Origin: an uncultured Candidatus Micrarchaeota archaeon
GTDB lineage: Archaea > Micrarchaeota > Micrarchaeia > Anstonellales > Bilamarchaeaceae
DNA length: 64,000 bases
Assembly (NCBI GenBank): GCA_963800555.1
Contig: CAWDBH010000008.1
Span: 48,258-112,257 of the forward strand
Direction: 5' to 3'
The position numbers and the translations under genes are program-made. Of the stretch, positions 1 to 64,000 are shown in pieces; positions within the stretch are counted from its first letter, which is position 1; every line of letters starts with the position of its first letter. The notes beneath the pieces were generated by a model. That model saw nothing but the letters and a program-made list of their open reading frames with translations, was not told the origin of the DNA and ran no database searches.

Positions 1-1087
1 TAAGTTTCCTCTCGCCATTCATTATGCGGTTCCCGGTGGTACCCTCAGCCTGGTACCCCACGAATATCATCGTGTTCCTGGGGTCTGACCCAAGCTTCTC
101 GAGATAGGACAGCACAGGACCTCCGCTCAGCATGCCGGATGTGGTTATTATTATGCATGGCTCCTTCAGCACGTCTTCTTTGGTCTTCGAGCGCGGATGA
201 TGAAAATTCGGACTGTTGAAAGGATCATCCTCGCTCATCAGTATGCGTCTCTTTATGTCGTCATTGGCATAAATGGCGTTGTGGCGGTATATCTTCATCG
301 CTTTGCCGATCATGCCGTCTATGAATATCTTCGTTGGATCCAGTGCGCCGGAACGCATGTGATCATCGAGCGCGAGGAGCACTTCCTGCGCCCGGCCCAC
401 CGCGAAGCTGGGTATGATCACATGGCCTCCTTTGTCCATGGTCTGTTTGATTATAGATATCATCTTGGAATAGCTCTCCTTGTAGCTCGGGGTTATGTCG
501 TTCCTGCCGCCGTATGTATTCTCCATTATAAGCGTCCCTGCGGAGAGCCCCCTCTCACACGGGTCGAGCACACGGGTTTTGCGCATGCAGATATCCCCGC
601 TGAAGAGGAGTTTGTGGCCGGAATGCTCGACCATGGTCATTGCGCTGCCCATTATATGTCCGGCTGTGTAGAACGCAGTCTTGAAGCCGCAATCCACGCT
701 TTCGCCGTACTGGATCATTTTCGCATCCTTCATGACGTCTTCGACATCCTTGGACGTGAACAGTTCTCTCTGCTCCTTGTCGCCTTGGCGTATCCTGTAA
801 TAATCCGACAGCAGGACTCCCATCAGATCCCTCGTGGGCTTGGTGAGGAAGACCCTAGGCCTCGCCTTCTTGGAATAGACATGAGGTAAGTATCCAGAGT
901 GGTCCAGATGGGCATGCGATATGGTGATATTCTGGACGCGCCGCAGCTCGTCATCGTGGAGCAGGGGATACTCCGTATCCTCGCCGAGCTTGATGCCGCA
1001 ATCGAGCATGAGGTTGTGCGCCCCTTCCTCGAGCAGCATGCACGCCCTTCCGACCTCCTGGGCCCCTCCGTAGAAGGTCACCCTCAT
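1..1087 (-). CDS. beta-CASP family metallo-beta-lactamase ribonuclease (aCPSF2/RNase J-like); 5' end complete, 3' end runs off the window
   Basis: Minus-strand translation from the ATG at 1087-1085 gives MRVTFYGGAQEVGRACMLLEEGAHNLMLDCGIKLGED...ISHAHLDH, the MBL HxHxDH motif. The start overlaps the upstream gene's stop (ATGA). The plus-strand ORFs 197..889 and 899..1408 in the track are its antisense. Confidence 0.7.
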   Translation of the reverse strand, partial: MRVTFYGGAQEVGRACMLLEEGAHNLMLDCGIKLGEDTEYPLLHDDELRRVQNITISHAHLDHSGYLPHVYSKKARPRVFLTKPTRDLMGVLLSDYYRIRQGDKEQRELFTSKDVEDVMKDAKMIQYGESVDCGFKTAFYTAGHIMGSAMTMVEHSGHKLLFSGDICMRKTRVLDPCERGLSAGTLIMENTYGGRNDITPSYKESYSKMISIIKQTMDKGGHVIIPSFAVGRAQEVLLALDDHMRSGALDPTKIFIDGMIGKAMKIYRHNAIYANDDIKRRILMSEDDPFNSPNFHHPRSKTKEDVLKEPCIIITTSGMLSGGPVLSYLEKLGSDPRNTMIFVGYQAEGTTGNRIMNGERKL

Positions 1088-1398
1088 ACCAATCCCAGCT
1101 TTATCTTGGCCTTCTGGCTCAGCCGGTCTATGGTCCAGAGGGGGTCGAATACGATGTTGATTTCGATATCCGCATCCTCGAAGACCTCGAGCTTCGCCTT
1201 CACGCCTTCGAGTATCTCATTGATCATCGGGCATGCTGGAGTAGTGAATGTCATCTTTATGAACACCTTCTGGAGCTTCCCCTTCTCCTTTTTCCTTACG
1301 TCGACGTCATATATAAGCCCAAGGTCGACGATGTTCATGCCCAGCTCAGGATCCGACACCTCGCTGAGCTTGGCCAATATCTTTTCCTTGCTCACCAT
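1084..1398 (-). CDS. DUF59 / MIP18-family FeS-assembly (SufT-like) protein
   Basis: 104 aa with the ...TTPACPM... motif typical of DUF59. Translationally coupled to the MBL gene by a 4-bp overlap. Confidence 0.7.
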   Translation of the reverse strand: MVSKEKILAKLSEVSDPELGMNIVDLGLIYDVDVRKKEKGKLQKVFIKMTFTTPACPMINEILEGVKAKLEVFEDADIEINIVFDPLWTIDRLSQKAKIKLGLV

Positions 1399-1419
1399 GA
1401 AAGGATAATCGGGGAAAGG

Positions 1420-1431
1420 TTATTTAATTTT
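1420..1431 (+). promoter_or_regulatory. TATA-like box (ttatttaatttt) about 25 nt upstream of the ACT-gene ATG; likely a leaderless transcript
   Basis: AT-rich octamer at the archaeal TATA distance from the ATG at 1451. Confidence 0.4.
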
Positions 1432-1450
1432 GGGCGCCATGCTTTTGAAT

Positions 1451-1843
1451 ATGAAAGAAATCGTGGTTGTTACGACTAATGACGTGGGCGCCCTGGCGAC
1501 TATAGCCGAGGCGATAGGCGGGCTCGGTGTCAATATCGAGGCGATATCTGCCTATGGCCTCAGTGGGAAAGCGGTGTTCAGAATCATTACCAATGATGTG
1601 ACTAGCGCGGTCAAGGCGATGTCCCGGATTCCCAACGTGGAAGTCCAGGAAGCCGAGACGATAGTATACCAGATGATGAACAGGCCAGGCGAACTCGGCA
1701 AGATAACTAGGAAGCTCGCGAACAGGGGAGTAAATATCGAGAGTCTCTATATCGTGAGCAAGAAGCAGGATTTCACAGAGGTGGCGATAAGACCGGTTGA
1801 GAAGGACATCGCCAAAGCCAAAGATGCGCTGGGCATGAAATGA
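1451..1843 (+). CDS. ACT-domain protein (two tandem ACT-like halves)
   Basis: MKEIVVVTTNDVGALATIAEAIGGLGVNIEAI... The track start at 1430 is probably too early given the TATA position. Confidence 0.6.
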   Translation: MKEIVVVTTNDVGALATIAEAIGGLGVNIEAISAYGLSGKAVFRIITNDVTSAVKAMSRIPNVEVQEAETIVYQMMNRPGELGKITRKLANRGVNIESLYIVSKKQDFTEVAIRPVEKDIAKAKDALGMK

Positions 1844-1856
1844 AATTAGAAAGATG

Positions 1857-2148
1857 AATATAAGAAAATAAAAATTTAGTTAGAGCTGATGGTCGCGAAA
1901 ACCGCGCTCCGCCCTCCTGAAGACAGAATCACAGTTAGCCCGTCTATTTTGCTAACGCCACCCGGCAGAAGCTGGTCTGTCGCAGGACCGTTGCCGCAGG
2001 CGAAGCTCAGATCATACATGCTGGCTCCTCCATCCGTGGCAACTATGCCCTTATACGTTATCGTCCAACTGCCGTATTGCAGCGGCTGATCAAGGTTCAT
2101 GTAGTCCTTGAATGTGGTGCTTGCCCCTTGGCATGCCGGTCCTTCGCT
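1857..2148. repeat. 292-bp near-perfect direct repeat, copy 1 (copy 2 at 4299..4590; 1 mismatch)
   Basis: Base-by-base comparison. The repeat covers the 3' end of two paralogous lipoprotein genes plus their downstream flank. Partial, more diverged copies lie at about 2846..3072 and 3189..3230. Confidence 0.8.
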
Positions 2149-2715
2149 TGCCGCATCTCCGACAACCGTTCCATCCACAGTTGTAGGTCCATCCTGGGAA
2201 ATTGGAACCGCACCATCGGTGATCGGTCCAGTTGAAGCAGGGCTAGTGTCTCCGACAACCGATCCATCAACAGGCCCGGTTACGGATCCATCAGCTGCTA
2301 CCGGCCCATCTGTGGTCGATACAGTTGCAGCATCAACGACGATTACAGGTCCAGTCGCAGTCATGCATACTGTCTTACCCGCAAGGGTTGTGCATTCTGC
2401 AGCATCCGTGGTAACGGATCCGTCTACGGACGGTTTAACAGTCGAAGAGTCAAGTGCACCACCATCTCCCTCAAATTCACTGACCTCTCCTTTTTCAGCA
2501 TCAGATTCCTCTCTGGCTTCGGAACCTCCATCCTTGGAAGGGACTTGTATAGTGGAAGTCGGACTACCAGCGCAGGCAACCGCGCCAAAGAGCGCACCTG
2601 TCAGAAGAGCGGCAGACAAGGTTTTTCGACCCGTAAAGGCATTCTGCCTTGCTTCCGTAACTGACCCATTAGTATCTTTCCCAACCTTAGTTATCTTTTC
2701 AAGGTTCAATTCCAT
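1876..2715 (-). CDS. secreted putative lipoprotein, paralog A, with a conserved about 80-aa C-terminal domain
   Basis: N-terminal hydrophobic segment with a lipobox-like AVACAG, then a Gly/Asp/Thr/Ser/Val-rich region, then a C-terminal domain KDYMNLDQPLQYGSWTITYKGIVATDGGASMYDLS...SSGGRSAVFATISSN shared with 2828..4192 and 4318..5178. Confidence 0.6.
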   Translation of the reverse strand: MELNLEKITKVGKDTNGSVTEARQNAFTGRKTLSAALLTGALFGAVACAGSPTSTIQVPSKDGGSEAREESDAEKGEVSEFEGDGGALDSSTVKPSVDGSVTTDAAECTTLAGKTVCMTATGPVIVVDAATVSTTDGPVAADGSVTGPVDGSVVGDTSPASTGPITDGAVPISQDGPTTVDGTVVGDAASEGPACQGASTTFKDYMNLDQPLQYGSWTITYKGIVATDGGASMYDLSFACGNGPATDQLLPGGVSKIDGLTVILSSGGRSAVFATISSN

Positions 2716-2827
2716 TGTGCAATCACCTTTGTTTGATTATGTGTTTAATATTATATTATGATGGCAAACATTTATAAATATTCATTTTTTACCATTTCTA
2801 ACTACCCATATATGAAAGAGAATAAAA

Positions 2828-4192
2828 TCAAGGGCAGGTCACATTGATGGTCGCGAAAACCGCGCTCCGGCCTCCTGAAGACAAGTCCAAGCTCATCAGT
2901 GCGTCTCCTAACGGGATGATGCTCACACCATCCGGGAGAATATGGTTTGTCGTCGCTCCGTTTTCGGATCCGACGCTTATATCATACGCACTTGCTCCTC
3001 CATCCGTGGCAACTATGCCCTTATACGTTATCGTCCAACTGCCGTATTGCAGCGGCTGATCAAGGTTCATGTAGTCCTTGTAAACTTCGGATGCGGTACA
3101 ACTTCCTCCTTCAGAAAGATCCGCGTCGATGGCCCCACCCGGAGATACGGCATCTGATCCTCCGTCTTGGCTTTGGATCTCATCTACCGTGATGGTCGCG
3201 AAAACCGCGCTCCGCCCTCCAGAGGACAAATCAATGGTTATGCCCTTTCCGACTGTATTCGGACCGCCGGTCAGAGTTGTGCTGGTTTTGGAGTTTCCGC
3301 ACGATACTTCTACTACATACATTGAAGCCCCTGCATCCGTGACTATCAAGCCCTTATACGTGAATGTCAAACCACCGACAGGCACCTGCTGATCGAGGTT
3401 CATTTCCCCTTTGAACACCCCTGCGCTTTGGCCATTGCAGATAATCGGTTGCGGGCTTGCATCCTCAGCCACTACTATATGTGAGTCGTGAGATGCTGCG
3501 GAATCAGTATGTCCAACCTCGCCGGAAGACTCCACTCCATCAGTGGCTTCCTTGCCATCGATTGTGAAATTCCCGCTTTTGGTATCACCACTTGCATCGT
3601 CTTTTGATTGGCTGTCGATTCCCGAAGCAGAATCCACTGAAGTAGTTCCGCCATCTTGATTCTGTCCGGTTGCGCTATCTGTTCCAGATTCAGAATTATT
3701 GGCCGGGGCATCTGCGACATTATTGGTTTGCCTGGCATTTCCATCCGTCGTGCTCGCGCCATCCACGCCACCGGTAGGTTGTCCTGCATCATCTTCTATT
3801 GCGCTGCCATCTGTTACTCCAACCGGAGTTCCAGAGTCATCTGTGACTCCCCCATCCGCTGTAGAGTTCCCGTCAATTGCCTGGTTAGAAGCTCCAGTGC
3901 CGCCATCGAATCCCGCGCCGCCATCGACTCCGGAACCGCTTTGGTTCGGCCCTGTTTCGATAGTTCCGGCTTCGTTGGATCCGCCAGATGTGCGGTTGGC
4001 GTCGGTGAGCGCAGCATCGCTCTGCGGTGCTCCTGGTATCGAAATAGGGTTATTGATATTTACCCCGTTGCTGCATCCAACCAACGCGGCTATGCCACTT
4101 ACAAGAAGATATCTGCCCAATCTCGGCTTATTTTCACAATTAGATCCGTTTCCTGTCTCCCCAGTCCTTTTACTAATGTGATTCAGTTCCAT
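2828..4192 (-). CDS. secreted putative lipoprotein, paralog B: long low-complexity region plus two copies of the conserved C-terminal domain
   Basis: Start set at MELNHISK, homologous to the starts of paralogs A and C (the track start at 4246 adds 18 residues). Lipobox-like LVGCS. About 250 aa of D/G/S/T-rich low complexity. Two ...YKG(I/L)(V/I)(A/V)TD(G/A)GAS...SSGGRSAVFATI units. Confidence 0.6.
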   Translation of the reverse strand: MELNHISKRTGETGNGSNCENKPRLGRYLLVSGIAALVGCSNGVNINNPISIPGAPQSDAALTDANRTSGGSNEAGTIETGPNQSGSGVDGGAGFDGGTGASNQAIDGNSTADGGVTDDSGTPVGVTDGSAIEDDAGQPTGGVDGASTTDGNARQTNNVADAPANNSESGTDSATGQNQDGGTTSVDSASGIDSQSKDDASGDTKSGNFTIDGKEATDGVESSGEVGHTDSAASHDSHIVVAEDASPQPIICNGQSAGVFKGEMNLDQQVPVGGLTFTYKGLIVTDAGASMYVVEVSCGNSKTSTTLTGGPNTVGKGITIDLSSGGRSAVFATITVDEIQSQDGGSDAVSPGGAIDADLSEGGSCTASEVYKDYMNLDQPLQYGSWTITYKGIVATDGGASAYDISVGSENGATTNHILPDGVSIIPLGDALMSLDLSSGGRSAVFATINVTCP

Positions 4193-4298
4193 TGTTATCC
4201 CACCCTTGTTAATATTATTGTATAATTGTGTTATAGAAGAAAACATTTTTAAACATTGGTATAAACATAAAGAAATCGCTCGACGATATATAATCGAT

Positions 4299-4590
4299 AA
4301 TATAAGAAAATAAAAATTTAGTTAGAGCTGATGGTCGCGAAAACCGCGCTCCGCCCTCCTGAAGACAGAATCACAGTTAGCCCGTCTATTTTGCTAACGC
4401 CACCCGGCAGAAGCTGGTCTGTCGCAGGACCGTTGCCGCAGGCGAAGCTCAGATCATACATGCTGGCTCCTCCATCCGTGGCAACTATGCCCTTATACGT
4501 TATCGTCCAACTGCCGTATTGCAGCGGCTGATCAAGGTTCATGTAGTCCTTGAATGTGGTGCTTGCCCCTTGGCATGCCGATCCTTCGCT
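4299..4590. repeat. 292-bp direct repeat, copy 2 (see 1857..2148)
   Basis: Identical to copy 1 except for one base. Confidence 0.8.
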
Positions 4591-5178
4591 ATCGACAGCG
4601 TAAGCATCTATTGTTCCCCCTGCCTCTCCGATCTGTCCATCATTTGCCTTTGAGGATATATCCACCGCTGATGTATCGAGAGAGATTATCTGATCCGGGG
4701 CGACATCAACGCCTAGATTTTCAGCATCAACCGTCTTGACTGAAGCAAGATCGGGGGAGTTGGCTAAAGTGGTATCGGAGACGCTGCCAGGAACATCCGT
4801 TGCAGACCCATCTTGCGGATTGATACTTCCAACACCATTTGGTCTATCTTCCATTGCATCAATTCCGGCCACATTGACTTCTGTGCCGGAGCCGCCGTCG
4901 CTTTCTATTGCAGAACCGCTATCAGAGACTGCGTCGCCGTCGCTCGCGTTTCCATCGCTGCCTTTCGTTTCTTGACCAGAATCTTTCGTGGTCTTACCGC
5001 TATCTACTGCGGCATCCACAATCGGAATCGGGATGTTATCCTGAACCGCCTGATTAGAGCAGCCAAATGCCAGTGCGACGGCTGGTATTCCAAGCCATTT
5101 TGCCCATGGTTTTGCATGAGTCTTCTCATTCTCATGCGTTTTCGGACCTTTCTCAATCCGTTTCTCAGAAATTTCCAT
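4318..5178 (-). CDS. secreted putative lipoprotein, paralog C; C-terminal 90 aa identical to paralog A
   Basis: Start set at MEISEKR; lipobox-like AFGCS. The upstream 5' UTR/promoter (...caagggtgggRtaaca-ATGGAA) is shared with paralog B. Confidence 0.6.
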   Translation of the reverse strand: MEISEKRIEKGPKTHENEKTHAKPWAKWLGIPAVALAFGCSNQAVQDNIPIPIVDAAVDSGKTTKDSGQETKGSDGNASDGDAVSDSGSAIESDGGSGTEVNVAGIDAMEDRPNGVGSINPQDGSATDVPGSVSDTTLANSPDLASVKTVDAENLGVDVAPDQIISLDTSAVDISSKANDGQIGEAGGTIDAYAVDSEGSACQGASTTFKDYMNLDQPLQYGSWTITYKGIVATDGGASMYDLSFACGNGPATDQLLPGGVSKIDGLTVILSSGGRSAVFATISSN

Positions 5179-5258
5179 CAATACCCCACCCTTGTTAATA
5201 TTGCTATATAATTGTGTTCTAGAAGAAAACATTCTTAAACATTAGTATTAACAGCTAG

Positions 5259-5912
5259 CTAGAGGATGCGATACCCTTTCTCGTTTCCTACAATGATCAG
5301 ATCGAATTTGGTGAAAATGCCGTTCTCTATGATGCCAGGGATGTTTTTGAGCCAGTCCTCGGTTTTCTTCGGATCCTCGAGCCTCATCTGGCAGTCTATT
5401 ATGAAACTGCCGTTGTCGCTTATCACTGGGCCGAGCTTGGCCTTCGCCATCCTAATCTTAGGGTTGAATCTCTTCAACTGTTTAATCACCAGCGGAGCGG
5501 CAAAAGGCAGGACCTCCAGGTTCACCTCGCCTTCCAAGACATCCCCGCAAACCTTTCCCTCATCCACTATGACGATGAATTTTTTCGCGTTATAATCTAT
5601 TATCTTCTCCCTAGTCAGGGCACCACCACCGCCTTTCAGGAGCGCGGTCTTAGTCACAGTATCAGCCCCGTCTACGGCAAGGTCTATCTCATCTATGGCA
5701 TCGGTCTCTGTGACGAACAATCCGCTTTCGATAGCCAGCATCCTAGAATCGAATGACGTGGTGACGCATGTGATCTTGAGCCCCTTTTTGGCTTTCTTAC
5801 CAAGCAGGACGATGAACTCACGTACAGTGGAACCGCTCCCCAGGCCTATGCACATGCCGTCTTTGACATACTCTAGTGCCGCCTTGGCGGCGTTTATCTT
5901 GGAGAGGCTCAT
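5259..5912 (-). CDS. rpiA: ribose-5-phosphate isomerase A
   Basis: GLGSGST and DGADE motifs; 217 aa. Confidence 0.9.
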   Translation of the reverse strand: MSLSKINAAKAALEYVKDGMCIGLGSGSTVREFIVLLGKKAKKGLKITCVTTSFDSRMLAIESGLFVTETDAIDEIDLAVDGADTVTKTALLKGGGGALTREKIIDYNAKKFIVIVDEGKVCGDVLEGEVNLEVLPFAAPLVIKQLKRFNPKIRMAKAKLGPVISDNGSFIIDCQMRLEDPKKTEDWLKNIPGIIENGIFTKFDLIIVGNEKGYRIL

Positions 5913-5915
5913 GGA

Positions 5916-6146
5916 TTATGCCTTTGAGAATGTGATGCCCTTGCCCCCTTCCTGCCTGAGCACTTCGAGGACGTTCCCTTTTGTATCAGCTATGGAGAGT
6001 TCGGTGAAATCCTCTCCGATGCGCATGGTTATTATGCGGGGGCGGTTGTCGAGAGTGACTTTCACGCTGTAGATCTTCTGCCTCTGGTTGTATGCATATT
6101 GCATAGTCGCGTTCTTGAAAAGGTCAGGTATCATGTCTTCACCCAA
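5916..6146 (-). CDS. small hypothetical protein
   Basis: 76-aa ORF directly upstream of rpiA on the same strand. Confidence 0.4.
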   Translation of the reverse strand: MGEDMIPDLFKNATMQYAYNQRQKIYSVKVTLDNRPRIITMRIGEDFTELSIADTKGNVLEVLRQEGGKGITFSKA

Positions 6147-6423
6147 AGCACTGCTTCATCTCGCTGCCGTTTAGGGCGCCTGTCGTGCCCTCTGTCTTAG
6201 CCTTATTATAGCACGCAGTGAAGAATTCTGTACAAAACCCCTGCAGCATCTTGCTTCGGGTATCCTCACCCACCTTCGGTGATTCTGCCCTGGATATCCT
6301 CACTTCCCGGAGTCTCGCCATCATATCAGCGACGCCCGGTGCAGTTTCCCTTGCCTGGGGTTGCTGGCGTAACGCCTCCTCCGGTTTCTTCATCATATTG
6401 TCCTCAGCCATAATCATCAGCAT
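6139..6423 (-). CDS. small hypothetical protein
   Basis: 94-aa ORF; the start may be one of the internal Met codons. Confidence 0.35.
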   Translation of the reverse strand: MLMIMAEDNMMKKPEEALRQQPQARETAPGVADMMARLREVRISRAESPKVGEDTRSKMLQGFCTEFFTACYNKAKTEGTTGALNGSEMKQCFG

Positions 6424-6454
6424 TAAATTATGCTTTCCTGAATTTATAAAGATT

Positions 6455-7162
6455 ATGACCGATGCGCTTTATCTGAAAGATAGCTATCTGAGGGAATGCG
6501 AAGCGAAAGTGGAATCTATTACAGGGAAAGAGATCGTCTTGGATCGGACCACATTCTATCCGAGGGGTGGGGGCCAGCCGGGCGATATGGGGAAATTGAT
6601 CTCTGCATCCGAGTTTCGAGTCCTGAACACGCTGAAGAAAGACGGCAATATCATCCACGAGCTTGAGTCCGAGGCCGGACTAGCAGTTGGAGATTCCGTG
6701 CGATGCGTGCTCGATTGGGATAGACGATACAAGCTCATGCGGATGCACACGGCTGCGCATGTGCTAGGCTCGATGATGTTCAACGAGCTGGGCGCCAAGA
6801 TCACCGGCAACCAGCTAGAAGTGGATAAAACAAGGTTCGATTTCAACCTAGAAGAGTTCGACCGCGTGAAGTTCGATGCCGCTGTTGCGAAGGCCAATGA
6901 GGCTTTATCCAAATCCGTGGAATTGAGTATCTATTCCCTTCCACGTGAGGAAGCGATGAAAATCCCCGGAGTCGTGAAGCTGGCCGGTGCGCTTCCCCCT
7001 TCGATCAGCGAGCTCCGCATAGTGGAGATACCTGGCGTGGACATACAAGCGGACGGAGGGACCCACGTTCATAACCTATCCGAGGTCGGAAGGATCGAAA
7101 TCATGAAACTTGAGAACAAAGGCAAAGAAAACCGAAGGATTTATTTTACTTTAATGCCATAA
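6455..7162 (+). CDS. alaX: alanyl-tRNA editing protein AlaX (AlaX-M type)
   Basis: MTDALYLKDSYLRECEAKV...HTAAHVL... zinc-binding editing motifs. The TATA-like tttataaa lies 5-12 nt upstream, so the track start at 6218 is too early. Confidence 0.8.
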   Translation: MTDALYLKDSYLRECEAKVESITGKEIVLDRTTFYPRGGGQPGDMGKLISASEFRVLNTLKKDGNIIHELESEAGLAVGDSVRCVLDWDRRYKLMRMHTAAHVLGSMMFNELGAKITGNQLEVDKTRFDFNLEEFDRVKFDAAVAKANEALSKSVELSIYSLPREEAMKIPGVVKLAGALPPSISELRIVEIPGVDIQADGGTHVHNLSEVGRIEIMKLENKGKENRRIYFTLMP

Positions 7163-7178
7163 ACATATTGGGGATGCC

Positions 7179-7670
7179 ATGAACAACAACACAATCGTAT
7201 GCGCTCTTTTCGTTATCCTGACGGTAATCATAGCGGCAGGTTCGTTCTATTTTGTTTTATCATATGCGACGAGCTTACTGAACGCTATCGTCGCTTTCGT
7301 TTCTTCGAACGACATGTCAGCGCTGGCGAAATGCGGCATGACAATTCCTACTGAGTTCGTCAGGCTCAGAACAGACCTTGCCACCCTTATACTCCCGTTC
7401 CTATATATCGGCATACCCGCGATACTCATCGTGGTGGGCATCCTGATGTTCGCCGGGGGATTTTATTACCACAAATCCAAATCAGAGGATGAGCAAGCGA
7501 AGAAGGATCAGATGGAGCGCGAGATGGTCCACCGGCTCGTGAAGAAGCTCGATGCGGGGAAACCGCAGGATGCTGTGGAGATGCAAGGCTCCGATACACC
7601 CCCCATGGAAGAAGTGACTCCAGTGGAGGAGCCGATGCCCAAACCTGCGCCTCAGAAGAAGAGGAAATAG
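7179..7670 (+). CDS. hypothetical membrane protein
   Basis: Several predicted TM segments and a charged C-terminal tail. Confidence 0.5.
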   Translation: MNNNTIVCALFVILTVIIAAGSFYFVLSYATSLLNAIVAFVSSNDMSALAKCGMTIPTEFVRLRTDLATLILPFLYIGIPAILIVVGILMFAGGFYYHKSKSEDEQAKKDQMEREMVHRLVKKLDAGKPQDAVEMQGSDTPPMEEVTPVEEPMPKPAPQKKRK

Positions 7671-7731
7671 GTATTCGCTGCGGAAATGAACCTCCGCAAT
7701 CTTATTATTTTTCCGTATAGTTGATTTAATC

Positions 7732-8583
7732 ATGGAAAAAAAGGCGATTGTGAAGGAATATCTAAATCTTATTCCCACAAAAGAAATCTCCTCAGAATAT
7801 GATTTACCTGTAAGCGAAGTAAAAGCCATCTTGAAAAGTTCCATGCCGTTTTCGAAATATATTCATACGTCACGCCTTATTGGAGCCAAGATGGTCAAAC
7901 GACTGCTGCAGAACCCAATCTATAGAGAAAAATATATCCGTAAAATGAAACGCTCAGTTAGTGATTCTATACTAAGACGAATGAGCGAAACCCGTTTTAG
8001 AGAAACCTGGAAAAAGAAAGCCAAATCTGGTTCGTTGAGGGGGAATGCTCGGATTTCAGAGCTTATGTCAGATTCTTCATTCTCTTCGTCGTGGTCTGCA
8101 AAGTGTTCGCTTGGTGGCCATGCAACTGCCGAGCACCAGAGAGGGATTTTCGATCCAACCCTGCATGAGGCAAGAAAATTATGGTCTCAAAAAGGCTTAA
8201 GACGGACTTCACGAAAGTATACCGGTCCCAAAAGAGAAAATATGTATAATTACCTTGAAACCAGAGTCGCGAAAATATTGATAGATGCTGGATTGAGCTA
8301 CTTATATGAAAAGCATTTTGATTCAGATACGAAAAATGGCTTCTTCAGCATCGATTTTATTGTAGAATCGTTAGACCTTGCAATAGAAGCAACCTACTGG
8401 GATAAAGTTGCAGATAAATGCTCGATTTTAAAGTCAAAATTCAAGCAATTGAAACGCCTCAACCCATCGTTTAGATTTGTGGTTGTTGCAAAAACTTCCC
8501 TCGCTGATAAGTATAAAAAGTCGTTGCCCTCTAATATCGTTGTTCTAACTCCCACAGAATTAGAACAAATGATAATGGGATGA
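7732..8583 (+). CDS. hypothetical protein with a DUF559/Vsr-like endonuclease-fold C-terminus; low-GC gene
   Basis: AT-rich relative to its neighbours. The C-terminal ...ETRVAKILIDAGLSYLYEKHF...FSIDFIV...LAIEATYWDK resembles DUF559. Confidence 0.45.
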   Translation: MEKKAIVKEYLNLIPTKEISSEYDLPVSEVKAILKSSMPFSKYIHTSRLIGAKMVKRLLQNPIYREKYIRKMKRSVSDSILRRMSETRFRETWKKKAKSGSLRGNARISELMSDSSFSSSWSAKCSLGGHATAEHQRGIFDPTLHEARKLWSQKGLRRTSRKYTGPKRENMYNYLETRVAKILIDAGLSYLYEKHFDSDTKNGFFSIDFIVESLDLAIEATYWDKVADKCSILKSKFKQLKRLNPSFRFVVVAKTSLADKYKKSLPSNIVVLTPTELEQMIMG

Positions 8584-8595
8584 ATCTCCAGGCAT

Positions 8596-8701
8596 AGCGG
8601 GGTAACAGAATCTAATGATTTAGATTCTGCCCTATGGGAAGCTTGGAGTTCCCGCTGGGCTCATAACCCAGAGATCGGTGGTTCAAATCCACTCCCCGCT
8701 A
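8596..8701 (+). tRNA. initiator-type tRNA-Met (CAU) interrupted by an about 31-nt insertion between positions 9 and 10 (non-canonical intron candidate, about 8605..8635)
   Basis: A1:U72 acceptor pair (AGCGGGG/CCCCGCT), three G:C pairs in the anticodon stem (CTGGG-CTCATAA-CCCAG), and T-arm GGTGG-TTCAAAT-CCACT. Removing acagaatctaatgatttagattctgccctat restores a canonical D arm (GGGA-AGCTTGGAGT-TCCC). The insert holds a perfect 10-bp hairpin, CAGAATCTAA-tgat-TTAGATTCTG. A T7 run follows. Confidence 0.6.
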
Positions 8702-8708
8702 TTTTTTT
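8702..8708 (+). terminator. oligo-T tract after the tRNA
   Basis: ttttttt immediately after the discriminator base. Confidence 0.4.
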
Positions 8709-8719
8709 CTTACTCTTTC

Positions 8720-9247
8720 TCAGGCAATCGTTCCGAGCGTGTAAGCTCCGAGCATGGCCAGCAGTATGTATCTCAGCACCCGCCCAGCGGCGCAGGCAAT
8801 CAAGAACTGCCACCAGGGGATATGCAACGCACCTGACGCGATGCCTGCCACATCGAAAAGCGGATTCGGGATGAAAGCGAGGACGAATATAGCGAGCAGC
8901 CCGTATTCTTTGACGAGCGCTTGGATGTCCTTGGTCTCCTTTATCTTGCTGTTGAGGAGGTCCCTGGCTCCTTCCCCCGCCATATACCCAGTCAGCTCTC
9001 CCAAGGCAGAACCGATCCCGGCCATGAGGCCGAGCAAATATGGGTTCAGGTACCTGCCCATCATCACTATGATCGCCCAGCCTGGGGCCGGAAGCAATAT
9101 AGTCGCCGAACTCAGGGCGCTTATCACGAAAGCCCCGATATATCCGTATCTCCTAAACTCAGCGATATGGTTTGAGAAATAAAGGGCAAGTGCTACGATG
9201 GCTATAGTCAGAATTATGAAAAATGCGCCCTCTACCCTCTTATCCAT
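8720..9247 (-). CDS. DedA/VTT-domain (SNARE-associated) membrane protein
   Basis: ...YGLLAIFVLAFIPNPLFDVAGIASGAL... characteristic of the DedA family. Confidence 0.8.
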   Translation of the reverse strand: MDKRVEGAFFIILTIAIVALALYFSNHIAEFRRYGYIGAFVISALSSATILLPAPGWAIIVMMGRYLNPYLLGLMAGIGSALGELTGYMAGEGARDLLNSKIKETKDIQALVKEYGLLAIFVLAFIPNPLFDVAGIASGALHIPWWQFLIACAAGRVLRYILLAMLGAYTLGTIA

Positions 9248-9504
9248 ATAATCTCCTTATGCGGTTCAGAGAATGACTTTCATCATTTTTCAGAAATACC
9301 TTTTTTCTTCATAACCGCATAAGAGAATCGCAGAGAAAGGATTTAATTGCATGGACCTCGCTTGAAACCGGGTTGATAGTCCATCTAGAGCCATAAGGCT
9401 AGTGCAGGTGAACATAATGGACTTCTACTTGACCTGCTGGCCCAGTCAGTCCACTTTTTCAAGATAAAATCGAAGGTCTTCTCTGTGGAGTTAGAAAGAA
9501 AAAG

Positions 9505-9576
9505 TGGACTTGGGGGGACTCGCACCCCCGGCATCTCGCATGCAAAGCGAGCGCTCTGCTGCTGAGCTACAAGCCC
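9505..9576 (-). tRNA. tRNA-Ala (UGC) with atypical D and T loops
   Basis: GGGCTTG acceptor with the G3:U70 Ala identity pair; anticodon arm CTCGC-TTTGCAT-GCGAG; but T loop TGCGAGT (G at position 55) and D loop AGCAGCA lacking GG18-19; followed by CTTTTTC. Confidence 0.55.
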
Positions 9577-9617
9577 GTTGATTAGGAAAAGATGGATGTA
9601 CTGATTTAAAAAAAGAG

Positions 9618-9815
9618 TTATTCGCAGCCGCCCCAACCGCACGCATAGCAGACCTTGCATCCTTCCTGGAATGTCAGGTCGCCGTCGCACGAGGGGCAGA
9701 TGCCCTTCTTTATCTTCTCTGCTTCCGACAGATTGGAAGGGTTAGGAGCCGCAGGAGCAGTGAATTCCGTTCTTATTTCTTGCATGGTTTCAATCCCTTC
9801 ACTTTCTCGCATCAT
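9618..9815 (-). CDS. small zinc-ribbon (4-Cys) protein
   Basis: ...CPSCDGDL...CKVCYACGWGGCE. Confidence 0.4.
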   Translation of the reverse strand: MMRESEGIETMQEIRTEFTAPAAPNPSNLSEAEKIKKGICPSCDGDLTFQEGCKVCYACGWGGCE

Positions 9816-9880
9816 CTTATTTTAAATGATTCTTTTATCGCCGAAAAAATAAATACGCAAAATCTATTTTCCGCGACATG

Positions 9881-10120
9881 TCATTGCCATGCCGGCATGC
9901 CTGCCATGTATTGGTCGACGTATTTCTCTGCATCCGTCCGCTCCATCCTCTTCATCTTCATGTAATACTTCACCATATTTTCGCGTATCAGGTAACGGGC
10001 CATGAGCTCTCCGCTCGGGTAGGAGCAGTGGACGCAGTATCTGTTGCCTTCCTTCTTGCCGCCGAAATCTGATATCTTCATCATCGGCATACCGCAGCTT
10101 TCGCATTTCTTCATTTCCAT
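9881..10120 (-). CDS. small zinc-ribbon protein
   Basis: CESCGMPM...YCVHC in 79 aa. Confidence 0.45.
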   Translation of the reverse strand: MEMKKCESCGMPMMKISDFGGKKEGNRYCVHCSYPSGELMARYLIRENMVKYYMKMKRMERTDAEKYVDQYMAGMPAWQ

Positions 10121-10181
10121 AGTATCACATCTGACGCTTCGAACGCATGGCTATCGCTAATAAGGCGTAAATATCTTTGCT

Positions 10182-11438
10182 TCATCTGAGCGTCGGATTG
10201 CAGACGGATGCATTCAGCAGCGGAAGATGCGCGTTCCCTATATATTCAGAGCCGCGCAGTGCGCGGATCGGCCCCACATCGATGACTTCCTCGAGCGGTT
10301 TCCTGGCTAGCCTTATGAAGCATGAATCCAGGCACCTATCAGCCCAGTTTTGGAGGTACTCTTCCTCATGCAGGAATGCAAGACCATTGTGCCTCTTCAG
10401 ATCCCCCGCCAGATTCGGGAGCTCTTCATTGATGTTTATCGCTTTCTTGTGCACATCCGCATCAGCTTCGCTGACCAGTCCGCTGAACGCTATGTCCGGA
10501 CGGGAATGAACCGCTTCGATAAGGTATGCCAGCAGCTCCATATGATTCCTTCTGACGTGCAGTTCGCCATTGGCTCTCCTCTCGGTTATATACGCCGCTT
10601 CATGGACGAGCGTCGCAGCTACGTAGGAATTGATGGCATTGAGCAGGAATGTCGCTGGTTCATCGCATTCGGTCATCATCCTCTCGAGGCGGGCGATGCC
10701 AGCACGGGTCGTAATCACATTAAGCGCGAAGAGCGTGGGATTTGCAAAAGCGGAACCAATCTCCGCGAAGCACTTGGTTACTTCCTCGTAGCTCATGCGC
10801 ATCACATTCCTCGTCATGAGCATCCGATCGAGCATTTCGCGTGCGTCTGTGAGGCTGATACTGTACTTGTCCATCCTATACTTGACCAATCTATATTCAT
10901 GGTTTTTGATAAGTGGGTCGGATATCTCGAGCATGATATCGAGCATCTCGACCAGTCGCCCCACCGCATTCGTGACATTTATCGCCAGATATGCGCCCTT
11001 CCCGTCCGAGTCAGGGCGTCCGGAGTGCAAATGCCCTCCATCATATTTGCCGAGCACGAGATAGGTATCCAACCCCAGAATCTCCGTCTTTTCGAGGATT
11101 AGGCCGAAGCTAGCGGATCTTCCGAAATCCGCGAATATCCCATGCTCAGCGAATATATCGCGCGCTTTCCTGGATATCCTATCCTTCTCTTTAGGAGTAT
11201 TCTTCTGGGCCAGCGTTGCGAGCGCCTTGGTAATCGGGGCTTTAAGGCAAGGATTCGCGTCCTGCTCTTCGAGCTGAAGGCGTTGGGAAACGGCTTTCTG
11301 GCTGGAGAAAGCCTCTCCGAACCTGAGATCGCGCATCCGGTCCTCTCCGATGGCATCCCTCAGATTGCCGAAGCTGAAGTTCTGCCGTCTGAGGAAGGGC
11401 GCGCAGTACGTTTTCAGTTGTTCTTTTGTGATAGGCAC
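10182..11438 (-). CDS. conserved hypothetical protein (about 419 aa); no family assignable by eye
   Basis: Long ORF of protein-like composition. A TTTTTAAA TATA box lies about 25 nt upstream of an in-frame GTG at 11438 (leaderless candidate); the track start at 11513 is probably too early. Confidence 0.5.
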   Translation of the reverse strand: MPITKEQLKTYCAPFLRRQNFSFGNLRDAIGEDRMRDLRFGEAFSSQKAVSQRLQLEEQDANPCLKAPITKALATLAQKNTPKEKDRISRKARDIFAEHGIFADFGRSASFGLILEKTEILGLDTYLVLGKYDGGHLHSGRPDSDGKGAYLAINVTNAVGRLVEMLDIMLEISDPLIKNHEYRLVKYRMDKYSISLTDAREMLDRMLMTRNVMRMSYEEVTKCFAEIGSAFANPTLFALNVITTRAGIARLERMMTECDEPATFLLNAINSYVAATLVHEAAYITERRANGELHVRRNHMELLAYLIEAVHSRPDIAFSGLVSEADADVHKKAININEELPNLAGDLKRHNGLAFLHEEEYLQNWADRCLDSCFIRLARKPLEEVIDVGPIRALRGSEYIGNAHLPLLNASVCNPTLR

Positions 11439-11680
11439 GCATATTCTATGGTTAGTAAAATTTAAAAATTGTGATATTAAACATTTGTGATATCTGCATC
11501 CAGCTTCTTTCAAGCCATTTCTATCCCGTTACCTTGCAAAAATTCGCGGTCGATTCGGAATCGCTATCCCGAAACCGTCAAATCCTCCATCCTGCAAAAC
11601 TGAGGATGCGCCTGCAAAACAAATGAAAATTTGCCGTCGATCTGGAGCTGCTGCTCCACATCCGGCAAATTTGAAGAATT

Positions 11681-11811
11681 TGCCGAGGGGGGAATTTGAA
11701 TCCCCGACCTCTCGATTTCTCGAGTGCATAATATCATCGGCATGATGCCTCATCACTCATCGGGTTTGCACCTATGAGTCGAGCACTCTCAACCAGCTGA
11801 GCTACCTCGGC
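11681..11811 (-). tRNA. elongator tRNA-Met (CAU) with a 56-nt intron at the canonical 37/38 position (intron about 11717..11772)
   Basis: Exon 1: GCCGAGG-TA-GCTC..GAGT-G-CTCGA-CTCATA. Exon 2: A-TCGAG-AGGTC-GGGGA-TTCAAAT-TCCCC-CCTCGGC-A, with a perfect acceptor stem. The intron carries GUGAUGA and GAUGA motifs. The track ORF 11529..11756 overlaps this tRNA and is spurious. Confidence 0.75.
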
Positions 11812-11836
11812 GATTAGTACAGTGCTTGTTGTCTGA

Positions 11837-11848
11837 TTAATTTTTAAT
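11837..11848 (-). promoter_or_regulatory. TATA-like box (ttaaaaattaat on the minus strand) about 28 nt upstream of the tRNA-Met 5' end
   Basis: AT-rich element at the archaeal promoter distance. Confidence 0.4.
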
Positions 11849-11899
11849 TCCCGCCGCCCTGCGCATTCTTTTCTCATTTTTCCGAGCCGGGAGCGCATC

Positions 11900-12565
11900 T
11901 CAGTCTATCGAGTCCGCCAGCGATCCCGCCAGATCCGGTCCGAGGATGTCGTAAGAGAGGATCTTGCGGATCTTTCTGCTCGTGCTGGGATGGAAATAGC
12001 GGCTTTCGCTTCCGATATTTTCCCGCTTGGCGTATAAAACCGATACGGTCTCTTTCTGCGCTACTGGGTCGGTGACATAGCCGCTCAGAAGGGCATCGCA
12101 GGCCAGGGAAGACACCATCCGGTTCCTTATGTTCCGGGCCTCCTCCCTCAGGATTTTATAGGCGCATTCGAATAACCGTACGCTGAGCTTTAATCCGATG
12201 ATGCCGCTGATTATGAATGGCAGGGGATTGGGGGCATGCCCGGGAGGGAACGAACTCTGATATGTACCGCATAACCATCCGGTGACAGCGGTAGGGGCTA
12301 GGAACACCAGGGCTGAAAAAACGATCGTATCCATGGCATCGGCGCATCGCGTTCTGAATCTGGCTCCCGGCGGATTGAGCCTGATGCGCTTCAAGGACCT
12401 TGCGATCTCCATCTGATCTGAAGAAGGCAGCACAGTGGCAGCTTTCGGGCCGTTTCCAGGCTTGACATCGAAATACCTGCTGAAAACCTCCCTCGCACGG
12501 ACTAGCTCCCTGGGGGTTGGCTGTTCTCTGATACGGAGCGCGTTGCCAGGCACCATCAATTCCAC
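11900..12565 (-). CDS. hypothetical protein, possibly membrane-associated
   Basis: 221-aa ORF with two hydrophobic segments. The overlapping ORF 12156..12638 in another frame has junk-like composition. Confidence 0.4.
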   Translation of the reverse strand: MELMVPGNALRIREQPTPRELVRAREVFSRYFDVKPGNGPKAATVLPSSDQMEIARSLKRIRLNPPGARFRTRCADAMDTIVFSALVFLAPTAVTGWLCGTYQSSFPPGHAPNPLPFIISGIIGLKLSVRLFECAYKILREEARNIRNRMVSSLACDALLSGYVTDPVAQKETVSVLYAKRENIGSESRYFHPSTSRKIRKILSYDILGPDLAGSLADSID

Positions 12566-12676
12566 TCATCTCGTTATATGAAGGAACACCATATATTCTT
12601 TGCGCCTCTTGAAGGGCATGCGTGCTCCGGAACGGCACCCGCCCTTTTTATTCTCTTCATCGGATATCTGGACTGG

Positions 12677-15600
12677 ATGGCGGTTCCGTATTCTGATATG
12701 CTGCGTGATGGGCTGCAGAAAGCCTATGCTGTCGCGAGCGAAGCCAGGGCGAAAGGGCTGGACCCGAGCGACGAGATAGAAGTGAAGCTCGCAAAAGACG
12801 TCGCGGCCCGCGTGGAAGGTATCGTCGGACCCCCGGGAGTCGCGGACCTGATCCGCTCCCTCGAAGCGGGTGGCATGTCCCGCGAGGACCTGTCATTCGA
12901 GGTCGCGAGGAAGATAGCCTCCGGCGAGGTCATGGAGGGGGACAAAACCGCTCTCATGGAGCAGGCAGTCCGCACGGGCTTGGGCATAATCACCGAAGGA
13001 GTCCTGGTCGCGCCCACCGAAGGCATAACGCACGTCAAGATAAAGCAGAATCCGGACGGCAGCGATTATCTGGCCATCTATTTCGCAGGCCCTATCCGGA
13101 GCGCGGGCGGCACGGCTGCTGCGCTCAGCCTCGTCCTCGCGGATATAGTCCGCAGGATATGCGGTGTCGGGGATTACAGGGCGACGGATTCCCAGATCAT
13201 GCGCTATATCGAGGAGGTCATGGTCTACGAGAACCGCGTCTCCCACCTCCAGTATATGCCGCACGAGGAGGACATGAAGATCATACTCGCCAACTGCCCG
13301 GTCTGCATCGATGGCGATCCCACGGAGGATGTCGAGGTGTCCGCCTATCGCGGGGTGCCAGGCGTCGAGACCGACCGCGTCCGTGGCGGCGTGCCCCTCG
13401 TGCTGTGCGAAGGCGTCGCGGCGAAGGCGTCCAAGCTCCTCAAATACACCAAGAAGCTCAAGCTCGGCTGGGACTGGCTCGAGAAAGTGATCAAGATAAA
13501 GAAAAAGGCCGACACGGTTGAGATCAAGCCGGATCCGACATATCTGGAAGGATTGGTCGCGGGACGCCCGGTGTTCGCGCACGCCAGCGCCAAAGGCGGA
13601 TTCCGCCTGCGCTATGGCAGGAGCAAGACGAACGGCCTGATGGGCCGCAACGTCCATCCAGCTACGATGCTGCTTCTGGATAATTTCCTGGCCTACGGCA
13701 CGCACATGAAAGTGGAGCGGCCTGGCAAGGGCTGCGTGGTCGCCGCGCATGACGGCCTCGAGCCTCCTGCGGTCCGCTTGAAATGCGGCCGGGTGATGAA
13801 GGTCCGCACGCTGGATGAAGCGGAGAAGATAAAGAGCGATGTCGAGGAGATCCTTTTCCTGGGGGACATACTGGTCACCTACGGAGATTTCCTGAAATCG
13901 AACCATCCCCTCATGCCTTCAGGGTATTGCGAGGAATGGTGGCAGAGGGAACTGGAGGCCAAGGGAGTGCAGGCGCCGCAGAACCGCGACGCGAAATCCA
14001 TGTTCGAGCTCTCCCGTCTCCACGGAGTGCCTCTGCATCCGGACCACACGTTCCACTGGCATGATATCACCCCAGACCAGATCCGCTCCCTGGCGCAATG
14101 GCTCAGGGCAGGCCAGTTGGATATGGAAGGCGGAGCCATCAGCTCCCTCAAGCTCCCCAAATCCGACGCGAAACGGGTCCTCGAAGAATTGATATGCGAG
14201 CACCGCGTCAATGAAGGCACGATCGTCCTGGAGAGCGACATCGCGTTCGCATTGCTATCCTCCTTGGGATGCCTCGTTGACGGGAAGATCGAGACGTTCG
14301 CGTTCGACCAGGCATGGGATGCGTCTAAAGCGCCTCTCGCGTTGGTGAACGAGCTCTCAGGGATCTCCATCAAGGCAAAAGCGCCGACTTACATAGGCGG
14401 CAGGATGGGCAGGCCGGAGAAGGCGAAGGAGCGCGCCATGGAAGGCTCGCCGCACGTGCTTTTCCCGACCGGCTCCTTCAAGAACCGTAGCATCTCAAAG
14501 CAATACCGCACGCTGAAGAGCCGGGAAGGCGAGAAGACGCTCAATCTGGAGCTCGTGCGAATGCGCTGCACCAAATGCAAGCGGCTCGGATACACCCGCA
14601 GGTGCGAGGTATGCGGAGAGCGCGCCCTGGAGGAGCGGGTTTGCCACAAATGCGGCAGGATCGTGGAAACCGAGATCCACTGCGACATGAAGACCCTGCC
14701 CTATGATGTGCGTCCCGTGGACGTGGTGACGCTTTTCGAAGGGATAAAGGACCGGCTCGGCATCCTTCCGGATGACGTGAAAGGCGTGAAAGGACTCTCG
14801 AACATGTCCAAGATACCCGAGAGGCTGGAGAAGGGGTTCCTGCGGTCCAAGCACGGGGTTTTCGTGTTCAGGGACGGGACCTCCAGATTCGATGCGACAG
14901 ATGTCCCGCTAACGCATTTCACTCCTCACGAGGTCGGCTTGAGCCTGGAGAGGGCCCGGGAGCTAGGCTATGAGAACGATTATCTGGGCAACCCTCTCGA
15001 GAACGGGGAGCAGCTACTCTCCTTGCGTCATCAGGACATAATCCTGGCTGAAGCCGGATATCAGTACTTCACCAAGGTCTGCAATTTCATAGACGAGATG
15101 CTGGTCAATTTCTATGGCCAGAAATCGTTCTACAACATCAAGAGGAGGGAGGATTTGATCGGGCACCTTGCTGTCGGATTATCACCTCACACCAGCGCCG
15201 GCGCCCTCTGCCGCATAATCGGATTCACCAAGGCCACGGTCGGATATGGGCACCCATATTTCCATACCGCCAAAAGAAGGAACTGCTTCCATGGTGATGA
15301 GACCATCATGGTCCACGACGGCAAATGTTTCAGTCATATGCGCATGCGAGACCTCGTCCAGTCCAATCTGAATGGGAGGATAGAGAAAGACGATTTCGGT
15401 ACAGAATACAAGATGGTTAGCGGGCTCAAGACATTCGCATTCAACAAGGACACAAAAAGGTTCGAGCTCGCGGAGATAACACATGTCTCCAAGCATATCG
15501 CACCATCCAAGCTCATGGAGATAAAAACGAAAAGCGGGAGGCGGATCCGCGTCACATCCGATCACCCGTTCCCGAATTCCTCAGGCCATAAAATCCCGGC

Positions 15601-17422
15601 TTCGGATGCCTCCGAACTCCTCTCTCCGTGGAATATAGAGAACTGCGCTGAGAACGATACGCGCTCTATACCCCTCCTTCCAATCGCAGGGGAGGGCGCT
15701 ATGATACGGACCGATGAAGAAATCTTCCCAGACGCGCAGCTATCAGATATAAGCCGCTCTCTCGGCATGAGCTACAAGACGTTCACCAATTACTCCTATC
15801 GCGGTTCCTATCCAATAGGGCTCATACGCAGATTCAGGCCATCCATTCTAGATGGAAAATACAAGCTCGGCAGCAAACGGGACAGGGTATCGCTGAACCC
15901 AGACGTGCAGGTCGATGATCCCCTACTCTCCATCTTAGGTTTTTATATCGCGGAAGGGTATATGAGGAAAACCCAGGTGAGGACGAATCAGGTTGCCATC
16001 ACCGCCACCAAGAGATGGGCCAAGAGATATCTTGCCAGCACGATAGAAGAGGTATTCGGCATTAAGCCTGCCATATGCGAGAACCAAGTGGTCATCTGCT
16101 CGAGGATAGTCCGCGAGCTATTCTCACGCTTGGAGATAGGTTCGGATGCCTATTCGAAACGGGTGCCTGGATTCATCTATTCATTGCCGAAAGGGAAACG
16201 GCACGCATTCCTCAGGGGATACTTCTCAGGAGATGGTTCATGTTCCCTCCAGAGTACCTTGGAAGTGAATGTGACGTCAGTCAACAAACCGCTCATAGAT
16301 GCTGTCTCGTATCTCCTTCTCTTCTCCGGGATAAAGCATTCCATACAAGAGGAAAAACGTTTCATCACCAGCGGTCAGGTATATGAATTCTATGGCAAGC
16401 CCAAAGAGTGCCACTCCTACAAGATACGCATCTTCGGAGAGCAAGCCCGGAGGTTCATCCAGGATATCGGTTTCCTTGATGAGAAGCACGCTCATGCCGT
16501 GAAATTGCTTGACAAATGGCTCAAGAAAAGGGGTACCGGGCGCACGAGATTCGATGGCGACGCATTCTCAGACAAAATCGTCTCTAAAAAAGAGATAGAC
16601 TCTGACGAACGCCATGTATACAGCCTCACGGTTTCTCCTCATCATACACTCATATGTTCAGGAGTTATAACAAATCAGTGCGATGGGGATGAAGATTGCG
16701 TGATGCTGCTCATGGACGCGTTCCTGAATTTCTCCCGCAAGTACCTGAACGAGAAGCGCGGGGGCACGATGGATGCGCCATTGGTGCTCTCAATGGAGAT
16801 AAACCCCAAGGAGGTGGATGACGAGGCGCATTGCATAGAGTTCGTCTGGAAATATCCTCTGGAGTTCTACCAGGCGGCGGAGCGGTTCGCATCGCCCGGA
16901 GAAGTCAGGCTCAAGACCGTGAAGGACGTGCTCGGCACTCCGGAGCAGTTCGAGCTCCCGATAACGCATATCGGCGGAAGCATTGATGTGGGGAACTGCC
17001 GCACGGCCTATGTGCTCCTGAACTCCATCCCGGAGAAGATCGATATCCAGTTCAGGCTCCAGGAACGACTCCGCCCGGTGGACCAGCGCGATGCGGCCGA
17101 GCGGTTGATACTCAGCCATTTCATCCCAGACCTCTACGGCAACCTACGTTCGTTCTCGAGGCAGACCTTCCGGTGCGTGTCATGCAACAACATCGCTCGG
17201 AGGGTCCCGCTCTCAGGCCGGTGCGCCAAATGCGGCGGAAACCTCCTGCTCACTATAAACAAGGGCGGGATAGTGAAGTACCTGGAGATATCCAAGGAGA
17301 TCGTGCGCCGCTACGACCTGCCGGATTACCTGAAGCAGAGGTTAGAACTCGTCGGCAAGGAGATAAAGAGCATATTCGAGGATGACAAGATAAAGCAGAC
17401 CGGTCTCAGTGAATTCCTATAA
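12677..17422 (+). CDS. polC: DNA polymerase II (PolD) large subunit DP2, containing a 465-aa intein
   Basis: The N-terminus MAVPYSDML..GLQKAY..ARAKGLDPSDEIEV..A.DVAARVEGIVGPPGVA matches DP2 N-termini. The intein sits at the conserved AKRRN|C...Q|CDGDED site. C-terminal Zn-finger cysteines are present. The extein is about 1116 aa. Confidence 0.9.
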   Translation: MAVPYSDMLRDGLQKAYAVASEARAKGLDPSDEIEVKLAKDVAARVEGIVGPPGVADLIRSLEAGGMSREDLSFEVARKIASGEVMEGDKTALMEQAVRTGLGIITEGVLVAPTEGITHVKIKQNPDGSDYLAIYFAGPIRSAGGTAAALSLVLADIVRRICGVGDYRATDSQIMRYIEEVMVYENRVSHLQYMPHEEDMKIILANCPVCIDGDPTEDVEVSAYRGVPGVETDRVRGGVPLVLCEGVAAKASKLLKYTKKLKLGWDWLEKVIKIKKKADTVEIKPDPTYLEGLVAGRPVFAHASAKGGFRLRYGRSKTNGLMGRNVHPATMLLLDNFLAYGTHMKVERPGKGCVVAAHDGLEPPAVRLKCGRVMKVRTLDEAEKIKSDVEEILFLGDILVTYGDFLKSNHPLMPSGYCEEWWQRELEAKGVQAPQNRDAKSMFELSRLHGVPLHPDHTFHWHDITPDQIRSLAQWLRAGQLDMEGGAISSLKLPKSDAKRVLEELICEHRVNEGTIVLESDIAFALLSSLGCLVDGKIETFAFDQAWDASKAPLALVNELSGISIKAKAPTYIGGRMGRPEKAKERAMEGSPHVLFPTGSFKNRSISKQYRTLKSREGEKTLNLELVRMRCTKCKRLGYTRRCEVCGERALEERVCHKCGRIVETEIHCDMKTLPYDVRPVDVVTLFEGIKDRLGILPDDVKGVKGLSNMSKIPERLEKGFLRSKHGVFVFRDGTSRFDATDVPLTHFTPHEVGLSLERARELGYENDYLGNPLENGEQLLSLRHQDIILAEAGYQYFTKVCNFIDEMLVNFYGQKSFYNIKRREDLIGHLAVGLSPHTSAGALCRIIGFTKATVGYGHPYFHTAKRRNCFHGDETIMVHDGKCFSHMRMRDLVQSNLNGRIEKDDFGTEYKMVSGLKTFAFNKDTKRFELAEITHVSKHIAPSKLMEIKTKSGRRIRVTSDHPFPNSSGHKIPASDASELLSPWNIENCAENDTRSIPLLPIAGEGAMIRTDEEIFPDAQLSDISRSLGMSYKTFTNYSYRGSYPIGLIRRFRPSILDGKYKLGSKRDRVSLNPDVQVDDPLLSILGFYIAEGYMRKTQVRTNQVAITATKRWAKRYLASTIEEVFGIKPAICENQVVICSRIVRELFSRLEIGSDAYSKRVPGFIYSLPKGKRHAFLRGYFSGDGSCSLQSTLEVNVTSVNKPLIDAVSYLLLFSGIKHSIQEEKRFITSGQVYEFYGKPKECHSYKIRIFGEQARRFIQDIGFLDEKHAHAVKLLDKWLKKRGTGRTRFDGDAFSDKIVSKKEIDSDERHVYSLTVSPHHTLICSGVITNQCDGDEDCVMLLMDAFLNFSRKYLNEKRGGTMDAPLVLSMEINPKEVDDEAHCIEFVWKYPLEFYQAAERFASPGEVRLKTVKDVLGTPEQFELPITHIGGSIDVGNCRTAYVLLNSIPEKIDIQFRLQERLRPVDQRDAAERLILSHFIPDLYGNLRSFSRQTFRCVSCNNIARRVPLSGRCAKCGGNLLLTINKGGIVKYLEISKEIVRRYDLPDYLKQRLELVGKEIKSIFEDDKIKQTGLSEFL
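15284..16678 (+). other. intein within polD DP2 (Hint domain plus LAGLIDADG homing-endonuclease motifs; C-terminal Gln)
   Basis: Begins CFHGDETIMV and ends SGVITNQ followed by the extein Cys. It carries the LAGLIDADG-like blocks LLSILGFYIAEGY and HAFLRGYFSGDGS. A C-terminal Gln is known for the Pyrococcus abyssi PolII intein. Confidence 0.8.
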
Positions 17423-17446
17423 AAGGAAATAAAAAAATTAAAAAAT

Positions 17447-17824
17447 TCAGGTAGACATCTTGTCCGCCTGGTTCCCGATTATCGGCAGCCTGTATTTCTC
17501 GCCGCTGTAAGCTTTCCACATGAGGAAGAGCCACAGCACGAACACGCCCACATAGAACACGAACCCGAGCAGTAAGCTGAGGATCCATCCCAAGACTGGG
17601 ATTATCGCGAGTATGATTTGCACGATGAAGAGGACGATTGCCAAGATTATGATCGCGATTCCGGTCAGGATGCTCTGCATCGCGTGGAATCTCGCGTAGC
17701 TGTCATCCTTCTTCATCAAGTAGACCAATATCCCGGTCAGGATGCTAAAGAAGTACGCCAATGCGCCAAATAGTTTGCTGTCGTTGCTCACTCCATTCGG
17801 AACTGTAGCCTTTTCGCCCGCCAT
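17447..17824 (-). CDS. DUF4870-family membrane protein
   Basis: ...YLMKKDDSYARFHAMQS... motif plus TM helices. Confidence 0.55.
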   Translation of the reverse strand: MAGEKATVPNGVSNDSKLFGALAYFFSILTGILVYLMKKDDSYARFHAMQSILTGIAIIILAIVLFIVQIILAIIPVLGWILSLLLGFVFYVGVFVLWLFLMWKAYSGEKYRLPIIGNQADKMST

Positions 17825-17888
17825 ACTTTTCTTACCTCCCTAATTAGTATTTACGGCTTCTGCCGTCCAAGGCTACTCACGCACTATC

Positions 17889-17896
17889 TTTATAAA
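17889..17896 (+). promoter_or_regulatory. TATA box (tttataaa) about 25 nt upstream of the cysS ATG; leaderless transcript likely
   Basis: Spacing to the ATG at 17921. Confidence 0.45.
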
Positions 17897-17920
17897 TATT
17901 TTTAGGCGCACAGATTGGCC

Positions 17921-19381
17921 ATGCGTCTATTCAATTCCCTGGCAAAATCGGCCGAATCATTCGAACCTGTGGATGATAAAGTCATAATGTACGTCTGTGG
18001 AATCACCCCATACGACAGCGCGCATATCGGCCATGCCCGGACCTATGTGTCGATGGATGTACTCAAACGATTCCTCATGAAGAAAGGCATCAAGGTCTAT
18101 CATATCCAGAACATCACGGACGTGGACGACAAGATAATCCGGCGTTGCAAGGAGAGCGGAGCGGACCCCAAGAAATTGACCGAAGAGAACCATTCCGAAG
18201 CCCTCGAGCTCCTCGGCAGGCTAGGCGTCCTGCCCGCGGATGTATACCCGAAGGTCACGGAGCATATACCGGACATAATCTCCCTCATCCAGATCCTCAT
18301 CAAGAAAGGCTCTGCCTACGAGACCACTAGCGGGATCTATTTCAGCGTCCCATCATTCCATGCGTACGGAAAGCTATCAGGCCAGGACCTCGAGCAGATA
18401 AAAGCCGGGGCGAGGGTCGAGGTGGACGAGAGCAAGCATGATCCGGCGGATTTCGCGCTATGGAAGAAGACCAAAGGCGAGATAATCGAGTTCGACAGCC
18501 CCTGGGGCCGCGGTAGGCCTGGATGGCATATAGAATGCTCGGCCATGGCGAAAAGATACGCCAAGCGGACGCTCGACATCCATGGCGGCGGCAGGGACCT
18601 GATATTCCCGCACCACGAGAACGAGATAGCGCAGAGCGAGGCCGCGAGCGGAGAGAAATTCTGCCGCTTCTGGGTGCATCCTGGCTTCCTCAGCGTGGAT
18701 GGGGAGAAGATGAGCAAGTCGCTCGGGAATTTCGTCACCCTGAGGCAGGCGCTCGGCCGCTTCACGCCCAATTCACTGAGGCTGTTCTATCTGCAGGCGC
18801 ATTACCGGAGTCCCTTGGATTACGATGAGGACAAGGTGGAAGGCCTGGACGAGAGCGTGGAGAGGATATTCAACTCGCTCGGCCTGATCCGCGAGGAATG
18901 CGCGGCCAAGCGTGAATCAGTCGAGGATAATGCTTTCCGGAAGGAGAGCGACGGGTTGATCATGATGTTCTGGAAGTGCATGGATGACGACCTGGACACC
19001 CCGCAAGCCATAGCATCGCTTTTCGACCTGATCCGCTCCGCGAATTCTCATATATCCCATTCCGACATTGACCGCGAGCAGCTGCTTCGGATAAAGAATG
19101 AGATGGAAAGCATGCTCTGGGTCTTGGGTTTGGAGGAAGAAAGGGCGGATCTGGATTCCAAGAAGGCCGCCATAACAGCGCTGGCTGATGAACTTGGTCT
19201 CTCATCAGGAGACGCGGCTACGATGTTGGACCTCCTCATTGATGAGAGGGAGAAAGCACGCGCTTCAAAGGATTACGCAAAATCAGACCTGATACGCTCC
19301 AAGCTAAACGCGATAGGGATACAGCTCGAAGACAAGCGCAAAGACAAGGAAAGCGGGCCCAGATGGAAGATCACTGCTTAG
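17921..19381 (+). CDS. cysS: cysteinyl-tRNA synthetase
   Basis: HIGH motif (HIGHARTY) and KMSKS; the ATG at 17921 is preferred over the TTG at 17915. Confidence 0.9.
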   Translation: MRLFNSLAKSAESFEPVDDKVIMYVCGITPYDSAHIGHARTYVSMDVLKRFLMKKGIKVYHIQNITDVDDKIIRRCKESGADPKKLTEENHSEALELLGRLGVLPADVYPKVTEHIPDIISLIQILIKKGSAYETTSGIYFSVPSFHAYGKLSGQDLEQIKAGARVEVDESKHDPADFALWKKTKGEIIEFDSPWGRGRPGWHIECSAMAKRYAKRTLDIHGGGRDLIFPHHENEIAQSEAASGEKFCRFWVHPGFLSVDGEKMSKSLGNFVTLRQALGRFTPNSLRLFYLQAHYRSPLDYDEDKVEGLDESVERIFNSLGLIREECAAKRESVEDNAFRKESDGLIMMFWKCMDDDLDTPQAIASLFDLIRSANSHISHSDIDREQLLRIKNEMESMLWVLGLEEERADLDSKKAAITALADELGLSSGDAATMLDLLIDEREKARASKDYAKSDLIRSKLNAIGIQLEDKRKDKESGPRWKITA

Positions 19382-20081
19382 TGTACCCTTTCATCACGTC
19401 TACGCCGCCGCCCATCATGGCCGAGATGTTGCTCCATCCCCAGAGCGCGACTGTCCTGAAGAACCCGTCGCTCTTGAACCTGCGGTCCGAGAGCATCATG
19501 ATCAGTTTCGAATCGTAGACTATATCCCTTGACGGAGGGAGCCTCGCCATCAAGTCGGTGTCCTCGCAGATCACCGAGCGGTAGCCGCCCACGCTGAAGA
19601 ACACGTCCTTCCGTATCGCGCAGTTGTTCGCCGGGACCCAGTATTTCCCGGTGATGAAGTGGTTCAAGCGGACCAGATGGAAAACACCGACGGAATAGGA
19701 ATTGTATATCGTGCCCATGACCCTTGAATCGCATTCGTAGAGGTCCAGGCCGCCGACCGCGACGGTCTTCTTCTCCTTGAAATGACTCTTTATTCGGGAT
19801 GAGAAATCTCCCGGGACCACGCAATCGGCGTCTATGAAGACCAGGATGTTGTTTTTCGCCTCCTTGGCCCCTTCGGTCCTGGCAACGCCCACGCCCTTCT
19901 TCGGCCGCAGGAGCACCTTGGCGCCATGCTTCTTGGCTATCTGGGCCGTCTTGTCGGTGCTGTTGGCATCCACGACTATGACTTCATCTTCTCCATCTAA
20001 CTGGGGCTTGAGAGATTTGAGTATGCGATCTATGTGCTCTTCTTCATTCAGAGTAGGAACGATATAACTCAACATTTCCAT
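19371..20081 (-). CDS. family 2 glycosyltransferase (dolichyl-phosphate sugar transferase-like)
   Basis: IVPTLNEEEHI...VIVVDANSTD...FIDADC. Its 3' end overlaps the cysS 3' end by 11 nt (convergent). Confidence 0.8.
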   Translation of the reverse strand: MEMLSYIVPTLNEEEHIDRILKSLKPQLDGEDEVIVVDANSTDKTAQIAKKHGAKVLLRPKKGVGVARTEGAKEAKNNILVFIDADCVVPGDFSSRIKSHFKEKKTVAVGGLDLYECDSRVMGTIYNSYSVGVFHLVRLNHFITGKYWVPANNCAIRKDVFFSVGGYRSVICEDTDLMARLPPSRDIVYDSKLIMMLSDRRFKSDGFFRTVALWGWSNISAMMGGGVDVMKGYTKQ

Positions 20082-20174
20082 CCACCTTCCGATATATCAT
20101 CAGGATAGAAAGCTATAAATCCATAAGCCACGGCGCATTCTGGCCTTTCGGGAACCATTGAACCGGTCGGTCCG

Positions 20175-20465
20175 TCATCTAGAGAAGTTCGAAAGCTGCA
20201 CCGAGAGGATGTGGCATTGCCTCTTGAGCGCGTTCAGCTCATGCAGGCTGTATGTCGCGAGTTCCGCTTCCCTGATGCTCGTTATCCTGCCTTCCCACGC
20301 CTTCAGGTTGAAGCACTCGCGTTTCTCGTTCACCTTGCGGGCGCTCTCCAAGAGGCGGTGGCAGTCCGACGCTATGCCTTTGCGCAGGTTCCCTATGATG
20401 ACTTCTATCGGCTCGTCCGTGAAGTCCGCCAGATCGTATTTACCTGCCATAGCCTCTTTTCTCAT
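20175..20465 (-). CDS. hypothetical protein
   Basis: 96-aa helical and charged ORF, divergent from purN. Confidence 0.4.
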   Translation of the reverse strand: MRKEAMAGKYDLADFTDEPIEVIIGNLRKGIASDCHRLLESARKVNEKRECFNLKAWEGRITSIREAELATYSLHELNALKRQCHILSVQLSNFSR

Positions 20466-20500
20466 ATGTTAATTTAAACAGTTTTGACATTCTCCTACCC

Positions 20501-21115
20501 ATGACAGTGAAAGCCGCGGTCCTCGCATCCGGAAGGGGCAGCAACTTCAAGGCTATCCTCGAAGAGATCGCCGCCGGCAGGTGCGACGCGAAAATAGCGG
20601 TGCTGATCACGAACAATCCCGATGCCCCGGCCATCCAGATAGCCAGATCAGCCGGCATACCGGTAGAGATCATAGATAAGAAAAGATTCAAGAGCAGGGA
20701 AGAGATGGATGATGAGATAAAAAAGCTCCTGGATAAGTACGGCGCGGGCCTCGTCGTCCTCGCCGGATATATGCTCATCCTGAAAGGGAAAAAACTTCTC
20801 GAGGCATACCAGAATAAGATAATCAATATCCACCCCGCCCTCCTCCCGGCATTCCCAGGTGCCACTGCCCAGAAGGACGCATTCGAATACGGGGTCAAGG
20901 TATCCGGGGTGACCATACATCTGGTCGATGAAAGCCTCGATGCCGGTCCGATATTGCATCAGGAGGCAGTTGATATCGGCGCATGCGCGAATTCCGAAGA
21001 TGTGGCGAAGAAGATCCTGAAGATCGAGCACAAGGCGTACGCCAAAGTGATAGATTCATTCTCCAAAGGGGATTATGTAATAGAAGGCAGACGCGCGCGG
21101 TTCGTTCCTAGATGA
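20501..21115 (+). CDS. purN: phosphoribosylglycinamide formyltransferase
   Basis: VLASGRGSNF...NIHPALLP...SGVTIHLVDE..LDAGPI; the TATA ttaatttaaa lies about 25 nt upstream. Confidence 0.85.
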   Translation: MTVKAAVLASGRGSNFKAILEEIAAGRCDAKIAVLITNNPDAPAIQIARSAGIPVEIIDKKRFKSREEMDDEIKKLLDKYGAGLVVLAGYMLILKGKKLLEAYQNKIINIHPALLPAFPGATAQKDAFEYGVKVSGVTIHLVDESLDAGPILHQEAVDIGACANSEDVAKKILKIEHKAYAKVIDSFSKGDYVIEGRRARFVPR

Positions 21116-22094
21116 TGTTCGGGTAGGCGGAATCCCTCCTTTTCAGGAGGACGATGCGCGATATCTCGTCATCGCTCGCTATCGAATACGTTGGAAGAGC
21201 ATCGGCCAGTTTTTTCGTGAAAGCCACCACTTCATCATGCTCGAGCATGTTCTTCGGTCCCAGGCGCTTGCGCGAGAATCCGAGCGCCATGTATGATTTT
21301 ATCTCGATGAAATCCGTTTTCGACCTCTCAAGCAGCGCGGCATAAGATGGTATGTAATCCAAGGAATCGTTGACCCCTTTGATGAGCGTGAACCTTATCG
21401 CCCTCCTGCACTTGAGCGAAGGGAAGAGGTCAATCGTCCGCAGCAGTCTCTGCCACCCGTCCTTATACACGCTCCTGTTCACTTCATTGAATTTCTTTTC
21501 GTCATGCGCGGACAATGAGAGGTAAAGCTGGGTGGGCAAGGCATCTTCCTGCGCGAGTTTTTCGATCCTCTTTGATTCCTGACCGTTCGTCACCACGAAG
21601 ATCGTCCGGACCTCGGGATTCTCCTTCAGTTTCTTTATCATATGGCCAAGCTTCGGATATATCGTCGGCTCGCCGCTCAAGGATATAGCCCAATGCGAAG
21701 GGAAGCGTTCGAACGATTCGTCGAATCTGCCCGCGCTCCTGAATGTCCCGAACCCGGACATGAGCTTCTTCCTCGCTTTCACACAGCCGCTTATTATCTC
21801 GTCCGGCTCGTCGACCTCATTCTCATCGAAACTCGTCTTCTTCATCCACTCCATCGGCCGCCAGCAGAAGATGCACGCCTCGTTGCACCATGCGAGCGCT
21901 GGAGATATCTGTGCGCACCTGTGGCAGTCCACTCCGTAGAATCTGACCTTGTAGCAACCCTTTCCGCCATGGAGCGCGTTTTTGGTCCAGTGGCATATCT
22001 GCACGCCGCTGTGATTGCCCACAATGCCGTAGCTCTTCGCATACTGCTTGCGGGCGCTCTCGCTGAATGTGACTTTCACGGAATCACTTTGCAT
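21108..22094 (-). CDS. taw1: tRNA 4-demethylwyosine synthase Taw1 (TYW1-like radical SAM)
   Basis: CHRCAQISPALAWCNEACIFCWRP matches the TYW1/Taw1 cluster motifs. Start set at MQSDSV. Confidence 0.8.
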   Translation of the reverse strand: MQSDSVKVTFSESARKQYAKSYGIVGNHSGVQICHWTKNALHGGKGCYKVRFYGVDCHRCAQISPALAWCNEACIFCWRPMEWMKKTSFDENEVDEPDEIISGCVKARKKLMSGFGTFRSAGRFDESFERFPSHWAISLSGEPTIYPKLGHMIKKLKENPEVRTIFVVTNGQESKRIEKLAQEDALPTQLYLSLSAHDEKKFNEVNRSVYKDGWQRLLRTIDLFPSLKCRRAIRFTLIKGVNDSLDYIPSYAALLERSKTDFIEIKSYMALGFSRKRLGPKNMLEHDEVVAFTKKLADALPTYSIASDDEISRIVLLKRRDSAYPNII

Positions 22095-22194
22095 GGTTAG
22101 GAACAAAAAAGAGACGGTCGGCAAAAAACAAAACCAGAGGGATTGATAAAAAGGTTTAAACCATGTATGAACGACTTATGGTGGGAGTGAGCAT

Positions 22195-23151
22195 ATGGCA
22201 AAAACAACTGTAGGCATGCCTCTTGAACACAGTACGCGCGGGGATGTGATAAGCGTCGGATGGAGGGTAGCGGAACGTCGATGTTATGCGAACCGCAGGC
22301 CGATAGCCGAATGCATCGAAAGGCTGGACCGCGGCAAGTTGCTGGCAGTGAAGGCCGCGTTCGAGATGGACGCGAATGCATGGACGGGTTATGATTATCT
22401 CCTGGGCACAGCAATACGCGGCCCCGGGAACCACGCGGGCGGGGGGTTCATACAGCTGGAGTGCATGGAAGACGGGATAAAGGCCGTCGATTTGCTGCAA
22501 CCGGTCTACAATCTGAATGCCCGGCTCTCCCATCCGCGGATCTGGTACGACCAGTCCTGGTTCAGGGCCTGCCGCGGGGAATACACCATCGAAGAGGCCA
22601 GGGCCGTGCTCGACCGTGCAATATCCGACATGGTCTTCGGTTGCTGGAATTCGCATTTAGCCGGAACCTACTACCCTAGCTATGACAAGATACTAGGGGT
22701 CATAAAGAAACTTACAACGCCCGAGGGGCAAGAGGACATAACCGGCATGGTGAACATGAGGCGCATGATCAAGTTCGACTCGTTCTGCATCTCAACGCAA
22801 CCTGGAAGAACCAATGATGGCGAGAACTGGGAGCTCGCGCAGGAGAAGATGGCTGCGAGGGCCATCCTGTACATGAGGGACAATCCCTGGACTAATACCG
22901 GCTGGGACCGCTGGCTGGACATATCCGGGCCGCTCGATATGCCGAAACCATATGCCTCCATCAATGAGCTCGGCATGCTGGATAGGACCGATAGGCTCAA
23001 ACTCTTCATCCACGTGCTGGAGCTGCTGAAGACGGATCACAGCATACATCTGGCCAAGGCGGATATGTCGGCGCAGTCGTACCTGTTCTACATCTCGGGC
23101 AGAGACAAGCCGGATGAAGATCGGTTCCGCGCAGCGGAAGTGACACTATGA
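22195..23151 (+). CDS. conserved hypothetical protein, unknown family (tandem paralog 1)
   Basis: 318 aa. It shares an about 65-nt identical stretch with the downstream paralog (AARAILYMRDNPWTNTGWDRWLDISGPLD) and ...GGGF(I/M)(Q/R)L(E/V)CME.G(I/S)(K/S)AV(D/E)LLQP(V/I)Y(N/D)L.A(R/W)LSHP(R/Q)IWYD. Confidence 0.55.
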   Translation: MAKTTVGMPLEHSTRGDVISVGWRVAERRCYANRRPIAECIERLDRGKLLAVKAAFEMDANAWTGYDYLLGTAIRGPGNHAGGGFIQLECMEDGIKAVDLLQPVYNLNARLSHPRIWYDQSWFRACRGEYTIEEARAVLDRAISDMVFGCWNSHLAGTYYPSYDKILGVIKKLTTPEGQEDITGMVNMRRMIKFDSFCISTQPGRTNDGENWELAQEKMAARAILYMRDNPWTNTGWDRWLDISGPLDMPKPYASINELGMLDRTDRLKLFIHVLELLKTDHSIHLAKADMSAQSYLFYISGRDKPDEDRFRAAEVTL

Positions 23152-24041
23152 CAGCTGAAAGGAAGCTTCTAGGACGCAGCGGATGCGGGGATAAGATAAG
23201 CATCGGATGGAGGGTCAGGGAAGGGAAAAAGAAGGACCGCGAGCCGATCGCCGAATGCATCGAAAGGCTGGGCAGTATCCTGAAAGCTACGACCGCGTTC
23301 GAGACGGCCGGGAAGCTAAGTTATGATTATCTCGAGGACACGACAACGAGCTGCTCCGCTGCCGAGTTGGGCGGTGGGTTCATGAGGCTCGTGTGCATGG
23401 AAAGCGGGATAAGTGCCGTTGAATTGCTGCAGCCCATATACGATTTATGCGCCTGGCTCTCCCATCCGCAGATCTGGTATGACCGGGTCGAACCAACGTT
23501 CCCGAAGGGGGAATATGCCATAGAAGAGGCCAGGGCGGTGTTCCCGACCGACAAGTCAGACGCGTTCTTCGGAGCGCATAACCGGGAATTCGCCGGAGCT
23601 TACTATCCCAGCTATGACAAGGTCCTCGGGATCATAAAGAGACTCACGCCGCTCGGAACTGATGAGAACCTGGATATAAAGGATATGCTCAAGGTGGATG
23701 CGTACTACGCATTCAAGAATACGAGAAGGACAGAAGAGCTTGCGAACTGGCTGCTCGCGCAGGACCGGATGGCAGCGAGGGCCATCCTGTACATGAGGGA
23801 CAATCCCTGGACTAATACCGGCTGGGACCGCTGGCTGGACATATCGGGGCCGCTGGATATTCCTGACAGCCATCGTCCATCCAGGGACTTGGGCATGCTC
23901 GACGGAACTGGCAAACTGGACCTCTTCATCCCCCTGCTGGAGATGCTGAAAGCGGACGACAGCATACATCTTGTCAAGGCGGACATGCCGGCGTGGCTGT
24001 ACCGGGACGGTTTGACGGCCTGGAACAGAGGCGACGATTAA
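23148..24041 (+). CDS. conserved hypothetical protein, unknown family (tandem paralog 2)
   Basis: 297 aa; 4-bp ATGA overlap with paralog 1. Confidence 0.55.
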   Translation: MTAERKLLGRSGCGDKISIGWRVREGKKKDREPIAECIERLGSILKATTAFETAGKLSYDYLEDTTTSCSAAELGGGFMRLVCMESGISAVELLQPIYDLCAWLSHPQIWYDRVEPTFPKGEYAIEEARAVFPTDKSDAFFGAHNREFAGAYYPSYDKVLGIIKRLTPLGTDENLDIKDMLKVDAYYAFKNTRRTEELANWLLAQDRMAARAILYMRDNPWTNTGWDRWLDISGPLDIPDSHRPSRDLGMLDGTGKLDLFIPLLEMLKADDSIHLVKADMPAWLYRDGLTAWNRGDD

Positions 24042-24080
24042 TCCTGTATAGCTTGCGCTCGGGTTCGTATAAAGAAAAAT

Positions 24081-24185
24081 ACGGGCCTGGTGAGATTTGA
24101 ACTCACGACACACGGATTTCACCTTTTAGGAAAAGATTTCCTTCAGATAAGAGTCCGTCGCTCTACCAAGCTGAGCTACAGGCCC
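24081..24185 (-). tRNA. tRNA-Lys (CUU) with a 31-nt canonical (37/38) intron (about 24117..24147)
   Basis: GGGCCTG-TA-GCTC-AGCTTGGTA-GAGC-G-ACGGA-CTCTTA[intron]A-TCCGT-GTGTC-GTGAG-TTCAAAT-CTCAC-CAGGCCC-G. A TTTTATATTG box lies about 30 nt upstream and a T-rich tail follows. Confidence 0.75.
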
Positions 24186-24221
24186 ACGTGGATTGGAATG
24201 TGATTAGAAAACAATATAAAA

Positions 24222-25256
24222 TCATGAGCCGAGCGAGTCGATGGCGTATTGGCTGCCTGTGACCGTTATCCGCAGGGTGCCGTTGTCGTAGTTGTCGTAC
24301 CATTTGATATCGTTCTGCGACATGTTCAGGAGCCTTTCGAACGGCGCCCTGGACCCGCCATTGGCAGCGGATTCATCCGCGCTCCCGCTTATCACGACCA
24401 CCTGTGGCTTTGCGGTATTGAGGAATATGCCCATATTCGCGGTCCCTGAGCCGACCCCGTAGTACGGGGCTTCCAGCACCGTGGTGCTGATGAGGCCCGG
24501 ATACTTGTTGATCAGGTTCCCCTGGGCGCCAGTCTGTATGTCCGATGTCAGCAGCATCGAGAACCCGTCCTGCGACAGCCTGATGACCATCGCGTCATTG
24601 TTGACATCCTGGAACAGCTTGCCGGGATTCGGGTTGATCACCGTGAAATTTATCCCATCATACGAGTTGCTGTAGCCGTCATCAGCTATGACGACCTGTT
24701 TCGTGGCGTTCGCCATCCTGGCCGCTATCCCAGCGTATTCAGTATTGCCTAAGGTCTCGCCAGGCCACCAGTAGCTCTGAATGGGGAAATTATCGGCTAT
24801 CGCTTCGATGCCTCCGAAACGGCGCGGATCACCGGTGGTCGAAACCAGCACGGCGATATTTTCGACGCCCTTGGATTTTAGGAAATCGACCACTTTGCCC
24901 GATTCCTTCGCAGGCCCGGCATCCACGAGCATGTTGAAATCCCCTTTCTTGATCAGTATGGCGTCTCCCTGTGAGGTATCCCCGACATATATGAGATATA
25001 TCCCTAGGGGTTGCGTCGGGTCGTAGGTGAACTGGATCGAGTTGTTCGGCGCCGTAGGGACGGTGTTGTTCTGCACGCTGTTGTTCTGCTCGGCGCTCTG
25101 GTTCGTCTGGTTGTTGATGATGATGGTGACCGGGCCTGTGCTATTGGTGGTATTGGCCGGGGTTGTCGAATTGGTCTCGTTCGAGACAGGCGTCCGCCCT
25201 CCGCATCCTAATATCAGCATGAACACGACAATCGCGAGTATAGGAACCAGTTTCAT
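24222..25256 (-). CDS. secreted putative lipoprotein with an Asn/Thr-rich linker and a degenerate (His-less) ComEC-like MBL-fold domain
   Basis: Signal/lipobox ILGCGG. YLIYVGDTSQGDAILIKKGDFNMLVDAG resembles an MBL N-terminus, but STTGDPRRFGG sits where HxHxDH is expected. Confidence 0.55.
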   Translation of the reverse strand: MKLVPILAIVVFMLILGCGGRTPVSNETNSTTPANTTNSTGPVTIIINNQTNQSAEQNNSVQNNTVPTAPNNSIQFTYDPTQPLGIYLIYVGDTSQGDAILIKKGDFNMLVDAGPAKESGKVVDFLKSKGVENIAVLVSTTGDPRRFGGIEAIADNFPIQSYWWPGETLGNTEYAGIAARMANATKQVVIADDGYSNSYDGINFTVINPNPGKLFQDVNNDAMVIRLSQDGFSMLLTSDIQTGAQGNLINKYPGLISTTVLEAPYYGVGSGTANMGIFLNTAKPQVVVISGSADESAANGGSRAPFERLLNMSQNDIKWYDNYDNGTLRITVTGSQYAIDSLGS

Positions 25257-26776
25257 AGCGTCACCCTGCTCTCACGGACCGCTTTCCGCAGATGCGATTC
25301 GCATTCGCTGATTTTAATCCTTTCCTGCTTGCCGTCATTCCTGTACCTTATGGTCACGGTACCGTCCTCGAGCGTCTGGTAATCGACCGTCAGGCAATAC
25401 GGGATGCCTATCTCGTCGGCGCGCGCGTACCTTCGGCCTATGCTCCCGCTCTCGCGGTAATCCGCATCGAGTCCGGCCGAGCGCAGGATGCCTGTGAGCT
25501 CCAACGCCTTCTCCCCCATGCCGTCCTTCTTCATTAGCGGGAAGACAGCGACGTGGTACGGGGCTATGCATGGCGGGAAGTCGAACCATTCCCATTCCTT
25601 TCCGGTTCCTAATTTCCACTCCCCTTTCTCATCCTTCTCGTCCTTGTCCCGGAAGCAGTGCTCGAGCAGGCAGTAGAAGAGCCGGTCCACGCCCATCGAT
25701 AGCTCGAAGACGTGCGGCATGACCTTCTTCTTCTCCTCCTCGACGAAAACGCTGAGGTCCTGGCCGCTATGTTTGGTATGGGAAGCCAGATCGAAATCCG
25801 TGCGGTACGCGTTCCCGATCGTCTCGATGCTTCCGAACGAGGTCTCGACTTCCATGTCTATGTTGGCCCGAGAATAATGCGGTATCTCCGCGGAATCCAG
25901 CACCCTGAAGACCATCTTGCCAGTGGGGATGCCGACCTTCCTGTAGAATTCCCATTCGCGGGCCATGAAATACGCCATTATCTCGTTGGCCGCGAGTTTT
26001 TTCTGAACAATCTCGTCAGCGCTCATCTCGCTCGTCTGGCCTTTGACGCCCATCCGCATCCGCGAATCCTTGATAGCGGAAAATCCATCGAATTCCCCAT
26101 GGGTCGGGTTGAAGAAATATTCGAGCTCCATCTGCGTGAACTCCCGCATCCTGATGAGCCCTTTCCTGGGGGATATCTCGTTCCTGAAGCTCTTGCCCAC
26201 CTGCCCGACCGCAATGGGGAGCCGCGTTCCGTGGTTCCGGAATATCCTGGGGAATGCCGTGAATATGCCTTGGGCCGTCTCTGGCCTGCAGTACGCGGGC
26301 GATCTCTCCCCCCCGATGCCCGTCTGGAACATCAGATTGAACATGAACGCGTTACCGAACTCCCCGCCGCATTTGGGGCATTTCAGCTCCTTCTCCTTGA
26401 TTATCCTATCCAAAGAGTCGAGCTTCCCATCCCATTTCTCGCCATGGAGGTCGTAGTGCTTCTCGGCCACGAAGCTGTCCGCGCGGATGCGCGTCTTGCA
26501 TTTGCCGCACTCGATGACCGGGTCCGCGAAGCTGCCGACATGGCCTGACGCGACCAGCACCGGCTCTGGGGTGATTATGCTCGTCTCCACCTCATGGAAG
26601 CCCTCGTTCTTGATGAACGTCTCGCGCCAGAGGTTCTCGATCTTCTTCTTTATTAGCACGCCGACCGGGCCGTACTCGTAGAATCCAGCGATGTTTCCGT
26701 ATGGCTCGTTGCTCGGGAAGAAGAACGATCGTTTCAGCGCTAGCTCGAATATCTTCTCATGTATAGGGACTTGCAT
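25253..26776 (-). CDS. glyS: glycyl-tRNA synthetase (archaeal/eukaryal alpha2 type)
   Basis: 507 aa with class II motifs and an overall GlyRS fold signature. Confidence 0.9.
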   Translation of the reverse strand: MQVPIHEKIFELALKRSFFFPSNEPYGNIAGFYEYGPVGVLIKKKIENLWRETFIKNEGFHEVETSIITPEPVLVASGHVGSFADPVIECGKCKTRIRADSFVAEKHYDLHGEKWDGKLDSLDRIIKEKELKCPKCGGEFGNAFMFNLMFQTGIGGERSPAYCRPETAQGIFTAFPRIFRNHGTRLPIAVGQVGKSFRNEISPRKGLIRMREFTQMELEYFFNPTHGEFDGFSAIKDSRMRMGVKGQTSEMSADEIVQKKLAANEIMAYFMAREWEFYRKVGIPTGKMVFRVLDSAEIPHYSRANIDMEVETSFGSIETIGNAYRTDFDLASHTKHSGQDLSVFVEEEKKKVMPHVFELSMGVDRLFYCLLEHCFRDKDEKDEKGEWKLGTGKEWEWFDFPPCIAPYHVAVFPLMKKDGMGEKALELTGILRSAGLDADYRESGSIGRRYARADEIGIPYCLTVDYQTLEDGTVTIRYRNDGKQERIKISECESHLRKAVRESRVTL

Positions 26777-26812
26777 AAGATTGTGATTATATGTGCGGTA
26801 TTAAATCGCTTT

Positions 26813-28009
26813 TTATCTGCAGAACACCGCCATGCCGATTGCGCCGAGCAAAGCGATGAATGCCGCGGAGATGAACGCAGCCGGGGCCCCGAATGCCGCC
26901 CATATCGCTCCTGCCACTATGCTCGCGGGGAGGTAGGCCACTCCGACCGCGGTGTTGTACGCCCCGAGCGCGATCCCGCGCTTCTCCTCTTTCGCGATGT
27001 CCGTTATGTACGCCTTGTTCACCGAATCGTCGATGGCCACGAATACCCCGTATATGATGAATAAGCCCGCCAGCTGCAGATACGAGCCTGCGAGGGTGAA
27101 TCCTAAGCAGACGAGGGCGTAAAGGACGAACGAGCCCGCTATCACGCCCTTGCGCCCGATTTTGTCTGATAGCATCCCAGCGGGTATGGACGCGAGAGCG
27201 TAGGCGATGTTGTATATCAGGTAGAGTATGATTATGGAGTCCTCGGCGATCTTCAGGTCCGACGCCCTCACTATGAAGAACGCGAAGCTGAAGTAAGAGA
27301 GCGAGAAGAGGATCGACACTTTCAAGTAAACCATGTACTCTGGCGGCATCTCGCGCAGAGCCTGCCAGAACGGGGTCCTGGTCTTCGGGGCCACCGCGGT
27401 TTCCGGCTTCGGCTCCCTAACGAAGAAGTATAGGACGGCCACCGAAAGGAACGCAGGGATGATGGCCAAAAAGAACACGGTCCGGTATGCGGATTCGCTC
27501 TGGCCTATGAGGATGAAGATGATGAGCGCCAGCGTCGGGCCGACAACCGCCCCTGCGGTGTCCATCGCCCTGTGTATGCCGAACGCCTTGCCTCTCTGAT
27601 CCGGAGGGGAGTCGGATGCTATGATGGCATCGCGCGGAGATGTCCTAATGCCCTTGCCCACCCGCTCCAGCGCGCGGGCTACGAAGATGAAGGGCCACGA
27701 GTTCGCGATCGCTATGAATATCTTCATGAAGGAGGACAATCCATAGCCGAGCTCCACGAGCTGCTTCCTGTTCCCGGTCCGGTCCGCCCAATAGCCGGAG
27801 AAAATCTCCACGATGCTCGCTATGCTGTCTGCGGTCCCCTCTATCAGGCCGAGGATCGCCGTGCTGGCCCCTAGGAACGTGGTGATGAAGACCGGCAAGA
27901 TGGGAAAAATCATCTCGCTCGACACGTCCGTCAGGAAACTTACTATCCCGAGCGCGAAGACGCTCACCCCTATCTTTCGGGGCTCCGGTTTCGCATTCCC
28001 CTTGGCCAT
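26813..28009 (-). CDS. MFS transporter
   Basis: 12-TM pattern with an MFS motif region. Confidence 0.8.
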   Translation of the reverse strand: MAKGNAKPEPRKIGVSVFALGIVSFLTDVSSEMIFPILPVFITTFLGASTAILGLIEGTADSIASIVEIFSGYWADRTGNRKQLVELGYGLSSFMKIFIAIANSWPFIFVARALERVGKGIRTSPRDAIIASDSPPDQRGKAFGIHRAMDTAGAVVGPTLALIIFILIGQSESAYRTVFFLAIIPAFLSVAVLYFFVREPKPETAVAPKTRTPFWQALREMPPEYMVYLKVSILFSLSYFSFAFFIVRASDLKIAEDSIIILYLIYNIAYALASIPAGMLSDKIGRKGVIAGSFVLYALVCLGFTLAGSYLQLAGLFIIYGVFVAIDDSVNKAYITDIAKEEKRGIALGAYNTAVGVAYLPASIVAGAIWAAFGAPAAFISAAFIALLGAIGMAVFCR

Positions 28010-28070
28010 GCCTCGCTTTCTCTCCCCTATCTGTTAAAACCCTTTCATCCCCATCTGTCTCTTGATACTC

Positions 28071-30812
28071 ATGGATATTGACAAGAACGTTCTCCGAAAG
28101 GAATTCGCCGCTGAATGGGAGAAGCACTACAAGATAAAGGCGCTCATCGACCGCGGCTACATCAGGCAGAAGTGCGGCAAATGCGGAAGGATGTTCTGGA
28201 GCAAGCAGAAGCGCGACCTGTGCGGCGACCCCTCGTGCATCGGCTACCAGTTCATCGGAAATACGCCCGTGAAGAAGAAACTCGATTACATCGGCACCTG
28301 GAAGACGATAGAGAAGTATTTCACGAGCACGGGCCACGGCTATGTCAAGCCTTACCCGACCGTTGCAAGGTGGCGCGATGATTTGTATTTCACGATAGCT
28401 TCGATAAACGATTTCCAGCCCTATGTCGTGAACGGAGAGCTCGACCCTCCGGCAAACCCCCTCATAGTCCCGCAGCCATGCATCCGATTCCCGGATATCA
28501 GCAACGTCGGAGTGAGCGGCAGGCATTACACGAATTTCGTCATGGTCGGCCAGCATGCTTTCAACACGAAAAAAACGGGATTGTTCTACTGGAAGGACGA
28601 AGCGCTCACCCATGATATAAATTACATGAATGCCTTAGGCATCCCTGAGGAGGAGATCATCTTCCAGGAGGATGTATGGGCAGGCGGAGGGAATTTCGGC
28701 CCGTGCATAGAGTATTTCTGCCGCGGGCTGGAGCTCGGGAACTGCGTCTTCATGCAGTACGAGACGACCCCTACCGGGAGCCGGGAACTCTCCACTAAAG
28801 TGATAGATATGGGCGCGGGCCTGAGCAGGCTCGCATGGATAACCTCCGGAGAGCCGACGAGCTACGAGGTCGTCTTCGGCCCGGTGATAGACGAGATGAA
28901 GAGAAAGGCCAACGTGAAGATAGACAAGGACCTTTTCGTCAGATTCGCCAAGATATCCGGTAGCCTGAACGAGGACGAGGTGCCGGACCTGGAGAAAGAG
29001 AAGGAGCGCATAGCAGGGGTCTTGGGGATAAGCAAGAAGGAGCTCTTCGATACTCTCGAACCATTGCAGGCGCTCTACGCTTCAGCGGACCATATGTGCA
29101 CATTGCTCTTCACTGTGACAGACGGCATGCTGCCGAGCAATTCAGGCGGAGGATACAACCTGAGGATGCTTCTCCGGCGCGTGTTCGGTTTCCAGCAGCG
29201 CTTCGGCTACGATCTGGATTATGCGAAGATAATCCAAGGCCACGCGGACCATCTCGAATACATCTTCCCGCATCTCAAATATGGCGTGAATACGACACTT
29301 GATGTCATCGCCGAGGAGGAGAAACGCTACAAGGCGACTAAAGAGAAGGCCCAGAGCGTGGTATTGAACCTGGTGAAGAAAGCAAATAGCGGACCGCAGC
29401 ATAGGACTCCGGGTTCCACGAATAAAGAACGGGTTGTTTCTGGAGGGAAGATAACCGCATCCGATCTGGTAACCCTTTATCGTAGCAACGGCATCCCGCT
29501 GGACGCCGTGATAAACGTCGCCAAGGAGAACGGCGTGGAAGTGGAGGTGCCGGGCAACTTCTACCAGCTGGTGCGCGCTGCTGATGGCGAGGAGAATGTA
29601 GTCGATAATGCTCCTCAGGTGAAAGCGCTATCATCGGACCTCGCCACGATCGAGAGGACGAAACCGCTCTACTATTCGCGAGAGAAAAAATTCAGCGCCA
29701 CGGTGCTGGCTGTCGTGGCCGGGAAGTACATCGTCCTGGACCAGACCGCTTTCTATCCGGAAGGCGGTGGCCAGGTCTCCGACACAGGGACCTTAGGCGG
29801 CGCGCCAGTCACGCTCGTGACGAAGCAGGCGGGCATCGCTCTCCATTGGATGAAAGACACCTCCGGTTTCAAGATAGGGCAGAAGGTCGAGGGCGAGGTC
29901 GATCTCGCGAGGCGGACGGCGATCGCGCGCCATCACACCGCGGCGCACATGCTGAACGCAGCCTGCCGCGAGATTTTAGGCCCGCATATCTGGCAAGGCG
30001 GCTCGCACAAGGACGAGGAGAAGGCGCATCTCGATGTCACTCATTACCGGAAGATAACTTCCGAAGAGCTCGCCGACATAGAGCAGAAGGTGAACGAGTA
30101 TATCATGCGCGACATGCCTATAGTGACCGAAGTCCTTGCTAGGAACGTAGCCGAGGTCAAATACGGCTTCAGGCTCTATCAGGGCGGCGCGGTCCCTGGG
30201 AAGGAGCTGCGCGTGGTGAGCGTCGGTGACATCGACAGCGAAGCCTGCGGGGGCACGCATCACATGCTCTCGAAGACCGGGGAGATCGGCTGCTTCAAGG
30301 TCGTCAAGCGCGAGAGCGTCCAGGACGGCATCGAGCGCATAACCTACAAATGCGGCTCCGTGGCAATCACATACATGCAGGAGCGCGAGCGGATGCTCAA
30401 GGAGGCCGCGGATGTCGTCTCCGTCCCTGAAGGGGAGCTCAAGCGGACGGTAGAAAAATTCTTCGATGAGTGGAAATCGCAGCGCAAAAAGATCGAGGAG
30501 CTGACAGAGCTGCTCGTCCATGAGGAAGCCAAAGAACTATTATCCGAATCTGAAGGGAAACCCGTGATGAAGGTTCTCGACTTGGATGACGCATCCCTGC
30601 GCAAGCTCGCTACTAAGGTAGCTGAAAGCGAGCGTTCGGCAGCCTGTTTACTGAATAAAACCGGCACGATAGTCTGCGGAGCCGGTAAATCTTCCGGTCA
30701 GAGCGCGAAAGCAATGCTGGACAAGGCTCTTGCCGCGCTAGGCGGCTCGGGTGGTGGGAACGAGAGAATCGCACAGGGCAAGGCGAAGAAGGTAGGCGTG
30801 GTCGGGCTCTGA
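28071..30812 (+). CDS. alaS: alanyl-tRNA synthetase
   Basis: Archaeal AlaRS N-terminus and HTAAHMLN editing-domain motif; ATG at 28071 (the track TTG is at 28062). Confidence 0.9.
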   Translation: MDIDKNVLRKEFAAEWEKHYKIKALIDRGYIRQKCGKCGRMFWSKQKRDLCGDPSCIGYQFIGNTPVKKKLDYIGTWKTIEKYFTSTGHGYVKPYPTVARWRDDLYFTIASINDFQPYVVNGELDPPANPLIVPQPCIRFPDISNVGVSGRHYTNFVMVGQHAFNTKKTGLFYWKDEALTHDINYMNALGIPEEEIIFQEDVWAGGGNFGPCIEYFCRGLELGNCVFMQYETTPTGSRELSTKVIDMGAGLSRLAWITSGEPTSYEVVFGPVIDEMKRKANVKIDKDLFVRFAKISGSLNEDEVPDLEKEKERIAGVLGISKKELFDTLEPLQALYASADHMCTLLFTVTDGMLPSNSGGGYNLRMLLRRVFGFQQRFGYDLDYAKIIQGHADHLEYIFPHLKYGVNTTLDVIAEEEKRYKATKEKAQSVVLNLVKKANSGPQHRTPGSTNKERVVSGGKITASDLVTLYRSNGIPLDAVINVAKENGVEVEVPGNFYQLVRAADGEENVVDNAPQVKALSSDLATIERTKPLYYSREKKFSATVLAVVAGKYIVLDQTAFYPEGGGQVSDTGTLGGAPVTLVTKQAGIALHWMKDTSGFKIGQKVEGEVDLARRTAIARHHTAAHMLNAACREILGPHIWQGGSHKDEEKAHLDVTHYRKITSEELADIEQKVNEYIMRDMPIVTEVLARNVAEVKYGFRLYQGGAVPGKELRVVSVGDIDSEACGGTHHMLSKTGEIGCFKVVKRESVQDGIERITYKCGSVAITYMQERERMLKEAADVVSVPEGELKRTVEKFFDEWKSQRKKIEELTELLVHEEAKELLSESEGKPVMKVLDLDDASLRKLATKVAESERSAACLLNKTGTIVCGAGKSSGQSAKAMLDKALAALGGSGGGNERIAQGKAKKVGVVGL

Positions 30813-30866
30813 GCGAAATAAATCTTTTTATAAATTCTCCCCACAATATTATATTTAAAGAAACAG

Positions 30867-32147
30867 GTGGGTCGGCTGGAAAAACGCAAACTGTCTTGGG
30901 AGAGCTATCGTGGTGCCAGGTCGATCCCTGGCCTTACCACCAGTTCGGTCGCGAAGATGATTCTCGGAGACCATTCGTTTGCGGTTCCTGATTTCCGGAA
31001 AGCGAAGCCAGAGCCGGACAGGATAAAAAAAGCCCCTTATCATATCCTGCTTAATATAGTGCAATCGGATGGCTCGCCAGGCCATTCATCAGTCGAGTGG
31101 TGCAAGGACTCTTGCTTCAGCATCACAATAGGCAATCGTGAGGGTTCAGATTATCGTGTAGAGGGCGAAAATGTCGCGAAGGATCAAGCCCGAATCGATA
31201 TGACCGAGTCGGGTTGCCATATAACACACCTCGGTTCATCCCATGGCACTTTCGTCAATGGGGAGAAAGTCCACAAGCGCATTCTCAGGGAAGGCAACAG
31301 GATAACGGTAGGATCCGTGACGTTCGAGGTAACTATAGTAAAATATAGAATCAATGCGCCGACTCCGGATCCGTCCGCGCATAAATATTCTATCGCTCTA
31401 GGCAGTCTTGATCGCCGCGGTTCGATCCTCGATACGATATTGCAGGTATTCCAATTCGATGAACCGGTCATCAAAGTAGGCAGACTCCCGAGTTCACATC
31501 TTCGTGCAGTTCACGATTCGGTTTCGAGGATGCATGCCGTCTTGGAAAAGACCGAGGGGGGCTGGATGGTAATAGACCTAGGTTCCACTCAAGGCACCCG
31601 TGTCAATGGAGAGAGGATCAACAAATGCCTACTCAAGAAAGGCAACACGGTAAAATTCGGAGACGTGCCGTATGAGATATTGGAGCTAAATGAAGCCGTT
31701 CCATCTGCGTCTGCTCCGCATGTTGCTGCGCCACCAACTATGGCCGAGGGATCCTTGCAGCCTTTGCCATCTATTCCTGTAGCCCCTCCAGTTGAAGAGG
31801 AATGCCACCTGTCGGTACGCGCTCCAATAAACACGAGCAGATTCTCGATTGGGCTTTCCGAAATCAAATCGGACGGCTCGAGATTCGAGGATATCACGGT
31901 ATATGGTTCTGAACGAGTCATCAAAGTGGGCAAGCTCATGAGTTCGCATGCTTACATCGATCACGAATCGGTTTCGAGGATGCACGCGGTCATAGAAATG
32001 AATGGTTCTGAATGCGTATTAATCGACCTCGGTTCCACCCGCGGCACTTATATCAACGGAGAGCAAATCGCCAAATGCGTGCTCAAGCAAGGCGACAAGA
32101 TAAAGTTCGGGGATGTGTCGTTCGAGGTAACGCAGATAAATTATTGA
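30867..32147 (+). CDS. protein with three FHA domains
   Basis: Three repeats of ...(I/V)(G/K)(R/K)...S..V...VSRMHAV(L/I)E......(L/V)IDLGS(T/S).GT.(V/I)NGE.I.K..LK.G..(I/V)KFGDV..E(V/I). GTG start in the track; an in-frame ATG at 30957 is an alternative start. Confidence 0.7.
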   Translation: MGRLEKRKLSWESYRGARSIPGLTTSSVAKMILGDHSFAVPDFRKAKPEPDRIKKAPYHILLNIVQSDGSPGHSSVEWCKDSCFSITIGNREGSDYRVEGENVAKDQARIDMTESGCHITHLGSSHGTFVNGEKVHKRILREGNRITVGSVTFEVTIVKYRINAPTPDPSAHKYSIALGSLDRRGSILDTILQVFQFDEPVIKVGRLPSSHLRAVHDSVSRMHAVLEKTEGGWMVIDLGSTQGTRVNGERINKCLLKKGNTVKFGDVPYEILELNEAVPSASAPHVAAPPTMAEGSLQPLPSIPVAPPVEEECHLSVRAPINTSRFSIGLSEIKSDGSRFEDITVYGSERVIKVGKLMSSHAYIDHESVSRMHAVIEMNGSECVLIDLGSTRGTYINGEQIAKCVLKQGDKIKFGDVSFEVTQINY

Positions 32148-32153
32148 ACCGAT

Positions 32154-32882
32154 TCAAGCTTTGAACAGCAGCTTCGGCTTCTCCAGGAACGTGAACTTCT
32201 CCGGCGCCTCTTCGACTTCTGCCAGGATGTCCTTGCACGAGAACCCGTATCTCGCGTTCAGCTCCTTCGCGGTAATCCTGTCGCTCACCCGCACTATATA
32301 GCTCCCGTTCTGCTCGATATCGCCGTCTTTGAGCAGATAGTATGCGGCGCCGTGGTTCTCATCATATTCATCATACATCGATTCGAACCGGTCATAGACG
32401 AGATTCGAGAGGATCAGCGGCTCGTTCCCGTCATTGACCGTAACGTGGCCGTAGCCAGGCGGTAGCAGGAGCACTTCACCTTCCTTCGCTTTCACTATAA
32501 GCGCGTCCACGGTGCCGTTCTTGTTCTTCTTCTGGAGTATGAAGACCGCGCTTCCCCGCACGACCTGGTATATCTCGGGGTAAGCCATCCCGTCCTCGCT
32601 CCCTGGGTGGTAATGCCCGTGCGTTTTGGGCAGTTCATCCCCGAAAGGCGTGGGCGGTATTATCGTGATATCGAAGCGCATCGCTCCGCTCTGGTGGACC
32701 TTCCGATACATGTAATAGGCGTCCATGTTGCCGAGCCCTTCGGAATAGTTCCGCAGGGTCTTCCTCATCTCTCGCAATGTACGCGTGGTGCGCGGATGCT
32801 GGGCGCCATTCACAAATAGGTTGATGCCCACCAATTCTATCTTCGCGGGAGTCTCATATAATACCATGGCCATTCTCCACAA
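32154..32882 (-). CDS. pgiA: cupin-type glucose-6-phosphate isomerase (cPGI)
   Basis: THGHYHP and PPGYGHVTVN metal-binding motifs as in Pyrococcus cPGI. Confidence 0.7.
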   Translation of the reverse strand: MWRMAMVLYETPAKIELVGINLFVNGAQHPRTTRTLREMRKTLRNYSEGLGNMDAYYMYRKVHQSGAMRFDITIIPPTPFGDELPKTHGHYHPGSEDGMAYPEIYQVVRGSAVFILQKKNKNGTVDALIVKAKEGEVLLLPPGYGHVTVNDGNEPLILSNLVYDRFESMYDEYDENHGAAYYLLKDGDIEQNGSYIVRVSDRITAKELNARYGFSCKDILAEVEEAPEKFTFLEKPKLLFKA

Positions 32883-33264
32883 CCCCCTTCATCCTTCCGA
32901 ACTCGCCGCGCATGGCGAGCGGTTTCTTGACTCTTATCTTCTGTTTCTCGAATTTATAAATGAGAAGCTTGAGGAATATCAAAAATTGCGTGTTCTTCTG
33001 CTTCCTGGCGTCGAATTCCTTCTCAATCTTGCGCATCGTCTTGAGCGACGCCATCAGATAGGAGAGGTCGATGAAGCCGTTGCCGTTCCACTGGCGTATC
33101 TCCTCGTACATCAGCATGCGTATCAAGCCGAGCTGAGCACGCAGCTTCTTGGAGGCGGCGTCATTCCCTTCTATTCCACTGCTTATGGTCTTGAGGGTGT
33201 ATGCCAGCGTCTCCCATTCTGCTTCAGCAAGGCTATCGCTTATGCTAATGGGAGGAGAACCCAT
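32854..33264 (-). CDS. hypothetical protein
   Basis: 136-aa ORF whose 3' end overlaps the cPGI start by 29 nt; start uncertain. Confidence 0.3.
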   Translation of the reverse strand: MGSPPISISDSLAEAEWETLAYTLKTISSGIEGNDAASKKLRAQLGLIRMLMYEEIRQWNGNGFIDLSYLMASLKTMRKIEKEFDARKQKNTQFLIFLKLLIYKFEKQKIRVKKPLAMRGEFGRMKGVVENGHGII

Positions 33265-33430
33265 GGGGTTAGAATTGGTGCAATAATCTTATTAATCCGA
33301 GTGAGATTCATGCGATCAGTGATTTGAATACCGCTCTTTTGGCGGGTCCCATCCATACTCTTGACCGGGGTGGCTTTCTGTGTCAGGTGCAAGCACAACT
33401 TTTTAAATAATCTGACACAATTGTCAATAC

Positions 33431-34207
33431 ATGCAAGATTATATTCGGCGACACGACGGGTCAGTCGCGCGCGACAAACGATCCGAAGCCAGAAAGATCG
33501 CCAGGATGTGGCCTGATTTCGTCAACATAGAGAAGAGGATGGGGAAGGAGGCCCAGTTCCTGGCGAGCCAGCTCTCTGGGAGAAACCGTATGGTTTTCGA
33601 TTCCTGCCTCGGCTGCGGGGCGACCACCATAGGGCTGAGGCTGAATAAAGTCGCGAACGTGCTTTCGAACGAGATAGACCCCAACATGCTTGACGTCGCG
33701 GTTGCGGAAGCCCGGGCAAGAGGCGTGCGGATAAAAGCGCTTTCATACGACTGGAGGGACATCCCGCCGCATCTGCATGGCATGTTCAGCATGGTCACGT
33801 GCCTGGGGAACTCTCTCACCTTGGTTTTCGAGAGGGAAGGGCGCCTCAGGACGCTCCGGAACTTCGCATCTCTGCTTGACCCTAAAGGAGCGCTAGTCAT
33901 CGATGAGCGGAATTATCCCAGCATACTCGAAGGGAGGTTCAATCCCAGCGGCGACTACGTCTATTGCGGGCTCGACAAGGTGGTCTGCAGGCTCGTGAGG
34001 GCATCTCCCGAATCGGTCGTCATGGAGTACAAGCACCTGGGGATAGGGGATGTCGTGCAGCTCGAGATGTATCCGTTCAAAAGTGGCGAACTCATCGGCC
34101 TACTGAGGGAAGCGGGATTCAGTCGGATCCAAGTTTTCGGGGATTACAAGGAAGAGCCGTTTCACACCGGAGACGTCGAGTTCTTCACGTACGTGGCGCG
34201 TAAATGA
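33431..34207 (+). CDS. class I SAM-dependent methyltransferase
   Basis: VFDSCLGCGATT (motif I) ...LSNEID (motif II) ...CLGNSL. Confidence 0.7.
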   Translation: MQDYIRRHDGSVARDKRSEARKIARMWPDFVNIEKRMGKEAQFLASQLSGRNRMVFDSCLGCGATTIGLRLNKVANVLSNEIDPNMLDVAVAEARARGVRIKALSYDWRDIPPHLHGMFSMVTCLGNSLTLVFEREGRLRTLRNFASLLDPKGALVIDERNYPSILEGRFNPSGDYVYCGLDKVVCRLVRASPESVVMEYKHLGIGDVVQLEMYPFKSGELIGLLREAGFSRIQVFGDYKEEPFHTGDVEFFTYVARK

Positions 34208-34234
34208 GAATAAATTCCATTGAGGAAAATAAAA

Positions 34235-34307
34235 TAGCCCCGATCGGATTCGAACCGATGTCAAAAGGTCCAGAGCCTTCTATCCTTGACCACTAGACGA
34301 CGGGGCT
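34235..34307 (-). tRNA. tRNA-Gln (CUG)
   Basis: AGCCCCG acceptor, anticodon arm GAAGG-CTCTGGA-CCTTT, T-arm ATCGG-TTCGAAT-CCGAT, and a T-rich tail. Confidence 0.8.
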
Positions 34308-34389
34308 AAGTAGCAACAACACTTTATCTCCCAAAGTGATTTAAAGTTACGGGACTGCCGGACAAACGAAGCCGATCATTCCATTGAAC

Positions 34390-34662
34390 TCATTGCATCT
34401 TCATTGCCGCTACCCCTATCAGGCCTATGATGAGGGCGCTGCCGCAGCAGCCTGAGCTGGATGAACCACCGGAGCAGCTGTCCGTGCATGACAGGTAATC
34501 GCTGTACGCCGAAGTGCCTGGGTCGAGATCGCAGGTGTTATCCCCGCTGACCCATCCCCCGCCGTTGTTTATGCAGCAGTTTTGTTGGCATCCCGTCCCT
34601 GCGGCATGGACGAGCCCCGCCCCAACGATCATCAGCAGCACGATTATCCCAGGAAGCTTCAT
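34390..34662 (-). CDS. small secreted Cys-rich protein with a C-terminal hydrophobic anchor
   Basis: Signal peptide, about 11 Cys in 90 aa, a Gly/Ser-rich stretch, and a C-terminal ALIIGLIGVAAMKMQ. Confidence 0.45.
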   Translation of the reverse strand: MKLPGIIVLLMIVGAGLVHAAGTGCQQNCCINNGGGWVSGDNTCDLDPGTSAYSDYLSCTDSCSGGSSSSGCCGSALIIGLIGVAAMKMQ

Positions 34663-35016
34663 GCAACCAATCTAAGACTAAAGGAATAAATCCCTTTCCC
34701 AATCCTGTCTGGCCGGCGCTTCGCATGATGCGCTAAACGCCCAAATGCCCGATTCTGTTACAAACATATAAATAGTGCGAAACTTGCAGTCTGCATACCA
34801 AAGAAGGTGTCAACGGTGGTGAACGGCAGGGATTTGCTTCATAGGTCTTCGTGATCCCCAGCCCAGCGAAACTTATTCTATAATCCATCATAAGCATTGA
34901 GATTCAGCCTCAGCGAGAATCTCCATTGATCTTTTCACATCAGCAAAAGCCATAGAAAAAACAGGAGGTGTAGCATATGAAACAAGGAAGGGATTTACTT
35001 CATAAGGAAAGATAAG

Positions 35017-35847
35017 TTGGTCATAGCGGTACCGAACAAAGGAAGGGTGAAGGAGCCGTCATTCAGGCTCCTAGAAGAGATCGGCATAAGGGCCAATATG
35101 GCGGACGAGCGCAGGCTCATCCTCCCGACGTCGAGGCAAGGCGTGAGCGTGCTGCTTGTGCGCTCGATGGACATTCCGCTGATGGTGGAACGCGGGGCAG
35201 CAGATATCGGGATAGCCGGACAGGATGCGATAGCCGAGCGGGGCGCGGAAGTGGAAGAGCTCGTAGTTCTCGATTTCGGATCCTGCAAAGTAGCTTTGGC
35301 AGCTTCGAGGGATGTCAAGACTCCCAGATGCATCGCCACAGCGCTGCCGCGCATCACCGAAAGATACTGCAAAGGGAGACGCCTCAAGGCCGATATTTTG
35401 GAGCTTCAGGGCGCGCTCGAATCTGCGCCGATGCTCGGCATAGCGGATTCTATAGTGGACCAGGTCGCCACAGGGACGACGCTGAGGGAGAACAAGCTCC
35501 GAATCCTGGACGTGATAATGGAAACAAGAATATTCCTGATCGGGAATCCGGTTTCCGTGAGGGAGAAAGCGTCTGAAATAAGCCAGATATCTCTATGCGT
35601 GGGCGGCGTCCTAGAGGCGAAGAAACGGATGTACATGCGGCTGAATGCAGCGACCGATGCGATACGCGATAAGGTGTCCGGCATCCTGCCTGCGATGAAA
35701 AGTCCTGATATCAGCGACCTTGTGGGGGGCGGCTATGTGCTTGCGGCTGCAGTGCCTAAGAAAGGGATCGAGGACCTGGTCGTCCGGCTCAAAGCGGCGG
35801 GCGCTTCCGACATAATCGTGGAATCGCTCAGGATGATAATTCCGTGA
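35017..35847 (+). CDS. hisG: ATP phosphoribosyltransferase (long form)
   Basis: (M)VIAVPNKGRV... with a C-terminal regulatory domain; TTG start. Confidence 0.85.
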   Translation: MVIAVPNKGRVKEPSFRLLEEIGIRANMADERRLILPTSRQGVSVLLVRSMDIPLMVERGAADIGIAGQDAIAERGAEVEELVVLDFGSCKVALAASRDVKTPRCIATALPRITERYCKGRRLKADILELQGALESAPMLGIADSIVDQVATGTTLRENKLRILDVIMETRIFLIGNPVSVREKASEISQISLCVGGVLEAKKRMYMRLNAATDAIRDKVSGILPAMKSPDISDLVGGGYVLAAAVPKKGIEDLVVRLKAAGASDIIVESLRMIIP

Positions 35848-35848
35848 G

Positions 35849-36262
35849 GTGATGATGATGAGAAAACTACGGCAGCAGAGAGAAATGAAACTTCCTGACC
35901 CGGCGAAGGTCTTCGGGAGGAGGGACATCGATTCTATCCTGAGGCAGTCCGGCCCGAGCGCTCTAGCGATGCAATTCGAGACTGCCGCGATACGGGAGCG
36001 CCAGCGGAATCCGGACCCTTCCTCATACACGTCCAAGCTCCTTGGAGATCCGAGGAAAATAAGGAAAAAAATCATAGAGGAGGCCGTGGAGCTGATAACC
36101 GCGCGCGGGAAGAATATGATCTGGGAGGCGGCGGATCTGCTCTATTTCGTCCAGCTCTACCTAGTGGACCGGGGAGTGGAAATCGAGGATGTGCTCGGCG
36201 AGATCATGCGGCGCAGGGTGAGCGAAAAGAAGAACGAGCGCTACAGTCCCATCCCGAAGTGA
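35849..36262 (+). CDS. hisE: phosphoribosyl-ATP pyrophosphatase
   Basis: ...IWEAADLLYFVQLYL..GVEIEDVLGEI.RR; an N-terminal extension, so the start may be the later MKLPD. Confidence 0.7.
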   Translation: MMMMRKLRQQREMKLPDPAKVFGRRDIDSILRQSGPSALAMQFETAAIRERQRNPDPSSYTSKLLGDPRKIRKKIIEEAVELITARGKNMIWEAADLLYFVQLYLVDRGVEIEDVLGEIMRRRVSEKKNERYSPIPK

Positions 36263-36303
36263 TTACCCTCTAAAACCTTGCTCCAGAATAGGGATGGATA
36301 CTC

Positions 36304-37548
36304 ATGTCGACCAAACTCACTCCGAAAGGCATGCGGGACATCGGGCCCGAGGAGATGTTCGTCCGCGAAGAGGTAATAAGCAAAATCAGGACGACCTTCC
36401 AGTCCTACGGCTACCGGCCAATAGAGACGCCTGCGATGGAATATCTGGAGACGATGCGGGCCAAAGCGGGGCAGGAAGTCGACAAGCAGATCTTCGTCAT
36501 CGACGGCGATGAATACGGCCTGCGTTTCGACCTAACGGTGCCGCTCGCGCGCTTCGCGGCGTCCGCGGATGTGCCAAAGCCGTTCAAGCGCTATGCTATA
36601 GATGTCGTCTGGAGGAAGGAGGAGCCGCAGCGCGGCCGCTTCAGGGAATTCTACCAGGCGGATGCCGACATAATCGGGAGCGGTTCCATGAGATGCGAAG
36701 CAGAGCTGCTTTCGCTCGCACGCGATGTCTGCATCGCGTTCGGATTCGACAAACCGAAAATCATGCTGAACAACAGGAAGATACTGGACGGCATAGCGGC
36801 GAGCGTCGGCGTCGAAGGCGAAGAGCGCGCCGAAATGTTCCGGGTGCTAGATAAACTCGACAAGATCGGAGAAGAGGAAGTCGAGAAGCTGCTTCGCGAG
36901 ATATTGGGGAAGAAGGCGGACCAGCTAATCAAGGTGATATGGGCCAAAGGCGATAACGAGAAGAAACTCGCCATGGCGGCCAAATACAGCGAGGAGGGCG
37001 TCAAGGAGATGAAGGAGATACTCGCATTGTGCGATTTCCCGATCGAGTTCGACCTTTTCCTCGTCCGCGGCCTCGGCTATTACACCGGGCCGGTCTACGA
37101 GATAAAGCTGAGCGATGATATCGGTACCGTGATGGCCGGAGGCCGCTACGACAACCTTCTCGGAGTGTATGGTCAGCCATCCCCGGCGGTGGGTATCTCG
37201 GTCGGTATAGAGCGCTTGATAACCTTGATAGGAGAGCAGAAGAAGGGCGGAACTAAAAAGACCGACACGGTCGTTTTCGTTGCTGCAGTCAAATCAGAAT
37301 TCTATTCATATGCCGTAGAAGTGGCTGCAAAATTTCGTGCAATGGGCATAGAATGCGAAACAGACCTTAACGAACGCAACTTGAGGAAGCAGTTTGATTA
37401 TGCGAACTCCCTGTCAATCCCGTTCGTCGCAGTTGTCGGCGAGCGCGAGAAGAGCGAGAAGAAAGTCACGCTGCGCGACATGAAGGGTGGGAAAGAGGAG
37501 AGCCTGAAGATAGAGGACGCGATTGAAAGACTTCGTTCAATAAAATGA
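36304..37548 (+). CDS. hisS: histidyl-tRNA synthetase
   Basis: Class II aaRS motifs; 414 aa. Confidence 0.9.
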   Translation: MSTKLTPKGMRDIGPEEMFVREEVISKIRTTFQSYGYRPIETPAMEYLETMRAKAGQEVDKQIFVIDGDEYGLRFDLTVPLARFAASADVPKPFKRYAIDVVWRKEEPQRGRFREFYQADADIIGSGSMRCEAELLSLARDVCIAFGFDKPKIMLNNRKILDGIAASVGVEGEERAEMFRVLDKLDKIGEEEVEKLLREILGKKADQLIKVIWAKGDNEKKLAMAAKYSEEGVKEMKEILALCDFPIEFDLFLVRGLGYYTGPVYEIKLSDDIGTVMAGGRYDNLLGVYGQPSPAVGISVGIERLITLIGEQKKGGTKKTDTVVFVAAVKSEFYSYAVEVAAKFRAMGIECETDLNERNLRKQFDYANSLSIPFVAVVGEREKSEKKVTLRDMKGGKEESLKIEDAIERLRSIK

Positions 37549-37585
37549 ACGATGATTCAATATTTTGAACGATGGAGATTGAAAA

Positions 37586-38113
37586 ATGACCCTTGAGATA
37601 CGCTCCATGATAGTGCGGGACAAGCAGGCCTTCGTGCAGAAGGACGGCATGATGCGCCTGATAGGCAAGCCCATAGATGTCGCGAAGAAATGGACGGAGC
37701 AGGGCTGCAAGCTCATACACATAATCGATTCCGATGCGCAGAAGGGCATGTCGACCAACCTCGACATATACGACAATCTCACCTATTTCGTGAACGTCCA
37801 GGTGGAGTGCGCCCCCGTGCCCGCGATATTCACCAAGCTCCTGACGCTAAAATGCCGGATCGTCCTCCCCCCTTCCGCCGGCGCTTCCATAGCCGCGATG
37901 GCCGAGAAGAAGCTCCTTGTCGCGAAGATAGCCTCCGGTTCCTCTGTGAAAGATGCGGAGCTCAAGCCATTCCACGATGTCATATTGGAGGATGCGGACG
38001 ACGCATCCGTGGAACGGTTCGATTCCCTGGGGAAGAGGGTCATAATCTACGAGAAGGACAAGGGCAAGCTGAAAAACATGAAAAAGGTATGGGGCGTCAT
38101 TTCGACTTCTTGA
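37586..38113 (+). CDS. short HisA/HisF-like TIM-barrel-family protein (175 aa; possible half-barrel or degenerate copy)
   Basis: IRSMIVRDKQAFVQKDG... KPIDVAKKWTEQGCKLIHIIDSDAQKG ...VNVQVECAPVP align with HisA strands 1-3, but the GGG phosphate-binding motif is lost and the length fits only about 4-5 beta-alpha units. Confidence 0.45.
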   Translation: MTLEIRSMIVRDKQAFVQKDGMMRLIGKPIDVAKKWTEQGCKLIHIIDSDAQKGMSTNLDIYDNLTYFVNVQVECAPVPAIFTKLLTLKCRIVLPPSAGASIAAMAEKKLLVAKIASGSSVKDAELKPFHDVILEDADDASVERFDSLGKRVIIYEKDKGKLKNMKKVWGVISTS

Positions 38114-39092
38114 TTATCTTGCTCTTGGCCTGGGCGAGCTTGGCTGCCAGCGAGAGTTTGGCTGCGGCGATGTCCCGCTCCGTCTTGCTTTTCGGAGCAG
38201 CGACTTTCGCGATGCTTCTTGCGACCGGAGCGATCCTGGCTTTCTGTGCTTCGGGCGCTCTCGGAGCGGGCCCGGGGGGCATCATGATCCTGCGCATGGG
38301 CTTTGGCTCTCCGGCAGGCGGTTCCATCTCGATCCTGGGAAGCGGAATGGATCTGGGGGCCTGTTCTTTAGGGGCAGGCCGCTTAACCGGGCCTCCGAGG
38401 GTGAATCCCTCCGAACCGATGGTGGCGGGGTGCGGCTTCATGGAATGCGCGACTCCTTTCATCTTGAGCACTTCTATGTAACGCTGCCTCTCGCCCTTCT
38501 CCTCGTCGAAGCGGTAAGAGATATCTATCCAGCCGTCGGTGAATTTCTCTATCCCATAGTTAGATGTCGGCATCTCCCAGCCCGCTTCCGGAGTGGTGTC
38601 TTCGGATAAGATGAGTGTGGTGGTCTCCCATTTCCTGACATTCTCGATGAATTTGAGGAAGCCTTTCTTCCGCTCATCGTCGCTATGGAACTGGAGCGCG
38701 ATTGGCATGACCGAATCGATGACCACGCGCTTGGCTCCGACGCTGTTTATCAACTCGGCCACCGCGGTTGATTGGCCAAGTATCTGGTCGACCTCATGGA
38801 CCGGATAATCCAGGAAAATGAGCTTCCGCTCGCCTTCTGCTTTCGCGATATCCCACACATATCCGCTCATATGGAACATGAATTCCTGCCGGTTCTCCTC
38901 GATGCAGATGTAGACCCCTACCTCGTCGCTCTCATAGGCGCCGTTGTATAAGAACTGGAATCCAAACGTGCTCTTGCCGCTCCCAGACGGCCCTCCGACT
39001 GCGACTATAGAATTCTGCAGGAACCCCCCGCCGAGGTATCTCATCCAGACCCGGGATGCCGCTCTTGATGAATTTCCTTTCCATCCCTTCAC
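38097..39092 (-). CDS. KaiC-like / RecA-superfamily ATPase with a Pro/Ala/Lys-rich C-terminal tail
   Basis: Walker A GGPSGSGKST, a Walker B region and a KaiC-type fold. Confidence 0.8.
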   Translation of the reverse strand: MKGWKGNSSRAASRVWMRYLGGGFLQNSIVAVGGPSGSGKSTFGFQFLYNGAYESDEVGVYICIEENRQEFMFHMSGYVWDIAKAEGERKLIFLDYPVHEVDQILGQSTAVAELINSVGAKRVVIDSVMPIALQFHSDDERKKGFLKFIENVRKWETTTLILSEDTTPEAGWEMPTSNYGIEKFTDGWIDISYRFDEEKGERQRYIEVLKMKGVAHSMKPHPATIGSEGFTLGGPVKRPAPKEQAPRSIPLPRIEMEPPAGEPKPMRRIMMPPGPAPRAPEAQKARIAPVARSIAKVAAPKSKTERDIAAAKLSLAAKLAQAKSKIIKKSK

Positions 39093-39697
39093 CCCTTCCT
39101 GTCTTTTTTGTTGAGGATCTCCTTTCCCATATCCGCTCTTCTCTTCATGTTCTCCTTCATCTGGGTCAGCTCCTCAGGATTCGCGACCTTCGTGAGGATA
39201 TATCTCTTGTATTCTGCCGTGGTGGCCGACATGTTGCCGAGGAGGTTATGCGCCTCGCTCAGCGGCAGCTTGATCTCGTCAGGCCTGAGTATCTCGGTGC
39301 TGAAAGGGCTGTTCGTCATGCAGATGCTGGCGAGCGTGTTGAAATCGATCGTGAGTATCTTGACGATAACGGAGGTGGTCCAGTTCATGTTCTTCTCACC
39401 GCCTACGGGCTCGTTTATCTCTCCGAGGGCGTATACCACGCCTTGCTTGGCGATCAAGGTGTTGACGAATCCTGTCCCGAGCTCCTGCACCATCTCTTTG
39501 GTGGCCGCATGCACATCGAAATAAAGCATGGCCAGCACACCGCCGTTGGCGATGGTCTCTTTAGTTACTTTCTCGACATCCATATCAAACACTCTGCCTT
39601 GCTCCAGTACGGAGCGTTTAAACAATCGCAATCTGCTTATTTCCAGAATATCCTTTATTAATACCCCCCAGACATTCTTTCTATAGGTGCTAATCAT
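39089..39697 (-). CDS. hypothetical protein co-transcribed with the KaiC-like ATPase
   Basis: 202 aa; ATGA overlap with the downstream KaiC-like gene. Confidence 0.45.
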   Translation of the reverse strand: MISTYRKNVWGVLIKDILEISRLRLFKRSVLEQGRVFDMDVEKVTKETIANGGVLAMLYFDVHAATKEMVQELGTGFVNTLIAKQGVVYALGEINEPVGGEKNMNWTTSVIVKILTIDFNTLASICMTNSPFSTEILRPDEIKLPLSEAHNLLGNMSATTAEYKRYILTKVANPEELTQMKENMKRRADMGKEILNKKDRKG

Positions 39698-41009
39698 GTG
39701 TGCATGGAAAAACGAGAGGCAAGGACGCCCCAGAAGACCCCAAAGCGAAGGTGCTCCGCAGAGAGAAAGCGGTCAAAGAAGCCCGGCAAGTTCTGATCAA
39801 GGAAACCCGCGGCCATCCTACAATCGCGAGAGGAGATACCCTCCACGAGAAGGAAGGGGCGGTGAAAGATACACTCCAAGCGAAGGCGCTCCACGGCGTG
39901 AAGGCGGTGAACGGAGATACCCTCCGCGTGAAGGGGAAAGGAGATATCCACGCGAAGGAAGCCATCAAGGGGGCGAGAGAAGATATCCTCCACGCGAAGG
40001 TTTCCAGAGGGGTGAAGGTGGAGGCGAAGTGCGGGAAGCGAACAGGCCCTACGCGAGCGGTGAAAGGAGATACCCTCCACGCCAGGTGGATCGCCGAGAA
40101 GGCGGTTTCCGCGGCCCGCCAAGAGAAGGCGGATACTCGAAGCCTCCGATCCCGAACGACCGTGGCGGATATGACCGCGCCATGAAGCGCGAGAGGTTCA
40201 TGTCACGATCCAAGGAAAGCGTGATGGAAGCGCTGAGGAGCAGGGACATGCTCCTCGCCAGCGTGACCAAGGCGCAGGACGACCTGGACAAGACGATCAA
40301 CCTCCTCGGCGAGAGGCTCGAGGACTGGTACGGCATCTACTTCCCGGAGCTGCGCGCGGAGGACAAGCTCAAATACGCGGAGGTCTCGCTCATAATAGAC
40401 CGGGAGAATTTCGATGAGAGCACAGTGCTCGCGATACTCGGCCCCAAGGCAGCCGCCGGGCTCTCCGAAGCTTCCAAGAAGAGCCTCGGCGCGAAGATAT
40501 CTCCGAAGGATCTCGACCAGTGCAAATCGCTGGCGAGGACCGTCGTCTCCTTGGACACGCTCCGCAGGGAATACGGGACCTACCAGAAGGAGATCGCCCT
40601 GGAGCTATGCCCGAACCTCACGGCGGTCGGAGGGTACGAGATCGCCGCGAAATTGGTTTCCCACGTGGGTTCGCTTGCGAAGCTGGCGATACTTCCGGCA
40701 AGCGCCATACAGGTGCTCGGAGCCGAGAAGGCGCTTTTCAAGCACCTCAAGAACCGGAACATCCCTCCGCCCAAGCACGGCATCATCTTCCAGCATCCGA
40801 AGATCTCATCTTCGCCAAGGATGGTCCGCGGGAAGATCGCCCGCGCCCTCGCGAACAAGCTTTGCCTCGCCGCCAAGGCGGACGCTTTCAGCAAGCGGGA
40901 CATCTCCGCTGATTTGAAGACCGGTTTCGAAACGCGGTTCGCGCAGATCATGAATCAGTACGAGAGCGCCAAGGCCAAAGGCCAGGTGCCGCGGGCCCCG
41001 GAAGAATGA
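39687..41009 (+). CDS. Nop-domain protein (Nop5/Nop56/58-like) with an N-terminal Arg/Gly/Pro/Glu-rich decapeptide-repeat extension
   Basis: C-terminal NOP domain ...LTAVGGYEIAAKLVSHVGSLAKLAILPASAIQVLGAEKALFKHL...HGIIFQHP...; the N-terminal about 165 aa are degenerate GERRYPPREG repeats. TATA tttattaata at 39653-39662. Confidence 0.7.
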   Translation: MLIMCAWKNERQGRPRRPQSEGAPQRESGQRSPASSDQGNPRPSYNRERRYPPREGRGGERYTPSEGAPRREGGERRYPPREGERRYPREGSHQGGERRYPPREGFQRGEGGGEVREANRPYASGERRYPPRQVDRREGGFRGPPREGGYSKPPIPNDRGGYDRAMKRERFMSRSKESVMEALRSRDMLLASVTKAQDDLDKTINLLGERLEDWYGIYFPELRAEDKLKYAEVSLIIDRENFDESTVLAILGPKAAAGLSEASKKSLGAKISPKDLDQCKSLARTVVSLDTLRREYGTYQKEIALELCPNLTAVGGYEIAAKLVSHVGSLAKLAILPASAIQVLGAEKALFKHLKNRNIPPPKHGIIFQHPKISSSPRMVRGKIARALANKLCLAAKADAFSKRDISADLKTGFETRFAQIMNQYESAKAKGQVPRAPEE

Positions 41010-41013
41010 TCGG

Positions 41014-41637
41014 ATGAGGATCCTGGCAGTGTCCGATATCCACGAGGAGGAAGCCGCGCTCGAATCGATCGCCGCGCTTTCATCGTCATACGATCACGTT
41101 TTCGTGTGCGGGGACATCTCGCGCAGCGTCTCGTTCGCGGAAGAGCTAATGAGAATCCCCAACGCGTTCATAGTCCCGGGCAACTGGGACAACGAGCAGG
41201 TGGGTCAGGCCCTTTCGAAATCCGCGCATTACGTTCATGAAAAGCGCGTCGAGATCGAGGATGGCCTGAACGTCGTGGGATTCGGATATGCGCCTCCGAG
41301 CCCGTTCTTCACGTACGGGGAGATCAGCGAAGAGGAGATATACTCCAGGATGAAGAAGCTGAAGATAGATGGCAACACTTTACTGCTGATGCATTCGCCT
41401 CCGAAAGGCTACCTCGACACAGGGTCATTGGGAAGGCACATCGGGAGCGAATCGATACTGAGAATCATCCAGGAGAAGAAACCGCTAGCCGCGTTCTTCG
41501 GCCATGCGCACGAGGCGCTCGGCATCGAGGAGCTGGACGGGACCACGCTCGTGAAGATCCCGCCTGCCAATTCAATGCGCGCCTGCGCGGTCACCGAAAT
41601 GCGTAAAAGAATTCACGCGGAGTACATATCGCTATGA
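41014..41637 (+). CDS. metallophosphoesterase (calcineurin-like)
   Basis: DIHEEE...VCGDIS...GNWD...HSPP...GHAHE motif series. Confidence 0.75.
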   Translation: MRILAVSDIHEEEAALESIAALSSSYDHVFVCGDISRSVSFAEELMRIPNAFIVPGNWDNEQVGQALSKSAHYVHEKRVEIEDGLNVVGFGYAPPSPFFTYGEISEEEIYSRMKKLKIDGNTLLLMHSPPKGYLDTGSLGRHIGSESILRIIQEKKPLAAFFGHAHEALGIEELDGTTLVKIPPANSMRACAVTEMRKRIHAEYISL

Positions 41638-42035
41638 TGGAATGGATGATAACGCTGCGCACGGCCATGCATTCAGACATGGACGATGCCAAAGGCTTCA
41701 TACGCAAGCTCTTCCCCAGGGCAATGGTCAGCGTAGCCGATGATGACGTGATAATCTTGGCCGAATACAACAACCGGATAGTCGGCTTCGCCCATATGAT
41801 AGACGAAGGAGACCGTATGGTGCTCCAAGGGCTCGGTGTGGATGGCGAGGCGCGTGGCCGCGGCGTGGGGACGTTGCTCCTCCAGCACATCCTGAACTCC
41901 ATAGACGAGGACGTCCCGGTGATGCTCAAAGTAAAGGCCATGAACCCGGCGGTGGACCTCTACGCGAGGCACGGCTTCTTCGTGAAACGGATGAACGACC
42001 ACACGCTGACGCTGGTCAGGAAGCCGAACGCGTGA
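41634..42035 (+). CDS. GNAT family N-acetyltransferase
   Basis: ...GLGVDGEARGRGVGTLLLQHIL... acetyl-CoA-binding motif; ATGA overlap with the upstream gene. Confidence 0.75.
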   Translation: MMEWMITLRTAMHSDMDDAKGFIRKLFPRAMVSVADDDVIILAEYNNRIVGFAHMIDEGDRMVLQGLGVDGEARGRGVGTLLLQHILNSIDEDVPVMLKVKAMNPAVDLYARHGFFVKRMNDHTLTLVRKPNA

Positions 42036-42082
42036 ATAGATTCCGTTAATAAGAATTTGCAATTGAAGTTTTGATTACTCAT

Positions 42083-42155
42083 GGGGAAGTGAGCCAACCT
42101 GGTATGCTGCTAGCTTTGGGAGCTGGTTATCTGAGTTCAAATCTCAGCTTCCCCA
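42083..42155 (+). tRNA. tRNA-Pro (UGG)
   Basis: GGGGAAG/CTTCCCC acceptor, anticodon arm CTAGC-TTTGGGA-GCTGG, T-arm CTGAG-TTCAAAT-CTCAG, followed by ttttattttt. Confidence 0.8.
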
Positions 42156-42283
42156 TTTTATTTTTGCTAATTTTTGCCTCGCAGCAAAATTCGCAATCTG
42201 GACAAATAGGCTCGCGTTGAACGCGTTTTCTCCTCCTCGGAACCCGACGTATCATTTATATAGTTAATTGCGAAAAACACCAC

Positions 42284-43438
42284 ATGGCAACCAGAAAGAT
42301 CCGACTCCCCAGCATAGAGGTTACTGGGTACCTCGAAGAGAACAAGAAGAAGATAAAACCGCCCCAACGCGGGGCGCTAGCGCAGGACCGCTACAGCTTA
42401 TCGCATTTGGCAAGCATCCTCACCAGCGGGACGCGACTGGCGATGCTCAATGCCGTGGACCGTCTGCGAGGAAGGGTCCGCGTGCTCGTCGAGCTCGCAT
42501 CATTCTCCACGTTCCAGTACGTGAGGCTCGCGGCCATAGAGAACCTGGCCGATGAGATCGAAGCCCTGGTCGATATCGCGAAATTCTGCCAGTACAGCGA
42601 CACGCGCTCTGCCGCAGTGGATGGATTATCATCAGAGACGAACGCGCTGTCCGAAGTATCGTGCTCCTCGCTTTTCGTCGATACGCGGCTCGAGGCCGTG
42701 AGCACCCTGACGGATCCGCAGGCCCTCTCATCAGTCGCCGCCCGCTCCCCGCACAAGGATTCCCGGAGCGCTGCCCTAGGGAAGATCGCTAAGAATCCCG
42801 CCGCACTGAAGAGGGTCGCAGAGGATTCATCCTACCGCACCTCCCGCCTCGAGGCCATAAAATGCCTCTCGAACGATATCAAGACGCTTTCCTCGCTCGT
42901 CCTCTCATCCAGGAACGCCGAGGTCAAGAAGACCGCTGCCTCCATGCTCTCTATCTACGTGGAAGAGCTCGATGACCCGGAGACGCTCGCCGAGATCGCG
43001 AAGCAGTCCCCGAACGAGGATGCACGATACCTCGCTGTCGGGAGATTATCCGGGGATCCGTGGGCGTTGCGCGGCATAATAGCGGACGCGAAATACGCGG
43101 ACGCCAAAAGCACCGCCATCATGCTGCTCTCCGATATGGTGCCAGAGCTTCAGGACGCTGAGATACTCTCCGATGTCGCGGTCATGTCCCCATACAAGGA
43201 CTGCAGGAGCGCCGCTATAGAGCGGCTCGCAGGCCAGAGCAATTCTCTGCTGAATGTGGCATCGAAATCCCGGTTCAAGGAATCCCGCGACATGGCACTC
43301 AACCTGCTCAAAAGCGACGTCGAGGCGTTGAAAAGCGCATCGAAGCTCTCGCGCTACCACGACACGAGAAAGAAGGCGCATGCGATGGTCTCGAAGCCGG
43401 ACGTGTTCCAGAACGAGCTGGAGCGGATACTCGGTTGA
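42284..43438 (+). CDS. HEAT / PBS-lyase-like repeat protein
   Basis: Repeated about 31-aa units of the form ...(S/D).(R/Y)..A(A/L)..L.... Confidence 0.6.
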   Translation: MATRKIRLPSIEVTGYLEENKKKIKPPQRGALAQDRYSLSHLASILTSGTRLAMLNAVDRLRGRVRVLVELASFSTFQYVRLAAIENLADEIEALVDIAKFCQYSDTRSAAVDGLSSETNALSEVSCSSLFVDTRLEAVSTLTDPQALSSVAARSPHKDSRSAALGKIAKNPAALKRVAEDSSYRTSRLEAIKCLSNDIKTLSSLVLSSRNAEVKKTAASMLSIYVEELDDPETLAEIAKQSPNEDARYLAVGRLSGDPWALRGIIADAKYADAKSTAIMLLSDMVPELQDAEILSDVAVMSPYKDCRSAAIERLAGQSNSLLNVASKSRFKESRDMALNLLKSDVEALKSASKLSRYHDTRKKAHAMVSKPDVFQNELERILG

Positions 43439-43540
43439 ATTTTATTTTTTATTTCTTATCCTGGCGCATCGTCTGCAACCAATAGTCCAAATAAACCCAA
43501 TTAGTTATAAATACTACCACACACCGTATCTGCCGATCTC

Positions 43541-44128
43541 ATGGCATTCAAGGAGAGGCGGCTGTCGAATCTCAGGAAGGCTATAGATGGGGCAACGCAA
43601 TCCAGGCAGGATGCATTCGCTCGTATGGCAAGGAATTTCGGACCCGATACGCTCGAGCTGATGGATAATCTCGCCGCGGAAGGCTTCTATATCCGCGATG
43701 GCATAGTCAACCGCATTCAAGGCAAATGGCGATCATACCCCAAGATGTCGCTTGCGCAAGCGAGTGAAGCGATGAAGCTGAGCAGGCTTCCGGCGGAGAA
43801 GCTGCCCACCGAAGTTGTTGAAACGCCTCTAGCAGCGCTCGCGAGAACTCATAATGTCATATTGCCGGCCGAAGCACTCTCTTCCGCTGGGATAACACGT
43901 GTGAAAGACTTCTTGGAAGCACCACAAGGAAGGTTGTCCGAAGCGATTGGCGTTGAGGGTTACCAGGAGCTGAGGCATTTTCTGCTCTTTTGCGGCATAA
44001 GGACCCGCACGAATCCACCGCCATCGTATATAGGGACATCAGAAATCGTTTTCTTCGGAGAGATGGTCCTCGGCATGCGAAGGGATCCGCCGGAAGATAT
44101 CACGCGGATGTTCCCTTTTGGAATTTAA
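43541..44128 (+). CDS. hypothetical protein
   Basis: 195-aa ORF. Confidence 0.4.
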   Translation: MAFKERRLSNLRKAIDGATQSRQDAFARMARNFGPDTLELMDNLAAEGFYIRDGIVNRIQGKWRSYPKMSLAQASEAMKLSRLPAEKLPTEVVETPLAALARTHNVILPAEALSSAGITRVKDFLEAPQGRLSEAIGVEGYQELRHFLLFCGIRTRTNPPPSYIGTSEIVFFGEMVLGMRRDPPEDITRMFPFGI

Positions 44129-44258
44129 GCCCCCGGAGCAGTCAGAGGGCTTATCTGAGAACTCCCTTTACACTGCGGTGCCAATATTCGCATCAATTGT
44201 AAAATAGCCCAAAACAGCACATCTGCACGATGGCCGACCTTCCGCTGGAGTTGGGTGC

Positions 44259-45452
44259 ATGAACAAGGTGGATATATACGACTTTCAGCGCAGGCTAGAG
44301 CAAGCGATGGATAAGCTCAGGAAAGATAATATAGGCACGGAAAATATTCGCGATATATCCTCATTCTCCAAAATCAAGCTTGCCAAGGGAGTATCGCCCG
44401 GAAGGGCTGCCAAGATAATCCATTGCCTCCGATTGTTGGCAAAACGGCTCAGAAAACCCTTCAGGCAAGCCACAAAAGACGATTTGATTGCCCTAGTCGG
44501 AAATCTCGAAAGAAGCGACTATGCTGAGCATACAAAGTACGACCTAAAGGTCATGCTGAAAATGTTCTACAAATGGCTCAAAGGAAATGATGAATCCGCC
44601 CCTCCGGAAATCGCTTGGCTGAAGAAAAGCAAGAAAAACCTAAACCATAAGCTCCCCGAAGACCTGTTAAGCGAAGACGAAGTCCTTCAGATGGTCGAAG
44701 CCGCGATAAACCCTCGCGATAAAACCCTGATTTTGGTATTATACGAGACTGGCTGCCGGATTGGTGAACTCCTATCCTTACAGATGAAAAACGTCAATTT
44801 TGACCAATATGGCGCGGTTCTGAGGGTAACTGGTAAGACTGGCGACCGGAGGGTTCGGATTATCAGTTCAGCGCCGGTTCTGGCCTCCTGGCTCAATGCC
44901 CACCCTAGGGCTAATGATCCGGACGCCTGGCTATGGTTCCAATACAAGAATAACAAGAAAACCGATAAGTGCCTGAGGCATGGAACGGTTTATGCGACGC
45001 TCAAGAAGATTGCCAAGAGGGCTGGAATCCAAAAGAAGGTATATCCTCACCTTTTCAGGCATTCAAGAGCTACGGCCCTGGCAAACAAGCTGACGGAAGC
45101 CCAGATGAAAGAACATTTCGGTTGGGTCCAGGGTTCTGAGATGGCGGCTACCTATGTTCATCTATCAGGCCGGGATGTGGATAACGCTTTCTTGAAAATA
45201 CATGGTCTGGTTCAAGCTGAGAACGCTCAAGAAGAAAAACTAAAGCTCAGAATTTGCCAGCGGTGCAAGGATCATAACTCTCCAAGCTCGAAGTTTTGCA
45301 CAAAATGCGGTTTGCCTCTGGACGAACAAACGATGGCTATGATTGAGAATAAGCGGGAGAAGAGCGACAATCTCATGAACAAGCTGATGGACGATGAGGA
45401 ATTCAAGAATTTTATGATGAAGAGGATTGCCGAATTGAGGCTAAATCTTTGA
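44259..45452 (+). CDS. tyrosine recombinase / integrase with a C-terminal zinc ribbon
   Basis: Catalytic R..HLFRHSRAT...Y pattern (R, H-x-x-R, Y) and a C-terminal CQRCK...CTKCG. Confidence 0.85.
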   Translation: MNKVDIYDFQRRLEQAMDKLRKDNIGTENIRDISSFSKIKLAKGVSPGRAAKIIHCLRLLAKRLRKPFRQATKDDLIALVGNLERSDYAEHTKYDLKVMLKMFYKWLKGNDESAPPEIAWLKKSKKNLNHKLPEDLLSEDEVLQMVEAAINPRDKTLILVLYETGCRIGELLSLQMKNVNFDQYGAVLRVTGKTGDRRVRIISSAPVLASWLNAHPRANDPDAWLWFQYKNNKKTDKCLRHGTVYATLKKIAKRAGIQKKVYPHLFRHSRATALANKLTEAQMKEHFGWVQGSEMAATYVHLSGRDVDNAFLKIHGLVQAENAQEEKLKLRICQRCKDHNSPSSKFCTKCGLPLDEQTMAMIENKREKSDNLMNKLMDDEEFKNFMMKRIAELRLNL

Positions 45453-45727
45453 GTTCGCTCCACGACGATGGTTTATGAAATATGCTTGTGTCGTTCGGGG
45501 ATATATAAAGGGATGGCGAATTCAATAGCTCTGAGGCGTATCTCTTGCGAGTTCAGCATCAGGAAAGCCTGTTTTTACTGATTTTCGAGGATGGGAATTC
45601 GCCATACTTCAAGCGTTCTGGGCGTCAATTCGCTTGAACCCGCTCAAAAAGTCAGGGTGAATTATTGAATACCCTCTCGAGTGTTTCTCTGATGTTTGTT
45701 CTAGTTATTCTCTTTTTCGCGCTCTCA

Positions 45728-46070
45728 CAACTATCTATATGGTCAGAACGCTTGTTTCAGTGTGTTCTGGGCTTCAGAACGTTTGAAGCAGTGTGAAAGC
45801 AGTGTGCTTGTTTATATACGCAAAATAGGCGTAACACACTGGTTTTTAGGGGTCAGAAAAGCGGTGTGCAGCGCTTCTTTACACAATAACTCTCGCTCTC
45901 TCATCTCAGGGCAGGAAAAATGCTTGATTCAATGTGCTAATCACGTCGATGAGCCCTAAAAAGCATTGTGCTTTTCATTGTGTTTCTTTATAAACCTGGA
46001 AACGCTTCTGCACAATGATTTCAAGGTCAAAAAAGGCATTGTGCTAACCGAAGAGACGAGTCTTCAATAA
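45728..46070. repeat. array of about 8 degenerate iteron-like repeats (core CAGTGTG / GCATTGTGC) in AT-rich DNA
   Basis: tcagaacgcttgtttcagtgtg, cttcagaacgtttgaagcagtgtg, gcagtgtgcttg, gcggtgtgcagcg, caatgtgct, gcattgtgcttttcattgtg, ctgcacaatga, ggcattgtgct. Confidence 0.45.
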
Positions 46071-46124
46071 GGTAATAAATCTGTTCGAAGTTATGATTAC
46101 GGTGCTATTTTGTCAGATGCCCAA

Positions 46125-47806
46125 ATGGAAGCCGCAAGGAAAGAAATCGAAGAACTCCTAGTGAAATTCAAGCGGGATTCCGAAAGCGGGCGAACCAAGA
46201 CATTGAAGGAGGAGAACACAAAGAAGGATTACATAACTCCTCTTTTCCGGGCCCTCGGATGGGATGTGGAAAACAAAAATGCATCCGACGAAGTAACAAA
46301 TGAAGACAAAATATCAAGAGGAAGGGTTGATTATGCATTCCGGCTGCATAGTATCCCAAAGTTCTTTCTTGAAGCAAAAGCCATGGATAAGGGGCTAGAT
46401 GAAGCCAAAGATGCGATTCAGGCGATTAACTACGCGTGGCATAAAGGCGCGACATGGGCCATTCTCACAGATTTCAAAACGCTCATTGTTTACAACGCAG
46501 AAGTGAAAGAGGAGAATCTTTCGAACTGCCGGTTCATACAGTTGACTTGCGATCAATATCTAGAGCAGTTTCATAGATTATGGTGGCTTTCAAAACCTGC
46601 ATTTCAAGAGGGACTGCTGGACAAGGAAGCCCTGAGTTGGGGCAAAAAACTTAGGAAGACAAAAGTCGGAGACCAATTGCTTCAAGAGCTCATGAGCTAC
46701 CGGATGGCGCTCTCCAAGAATATCCTGAAGAACAATTCCAGTAAAAACCTTTCTGAGGAGGAGATAGACGAAGCGGTACAGAGGATAATCGACCGCCTGA
46801 TTTTCATAAGGACAACCGAGGATAGGCTGGTAGAAGAACCGGTTTTACGACCTCTGGCTCGAGAATTCGATGATAAAAAACGAGGGAAACTTACTACTTC
46901 GCTCAATGAGGTTTATCTTAGATTTGATGATACCTACAATAGCCGGCTTTTCAGCTTCAATCCCAACGATAAAACGCAGAGACACCTATGCGAAAGCCTG
47001 GAAATAGACAATGAAGTTCTAATCGATATCATCAATGGCCTCTATCAGAGCAAAGACGGGCTAACACACTACGATTTTTCGGCAATAGATGCGGATGTCC
47101 TTGGGAATATTTACGAGCAATACCTTAGCCATATCCTAAGAAAAACCGAGAAACGGGCCAAACTGGAAAGCAAGGAGGCACATCGCAAAGAGCAGGGGAT
47201 TTACTATACTCCAACATACATAGTCGAATATATCATCAGAAATACTCTTGGCGAAGTCCTGAAGCGGAAGAAATCAGAAGAGGCCGATAAAATCAAAGTC
47301 CTTGACATGGCTTGCGGCTCCGGCTCTTTCCTTTTGAAGGCTTTTGATGTGATAGACGCGCATCACCAGAAGAATGATAAAGAATACGCCCAGACAAAGC
47401 TGGACCTTGAGAACGAGTCTGCCAGGATAACCAAGAAGATAAAGATACTGAAAAACAATATTTATGGGGTTGATCTAGATCCGAAAGCGATTGAAATAGC
47501 CCAGCTTAACCTCTTGCTCAAGGCGGCTGAAACCCGCCATCGCCTTCCAGATTTGAGGGAGAATATAAAATGCGGGAACTCAATAATTTCAGACCCGACA
47601 GTTGCTGGAGAGCGTGCCTTTGACTGGAACAGGGAATTCGAGGCGATTATGAAAGATGGGGGGTTCGATGTCATTATTGGCAATCCCCCTTATGTAGATA
47701 TCAAGCAGCTAGAACCAAGAATTGTTAATTATCTTTTCAATACATATCCGACAGTTGAAAATAGAATGAATCTATACTCTGTTTTTGTAGAGAATGGTCT
47801 AAAATT
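46125..47806 (+). pseudogene. Type IIG restriction-modification fusion enzyme (N-terminal PD-(D/E)xK nuclease plus gamma-class N6-adenine methyltransferase), N-terminal fragment, interrupted by an IS element
   Basis: N-terminal HsdR-N/Mrr-like nuclease region. GIYYTPTYIVEYII (motif X), VLDMACGSGSFL (motif I), NIYGVDLD and GNPPY (motif IV). The reading frame continues on the far side of the IS. Confidence 0.75.
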
Positions 47807-48838
47807 GGCTCTGTAGAAATGCTTAATTGATAAGTATGCCAATGGGTTTCATCGTCGAGGCTTACCAGGGCCTTGACTCCTCCCAGCGGCGAAATCCATG
47901 CAAAAGAGAACGTCAAAGTTAATTAGAGTAGCGGTTAGGGCCCAGCAGGCAGCCAAGTACGTGCTGCCTGAATATGGAAACAAATTCTCAAGAAAAGACT
48001 TCACTCAGCATCAGCTCCTAGCGATAGCTGTCCTGAAACAGAAGACTGACGAGGATTACAGGGATACTGTTGACGGCATTGGCAGCGACTTGATGCAAGC
48101 GATGGGTCTCACGAAGATACCTCATTTCACTACCCTCCAGAAGTTCATCAAGAGGCTGGACTCACAGGTATTGGATACCCTTATCGCAGTGGTCGCAATC
48201 CTCATCATAGGGGATCAATTGATCAGGGGAGCCGTCGTAGGGATAGACTCTTCAGGATATCCTGCTTCGCATGCCAGCAGCTACTTCGTGAGGAGGATAA
48301 AACGCAAGCCTACGCATAAGACGTTCCTCAAAGGTTCATTCGTTGGGGACCTGACAAATCAGGTCATCGTCTGCTGCAGGCTAAGGAATTTCCCGTCTCA
48401 TGATATCATTGATTTCAGGAGGCTGATGAAACGCGCCCTGATACTCTTGAAGAAGATTTCAGAGGTTCATGCTGACAAGGGGTACGATGGCAAGGATGAG
48501 ATCCTTCTCGTGGAGAAGCTTCTGAAGGCCGTGCCGTACATCAAGATCAAGGAAACCGACAGGCACAAATGCAAAAGCCAGATAAGGCGCAGGGTTTTGA
48601 ACAACTGGAATCGGCTCACCTTCGCTTTGAGGGGGCGGCAGCGCAACCTCATAGAAACAATCAACTCCGTTGTAAAGAGGGTCTTCGGAGACGCCCTCTA
48701 TAGCAAGGGCATCTGGATGCGGCGCAAGGAATTGAAGCTGAAGTACTTTGCCTACAACATTTACCGGTCAGTCCAGCTAGAGGAGATTTTTTGTTGCCTC
48801 GTCTTAAGCTGGACTTAAGAGAGGGTTTCTACAGAGCC
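47807..48838 (+). mobile_element. IS element, copy 1: 1032 bp, 13-bp perfect terminal inverted repeats (ggctctgtagaaa / tttctacagagcc), 8-bp target-site duplication ctaaaatt
   Basis: Identical base-for-base to copy 2 at 57818..58849. TSD at 47799-47806 and 48839-48846. Confidence 0.85.
47898..48818 (+). CDS. DDE transposase (IS4/IS5 superfamily)
   Basis: ...GIDSSGY...ADKGYDG...E pattern; 306 aa. Confidence 0.8.
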   Translation: MQKRTSKLIRVAVRAQQAAKYVLPEYGNKFSRKDFTQHQLLAIAVLKQKTDEDYRDTVDGIGSDLMQAMGLTKIPHFTTLQKFIKRLDSQVLDTLIAVVAILIIGDQLIRGAVVGIDSSGYPASHASSYFVRRIKRKPTHKTFLKGSFVGDLTNQVIVCCRLRNFPSHDIIDFRRLMKRALILLKKISEVHADKGYDGKDEILLVEKLLKAVPYIKIKETDRHKCKSQIRRRVLNNWNRLTFALRGRQRNLIETINSVVKRVFGDALYSKGIWMRRKELKLKYFAYNIYRSVQLEEIFCCLVLSWT

Positions 48839-49936
48839 CTAAAATTGCTAAAAAACGGGGGGTACTTCGGTTTCATCATTCCAAATTCTATCCTTTACAA
48901 CGAATCATACAGTAAGATACGAGACAGACTTTTGCAATCAACTTCATTGAAAAAAATTGTGCGGCTACCGGATAATGTATTCAAAGATGCAAAAGTAGAA
49001 ACGATAATTTTAATCTTCCAAAAAGGCAACCCGCATAAAAATATCTGCGAAGTGCTAATATATGATAGACTTGCAAATATCAACTCCATAACTATCGAAA
49101 CTTGCAAACAACATGTTTTATTTAATCAAGATACCTGGAACGAGGGGCAGAAAACGATAAACATCACCCTCAATAAGTCGTTTAGTGAGTTATTGAAGAA
49201 AATCGAAATGACTACTGTTCCTCTCGTTGAACTATGCGACTTTTCTCTTGGTCTTACCCCTTATGATAAATACAAAGGACACACACAAAAACAAATAGAA
49301 GAGCGTGTGTTTCACTCTTCAACGAAAAAGAACGAAACTTTCAAACCGCTCTTATCTGGGGAGAATATAGTGAGGTATGGCATTTTTTGGGATAAGAAAG
49401 AGTACATTAGCTACGGTAGTTGGCTAGGTGCAGCTAGAGAAAAAAGATTTTTCACCGAACCTCGGATTGTAGTTAGGCAGATTATTAGTGGCAAGCCACT
49501 GAGGATCTACGCGGGGTATAGCGAGGATGAATTGTACAATGCACAAATCGGCTTTAATCTATTGCCAAAAGACAAAGCACAGATCCAGATTAAGTATGTG
49601 CTGGCAATTTTAATTTCGAAGTTAATGACTTTTTACCACCGAGAGAGGTATTTAGACCCATCAAAAAATCTTTTCCAGAAAATATTAATAGCAAACGCTA
49701 AGAGATTCCCTATAAAACTCGCACCTTCTAGCGAACAGCAAAAAGTTGTAAATTTAGTCGATAAACTACTCGCTTTGAAGAAACGATTATTTGATCTAGG
49801 CGATAAACAAACCGAAGAATCAGCCAAACTTGAAAAGGAGATTGCCGAACTCGACCGCAAGATTGACGAGCTGGTTTTTGATCTTTACGGTCTAACAGCG
49901 GAAGAACGGAAAATCGTTGAAAAAGCGATGAAGTAG
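48839..49936 (+). pseudogene. Type IIG restriction-modification enzyme, C-terminal fragment (remaining methyltransferase motifs plus target-recognition domain), downstream of IS copy 1
   Basis: Continues ...FVENGLKL|LKNGGYFGFIIPNSILYN...; the track ORF 48791..49936 starts inside the IS right end. Confidence 0.7.
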
Positions 49937-49941
49937 AAGTC

Positions 49942-50274
49942 TTAATGAACTAACAAGATAATGGCAGCAACGACAATTGAGCAGTATGCCCAACTGAGCC
50001 AATAATAAATCTGGGGGAGACTGTTACCAATCGCATATGCAGCGATACCGACCACCCCCATAATTAGTCCGATATTTGAATACCAGACTAAGAGGTCGCT
50101 CGGGTTCGATAACGATATCACAAATAGATTTATCGCCAGCGTATTACAAAATGTCGAGGTTCGCCCCACGAACTGCTTTTCTACAAGATAGCCTACGATA
50201 AACAGGGATAAGGCGGGTAACAATCTTAGAAGCGTGTCTGGCAAAATATTTATCCAAAGTGAAGACATACTCAT
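49942..50274 (-). CDS. hypothetical membrane protein
   Basis: 110 aa, 3-4 TM. Confidence 0.4.
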   Translation of the reverse strand: MSMSSLWINILPDTLLRLLPALSLFIVGYLVEKQFVGRTSTFCNTLAINLFVISLSNPSDLLVWYSNIGLIMGVVGIAAYAIGNSLPQIYYWLSWAYCSIVVAAIILLVH

Positions 50275-50278
50275 CCCT

Positions 50279-50635
50279 TCAAGCTATCGGTAGTCCCTTC
50301 GGTGTCAGTGCATCTGCAAGCAAGTGGCTGAGATAAGCTGCTGCAAGCGAAGCGGCTGCCGCTTTTTGCTCCGCTGAGGTTGTGCTCTGCCCCCACGTCT
50401 CTTTGGCCATATGGGTAACAATCCCGGCTGCGGTCAAGCTGTGCGCGAATGACCGGTGGTTAGGTCCATAAGCTGGCTCGATAATGTCTGGGAGTACCGC
50501 TACTCCAGCCCCCATGACGCCCCATCCCACTGCATTCCCCAAGTCAACCGTTTCACCCTGCGCTCGCTTAGCGGCAACATATGTTCCAAAACCAAACAGA
50601 GCTCCGAGAAGGAGATGTTCATTGCAATTTGACAT
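50279..50635 (-). CDS. DUF457 (YdjM-like) membrane-associated metal-dependent hydrolase
   Basis: ...LPDIIEPAYGPNHRSFAHSLT... Confidence 0.5.
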   Translation of the reverse strand: MSNCNEHLLLGALFGFGTYVAAKRAQGETVDLGNAVGWGVMGAGVAVLPDIIEPAYGPNHRSFAHSLTAAGIVTHMAKETWGQSTTSAEQKAAAASLAAAYLSHLLADALTPKGLPIA

Positions 50636-50640
50636 CCGTC

Positions 50641-50979
50641 TCACCTCTTCTTCCTGCTCCAATTGCCAAGGAACTGCCATCTTTGCTGGCCCTCGCTTCT
50701 ATGGACGGAAACTGCAACTCCGCCCCTTTCCTTTGCCAAGGCCCGGAGATCCCTACGTCCATCGCTATCCAGGCGAGCCCCACCGCTCTTGACTTGGACA
50801 TAATACTTCACACCATCTTTCTTTGCATATATGTCCGCAGGTCCACGGCTTCCAGCGCTCAAACGGATATTCTCGTATCCCTTATCCGCAAGATCACGCG
50901 CCACTTTTCCTTCCGCGATTCTTCCAGAACGATATCGGTTTATCATTCCACCATCCCGTTGCTTATGGCAACTTTGCAA
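50641..50979 (-). CDS. Hjc-like PD-(D/E)xK nuclease (archaeal Holliday-junction-resolvase fold)
   Basis: GRIAEGKVARDLADKGYENIRLSAGSRGPADIYAKKDGVKYYVQVKS matches the Hjc pattern G..E..V...L...G...R...S...DI.A.K.G....V.VKS. Confidence 0.5.
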   Translation of the reverse strand: MQSCHKQRDGGMINRYRSGRIAEGKVARDLADKGYENIRLSAGSRGPADIYAKKDGVKYYVQVKSGGARLDSDGRRDLRALAKERGGVAVSVHRSEGQQRWQFLGNWSRKKR

Positions 50980-51040
50980 TTTACTTTGTTTTAAATGTTA
51001 TGTGGAAAGTTATTTAAAGCTGCTCTTTGGATAACTACTC

Positions 51041-51346
51041 ATGGATATTCGTGAGCTGGTTCGGGACGCCCAGGCTCTCAATTCCAAATTGATATCCGTT
51101 CCACGGCTTCTCATCCTTTTCTCATTAGAAGGTCTTGGACGTGATGGGGCTGCCTATAGGGAATTGAAAGCAGGGTTGGAGATGGATGATGGGTTGCTGT
51201 ATTCAAACGTGGATGCCCTCAAGGAGATGGGGTATGTCAAAGAAAAGGACATTAGATTGGAGAACAAAGAGATGACGTCGTATTATATTACCGAGGAAGG
51301 GAAGGAAGCCCTTAGCAGTGCCAGAGCATGGTTGAAGAAAATCTGA
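51041..51346 (+). CDS. winged-helix transcriptional regulator
   Basis: 101 aa, wHTH-like; translationally coupled (TGATG) to the next gene. Confidence 0.5.
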   Translation: MDIRELVRDAQALNSKLISVPRLLILFSLEGLGRDGAAYRELKAGLEMDDGLLYSNVDALKEMGYVKEKDIRLENKEMTSYYITEEGKEALSSARAWLKKI

Positions 51347-51891
51347 TGGACGGTGGCAACATGGGGGAGCTGAGAAAAGTTATTGCTTGTATACGAGAGT
51401 TGGACAAAAAAATGAAGGTTGACAATTTTCAGGATAAACTAGTGATCCAGAAGACGGTTTGTCTTCTTGAATTGCTTGGTTTCGATATGAAATACGGATT
51501 TTCTATGTATGTCCGGGGACCGTATTCTCCGGCATTAACAGAGGATTTATATCAAAATAAAGAAGCAGTCGAGAACCTCAGGACCGATTATGTGCCTAGT
51601 GGCAAAGAGAAATCTATGATTTCCGTGATAGGCGAAGCCAGCAATCATTTTGAGCCTTCGATGCTGGAAATCATGGCAACATATGCCTTCCTCATAAAAA
51701 GGAGCTCTTATGGAGGGAAAGAAGCCATCACAGAATTGAAAAGAATTAAACCATTCTATTCCGAAACCAAGATTGCGGTGGGTGTTTCAAGGGCGAAGCA
51801 GCTTTTCCCGGCAACTGAAAAAGAGGTTCGGGATATGAAAGCTGAATTCAAGGAGATCGAAGCAGCATCGACATCTGATAACAAATATTGA
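51346..51891 (+). CDS. Panacea-domain (DUF4065, SocA-like) putative antitoxin
   Basis: ...KLVIQKTVCLLELLGFDMKYGFSMYVRGPYSPALTEDLY... matches the DUF4065 core. Confidence 0.6.
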   Translation: MDGGNMGELRKVIACIRELDKKMKVDNFQDKLVIQKTVCLLELLGFDMKYGFSMYVRGPYSPALTEDLYQNKEAVENLRTDYVPSGKEKSMISVIGEASNHFEPSMLEIMATYAFLIKRSSYGGKEAITELKRIKPFYSETKIAVGVSRAKQLFPATEKEVRDMKAEFKEIEAASTSDNKY

Positions 51892-51901
51892 TAGTGGAAA
51901 A

Positions 51902-52240
51902 ATGGCGGGCCATGTTAAAGCAGAGATTTGGCAGGCAGACTTCAGCGGCTCCAGAGGGCATGAACAGAAGAAAGAGCGTCCATGCATTATTTGGAGGGAT
52001 TTGGATCATCTTGGAATGGCCGTGGTTATACCGCTAACTGGTTCTCTTGAAAGGGACAATCTGCCCCATACCCTTCGTATTGACCCATCCACCAAGAACG
52101 GACTGGAAAAGGAAAGCATTATCCTTGTTTTTCAGATAACCGCGATAGACAAGTGCAGATTGTTAAAGAAAGTGGGGGTACTGGACGACGGAGAAATTGA
52201 AACTGTGGCTGCCCTCTTGAAAGACCTTTTACGGATTTAG
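51902..52240 (+). CDS. MazF/PemK-family endoribonuclease toxin
   Basis: ...GHEQKKERPCIIW...GMAVVIPLTGS... motif. Confidence 0.7.
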   Translation: MAGHVKAEIWQADFSGSRGHEQKKERPCIIWRDLDHLGMAVVIPLTGSLERDNLPHTLRIDPSTKNGLEKESIILVFQITAIDKCRLLKKVGVLDDGEIETVAALLKDLLRI

Positions 52241-52654
52241 TCAATCGTCAAACTTCCTTCAGGTCAAACCTTAAATAGCTCATATCCCAGAAATGCCTTC
52301 AGTGGAAGGCTAACTCGGTCTTCGTGCAAGGTGCGTCCTCAGATAAAACTAGAAAGCCCCCGGAGGGGTGCCGGGCCAAAGATTGTTTCCTTACACAACC
52401 ATATGACATCAAGCATGTCTAATCAATATATTGCAGGGAAAATTTTTATGCGTTTTGGAAACTTTCTTCACTATCCATACATGAAGGTGCTGAAGACTAG
52501 CAAATACGTCTTTGTCCTGGAATTTAAGGATTTTATCGGAAGACCCGTTCTATCGTGAGACATTTACCAGCATTTAAAAGAACTGAAGTGGAATGCGAAC
52601 GTAGACGGGAAACTGCCGGTTGGGAGACTGGCACTGCCATAAAGGTTTTGGAGT

Positions 52655-54031
52655 ATGAACCGGGAAGAACTGCTAGACCTAATAAAGACGGGCGAAGGTT
52701 ACTGCCTTGACTTCAAGGAGCGGCTACCCTTGGATTTAGGCAAGGACATATGCGCGTTCATCAATGGTTCTGGAGGCAAGATAATCCTCGGAGTGCGCGA
52801 TGATGGTTCACCGTCAGGCTATATCCTGGACAATACGGATGAGGCAAGGATAAATTCGATGGCGAGAAATCTTGATCCTTCGGTCAGGGTGACGGTTGAG
52901 AGGGTGGGCGAATTCGCAGTTATCCACATACCCGAAGGTGAAAACAAGCCGCATTCATTGTCCGGGCGGTTCTACCTGCGGATCGGTTCCACTTCCCAGC
53001 AGCTTGAGCGTGACGAGATACGGGATTTTTTCCAAAAGGAGCGGCTCGTGCGCTTCGATGAGAAACCGAACATGGAATTCGATTTCGAGCATGATTTTTA
53101 CAAGCTGAAATTCGACGATTACCTCAGAAGAGCGAAATTGACGCCGCTTCAGGATCAAAGGGATACGCTCGTGAACCTCAATCTCCTGGACAGCGGATAT
53201 ATGAGGAACGCAGGGGTGCTCTTCTTCACCCAGAGGATAACCAAATTCTTTATGAGTGCCACTGTGGTTTGTGTGCTTTACCAAGGTACTGACAAGCACC
53301 AGATACTTGACAGAAAAGAGTTCAACGCAGATCTCCTCTCCAATTTCGAGAATGCGTTCGTTTATACTTGCTCCAAGCTCAACACGAATTTCATTATAAA
53401 GGCAGAACGCACCAATCGACTTGAGCTTCCGGAAGAAGCGCTGCGAGAGGCGCTTATCAATGCCATCGTTCACCGCGACTATTTTTCTACCGGACAAGTC
53501 CAGGTCGATATTTACCTTGACAGGGTGGATATTTCAAACCCCGGAGGACTCGTTTCTGGGCTTGAGAAGAAAGACTTAGGAAAAAGAAGTATGCCCCGTA
53601 ATCCCTTGCTGATGGACCTCCTGCTTCGCATCGACAAAGTGGAAAAAGTAGGCTCCGGCATAAGGCGGATACGAAAGGCTATGGAAGAATACGGGCTTAA
53701 GGCGAAATTCGACATAAGTCAAGGTTTCTTTTCGGTTGTTTTCCCAAGAACCCCCCAAGGCGCTTATCAGGGTATCCCCCAAAATGCCCCCGGAAGTACC
53801 CCCCCAGTGACCCCCCTAGTTACCCCCCCAGTTGGACTTACCCCCCTAGAGCAAAAAATATACGATGAGATAAAAAACGATCCGAAAGCATCCAGCAAAA
53901 TACTTTCAACCCGACTTTCAATCAGCAAGGACACGGTCAAAGAGTACCTGGAAAAACTCAAGGCTAAAGGTGTCATCCGCAGGGTCGGCAGGACAAGCAG
54001 TGGGCACTGGGAGATCATTAAAAGAGAGTGA
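52655..54031 (+). CDS. AlbA_2 (Schlafen-like divergent AAA) plus HATPase_c_4 ATP-binding protein with a C-terminal wHTH
   Basis: N-terminal ...CLDFKE...ICAFINGSGGKIILGV... (AlbA_2); ...LREALINAIVHRDY...VDIYLDRVDISNPGGL (HATPase-like); C-terminal HTH. Confidence 0.7.
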   Translation: MNREELLDLIKTGEGYCLDFKERLPLDLGKDICAFINGSGGKIILGVRDDGSPSGYILDNTDEARINSMARNLDPSVRVTVERVGEFAVIHIPEGENKPHSLSGRFYLRIGSTSQQLERDEIRDFFQKERLVRFDEKPNMEFDFEHDFYKLKFDDYLRRAKLTPLQDQRDTLVNLNLLDSGYMRNAGVLFFTQRITKFFMSATVVCVLYQGTDKHQILDRKEFNADLLSNFENAFVYTCSKLNTNFIIKAERTNRLELPEEALREALINAIVHRDYFSTGQVQVDIYLDRVDISNPGGLVSGLEKKDLGKRSMPRNPLLMDLLLRIDKVEKVGSGIRRIRKAMEEYGLKAKFDISQGFFSVVFPRTPQGAYQGIPQNAPGSTPPVTPLVTPPVGLTPLEQKIYDEIKNDPKASSKILSTRLSISKDTVKEYLEKLKAKGVIRRVGRTSSGHWEIIKRE

Positions 54032-54111
54032 TGAAGTTGATGGTAAGTCTGAGATGATGCGGGGGATGTGTTAGCAGGTGAAACAAAGAATCGCCAAAGC
54101 GGGAAGCCTAA

Positions 54112-56028
54112 ATGAGGGGGTTGAATATGATAACATACAAAACAGAGCCATATGAAGAACAGACACATATGAAACACAAAGTATTTCAGGAGTATTTTGA
54201 CAACTGGGTTAAGATACTTGGGAGTGCAAATAACCTAAATTATATAGATGGTTTCTCTGGTGCTGGGGCATATAAAGATACCAAGACCGGCAAGGTATTT
54301 TTTGGTTCGCCAGTTCTTGCAGCGCAAACTATACAAGCGAATAAAAAGGAGAAAACAACAACTCTCGTGTTCATTGATAAAAAACAAGAGAGTCTGAACA
54401 ATGTTAAAAAAATACTAACTGAGAGTGGATTAACGGATTTAACTATTCATTACATAAACGACGATTTTGATAAAACGATTAATTCACTTCTAGCGGAATC
54501 AAAAAATCTAGCCCCAACATTCGTTTTTATAGATCCATTTGGATACAAGATAAACTATCAAACTTTAAAACGAATAATGAGTATAAACAAATCAGAAATT
54601 TTGCTCAATTTTATGTTCAATTCCGTCAGTAGATTCATGAGTGATAAAAAGTTGGATAAGACAATTACAGAACTTTTCGGAACAGATGAATGGAAAGAAA
54701 TAGTCAAACTCGAAGGGATACCTAGAGAGGAAGGAATACGCAAATTATATCGCCAACAACTTAAGAAGATTTCTAAGTTCGTAATGCCATACCGGTTAGA
54801 GTTTCCAGACAAAAAACGCACTTATTACTACATATTTCATCTAACCAACCACGTCAAGGGCTGTAGTATAATGAAGTCGAGTTTTGCCAAATATGCTCAT
54901 GGAAGGACCGAATGGCTGGGAACAGATGCAGATCAGATAAAGTTAACCGAGATTGATGGGATAAAAGATGAATCGCTCGAAAATTATTTCATAACGAAAT
55001 ATAGTGGAAAGAGACCATCATTCGCGAAGATAATTGAAGAGAACATTGATGAAACTGATTATCTTGAAAGCGATATGACCAAAGCAATTCGAAAACTAGA
55101 GGATAGTAACCGAGTATACATAGAACGATTTCCAAAACTTACTGAAAAAAGAAAACAAATGCGCGAAAGCTTAGAAAAAAATGATATTATACATTTCAAT
55201 GTTTTTCCGAGCATAGAAAGAAAGACACTTTTATACAAGACTAAAGTCGAATATGGTAACTATACTATAAATCATGTTTTGGGTTGTGCGCATGGATGTG
55301 CGTATCCCTGTTATGCAATGATGATGGCACAAAGATATGGACGCGTAAAGAATTACGATGACTGGATCCACCCGCGCCTTGTATCCAATAGCCTTGAAAT
55401 TTTGGACAGAGAAATACCAAAATATAAGAACGATATCGACTTTGTTCATCTGTGCTTCACCACCGATCCATTCATGTATGACGCTAAGAACAAGAGAACG
55501 TACAAAGAAATCGAAAAAATGACGTTGAGTATAATAAAAAAATTGAATAACAACGGAATCAAGTGTACAGTGCTTACAAAAGGTCTTTACCCCAAAGAAT
55601 TAACTAAAGATGAATTCTTGAGGGATAACGAGTATGGAATAACAATAGTTTCGCTTGATGCCAAGTTCAGAAAAGAATTTGAGCCATTTTCAGCGCCATT
55701 TGAACAAAGAATTGCCGCGCTTAAACATTTACATGACAACAGATTGAAAACTTGGGTGAGCATTGAACCATATCCAACTCCTAACATAATCAAGCAAGAC
55801 CTAAGCAAGTTGCTTGAAACATTATCGTTCGTCGACAAGATAATTTTCGGAAAAATGAACTATAATGCATCAATAAAAGCATATGAAAACAACGAAGAAT
55901 TCTATAAGAAGTGCAGCCAGACTGTGACGGATTTCTGCACAAAAAAGAGGATAAAGCTCCATATAAAAGAAGGAACACCGACTAACTACTGCAATCAAAC
56001 GGAAGAAATATTTAAGGGTGAAGAATAA
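54112..56028 (+). CDS. fusion protein: N-terminal TcmP-like domain plus C-terminal radical-SAM-like domain with a non-canonical Cx3Cx3C motif
   Basis: N-terminal ...NYIDGFSGAGAYKD...FGSPVLA...FIDPFGY (assigned to the three-Cys-motif partner protein TcmP family from recalled family descriptions, not a search). C-terminal ...HVLGCAHGCAYPCYAM... with downstream SPL/photolyase-like radical-SAM core blocks. Confidence 0.6.
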   Translation: MRGLNMITYKTEPYEEQTHMKHKVFQEYFDNWVKILGSANNLNYIDGFSGAGAYKDTKTGKVFFGSPVLAAQTIQANKKEKTTTLVFIDKKQESLNNVKKILTESGLTDLTIHYINDDFDKTINSLLAESKNLAPTFVFIDPFGYKINYQTLKRIMSINKSEILLNFMFNSVSRFMSDKKLDKTITELFGTDEWKEIVKLEGIPREEGIRKLYRQQLKKISKFVMPYRLEFPDKKRTYYYIFHLTNHVKGCSIMKSSFAKYAHGRTEWLGTDADQIKLTEIDGIKDESLENYFITKYSGKRPSFAKIIEENIDETDYLESDMTKAIRKLEDSNRVYIERFPKLTEKRKQMRESLEKNDIIHFNVFPSIERKTLLYKTKVEYGNYTINHVLGCAHGCAYPCYAMMMAQRYGRVKNYDDWIHPRLVSNSLEILDREIPKYKNDIDFVHLCFTTDPFMYDAKNKRTYKEIEKMTLSIIKKLNNNGIKCTVLTKGLYPKELTKDEFLRDNEYGITIVSLDAKFRKEFEPFSAPFEQRIAALKHLHDNRLKTWVSIEPYPTPNIIKQDLSKLLETLSFVDKIIFGKMNYNASIKAYENNEEFYKKCSQTVTDFCTKKRIKLHIKEGTPTNYCNQTEEIFKGEE

Positions 56029-57817
56029 CAAAATTGAACTGGTAAATGGCCCTGTTAATATTTGGAATATAATAAAGCAATCCACTGGTGAAACAATGAG
56101 AAAACTGGCTCAAGATACAAAACTCTTCAAACCTAAATTCGATCAAGTCAAATATAATCAATTTTTACAGGTAATATCTGGGATATACTCCCTTCTTTCC
56201 TTAAAACTTAAGGATAACGTATCGCTCTCTTCAGTTCTTGAAAATAAGTCCCCTCTGAAAACAAATCTAAAGCCTGATTTTGTCGGAAAGCCGGAATTCT
56301 TTACACGTGAAAACGTTATTGATCTGCTCTTGAATTGCTTAGGATACACTCTGCAACATCGAGCTGGAGAAAGTGATCTTAAGCAAATCTTTGGTAGCAA
56401 ATATCCAGATTATAAGCTGATAACCAGTCCGACTTTACAGATTTTAGTCGAAGCAGAGCCTCTGAACGAGGACATTTACAGTACACCAAACGCTGGGTTG
56501 AATCAGGTCTATGTTTGGCTTGAATCTAAGCGAAGTAAAACGGATTATGGTATCGCAACTAACGGTTTCGAATGGGTACTTGTACAATATCTTGTTGAAG
56601 CTAACAAAAAAATCGAAATTAAAAAAGTTGATTTAACCCCCTTTTTCTTAAAATTATTTGGAAAGCAAGTGTCTGATTCGACTCTAAAAGAAATCTTTCT
56701 TGATTTTATTTCCTACTTTTCCATCGAAACCTCCGAATCTGCGATAAGTGGATTTGTTAAAATTCAAAATGATAAACGAGAAGAAATCAGTAAGAAGTTT
56801 TATGAGAGGTATCTAGAAGCAATCTTTGGTGTGAATAGAGAGGGTAAAAAAATATACCATCATTCTCTTTTTGATGCTATCCAGAATGTACCGAATAATG
56901 AAGAAAGAAAGATAATCGCTCAGCTTACAGTGAACAGATTAATCTTCATCAAATTTATTGAAAGTAAGGGGTGGATAAACAACAATCCTCGTTTTCTTAA
57001 GGATCTCAAGGAGCAATACGCAAAAAGCCCCACTCCGGCCGGCTTTTTCAAAACCTATCTTGAGCCTCTTTTCTTCTTGGCACTGAATAACCCCAACACA
57101 AAGAAACCACATCCATACGAGAATGTTCGCTACCTTAACGGAGGTCTTTTCAGAAAGGATAGAATAGAAGAAGCAAATGCATCCTATGACATTTCTAACG
57201 ATGAATTACTGCGGATTATAGATTTCCTCGAAGACTATGATTTCAAGATTAAAGGAAGTACTACCCACGAAGGTAAAGAAACACTTGATCCTGAAATCCT
57301 GGGTTATATCTTCGAAAGAACGGCAAATCACGAAGCAGGTGCATATTATACACCAGAACCAGTTACTAGATATATTGCAGATCAAACAATTGAATCACTT
57401 GTCATAGAACGAATCAATGCCTATCTTAGGGAAAAGGGGGAAAAAGAAAAATCTGACTTATATTCAATATTTGGAGAAAATGGGCTGGACATAGATCATT
57501 TAAGAAACCTTTATGAAAAACGTCAGATTCTGAGCATAAAAATTCTTGATCCTGCATGTGGTAGTGGGGCATTTTTCATTCCTGTAATACGAAAATTGAT
57601 GGATACTTCATAAGCGTTTTTATAAAGAAATCAACAGAATTGAACCAAATCAGTACCAGCTCCAGAAAAGAATTGTCGAAGATAATATCTATGGTGTAGA
57701 TATAAACGAAGAAGCAATAGAAATTGCTAAACTGCGTTTGTGGCTTGACCTTCTTGATTCTGTTGAGGCTATCGAAGAAGTTGATGCGTTACCCAATATT
57801 GAATATAACATAATGGC
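56018..57817 (+). pseudogene. second Type IIG restriction-modification fusion enzyme, N-terminal fragment; frameshift near 57610 and IS insertion at 57818
   Basis: N-terminal nuclease domain, AYYTPEPVTRYIAD (motif X), ILDPACGSGAFF (motif I). After the stop at 57613 the +1 frame continues NIYGVDINEEAIEIAKLRLWL...LPNIEYNIMA up to the IS. Confidence 0.7.
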
Positions 57818-58849
57818 GGCTCTGTAGAAATGCTTAATTGATAAGTATGCCAATGGGTTTCATCGTCGAGGCTTACCAGGGCCTTGACTCCTCCCAGCGG
57901 CGAAATCCATGCAAAAGAGAACGTCAAAGTTAATTAGAGTAGCGGTTAGGGCCCAGCAGGCAGCCAAGTACGTGCTGCCTGAATATGGAAACAAATTCTC
58001 AAGAAAAGACTTCACTCAGCATCAGCTCCTAGCGATAGCTGTCCTGAAACAGAAGACTGACGAGGATTACAGGGATACTGTTGACGGCATTGGCAGCGAC
58101 TTGATGCAAGCGATGGGTCTCACGAAGATACCTCATTTCACTACCCTCCAGAAGTTCATCAAGAGGCTGGACTCACAGGTATTGGATACCCTTATCGCAG
58201 TGGTCGCAATCCTCATCATAGGGGATCAATTGATCAGGGGAGCCGTCGTAGGGATAGACTCTTCAGGATATCCTGCTTCGCATGCCAGCAGCTACTTCGT
58301 GAGGAGGATAAAACGCAAGCCTACGCATAAGACGTTCCTCAAAGGTTCATTCGTTGGGGACCTGACAAATCAGGTCATCGTCTGCTGCAGGCTAAGGAAT
58401 TTCCCGTCTCATGATATCATTGATTTCAGGAGGCTGATGAAACGCGCCCTGATACTCTTGAAGAAGATTTCAGAGGTTCATGCTGACAAGGGGTACGATG
58501 GCAAGGATGAGATCCTTCTCGTGGAGAAGCTTCTGAAGGCCGTGCCGTACATCAAGATCAAGGAAACCGACAGGCACAAATGCAAAAGCCAGATAAGGCG
58601 CAGGGTTTTGAACAACTGGAATCGGCTCACCTTCGCTTTGAGGGGGCGGCAGCGCAACCTCATAGAAACAATCAACTCCGTTGTAAAGAGGGTCTTCGGA
58701 GACGCCCTCTATAGCAAGGGCATCTGGATGCGGCGCAAGGAATTGAAGCTGAAGTACTTTGCCTACAACATTTACCGGTCAGTCCAGCTAGAGGAGATTT
58801 TTTGTTGCCTCGTCTTAAGCTGGACTTAAGAGAGGGTTTCTACAGAGCC
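57818..58849 (+). mobile_element. IS element, copy 2: identical 1032 bp, same terminal inverted repeats, 8-bp target-site duplication ataatggc
   Basis: TSD at 57810-57817 and 58850-58857. Confidence 0.85.
57909..58829 (+). CDS. DDE transposase (IS4/IS5 superfamily), identical to copy 1
   Basis: Protein identical to the 47898..48818 product. Confidence 0.8.
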   Translation: MQKRTSKLIRVAVRAQQAAKYVLPEYGNKFSRKDFTQHQLLAIAVLKQKTDEDYRDTVDGIGSDLMQAMGLTKIPHFTTLQKFIKRLDSQVLDTLIAVVAILIIGDQLIRGAVVGIDSSGYPASHASSYFVRRIKRKPTHKTFLKGSFVGDLTNQVIVCCRLRNFPSHDIIDFRRLMKRALILLKKISEVHADKGYDGKDEILLVEKLLKAVPYIKIKETDRHKCKSQIRRRVLNNWNRLTFALRGRQRNLIETINSVVKRVFGDALYSKGIWMRRKELKLKYFAYNIYRSVQLEEIFCCLVLSWT

Positions 58850-60442
58850 ATAATGGCTGGAAATAGCCTTATCGGTACTGACGTGATTCCAGAAATGGCG
58901 CGGGCAGATTTCTATACCTATTATCATCCTACCCGATTTGAACAAATTATTCAGGTATATCCTGACTTGAAAATCGAAACAGACGCACTTATTGGCAAGT
59001 CTACTCAATTCAATATGACCTTTAATGACCTCTTCTTACTTAGGAATAAATTAATCACCAAATACCGCAGCGAGACTCATCCTATATATGCCACAAGATT
59101 AAGAGATATTATCGAGCAAATCTCCGAAAAATTCCGTTTTGAACTCTCAAGGGTATATTTCCATAATGCTCTGAGAATAGAAAAAACTGAAGATTTAAAT
59201 TCAGCAATAATCAAGTTTAAACCCTTCAACTGGATTATGGAATTCTCAGATGTTTTCGAAAAAGGCGGATTTGATGCAGTAATTGGAAATCCCCCGTATG
59301 ATGTTATTTATTCAGGTGAGAATCCTTTAGATGTTAAAACCTTCAAAACGATTTATACAACGGCTGAGTATAATCCGAATTTATTCTGTTTATTCGTAGA
59401 CCGTTCATTATCATTATTAAATCAAAAAGGACTTTTAGGATTTATTATCCCAGATACTATATTAACAAATAAATATTTTGGTAACCTTAGAAGAAAGATT
59501 TTATCAATTTCGAGTATTCTCCAAATTTTAGACTTAAGTAGTGGCGTTTTTCCAGAAGCTATAGTGGATACAATAATTTTTATTCTGAAAAAAGAAGTTA
59601 TACAAGATAATGAAATATTTATAGGTTATAATATAACAAGTAGTGAAGCTATCGCATCAAGAAACTTCAAAAGTAAAAAAATGTTTCAGAAAGAATTTAT
59701 TAATTCCAATAACAACGAGTTTAATATTTATTTTGATAGCGGACTCGAACCTTTAAAAAATCAGATATGGCTGAATTCGGTAAAAATTGAAGAAATTGCA
59801 AATATAAAACGAGGCTTAGTTACCAAAGATAATTCTAAATTTGTGTACACTGACAAAACAGTCGATAAATGCTCTGATAGCTCAAAATTAAAACGTGTTT
59901 TAATTGGTGGAGATGCAAGTCGATACCTATTACATTATAGCGGTAATTATGTTCTTTTTGATGCTTCTGCAAAAGGCGGTGGGTGCTGGGATCGAGAGAT
60001 TTACGAAAATAAGGAAAAGATACTAATCGCATTAATTACAGGAGGAATGAATTATAGAATTAATGCCACTTATGATTCAACCAAATTTTATGCATTACAA
60101 AATTATAACGTGCTTATAGTAACTGATTCTAAATTTTCAACAAAATACGTTTTAGGAATCATAAATTCAAAACTAATATCAAACTATTATGAATTATTTT
60201 TCAATGATAAAAATATAAAAAGAGTGCAACTATTGAGTTTACCCATAAAAGTTGCAACTGACGCAGAGCAACAAAAAATTGCTAATTTAGTCGATAGGCT
60301 CCTTTCGTTAATGTCTGATTGCAATGTAGAAAAGCATAAAACAGAAATTAAAAAAGCGAATGAAGAAATCGATGAGTGTGTTTACAAATTATACGGCATA
60401 ACTGAGACTGAAAGGAAATTAATCGAAAATAATCTGGCGTAG
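58850..60442 (+). pseudogene. second Type IIG restriction-modification enzyme, C-terminal fragment (motif IV GNPPY plus target-recognition domain)
   Basis: ...IMAGNSLIG...FDAVIGNPPYDVIYS...; the track ORF 58802..60442 starts inside the IS. Confidence 0.7.
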
Positions 60443-60768
60443 GGGGGCTTCCAGCGAAGAAGTAAAATGAAAAAGAAGTCATCCCGCTCGGCCGGAAACG
60501 CACTTAAAGTTTAGGCCTTCGGTTCGCTCTTCGAGCGAAAACTTTAATGTGCCTTTCGGCCTCGCTTCTACCATGATTTTGCTTCGCCAGGCTTAGCCTT
60601 ACTCGAATTTTCTTTGTCTTCTCTTAGGTTTTCTTCTTGCCTCATCTTTAGCTCCACCCCTGCTATTTTCTCTCGCTTCAAAACATCCGCCCTTTAGCCA
60701 GGGGGCGCGGGCGTCGTTTTGAAGCTCGCGAGAAAAAACGGGCTTCAAGAAGTCCGGGAAGTGGTAAA

Positions 60769-61242
60769 ATGACGAATGAAAACAGCGGAATTATGGAAGC
60801 CTTTTCCTTCCGAAAAGGCGTTGTGAAGATAAGCGGCAGATGGATCCGCTTCGGTCCGGAGGCCGAGAGCGCCGTAAAGGCCCTGTCGAAGGGCGACTGC
60901 GTGAGCTACGTTGTCGAGAATGGCAATCTCAAACGGATTGAGAAAAGCCAGCAGAAGCCCACCCCCGCAGTGGTTACAGCCCCTGTGAAGGCCCAGACTT
61001 CAGCAAATCCAGGTAATCCGGCCAATCCATCCTTCCAGGACCGGAACAAGAGCATAGAACGCCAGGTGGCCCTGAAGGCGGCGGTGGAGCTCGCAGGGCT
61101 CTACGGCTACAAAAGCACCAAGGAGTGCCTGGACGTGGCGGCCAGCTTCGCGGCTTGGATCGAAGCGGGCAGTTCTGGGGACGTGCAGTTTAACGGTTCC
61201 GCAGCAGCGGGGAGGACGGCGAACCCGTCCCCCTCCAACTGA
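60769..61242 (+). CDS. hypothetical protein (GC-rich)
   Basis: 157-aa ORF. Confidence 0.4.
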   Translation: MTNENSGIMEAFSFRKGVVKISGRWIRFGPEAESAVKALSKGDCVSYVVENGNLKRIEKSQQKPTPAVVTAPVKAQTSANPGNPANPSFQDRNKSIERQVALKAAVELAGLYGYKSTKECLDVAASFAAWIEAGSSGDVQFNGSAAAGRTANPSPSN

Positions 61243-61243
61243 G

Positions 61244-61444
61244 GTGATGACCATGAGCGAACCCAACACTTGGGAGGGCAAATCCGCCATCCTTTTCACC
61301 AAGGAAGACAGCGTAGGCATGCCGGTCCGCATCGTCCGGTTCCTAGGCGTTTTCGTGGAAGTAGAGAACAACCAGGGCAAGGCCCGCCTCTACCCCACGG
61401 ACAATATAGCCTATTTCCAGTTTTTAGGCTCCAAGGGGTGTTGA
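61244..61444 (+). CDS. small hypothetical protein
   Basis: 66-aa ORF tightly following the previous gene. Confidence 0.3.
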   Translation: MMTMSEPNTWEGKSAILFTKEDSVGMPVRIVRFLGVFVEVENNQGKARLYPTDNIAYFQFLGSKGC

Positions 61445-61446
61445 AC

Positions 61447-61818
61447 ATGGCTGAAACTCTCTTCGAAGGTGCTGAGGTCATATCCAGCTACACGACCAAG
61501 GACGCCGTTGAGGACGGCGTTCTGATTGACCTTCACGCCATCGGTAAGATTCCGGTCTATCTGCCGGTTTATAGCGGCATCCGGTACGCCACGGCCGCCC
61601 TTCTTGGCAAGGGGTACATGTCCGGTACGGAGTTCAACCGCCCAAATCTGGCGGATCTCCTTGTCCAGATATCCCTGGGTATTCGGAAGGGCCTGTCCAA
61701 GGGCGAGGACCGGCTTTTCGAGGCCAAAGTCGAGTTTCCGGATGGTCATAAAGAGAAGGTCTGGGCCGTCCTTAATGAGGAAGGGAGCCTGACGATCATG
61801 CTGCCGGAAGACTACTGA
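61447..61818 (+). CDS. hypothetical protein
   Basis: Start moved to MAETLFEG; the upstream part of the track ORF 61270..61818 overlaps the preceding gene and is low-complexity. Confidence 0.4.
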   Translation: MAETLFEGAEVISSYTTKDAVEDGVLIDLHAIGKIPVYLPVYSGIRYATAALLGKGYMSGTEFNRPNLADLLVQISLGIRKGLSKGEDRLFEAKVEFPDGHKEKVWAVLNEEGSLTIMLPEDY

Positions 61819-62246
61819 GGTATTTGAGGCGTTCCGCCCCCTTCGTACATAATGCGTTAAAAACTCTATCAATCCATATTGATATAGAAACGGTTATGCT
61901 CATCTTGGGAGAGTGCCGGAGTAGTCTAACGGGCTGGTTTTGCAAACCAGTGGCTTAGTGCCTTCGTGGGTGCAAATCCCACTTCTTATTGCATTTAGCG
62001 TCAGCCAGCAAGGAAGCGAAGCGATGCCGCGACCAGCGCACCGACCACGCTCACGGTGAGCGCACTGCGACACAATTTCTTTATCCTTAATGCGGGATCG
62101 GATTAGCGGCCGGCCCCGCAGGCGGGGCACGTACGGAAGAGCGCTGCCGGGCGCCCTGGGAAAAGATTGATTCTGAGAGAGCCGAGGATACGATTCCACC
62201 GGGTCATTCACCACTGAGGCTTCCCTCTTAGCTATGTAAGTTCGTA

Positions 62247-62618
62247 TTAGACCGATCCGATTCCAAGGTGTTTGATGATCGCCATCGATTTCTTCTCTCT
62301 CTTATCTTGCCAATTTGCTCCGTGAATCATGAAGATTACACCGCATATGATTGCTATCAAACCAAGAATGTACGGCATCATCGTAGTGGGCATGGCTAGC
62401 GATATCACGATCGCAGTACCCGTCATGTTTCCCCCCATATTCTCTAGCCATCGCCCGCATATCTTCAATGTCTTTTTCGTTACCATCTGTTTCATCTCCG
62501 CTTCTACTAACGCGCCACCGACAATTTCAAGAGTGATCCAGATTTTCGCATCTGACCTGGATATATCCGAAATCGTTCTCAGCGAGACATTCGGTTGGCC
62601 TATCATTCCCTTTCGCAA
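62247..62618 (-). CDS. hypothetical membrane protein
   Basis: 123-aa ORF with a TM segment; the overlapping plus-strand ORF 62329..62631 is equally plausible. Confidence 0.3.
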   Translation of the reverse strand: MRKGMIGQPNVSLRTISDISRSDAKIWITLEIVGGALVEAEMKQMVTKKTLKICGRWLENMGGNMTGTAIVISLAMPTTMMPYILGLIAIICGVIFMIHGANWQDKREKKSMAIIKHLGIGSV

Positions 62619-62728
62619 AGGGAGTATTTAATGATACATGTTTTACTACTACTACTAACAGAGATGCGTGAGTTGCGAGCTGCTAAGTCATAGTGGGCAA
62701 AGAAGCGGAATCCCGCTCCGAGAGATCA

Positions 62729-63832
62729 TCAGCTCAGATCCGTTATCTCCCAGGTCCCTGACGGTATGTGGAGCAGCCGCCTGGCCTTCTGCCCGCCTAT
62801 CGGCCCGAGGAAGTCGTCATAGAGCTGGCGGGCCTGCGGGTTCTCCCCGGCATCCGGATACGCGGCGTCCTTGCCGAGCGAGTAGAGCCCAGCCCTCCTT
62901 TTCTCCACGATTTCCGGGTTTCCAGGTGGCTGGCCCGCCCCCCCGATGCATCCGCCAGGGCAGGTCATGACCTCGATGAAATGGTACTTTTCGAGCAGTG
63001 CCTTGTCCTTCATGACCGGCGCCGCGTTCTGCAGCCCGTAGATCACGAGTATCTTCAGCTCTTCCCCTTCTATCGTGAACTTTATCTCGTGGGTGCTCTG
63101 GAAGCCGCGCAGCTCTTTTATGACCGGATCGGCGAGCGTCTTGCCGTGCAGGTGTGCATGGTACCTCAGCGTGGCTTCGGACACGCCGCCGCTGGCGCCG
63201 AAGATGCGGGCTGCGCCGGAGGATTGCCCCATCAATTTGTCGAAGTCGCTCTCCTCGCAGCTCCTGAGGTCGATCCCCTTGGATTTGAGGAACTGGCCGA
63301 GCTCGTTGGTCGTTATAACGTAATCCACTGCCGCGAGGCCGTCCTCGAGCAGCATCTCCGGGCGCCTGGCCTCCATCTTCTTGACAAGGCACGGCATGGC
63401 CGCCACCGAATATATCCTGCGGGGATCGATGCCCTGCTTCTGGGCGAAATACGATTTGACCAGCGCGCCCATGGTCTCCATCGGGCTTTTCACGGTGGCC
63501 ATGTTCTTCCTGCGCAGGTCCGGGAAATTCCTCTCCAGGTAGAGGACGAAGCCCGGGCAACACGAGTTGAGGAGCGGGAACGGCCCTCCTTTGGCATGAC
63601 GCTGTTCCAGCTCCAGGTTCTCCTCCATGACCACGATATCTGCGCCGAACGTGGTGTCGAACACGTAGTCGAAGCCCAATGCCCGCAGCGCGCCGACCAG
63701 TTTCTTCGTGAGCGGTGTTCCTGGTTCATAACCGAACATCTCGCCTATCCCTACCCGCACGGCAGGGGCCATCTGGACGACCTTGACCATGCCCTTGTCA
63801 GCTAGCGCCTTTTCCAGTCCCGCTATTTCCAT
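62729..63832 (-). CDS. [FeFe]-hydrogenase H-cluster-domain protein (HydA-like, no N-terminal ferredoxin domains)
   Basis: Motifs L1 NSCCPGF, L2 MPCLVKKME (MPCxxKxxE) and L3 EVMTCPGGCIGGAGQP (ExMxCxxGCxxGxGQP). Start at MEIAGL, with a TATA-like tattattatt about 55 nt upstream. Confidence 0.7.
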   Translation of the reverse strand: MEIAGLEKALADKGMVKVVQMAPAVRVGIGEMFGYEPGTPLTKKLVGALRALGFDYVFDTTFGADIVVMEENLELEQRHAKGGPFPLLNSCCPGFVLYLERNFPDLRRKNMATVKSPMETMGALVKSYFAQKQGIDPRRIYSVAAMPCLVKKMEARRPEMLLEDGLAAVDYVITTNELGQFLKSKGIDLRSCEESDFDKLMGQSSGAARIFGASGGVSEATLRYHAHLHGKTLADPVIKELRGFQSTHEIKFTIEGEELKILVIYGLQNAAPVMKDKALLEKYHFIEVMTCPGGCIGGAGQPPGNPEIVEKRRAGLYSLGKDAAYPDAGENPQARQLYDDFLGPIGGQKARRLLHIPSGTWEITDLS

Positions 63833-64000
63833 GATTCCACGTCCTTGTCTTTCTAGTCCTCCCCAAGGAATAATAATACGGATGCAAGCGGCTGGTGGAA
63901 GGCGCACCAGCCCACACGGAACCTAAGTCCCCTCCGCTCGGCCAGGAAATGAGTTAATGCTCAAGCTGCCCTGCGGGCAGTTCGCCCTTTCGGGCGAAAG

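Follow-up and report, generated by a model that had tools for sequence, protein, structure and literature searches.

Two identical copies of an insertion sequence (IS) interrupt two different Type IIG restriction-modification (RM) genes in the window, the 64,000-nucleotide stretch of DNA from an uncultured Candidatus Micrarchaeota archaeon that was analyzed here. IS copy 1 (47807..48838) lies within RM gene A and IS copy 2 (57818..58849) lies in the same orientation within RM gene B; both are on the + strand and measure 1032 bp. The double insertion is probably explained by AT-rich targeting, by the ability of accessory genes to tolerate insertions and, probably, by local hopping, with both insertions recent and on a horizontally acquired island.

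Comparison of the two copies revealed a match at all 1032 of 1032 bp, which broke exactly at both ends. The IS end sequence begins GGCTCTGTAGAAATGC, and the termini are perfect 13-bp terminal inverted repeats (TIRs), GGCTCTGTAGAAA / TTTCTACAGAGCC, located at 47807-47819 and 48826-48838 in copy 1 and at 57818-57830 and 58837-58849 in copy 2. A separate, perfect 8-bp direct repeat borders each copy as a target-site duplication (TSD), with the sequence ctaaaatt for copy 1 (left 47799..47806, right 48839-48846) and ataatggc for copy 2 (left 57810..57817, right 58850-58857). These features, namely base-for-base identity, TIRs and TSDs, had been described in an earlier sequence-only reading of this DNA, and direct comparison confirmed all of them. 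Perfect 8-bp TSDs were found on five complete copies of the IS, the two in the window and the related copies L005, L008, and L019. Insertion of a composite transposon was rejected as the origin of the arrangement, as each copy has a separate TSD and the outer flanks do not match.

The transposase ORFs of the two copies (47898..48818 and 57909..58829, both on the + strand) are identical and encode a DDE transposase of 306 aa. The protein matched Pfam DDE_Tnp_1 (PF01609) with an E-value of 1.5e-7 (31.8 bits against a 23-bit cutoff), and the best NCBIfam model was NF033579 (IS5_2), matched over positions 20-288 of 289 with 125.4 bits, which is under its cutoff of 140 bits. D117, D193, E253, R249, and K260 were invariant in a 13-sequence alignment that included distant IS5-family members, and identity to the nearest named proteins ("IS5 family transposase") was only 30-36%. 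The element appears to be an uncatalogued IS5-family member with an intact DDE triad. It shares with bacterial IS5-family elements (IS903, IS5, and ISAba13) and with archaeal ISH-type ones (ISHla2 and ISHxa2) a length of about 1 kb, one DDE ORF of about 300 aa with DDE_Tnp_1, the conserved D, D, E and R(3)E(6)K signature, short TIRs starting with GGC, and a target duplication of fixed length. The TSD of 8 bp differs from the 9 bp of IS903 and the 4 bp of IS5, and 8 bp is typical of the archaeal ISH1 subgroup. Together, the 8-bp TSD and GGC ends may point to the ISH1 or IS903 subgroup.

Logan contigs from run ERR11571142, an independent assembly, hold all four IS-host junctions at 100% identity, those of copy 1 in L033 and L034 and those of copy 2 in L032 and L035. 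The IS is also present in that assembly as a separate contig of exactly 1032 bp (L002), and no empty-site branch was found in it at either insertion. The sequence-only reading had allowed that the arrangement might be an assembly artefact, and the reproduced junctions remove this concern. That an assembler misplaced or duplicated the repeat is extremely improbable: the window does show small indel discrepancies, as is typical for long-read assemblies, but each copy has its own perfect TSD and long ORFs return on excision. In the window, gene B is put out of frame by an extra A at 57605..57605 (GGATaCTT, + strand, 1 nt), which lies 213 bp ahead of IS copy 2. This A is missing from L032, which is otherwise 100% identical over 5508 bp, and from homologues, and it probably reflects an error of sequencing or assembly, or else a minor variant. 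Another A, at about 49505, may likewise be an error or a variant.

Removal of the IS and one TSD copy from gene A gave an uninterrupted ORF of 923 codons. Its 5' fragment (46125..47806, + strand) encodes a PD-(D/E)xK nuclease, a helical spacer, and methyltransferase motifs I and IV, and its 3' fragment (48847..49936, + strand) encodes the remainder of the methyltransferase domain and a TaqI_C target-recognition domain (TRD). The nuclease motif is canonical (D69...E83-A-K85), motif I lies at about 394-400 (CGSG at 397), and NPPY lies at 520, with IS copy 1 sitting 37 codons past it. Pfam matches were HSDR_N, N6_Mtase, Eco57I (E 4e-44), and TaqI_C (E 3e-15), and the best PADLOC model was REase_MTase_IIG PDLC03604 (E 5.6e-117, residues 5-707).

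Gene B gave a 1101-codon ORF after the same excision only if the extra A was also removed. Its start and frame were set by alignment with P0131-P0133, by which the start of the 56018 ORF was replaced by 56096. The 5' fragment (56096..57817, + strand) encodes an N-terminal nuclease-like domain, a helical region, and methyltransferase motif I (CGSG at 488), and the 3' fragment (58858..60442, + strand) encodes NPPY (718), the remainder of the methyltransferase domain, and a TaqI_C TRD; IS copy 2 sits between motif I and NPPY. Pfam matches were Eco57I (E 1e-35) and TaqI_C (E 3.7e-16), and several PADLOC REase_MTase_IIG models matched with E-values down to 1.5e-55, covering only residues from about 253 on. 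In the nuclease-like motif, D105...E119-A-E121, D105 and E119 were invariant and A120 nearly so among 22 homologues, and position 121, which has E in place of the usual K, was not among the conserved columns. The AF2 model (pLDDT 87.6) placed the nuclease-motif residues on a beta-hairpin, and the top PDB matches for the nuclease fold, none of them significant, were the HsdR fragment 3h1t (Foldseek E 0.059), DrdV, and EcoR124I HsdR. The closest uninterrupted homologue (L036) has a single copy of the target sequence ataatggc and was found in assembly ERZ25039480, which also has four IS copies (L005, L006, and L008 there). Gene B and its closest relative share about 90% identity over the N-terminal 750 aa and diverge beyond, in the TRD, as described for Type IIG alleles (PMC2853133). 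This divergence points to specificity turnover in the family.

Motif mapping of both genes bore out the earlier statement that the insertions lie at different positions in the methyltransferase region of Type IIG-type nuclease-methyltransferase fusions. Like Eco57I, BpuSI, MmeI, and DrdV, the restored proteins are single chains in which a helical spacer joins an N-terminal domain of PD-(D/E)xK type, putative in gene B, to a gamma-class N6-adenine methyltransferase with motif I and NPPY; a TaqI_C recognition domain follows at the C-terminus. They differ from the solved Type IIG enzymes in that their nuclease domains have no sequence-level match; their closest solved relatives are methyltransferase-only (CamA and M.TaqI) or BREX PglX. 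Gene B also departs from Type IIG enzymes in having E-A-E for E-x-K, and its nuclease fold is tentative. Identity between genes A and B was about 27-31% and confined to the methyltransferase-TRD part, so the term "paralogous", applied to them in the sequence-only reading, holds in the family sense but not for recent duplicates; the two appear to be distant family members. Full-length homologues of 900-1200 aa number in the thousands. Searches with the restored proteins found no uninterrupted allele closer than 73% identity (gene A) or 64-69% (gene B), and empty-site alleles of this strain are therefore absent from the collections searched. To judge from their intact motifs, the enzymes were presumably active before insertion. 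Unlike Type IIG enzymes, the interrupted genes are not expected to have activity now.

Both RM genes lie in a low-GC accessory/defence island (44259..60442), recognized from the GC profile and from Pfam, NCBIfam, and PADLOC matches. It also encodes a tyrosine recombinase (44259-45452), a YdjM-like protein (50279-50680, - strand), a wHTH protein (51041-51346), MazF (51902-52240), an AlbA_2/HATPase_c_4/wHTH protein (52655-54031), and a TcmP-radical SAM fusion (54112-56028). The GC content of island parts was 31-49%, compared to 53.5% for positions 1-42000, with 38-44% in gene A and 31-36% in gene B. The window core encodes PolD, AlaRS, GlyRS, HisRS, CysRS, and Nop56. A search for island att sites revealed no direct repeat between the tRNA-Pro/integrase side and the right border. 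Linkage of RM genes to integrases and transposases is well documented (PMC2853133). The case resembles IS-mediated pseudogenization in genomic islands, where a mobile element disables horizontally acquired genes beside an integrase and a tRNA gene; compared with such pseudogenization in general, it involves identical copies in two different RM genes within 10 kb, in an uncultured archaeal lineage. A 9-kb block of defence-type genes (MazF, AlbA_2-ATPase, and TcmP-radical SAM) is now bracketed by the two direct IS copies.

We further surveyed 27 other insertion sites of the IS clade (29 including the two in the window). Mean GC content at the 27 sites was 18% in the 8-nt flank at the junction, against 46% nearby, and rose to 32% in 50 nt and 44% in up to 2 kb. 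A permutation against the same flanks gave z = -8, and the observed value was reached in 0 of 20000 shuffles. With 25% and 37.5% GC, the two TSDs of the window belong to the less AT-rich targets surveyed, and no positional target motif beyond A/T richness emerged from the 29 sites. Most of the other sites fall within or close to AT-rich intergenic DNA, or inside a gene for TnpB, a glycosyltransferase, or VapC, and tblastn with both restored RM proteins against 31 related loci (L001-L031) revealed no RM homologue beside other IS copies. The target preference that had been suggested for this IS is thus upheld for short AT-rich sequence but not for RM genes, of which the available flanks hold no homologue. 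In an AT-weighted model, the two RM genes take 27% of the window's insertion weight, compared to 9.8% by length, and the island takes 48%. ISAba13, IS903, and IS5 likewise favor AT-rich, horizontally acquired DNA, and also sites near the donor copy (PMC11335895). The host of this IS, unlike the bacterial hosts of IS5-family elements, is a DPANN-type archaeon without H-NS, so that capture by H-NS, as in bacteria, cannot be presumed to operate. Only five contigs have the exact transposase on record, and three of these (L001-L003) are about 1 kb long, with little beyond the IS. A scan of species-representative genomes with a 22-nt IS end, in a set from which the source genome is absent, revealed a single diverged partial copy in a Micrarchaeota MAG (L004).

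We propose that this archaeal lineage harbors an active single-ORF IS5-family element, two simple insertions of which occurred independently, each producing its own 8-bp TSD and each striking a different Type IIG gene on the low-GC, horizontally acquired defence island. Each insertion cuts the methyltransferase domain in two, parting the N-terminal nuclease from the C-terminal TRD, and from this domain order restriction and modification would therefore have been lost together, leaving no toxic orphan nuclease. The RM genes would have been struck because they were the most AT-rich, dispensable DNA of the neighborhood. The survey demonstrates the preference of the IS clade for short AT-rich targets, and no other long stretches close to the 53% GC core are as AT-rich as the two RM genes. 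Elsewhere the window appears crowded with essential genes, and insertions there would presumably be lost. By analogy with IS5-family precedent, the later copy probably derives from the earlier one through a short-range hop over the 10 kb between them. Genome-wide, AT preference alone does not make it likely that two of two known copies lie in RM genes; the argument needs the tolerance filter that we infer, local hopping, or both. We take the insertions to be recent from the identity of the copies and from the restored genes, in which no other lesion was confirmed. The "very recent transposition" of the sequence-only reading is accordingly plausible, with zero differences between the copies and restored ORFs otherwise intact, but stops short of proof, as gene conversion could keep the copies identical.

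This last point belongs to the reading that the insertions are older than they look, either because gene conversion between the two direct repeats, 10 kb from each other, kept them identical or because one or both insertions arrived with the island. Direct repeats 1 kb in length and separated by 9 kb lend themselves well to gene conversion, and related IS copies in another assembly are only 1-9 nt apart from one another. Nevertheless, we regard greater age as improbable: the restored ORFs show no confirmed secondary lesions, the only frameshift in the window being the one missing from the independent assembly; the GC content of the IS (49%) fits the host core and not the island; and similar genomes have relatives of the IS at numerous unrelated sites. 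It is very improbable that the transposase or a host factor targets RM or methyltransferase genes as such, for example via a motif in DNA coding for gamma-class methyltransferases. Both insertions fall within the methyltransferase region and agree in orientation and codon phase (3n+2, at nt 1682 and 1721), but a shared phase is a 1-in-3 coincidence and a shared orientation a 1-in-2 one. The two targets and their flanks share no motif beyond A/T richness, the positions are non-homologous (past NPPY in gene A and ahead of it in gene B), and an RM homologue was found in the flank at 0 of the 27 other clade sites.

Positive selection for loss of both RM systems, raised in the sequence-only reading as inactivation of autotoxic or incompatible systems, is unlikely, though several observations agree with it; the IS would then be merely the most frequent mutagen, and the double knockout would have been favored and fixed. 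It may have been driven by self-restriction after a change of specificity, by incompatibility between the enzymes, or by the lifting of a barrier to the uptake of DNA. The TRD of gene B, strongly unlike that of its closest relative, also agrees with selection. Both Type IIG genes of the island are struck while the neighboring MazF, AlbA_2-ATPase, and TcmP-radical SAM genes are still open, and the lack of an empty-site branch in the independent assembly is consistent with near fixation. Both known full copies of the exact IS are in RM genes, a count that rests on the 64-kb window and on repeat-collapsed short contigs. However, there is no direct sign of selection, and drift or hitch-hiking would account equally well for fixation in a single sampled population. 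An island-restricted null model of AT targeting, derived from the AT-weighted model, gives a chance of about 30% that both copies fall in RM genes, and related copies elsewhere have no RM-gene association. The uninterrupted gene B homologue L036 also occurs alongside four IS copies in the same assembly, though they may belong to different genomes.

A broader scenario, which we consider rather improbable, is transposon capture of AT-rich acquired DNA at the level of archaeal chromatin or the transposase (cf. bacterial H-NS capture), and/or a double RM knockout that was positively selected, for example by easing DNA exchange in an episymbiotic DPANN archaeon; the IS-bracketed 9-kb block could then move as a composite transposon. 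If such capture operates, IS insertions would be channelled into imported defence genes. On the preferred reading of AT-rich targeting with tolerance and local hopping, the event is real but ordinary in kind and reveals no new mechanism: a resident AT-biased IS disables low-GC imported RM genes and spares the dense essential core. The finding documents the decay of defence genes in a little-studied archaeal lineage and offers a small natural case of an IS5-family element that targets acquired AT-rich DNA where H-NS is lacking. In addition, the two restorable Type IIG ORFs, whose recognition domains differ, are open to synthesis and characterization. The 3' fragments of genes A and B, which lack essential methyltransferase motifs, are both in frame with a TTG in the IS right end (48791 and 58802), where the 1-in-3 coincidence of phase recurs.

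The IS copies at 47807-48838 (copy 1) and 57818-58849 (copy 2) were identical at all 1032 of 1032 bp, and the match stopped precisely at both boundaries. Both had perfect 13-bp terminal inverted repeats (GGCTCTGTAGAAA) and separate, perfect 8-bp direct repeats, ctaaaatt for copy 1 and ataatggc for copy 2. No third copy was present within the 64-kb window. Each copy contained a single 306-codon ORF matching Pfam DDE_Tnp_1; its best NCBIfam model was IS5_2, with near end-to-end alignment and a score of 125 bits, below the 140-bit cutoff. Alignment of the transposase with close and distant relatives revealed invariant D117, D193, and E253 and an invariant R249-(3)-E253-(6)-K260 signature. Close relatives (67-92% identity) came only from metagenomes, whereas the nearest named proteins, which come from methanogens, haloarchaea, and Mesotoga and are annotated as IS5 family transposase, were 30-36% identical to the window protein. 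Perfect 8-bp duplications also flanked related complete copies on the retrieved contigs L005, L008, and L019. Because of the DDE_Tnp_1 and IS5_2 matches, the catalytic signature, the relatives, and the 8-bp duplications, we assign the element, judging from sequence, as a putative uncatalogued member new to the IS5 family.

Only one species-representative genome, a Micrarchaeota MAG, contained the IS end. Several related copies (L006 3910-4941, L009, L010, L020, and L022) lacked a target duplication, suggesting recombination between copies or adjacent deletions. The L006 copy adjoined a HepT/MNT toxin-antitoxin pair and an IS200/IS605 Y1 transposase, and the L008 copy interrupted a TnpB gene. 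At L012, L013, L015, L024, and L028, the 20-nt IS left end was present with no matching right end 900-1300 nt away, and in L015 the IS alignment was limited to 159 nt; these loci may represent either remnants of truncated copies or short, non-autonomous derivatives.

To describe the interrupted genes, the IS copies were excised in silico. Removal of copy 1 and one duplicate from gene A (46125-47806 and 48847-49936) restored a 923-aa ORF in which nuclease motifs of the HSDR_N type (D69...E83-A-K85) are followed by a gamma-class N6-adenine methyltransferase (with motif I around residue 397 and NPPY at 520) and then by a TaqI_C recognition domain. Its best PADLOC model was REase_MTase_IIG (E 5.6e-117, residues 5-707), and it had many named homologues from Micrarchaeota and other DPANN archaea. 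Removal of copy 2 from gene B (56096-57817 and 58858-60442) gave a 1101-aa ORF from 56096 with the same domain order, its start and frame being set by alignment to the intact protein homologues P0131-P0133. In its N-terminal domain D105 and E119 were invariant, and residue 121 was E instead of the usual K. The corresponding AF2 model was confident (pLDDT 87.6), and its top PDB neighbours were an HsdR nuclease fragment, DrdV, and EcoR124I HsdR, with non-significant scores. The two proteins, which we regard as putative new Type IIG members, shared 27-31% identity, confined to the methyltransferase-TRD part. The insertion point was 37 codons past NPPY in gene A and between motif I and NPPY in gene B. 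Both insertions split the methyltransferase fold and severed the nuclease from the recognition domain; we therefore infer that restriction and modification were lost together, leaving no toxic remnant.

The insertions were further examined in Logan contigs, an independent assembly of run ERR11571142. Contigs L032-L035 matched all four IS-host junctions at 100% identity, each covering 24-29 nt of the element; a further contig, L002, consisted of the IS alone and was exactly 1032 bp long. None of the junction contigs ended at the target site, as an abundant empty-site allele would cause. Among uninterrupted relatives, the one nearest to gene B lies in L036 (85% identical at the nucleotide level over 2.2 kb); there the target sequence occurs once, at the corresponding position. 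The assembly artefact that the sequence-only reading had named as its possible undoing is excluded, and its description of two identical copies, each with terminal repeats and its own duplication, in two RM genes is confirmed. The L036 gene (10001-13549), with 36% GC in 54% GC surroundings, was about 90% identical to gene B over the first ~750 residues and diverged sharply in the C-terminal recognition domain, likely a specificity swap between near-alleles.

Window and Logan contigs were identical save for single-base indels. An extra A at 57605 (GGATaCTT) introduces an additional frameshift into gene B in the window, and was missing from L032, otherwise identical over 5508 bp, and from all homologues. 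Conversely, an A at ~49505 (GAGGaTCTAC) in the window was absent from L034, and two more differences lay in C-runs (62431 and 63969). These indels resemble errors of sequencing or assembly, or else rare variants. In either gene the IS is the sole confirmed lesion. The indels at 57605 and ~49505 both affected the A of a GGATCT context, that is, two of the three such sites in the compared region, one being intact in the Logan contig only; the window version has 34 GATC sites. They could be base-calling errors linked to GGATC-type methylation or real pseudogene variants.

To understand the setting of both genes, base composition and gene content were surveyed. Positions 1-42000 had 53.5% GC and encoded essential functions (PolD, archaeal-type AlaRS, GlyRS, HisRS, CysRS, and Nop56 of the aNOP56 type). 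The PolD large subunit (12578-17422) contained an intein (NCBIfam intein N-terminal domain, residues 903-998), and the tRNAs included intron-containing ones: Rfam detected those at 11681-11811 (131 nt) and 24082-24185 (104 nt), which ARAGORN missed, a pattern that fits archaeal introns. These tRNAs, the intein-bearing PolD, the AlaRS, and aNOP56 mark the window as archaeal. GC fell over ~44-61 kb, to 38-44% in gene A, 35% in the TcmP-radical SAM gene, and 31-36% in gene B. This stretch, which also encodes a tyrosine recombinase, a MazF toxin, and an AlbA_2/HATPase_c_4/wHTH protein, is a horizontally acquired defence island adjoining tRNA-Pro. The recombinase (44259-45452), which is XerA-like and extended at its C-terminus by a zinc ribbon, sits at the left edge, 2 kb from tRNA-Pro (42082-42156); a search for att repeats of the island found none. 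At its right border, a tRNA-like sequence (61907-61990) was called as tRNA-Ala(TGC), but its variable arm is long and it scored low, at 37 bits; an ordinary tRNA-Ala(TGC) occupies 9504-9576. The border sequence could be a tRNA that has degenerated or come with the island, or a former site of integration.

The AlbA_2 (Schlafen-like)/HATPase_c_4/wHTH protein (~460 aa, 52655-54031) had counterparts in L036 (8596-9978), L037 (1189-2571), L038 (1182-2564), and L039 (4332-5708). In other genomes it directly adjoins intact RM homologues, preceding those of the gene B type and following those of the gene A type, and looks like a conserved partner of such Type IIG genes. In the window, a 638-aa fusion of TcmP ('three-Cys-motif partner', TIGR04474, E 9e-56) and radical SAM (54112-56028) intervenes between it and gene B. 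Among PADLOC candidate systems, the fusion gene matched PDC-M30A and PDC-M41A/B; at its end, the gene overlaps the ORF that lies upstream of gene B.

As explanations for the double hit, selection for RM loss or a target preference had been proposed. We examined 27 other insertion sites of the IS clade (ENA and JGI metagenome contigs and the Micrarchaeota MAG with the IS end). Mean GC rose with distance from the IS left end, from 18% over 8 nt to 32% over 50 nt, 42% over 300 nt, and 44% over up to 2 kb; compared with random 8-mers of the same flanks, the 8-nt value gave z = -8, with 0/20000 permutations as extreme. No positional motif was apparent at these sites. Most were located in AT-rich DNA shortly upstream of a gene, and a few disrupted TnpB, glycosyltransferase, VapC, or unknown genes. 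None of the 27 loci encoded a homologue of gene A or gene B. The preference thus holds for AT-rich DNA and not for RM genes. When this bias was applied to the pre-insertion window, the expected share of insertions increased from 9.8% by length to 27% for the two RM genes and from 26% to 48% for the whole island. The chance of both window insertions falling in RM genes rose from ~1% to ~7%, and to ~30% in the same model if insertions are tolerated only in the island. Bacterial IS5-family elements favour AT-rich acquired DNA and sites close to the donor copy (PMC11335895). AT-rich targeting, insertion tolerance, and presumed local hopping probably account together for the double RM insertion, which is unsurprising given the AT bias, the low GC of the island, and this precedent taken together. 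At the whole-genome scale the AT argument depends on presumed tolerance and local hopping, and selection for RM loss therefore stays a live alternative, albeit an improbable one. The double insertion is an ordinary event. Earlier work documents insertion sequences landing in accessory and RM genes, the presence of RM genes on islands linked to integrases, and turnover of the TRD among Type IIG genes (PMC2853133).

The GC content of the IS (49%) resembled that of the host core and not of the island. Together with the absence of differences between copies and of confirmed secondary lesions, this fits recent insertions. Gene conversion acting on the two direct repeats is another process that could have kept the copies identical. 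The direct copies (47807-58849) enclose 8979 bp comprising the gene A 3' part, YdjM-like, wHTH, MazF, AlbA_2-ATPase, and TcmP-radical SAM genes, and the gene B 5' part. This block is a potential composite transposon, and the two copies are a substrate for a 10-kb deletion via recombination.

What the first reader, a model, noticed from the sequence alone, without database searches (positions are those of the whole stretch)
52655..56028. Candidate undescribed defence module: AlbA_2/HATPase sensor-like protein plus a TcmP-radical-SAM fusion, embedded between two restriction-modification genes
Two co-oriented genes 81 bp apart sit in the middle of an AT-rich integrase-bearing island. The 638-aa product fuses a TcmP-like N-terminal domain to a radical-SAM-like domain whose cluster motif is the unusual CAHGCAYPC (Cx3Cx3C rather than Cx3Cx2C). 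In other genomes these are, as far as I recall, separate adjacent genes of unknown function found near restriction systems. The upstream gene combines AlbA_2 (Schlafen-like), HATPase_c and wHTH domains, an architecture recurrent in defence islands. Fusion, neighbourhood and low GC together suggest a mobile anti-phage system with a radical-SAM effector.
Basis: partly seen in the sequence, partly recalled or inferred. Interest (0 to 1): 0.75.

Follow-up and report, generated by a model that had tools for sequence, protein, structure and literature searches.

The report
Fused TcmP–radical-SAM gene beside restriction genes

Summary
Both genes, all their domains and the CAHGCAYPC motif are at the stated coordinates.

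- **Family already catalogued.** The N-terminal half is NCBIfam TIGR04474 (TcmP). It also matches PADLOC's unvalidated candidates PDC-M30A and PDC-M41A.
- **Fusion is common.** More than 80 protein clusters are fused, and 16 of 80 genome loci are fused against 52 split.
- **AlbA_2/HATPase_c_4/HTH gene is not a conserved partner.** It occurs near the pair in 4 of 79 loci, on varying sides and strands. Its GC is 49%, against 35% for the fusion.
- **Real local partner.** This is the downstream type IIG restriction-modification gene RM2, which has the same low GC and overlaps the fusion's end by 11 nt. RM2 and the upstream RM1 are each split by identical IS5-family copies.
- **Operon in close relatives.** The nearest relatives sit in a tight three-gene operon: Eco57I/MmeI-type methyltransferase, TcmP–rSAM, then a PLD nuclease fused to an SNF2 helicase.

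My best reading is a radical-SAM DNA base-modifying accessory of restriction-modification-like defence. No function has been tested, and I found no published functional study.

The parts
54127..56028 (+). TcmP-wHTH-radical-SAM fusion gene. It is 633 aa from ATG 54127; the alternative ATG 54112 gives 638 aa.
   Evidence: ORF. It is 100% identical to database protein P0001. GAGGGGG lies 6 nt upstream of 54127. Every residue that is invariant among the ten aligned homologues, this copy included, is therefore present here.
54157..54894 (+). TcmP domain: a class I Rossmann methyltransferase fold closest to RlmJ. Motifs are xKH, D-x-F-x-G-x-G-x-Y, GSP and D-P-F-G-Y (54532-54546).
54973..55116 (+). 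Linker domain with three helices, wHTH-like. It is absent from the shorter (about 585-593 aa) fused homologues.
   Evidence: Weak PF22560 GMT-wHTH hit, 0.0047, residues 288-335. Several homologues carry precomputed PF22560 hits. Model helices span 279-326. The region is a gap in P0085, P0104 and P0088.
55204..56025 (+). Radical-SAM domain with a spore-photoproduct-lyase-like fold.
55285..55311 (+). Three-Cys motif CAHGCAYPC (Cx3Cx3C), lying between the first strand and first helix of the barrel.
   Evidence: Translation. Conserved in 194 of 199 members. In the model it lies in the loop between strand 34-36 and helix 51-58.
56018..57817 (+). RM2, 5' part: a type IIG (MmeI/Eco57I-like) restriction-modification gene. 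Its GTG start overlaps the fusion's end by 11 nt. It is frameshifted by an extra A at 57605.
   Evidence: The independent assembly L001 lacks the extra A. GC is 35.8%, like the fusion.
57818..58849 (+). IS5-family insertion sequence, copy 2. It is 1032 bp with 13-bp inverted repeats and an 8-bp target duplication ATAATGGC (second copy at 58850-58857).
   Evidence: NF033579 IS5 transposase 3e-36. Ends and duplications.
58858..60442 (+). RM2, 3' part: Eco57I methylase domain plus TaqI_C specificity domain.
   Evidence: Removing the IS, one target duplication and the extra A gives an open 1127-aa frame.
52655..54031 (+). Neighbouring gene, not part of the module: an AlbA_2 + HATPase_c_4 + wHTH protein.
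   Evidence: Pfam. GC is 48.9% against 34.5-36% for the fusion. It is a neighbour in only 4 of 79 loci.
46110..49936 (+). RM1: a type IIG restriction-modification gene (HSDR_N nuclease, Eco57I methylase, TaqI_C). It is split by IS copy 1 (47807-48838, target duplication CTAAAATT).
   Evidence: Excision in silico restores 928 aa. The product is 51% identical to the type IIG gene that directly precedes a TcmP/rSAM pair in L064.
44259..45452 (+). XerA-like tyrosine integrase with a C-terminal zinc ribbon, at the left edge of the low-GC island.

Best explanation
**What is shown.**
- The gene at 54127-56028 is an intact, fused member of the TcmP / three-Cys radical-SAM pair family.
- Its N-terminal domain has an RlmJ-like SAM-methyltransferase fold.
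- That domain keeps the SAM-binding motifs, the catalytic-site Lys and the motif IV Asp (DPFGY where RlmJ has DPPY).
- A small wHTH follows.
- The C-terminal domain is a spore-photoproduct-lyase-like radical-SAM barrel with a family-specific Cx3Cx3C motif.

**What is inferred.**
- The protein binds DNA.
- The TcmP domain flips out a base, probably adenine or N6-methyladenine, into its pocket.
- The radical-SAM domain uses a [4Fe-4S]/SAM-derived 5'-deoxyadenosyl radical to alter that base chemically.
- The result would be a DNA modification that serves as a mark in restriction-modification-like immunity.
- In this genome its functional partner is the overlapping downstream type IIG gene RM2, with which it was acquired as one low-GC unit, not the upstream AlbA_2 gene.
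- That system is now decayed: RM2 carries an IS insertion and, in this assembly but not in L001, a frameshift.
For: **Family and fold.**
- TIGR04474 9.4e-56 and PF04055 above its cut-off.
- The motifs are colinear with E. coli RlmJ: LKH/MKH, DTHAGAGRY/DGFSGAGAY, YPGSP/FGSP, IDPPYE/IDPFGY.
- The Cys motif is kept in 194 of 199 members.

**The pairing is the conserved unit.** Of 80 loci, 68 have TcmP fused to (16) or adjacent to (52) this radical-SAM protein.

**Link to DNA methyltransferases.**
- An Eco57I/MmeI-type gene is directly adjacent on the same strand, with a gap of 1-42 bp, in 9 of 79 loci. It is the most frequent neighbour family.
- These loci are scattered across the family, and their methyltransferases share only about 23-32% local identity with RM1 and RM2, apart from one RM1 orthologue at 51%.
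- In the closest relatives the operon is methyltransferase, TcmP-rSAM, PLD-SNF2, with 0-2 bp gaps or an 8-nt overlap. Loci: L108, L110, L115, L118; L109 and L003 have inserted genes.

**Local evidence.**
- The fusion overlaps RM2's start by 11 nt.
- The fusion and RM2 share 31-36% GC, against 49% for the AlbA_2 gene.
Against: - No biochemical or genetic data exist for any family member, and I found no paper on its function.
- About 85% of the sampled loci have no adjacent methyltransferase, so the pair must also work alone.
- The closest structural relatives of TcmP (RlmJ, Trm1) act on RNA, not DNA.
- Sequence-level homology to RlmJ is not significant: hhalign E 0.061 over motif I only.
- A Cx3Cx3C radical-SAM cluster site has no characterised precedent that I could find. 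Cluster binding and SAM cleavage are therefore assumed.
- Type IIG enzymes already methylate their own sites, so the need for a second modifying enzyme is unexplained.
Confidence: 0.4

Rival explanations
1. **Radical-SAM defence effector or sensor**. The TcmP domain inspects flipped bases. On foreign DNA, whether unmodified or wrongly modified, the radical-SAM domain damages the DNA by hydrogen abstraction. It would act alone like a type IV enzyme, or together with the PLD-SNF2 nuclease.
For: - PADLOC lists TcmP as the candidates PDC-M30A and PDC-M41A.
- Neighbourhoods are rich in restriction-modification, AbiE, PIN, SNF2/PLD, SIR2, GmrSD and pAgo genes.
- The gene sits between the methyltransferase and nuclease genes of an operon in close relatives.
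- It is rare in viruses: 25 of 2.9 million IMG/VR contigs, and only 1 of 50,697 phage records with a close match (56% identity over 89% of the query), the other 14 matches being weak or partial.
Against: - No validation exists; PDC entries are 'guilt-by-embedding' candidates.
- A stand-alone DNA-damaging enzyme with no evident immunity partner, as in most loci, would need intrinsic discrimination of foreign DNA.
- The TcmP SAM-binding motifs are conserved, which fits a catalyst better than a mere reader.
Confidence: 0.2
2. **DNA repair enzyme carried as cargo of mobile islands.** Like spore photoproduct lyase, it would reverse a base lesion or adduct by radical chemistry, with TcmP as the lesion-flipping subunit.
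For: - The best structural match is spore photoproduct lyase.
- The nearest NCBIfam radical-SAM models are PA0069 and Rv2578c.
- Sources annotate stand-alone members as 'DNA repair photolyase'.
- Many loci have housekeeping neighbours.
Against: - No hit to a spore photoproduct lyase model was returned.
- The motif is not the canonical spore photoproduct lyase one.
- The family is patchy, in about 0.24% of species (443 of 185,579). It is island-borne and operonic with restriction-modification genes, which is unlike a core repair function.
- A conserved SAM-methyltransferase-like partner is not expected for lesion reversal.
Confidence: 0.15
3. **RNA (rRNA or tRNA) modifying enzyme spread horizontally.** It might confer resistance to a ribosome- or tRNA-targeting toxin or antibiotic, in the manner of Cfr.
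For: - The top structural relatives of TcmP are the RNA methyltransferases RlmJ and Trm1.
- The gene is carried on mobile islands.
Against: - The tight operons are with DNA methyltransferases and PLD-SNF2 nucleases.
- A DNA-acting enzyme (spore photoproduct lyase) is clearly the best radical-SAM match.
- A wHTH domain is present.
Confidence: 0.1
4. **Two-gene AlbA_2 + TcmP-rSAM defence module**, as originally proposed. The AlbA_2/HATPase_c_4/wHTH protein would sense infection or regulate the radical-SAM effector.
For: - Both genes are on the same strand, 80-95 nt apart, and I saw no AT-rich promoter-like stretch in the spacer.
- AlbA_2-domain genes recur at low frequency near family members: L037, L044, L058, L075 and L115.
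Against: - Only 4 of 79 loci have one, at distances of 158 to 7621 nt, on either side and either strand.
- GC is 48.9% against 35%.
- None of the ten protein look-ups of closest fused relatives (11 loci) has it upstream in an operon.
Confidence: 0.05

Closest known systems
TcmP / three-Cys-motif protein pairs (NCBIfam TIGR04474; PADLOC candidates PDC-M30 and PDC-M41)
   Same: The N-terminal half scores 189.6 bits against a cut-off of 53. It also matches PDC-M30A (8.8e-30) and PDC-M41A (3.4e-15). It is joined to a protein with three conserved Cys.
   Different: - Here the two proteins are fused with a wHTH linker.
- The three-Cys partner is a PF04055/spore-photoproduct-lyase-like radical-SAM protein. 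It is not the DUF5131-type PDC-M41B, which it hits only weakly (1.6e-4 over about 55 residues).
- No function is known for any of them.
RlmJ (23S rRNA m6A2030 methyltransferase, PDB 6qe5/2oo3)
   Different: - Motif IV is DP-x-G-[YF], not DPPY.
- There is no significant sequence-profile match.
- The substrate is unknown.
- It is always paired with a radical-SAM protein.
Spore photoproduct lyase and the related uncharacterised radical-SAM proteins PA0069 / Rv2578c / 'mobile pair B'
   Different: - The motif is Cx3Cx3C with an inserted Pro, not Cx3Cx2C.
- All NCBIfam radical-SAM scores are far below their cut-offs (39 against 410 bits, for example).
- There is no PDB match by sequence.
DISARM / type ISP-like restriction-modification systems (Eco57I-type methyltransferase plus SNF2 helicase plus PLD nuclease)
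   Same: The operons of the closest relatives combine a DrmMI/PglX-like methyltransferase with a PLD-SNF2 protein. That protein hits DrmD, BrxH and 'HKD+Snf2' models.
   Different: - I saw no DrmA- or DrmB-like gene in those operons.
- PLD and SNF2 are fused into one protein.
- TcmP-rSAM is the third component.
- The window itself has no PLD-SNF2 gene.

Membership tests
TcmP (NCBIfam TIGR04474) | Score above the curated cut-off | tested here: met
   189.6 bits against 53; residues 16-261 cover profile positions 1-262 of 263.
TcmP (NCBIfam TIGR04474) | Partnered with a protein carrying a conserved three-Cys motif | tested here: met
   It is fused in this gene. Of 80 loci, 68 have TcmP fused to or adjacent to the radical-SAM protein. 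The motif is conserved in 194 of 199 members.
Radical SAM superfamily (PF04055) | Pfam score above the gathering threshold | tested here: met
   36.3 bits against 29.5.
Radical SAM superfamily (PF04055) | Canonical Cx3Cx2C cluster motif after the first strand | tested here: not met
   The motif is Cx3Cx3C (CAHGCAYPC) at the canonical position, between the first strand and first helix. The spacing is invariant across the family.
Radical SAM superfamily (PF04055) | Partial TIM-barrel fold of radical-SAM enzymes | tested here: met
Radical SAM superfamily (PF04055) | Binds a [4Fe-4S] cluster and reductively cleaves SAM | not testable with these tools
   This needs anaerobic purification, EPR/UV-vis spectroscopy and a 5'-deoxyadenosine assay.
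Spore photoproduct lyase | Match to a spore photoproduct lyase sequence model and the canonical motif | tested here: not met
   No NCBIfam spore photoproduct lyase hit at E <= 0.01. No PDB sequence hit with the family profile at E <= 1. The similarity is in fold only.
RlmJ family (m6A methyltransferases) | Sequence-profile match and the DPPY catalytic motif | tested here: not met
   No RlmJ-family model among the Pfam hits at E <= 0.01. hhalign E 0.061 over 19 columns. Motif IV reads DPFGY. Fold and motif order do match.
PADLOC candidate systems PDC-M30 / PDC-M41 | Match to component A | tested here: met
   PDC-M30A 8.8e-30 (residues 13-335); PDC-M41A 3.4e-15.
PADLOC candidate systems PDC-M30 / PDC-M41 | Match to the partner component | tested here: inconclusive
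   Only PDC-M41B, at 1.6e-4 over residues 376-430. The spore-photoproduct-lyase-like partner seems not to be modelled in PADLOC v2.
PADLOC candidate systems PDC-M30 / PDC-M41 | Demonstrated anti-phage activity | not testable with these tools
   PDC systems are described as not experimentally validated (PMC10855318).
Type IIG restriction-modification (the neighbours RM1 and RM2) | Single polypeptide with nuclease, Eco57I/MmeI-type gamma-class methyltransferase and specificity domains | tested here: inconclusive
   The domains are present (HSDR_N, Eco57I, N6_Mtase, TaqI_C). Both genes are split by an IS, and RM2 is also frameshifted. RM2's nuclease-like motif reads D...EAE instead of D...ExK (direct reading).
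DISARM | Core genes drmA (helicase), drmB (DUF1998) and drmC (PLD), as I recall the definition | tested here: not met
   I saw no separate DrmA- or DrmB-like gene in the window or in the related operons. Only a DrmMI-like methyltransferase and a PLD-SNF2 fusion occur in relatives.
AlbA_2/HATPase_c_4/HTH proteins (the upstream neighbour) | AlbA_2 + HATPase_c_4 + C-terminal HTH architecture | tested here: met
   All three Pfam domains are above their cut-offs.

The most novel reading that the evidence does not exclude
TcmP plus the three-Cys radical-SAM protein could be the catalytic core of a previously unrecognised radical-SAM-dependent DNA chemistry, either a new base modification or radical-based restriction. 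It would work with type IIG-like methyltransferases and PLD-SNF2 nucleases. The three-gene operon seen in the closest relatives would then be a new class of restriction-modification-like immunity. It would also be the first functional radical-SAM site with Cx3Cx3C spacing.
Probability: 0.3. Interest if true: 0.85.

Novelty: new member of a known kind. Interest (0 to 1): 0.5.

Why it matters
The family is small but widely spread.
- It forms 134 clusters at E <= 1e-30 among 1.84 billion representative proteins.
- It occurs in 443 of 185,579 species, mostly uncultured archaea and bacteria known only from metagenome-assembled genomes.
- It has an invariant, non-canonical radical-SAM motif and no known function.

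This work gives it a concrete, testable frame: an RlmJ-like base-flipping domain joined to a spore-photoproduct-lyase-like radical-SAM domain, repeatedly wired into operons with DNA methyltransferases and PLD-SNF2 nucleases.

If confirmed, it would add a new DNA modification or restriction chemistry and a new cluster-binding motif to the radical-SAM superfamily.

For this particular window the copy is one ordinary member, sitting next to restriction-modification genes that have been inactivated by IS insertions.

Tried and rejected
- **Profile comparison with E. coli RlmJ.** Only motif I aligned (E 0.061), so homology rests on fold and motif order.
- **PDB search with the family profile.** No solved relative by sequence.
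- **Fold libraries.** The afdb50 library was unavailable. The viral fold library gave only generic radical-SAM hits.
- **Literature.** Searches on TcmP, three-Cys-motif, DUF5131, PF07505, TIGR04474, COG1533, PDC-M30/M41, radical SAM + SNF2 + type IIG, RlmJ + radical SAM and CX3CX3C found only passing mentions. I found no functional study. Ophion, a validated radical-SAM defence system, has a different architecture.
- **att repeats.** I searched for repeats flanking the island between 41.9-46.2 kb and 60.4-62.3 kb. Nothing longer than 11 nt was found.
- **Unusual family fusions.** Pfam scans of eight family representatives (362-1002 aa, most of them longer than a stand-alone radical-SAM protein) gave no informative extra domains.
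- **Source organism.** Exact look-up returned no name. Intron-bearing tRNAs and a XerA-like integrase indicate an archaeon.
- **Promoter scan.** The bacterial sigma-70 promoter scan was not used, because the genome is archaeal.


Full report
**1. Observation.**

ORFs 52655-54031 (+, 458 aa) and 54112-56028 (+, 638 aa) are present.
- The first carries SLFN_AlbA_2, HATPase_c_4 and HTH_24, all above the Pfam cut-offs.
[quoted passage not shown] It matches Pfam Radical_SAM above threshold over residues 386-569.
- It also has sub-threshold hits to 'radical SAM mobile pair B', PA0069 and Rv2578c.
- The likely true start is ATG 54127 (633 aa). This start is identical to database protein P0001 and has a GAGGGGG ribosome-binding-like site 6 nt upstream.
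- CAHGCAYPC is encoded at 55285-55311.
- The low-GC island (44-61 kb), the integrase (44259-45452) and the flanking Eco57I-type restriction-modification genes are all real.
- The genome is archaeal, judging by intron-containing tRNAs and a XerA-like integrase.

**2. The family.**

The fusion is not unique.
- A protein search returned 337 relatives. Of the best 120 clusters, 84 are 540 aa or longer, meaning fused. They come from Asgard, Thermoplasmatales, Bathyarchaeota, Elusimicrobiota, Deferribacter, Desulfurobacterium and Caldimicrobium, among others. Several are already named TcmP by NCBI or JGI.
- In one genome per GTDB species, 443 of 185,579 species encode a relative.
- Among 80 fetched loci, 16 are fused, 52 have TcmP and the radical-SAM protein as adjacent separate genes, and 12 show no TcmP. 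TcmP plus this radical-SAM protein is therefore the conserved unit.
- An exhaustive HMMER scan of 1.84 billion representatives found 134 clusters at E <= 1e-30 and 675 at E <= 1e-10. The family is small but widely spread.
- The motif C-x-H-G-C-x-[YFW]-P-C-[YF]-A occurs in 194 of 199 members.
- The radical-SAM half is much more conserved than the TcmP half.

**3. What the domains are.**

*N-terminal domain.*
- The AlphaFold2 model of the N-terminal 345 residues is confident (pLDDT 90.7).
- Read directly, TcmP and E. coli RlmJ share colinear motifs:

| RlmJ | TcmP |
|---|---|
| VLKH | HMKH |
| YLDTHAGAGRY | YIDGFSGAGAY |
| YPGSPLIA | FGSPVLAA |
| ILIDPPYE | VFIDPFGY |

- They also share acidic residues at the ends of strands 2 and 3.
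- The invariant TcmP residues (K16, D41, G45, G47, G60, S61, D136, P137, G139; numbering from ATG 54127) fall in these motifs.
- Profile-to-sequence comparison is not significant. The relationship is therefore structural plus motif-level.
- Residues of about 284-331 form a three-helix wHTH-like linker. It gives a weak PF22560 hit and is missing from the shorter fused homologues.

*C-terminal domain.*
- The model has pLDDT 89.2.
- The three Cys lie in the loop between the first strand and first helix, where radical-SAM clusters normally bind.
- I found no characterised precedent for Cx3Cx3C spacing.

**4. Who the partner is.**

*The AlbA_2 gene is not the partner.*
- An AlbA_2/HATPase_c_4 homologue lies within 8 kb in only 4 of 79 other loci, on either side and either strand. 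One more AlbA_2-only gene is in L115.
- In the window the AlbA_2 gene has 48.9% GC (GC3 57%). The fusion has 34.5-36% and RM2 31-36%.

*Type IIG methyltransferase genes are the recurrent neighbour.*
- The fusion's end overlaps the GTG start of RM2 by 11 nt.
- Across the family, neighbours are very variable. They range from housekeeping genes to type I restriction-modification, AbiE, PIN, NACHT and UvrD genes.
- The single most frequent neighbour is an Eco57I/MmeI-type methyltransferase gene. It is directly adjacent on the same strand, with a 1-42 bp gap, in 9 of 79 loci.
- These loci are scattered over the radical-SAM similarity space. Their methyltransferases share only about 23-32% local identity with the window's RM1 and RM2.
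- One of them (L064) is 51% identical to the window's RM1.

*Closest fused relatives (53-61% identity).*
- Ten protein look-ups, plus L002 and L003 from the genome scan, show a tight operon. Its order is methyltransferase (about 1200 aa), an optional 180-aa ORF that looks like a PD-(D/E)xK nuclease, TcmP-rSAM, then PLDc_2 + SNF2 helicase (about 1050 aa).
- Gaps are 0-2 bp, or an 8-nt overlap. Loci: L108, L110, L115, L118. L109 and L003 have inserted genes.
- L002 has the methyltransferase plus the fusion. L111 has an RM1-like gene upstream.
- L113, L116 and L117 have neither partner.
- L028 and L044 carry PLD-SNF2, methyltransferase and TcmP-rSAM in another order.
- PADLOC sees the methyltransferase as generic type IIG/DrmMI-like and the PLD-SNF2 as 'HKD+Snf2'/DrmD-like. 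I saw no PADLOC match that covers all three genes as one system.

**5. State of the locus.**

- Two identical 1032-bp IS5-family elements split RM1 (at 47807) and RM2 (at 57818). They have 13-bp inverted repeats and 8-bp target duplications, CTAAAATT and ATAATGGC.
- Removing each IS and one duplication restores open frames of 928 and 1127 aa.
- RM2 also needs removal of an extra A at 57605. That base is absent from an independent assembly of the same sequence, L001.
- The TcmP-rSAM gene and the AlbA_2 gene are intact.

**6. Mechanism.**

*Shown:* domain identities, folds, motif conservation, gene linkage and composition.

*Inferred:*
- The protein acts on DNA.
- The RlmJ-like domain flips a base into its pocket.
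- The spore-photoproduct-lyase-like domain performs radical chemistry on that base, giving a modification used in restriction-modification-like self/non-self marking.

*Rivals:*
- a radical-SAM restriction effector or sensor;
- a lesion-reversal repair enzyme;
- an RNA-modifying enzyme;
- the original AlbA_2 two-gene module, which the neighbourhood and GC data argue against.

*Main weaknesses:*
- There are no experimental data for any member.
- Most loci lack a methyltransferase neighbour.
- The nearest TcmP structural relatives act on RNA.

**7. Comparison and novelty.**

- The gene is a bona fide TIGR04474 member and a Pfam radical-SAM member with a non-canonical motif.
- It is not a spore photoproduct lyase, and not an RlmJ by sequence criteria.
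- TcmP is already listed by PADLOC as unvalidated candidates, described as such in PMC10855318.
- The only mentions of TcmP I found are in gene tables (PMC12445080 and PMC12429752).
- The window's gene is therefore a new member of a known but uncharacterised kind.
- What may be new is the functional frame and the three-gene operon in relatives. I rate overall interest at 0.5.
- The most novel reading is a new radical-SAM DNA chemistry at the core of a new restriction-modification-like system. I give it a probability of about 0.3 and an interest of 0.85 if true.

Noticed in passing
window 47807-48838 and 57818-58849: Two 100% identical 1032-bp IS5-family elements each interrupt a different type IIG restriction-modification gene. 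They have 13-bp inverted repeats (GGCTCTGTAGAAA) and 8-bp target duplications (CTAAAATT, ATAATGGC). Excision in silico restores 928-aa and 1127-aa reading frames, which points to recent inactivation of both restriction systems.
   Followed up: yes
window 57605: An extra A frameshifts RM2 in the window. It is absent from an independent Logan assembly of the same region (L001, otherwise identical over 5.5 kb). This is either a real polymorphism or an assembly error.
   Followed up: partly
L108 2459-11213; L110 2789-12050; L115 2768-12044; L118 2-6036; L109 3424-14469; L003 183-10857: The closest relatives carry a conserved three-gene operon: an Eco57I/MmeI-type methyltransferase (about 1200 aa), TcmP-rSAM, and a PLDc_2+SNF2 helicase (about 1050 aa). 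Gaps are 0-2 bp. Some have a small ORF between genes that looks like a PD-(D/E)xK nuclease. I saw no PADLOC v2 match that covers all three genes as one system.
   Followed up: partly
window 46110-49936 compared with L064 5060-7789: The window's RM1 is 51% identical over 908 residues to the type IIG gene that directly precedes (1-bp gap) a split TcmP/rSAM pair in a Woesearchaeota genome. In the window, RM1 lies 6.3 kb upstream of the fusion.
   Followed up: no
window 51041-52240: Three genes lie on one strand: an HTH_34 regulator (51041-51346), an uncharacterised 187-aa ORF (51328-51891) and a MazF/PemK toxin (51902-52240). This is probably a toxin-antitoxin cassette. Its GC (42-47%) is like the AlbA_2 gene's and unlike the fusion's.
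   Followed up: no
window 56300-56480 (RM2 residues of about 100-155): The N-terminal nuclease-like motif of RM2 reads PDY...ILVEAEP (D...E-A-E). RM1 has the D...E-A-K arrangement. RM2 may therefore have lacked a canonical PD-(D/E)xK lysine even before the IS insertion.
   Followed up: no
window 61907-61990: An 84-nt tRNA-like gene sits at the right edge of the low-GC island. ARAGORN calls it Ala(tgc), and its Rfam score is only 37 bits. I found no att-type direct repeat with the left edge.
   Followed up: partly
window 49942-50979, minus strand: A small block on the opposite strand lies between RM1 and the toxin-antitoxin genes, in a local GC rise to about 0.50. It holds a 110-aa hydrophobic ORF, a YdjM-like membrane protein (50279-50680) and a 112-aa Mrr_cat-like ORF (50641-50979).
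   Followed up: no
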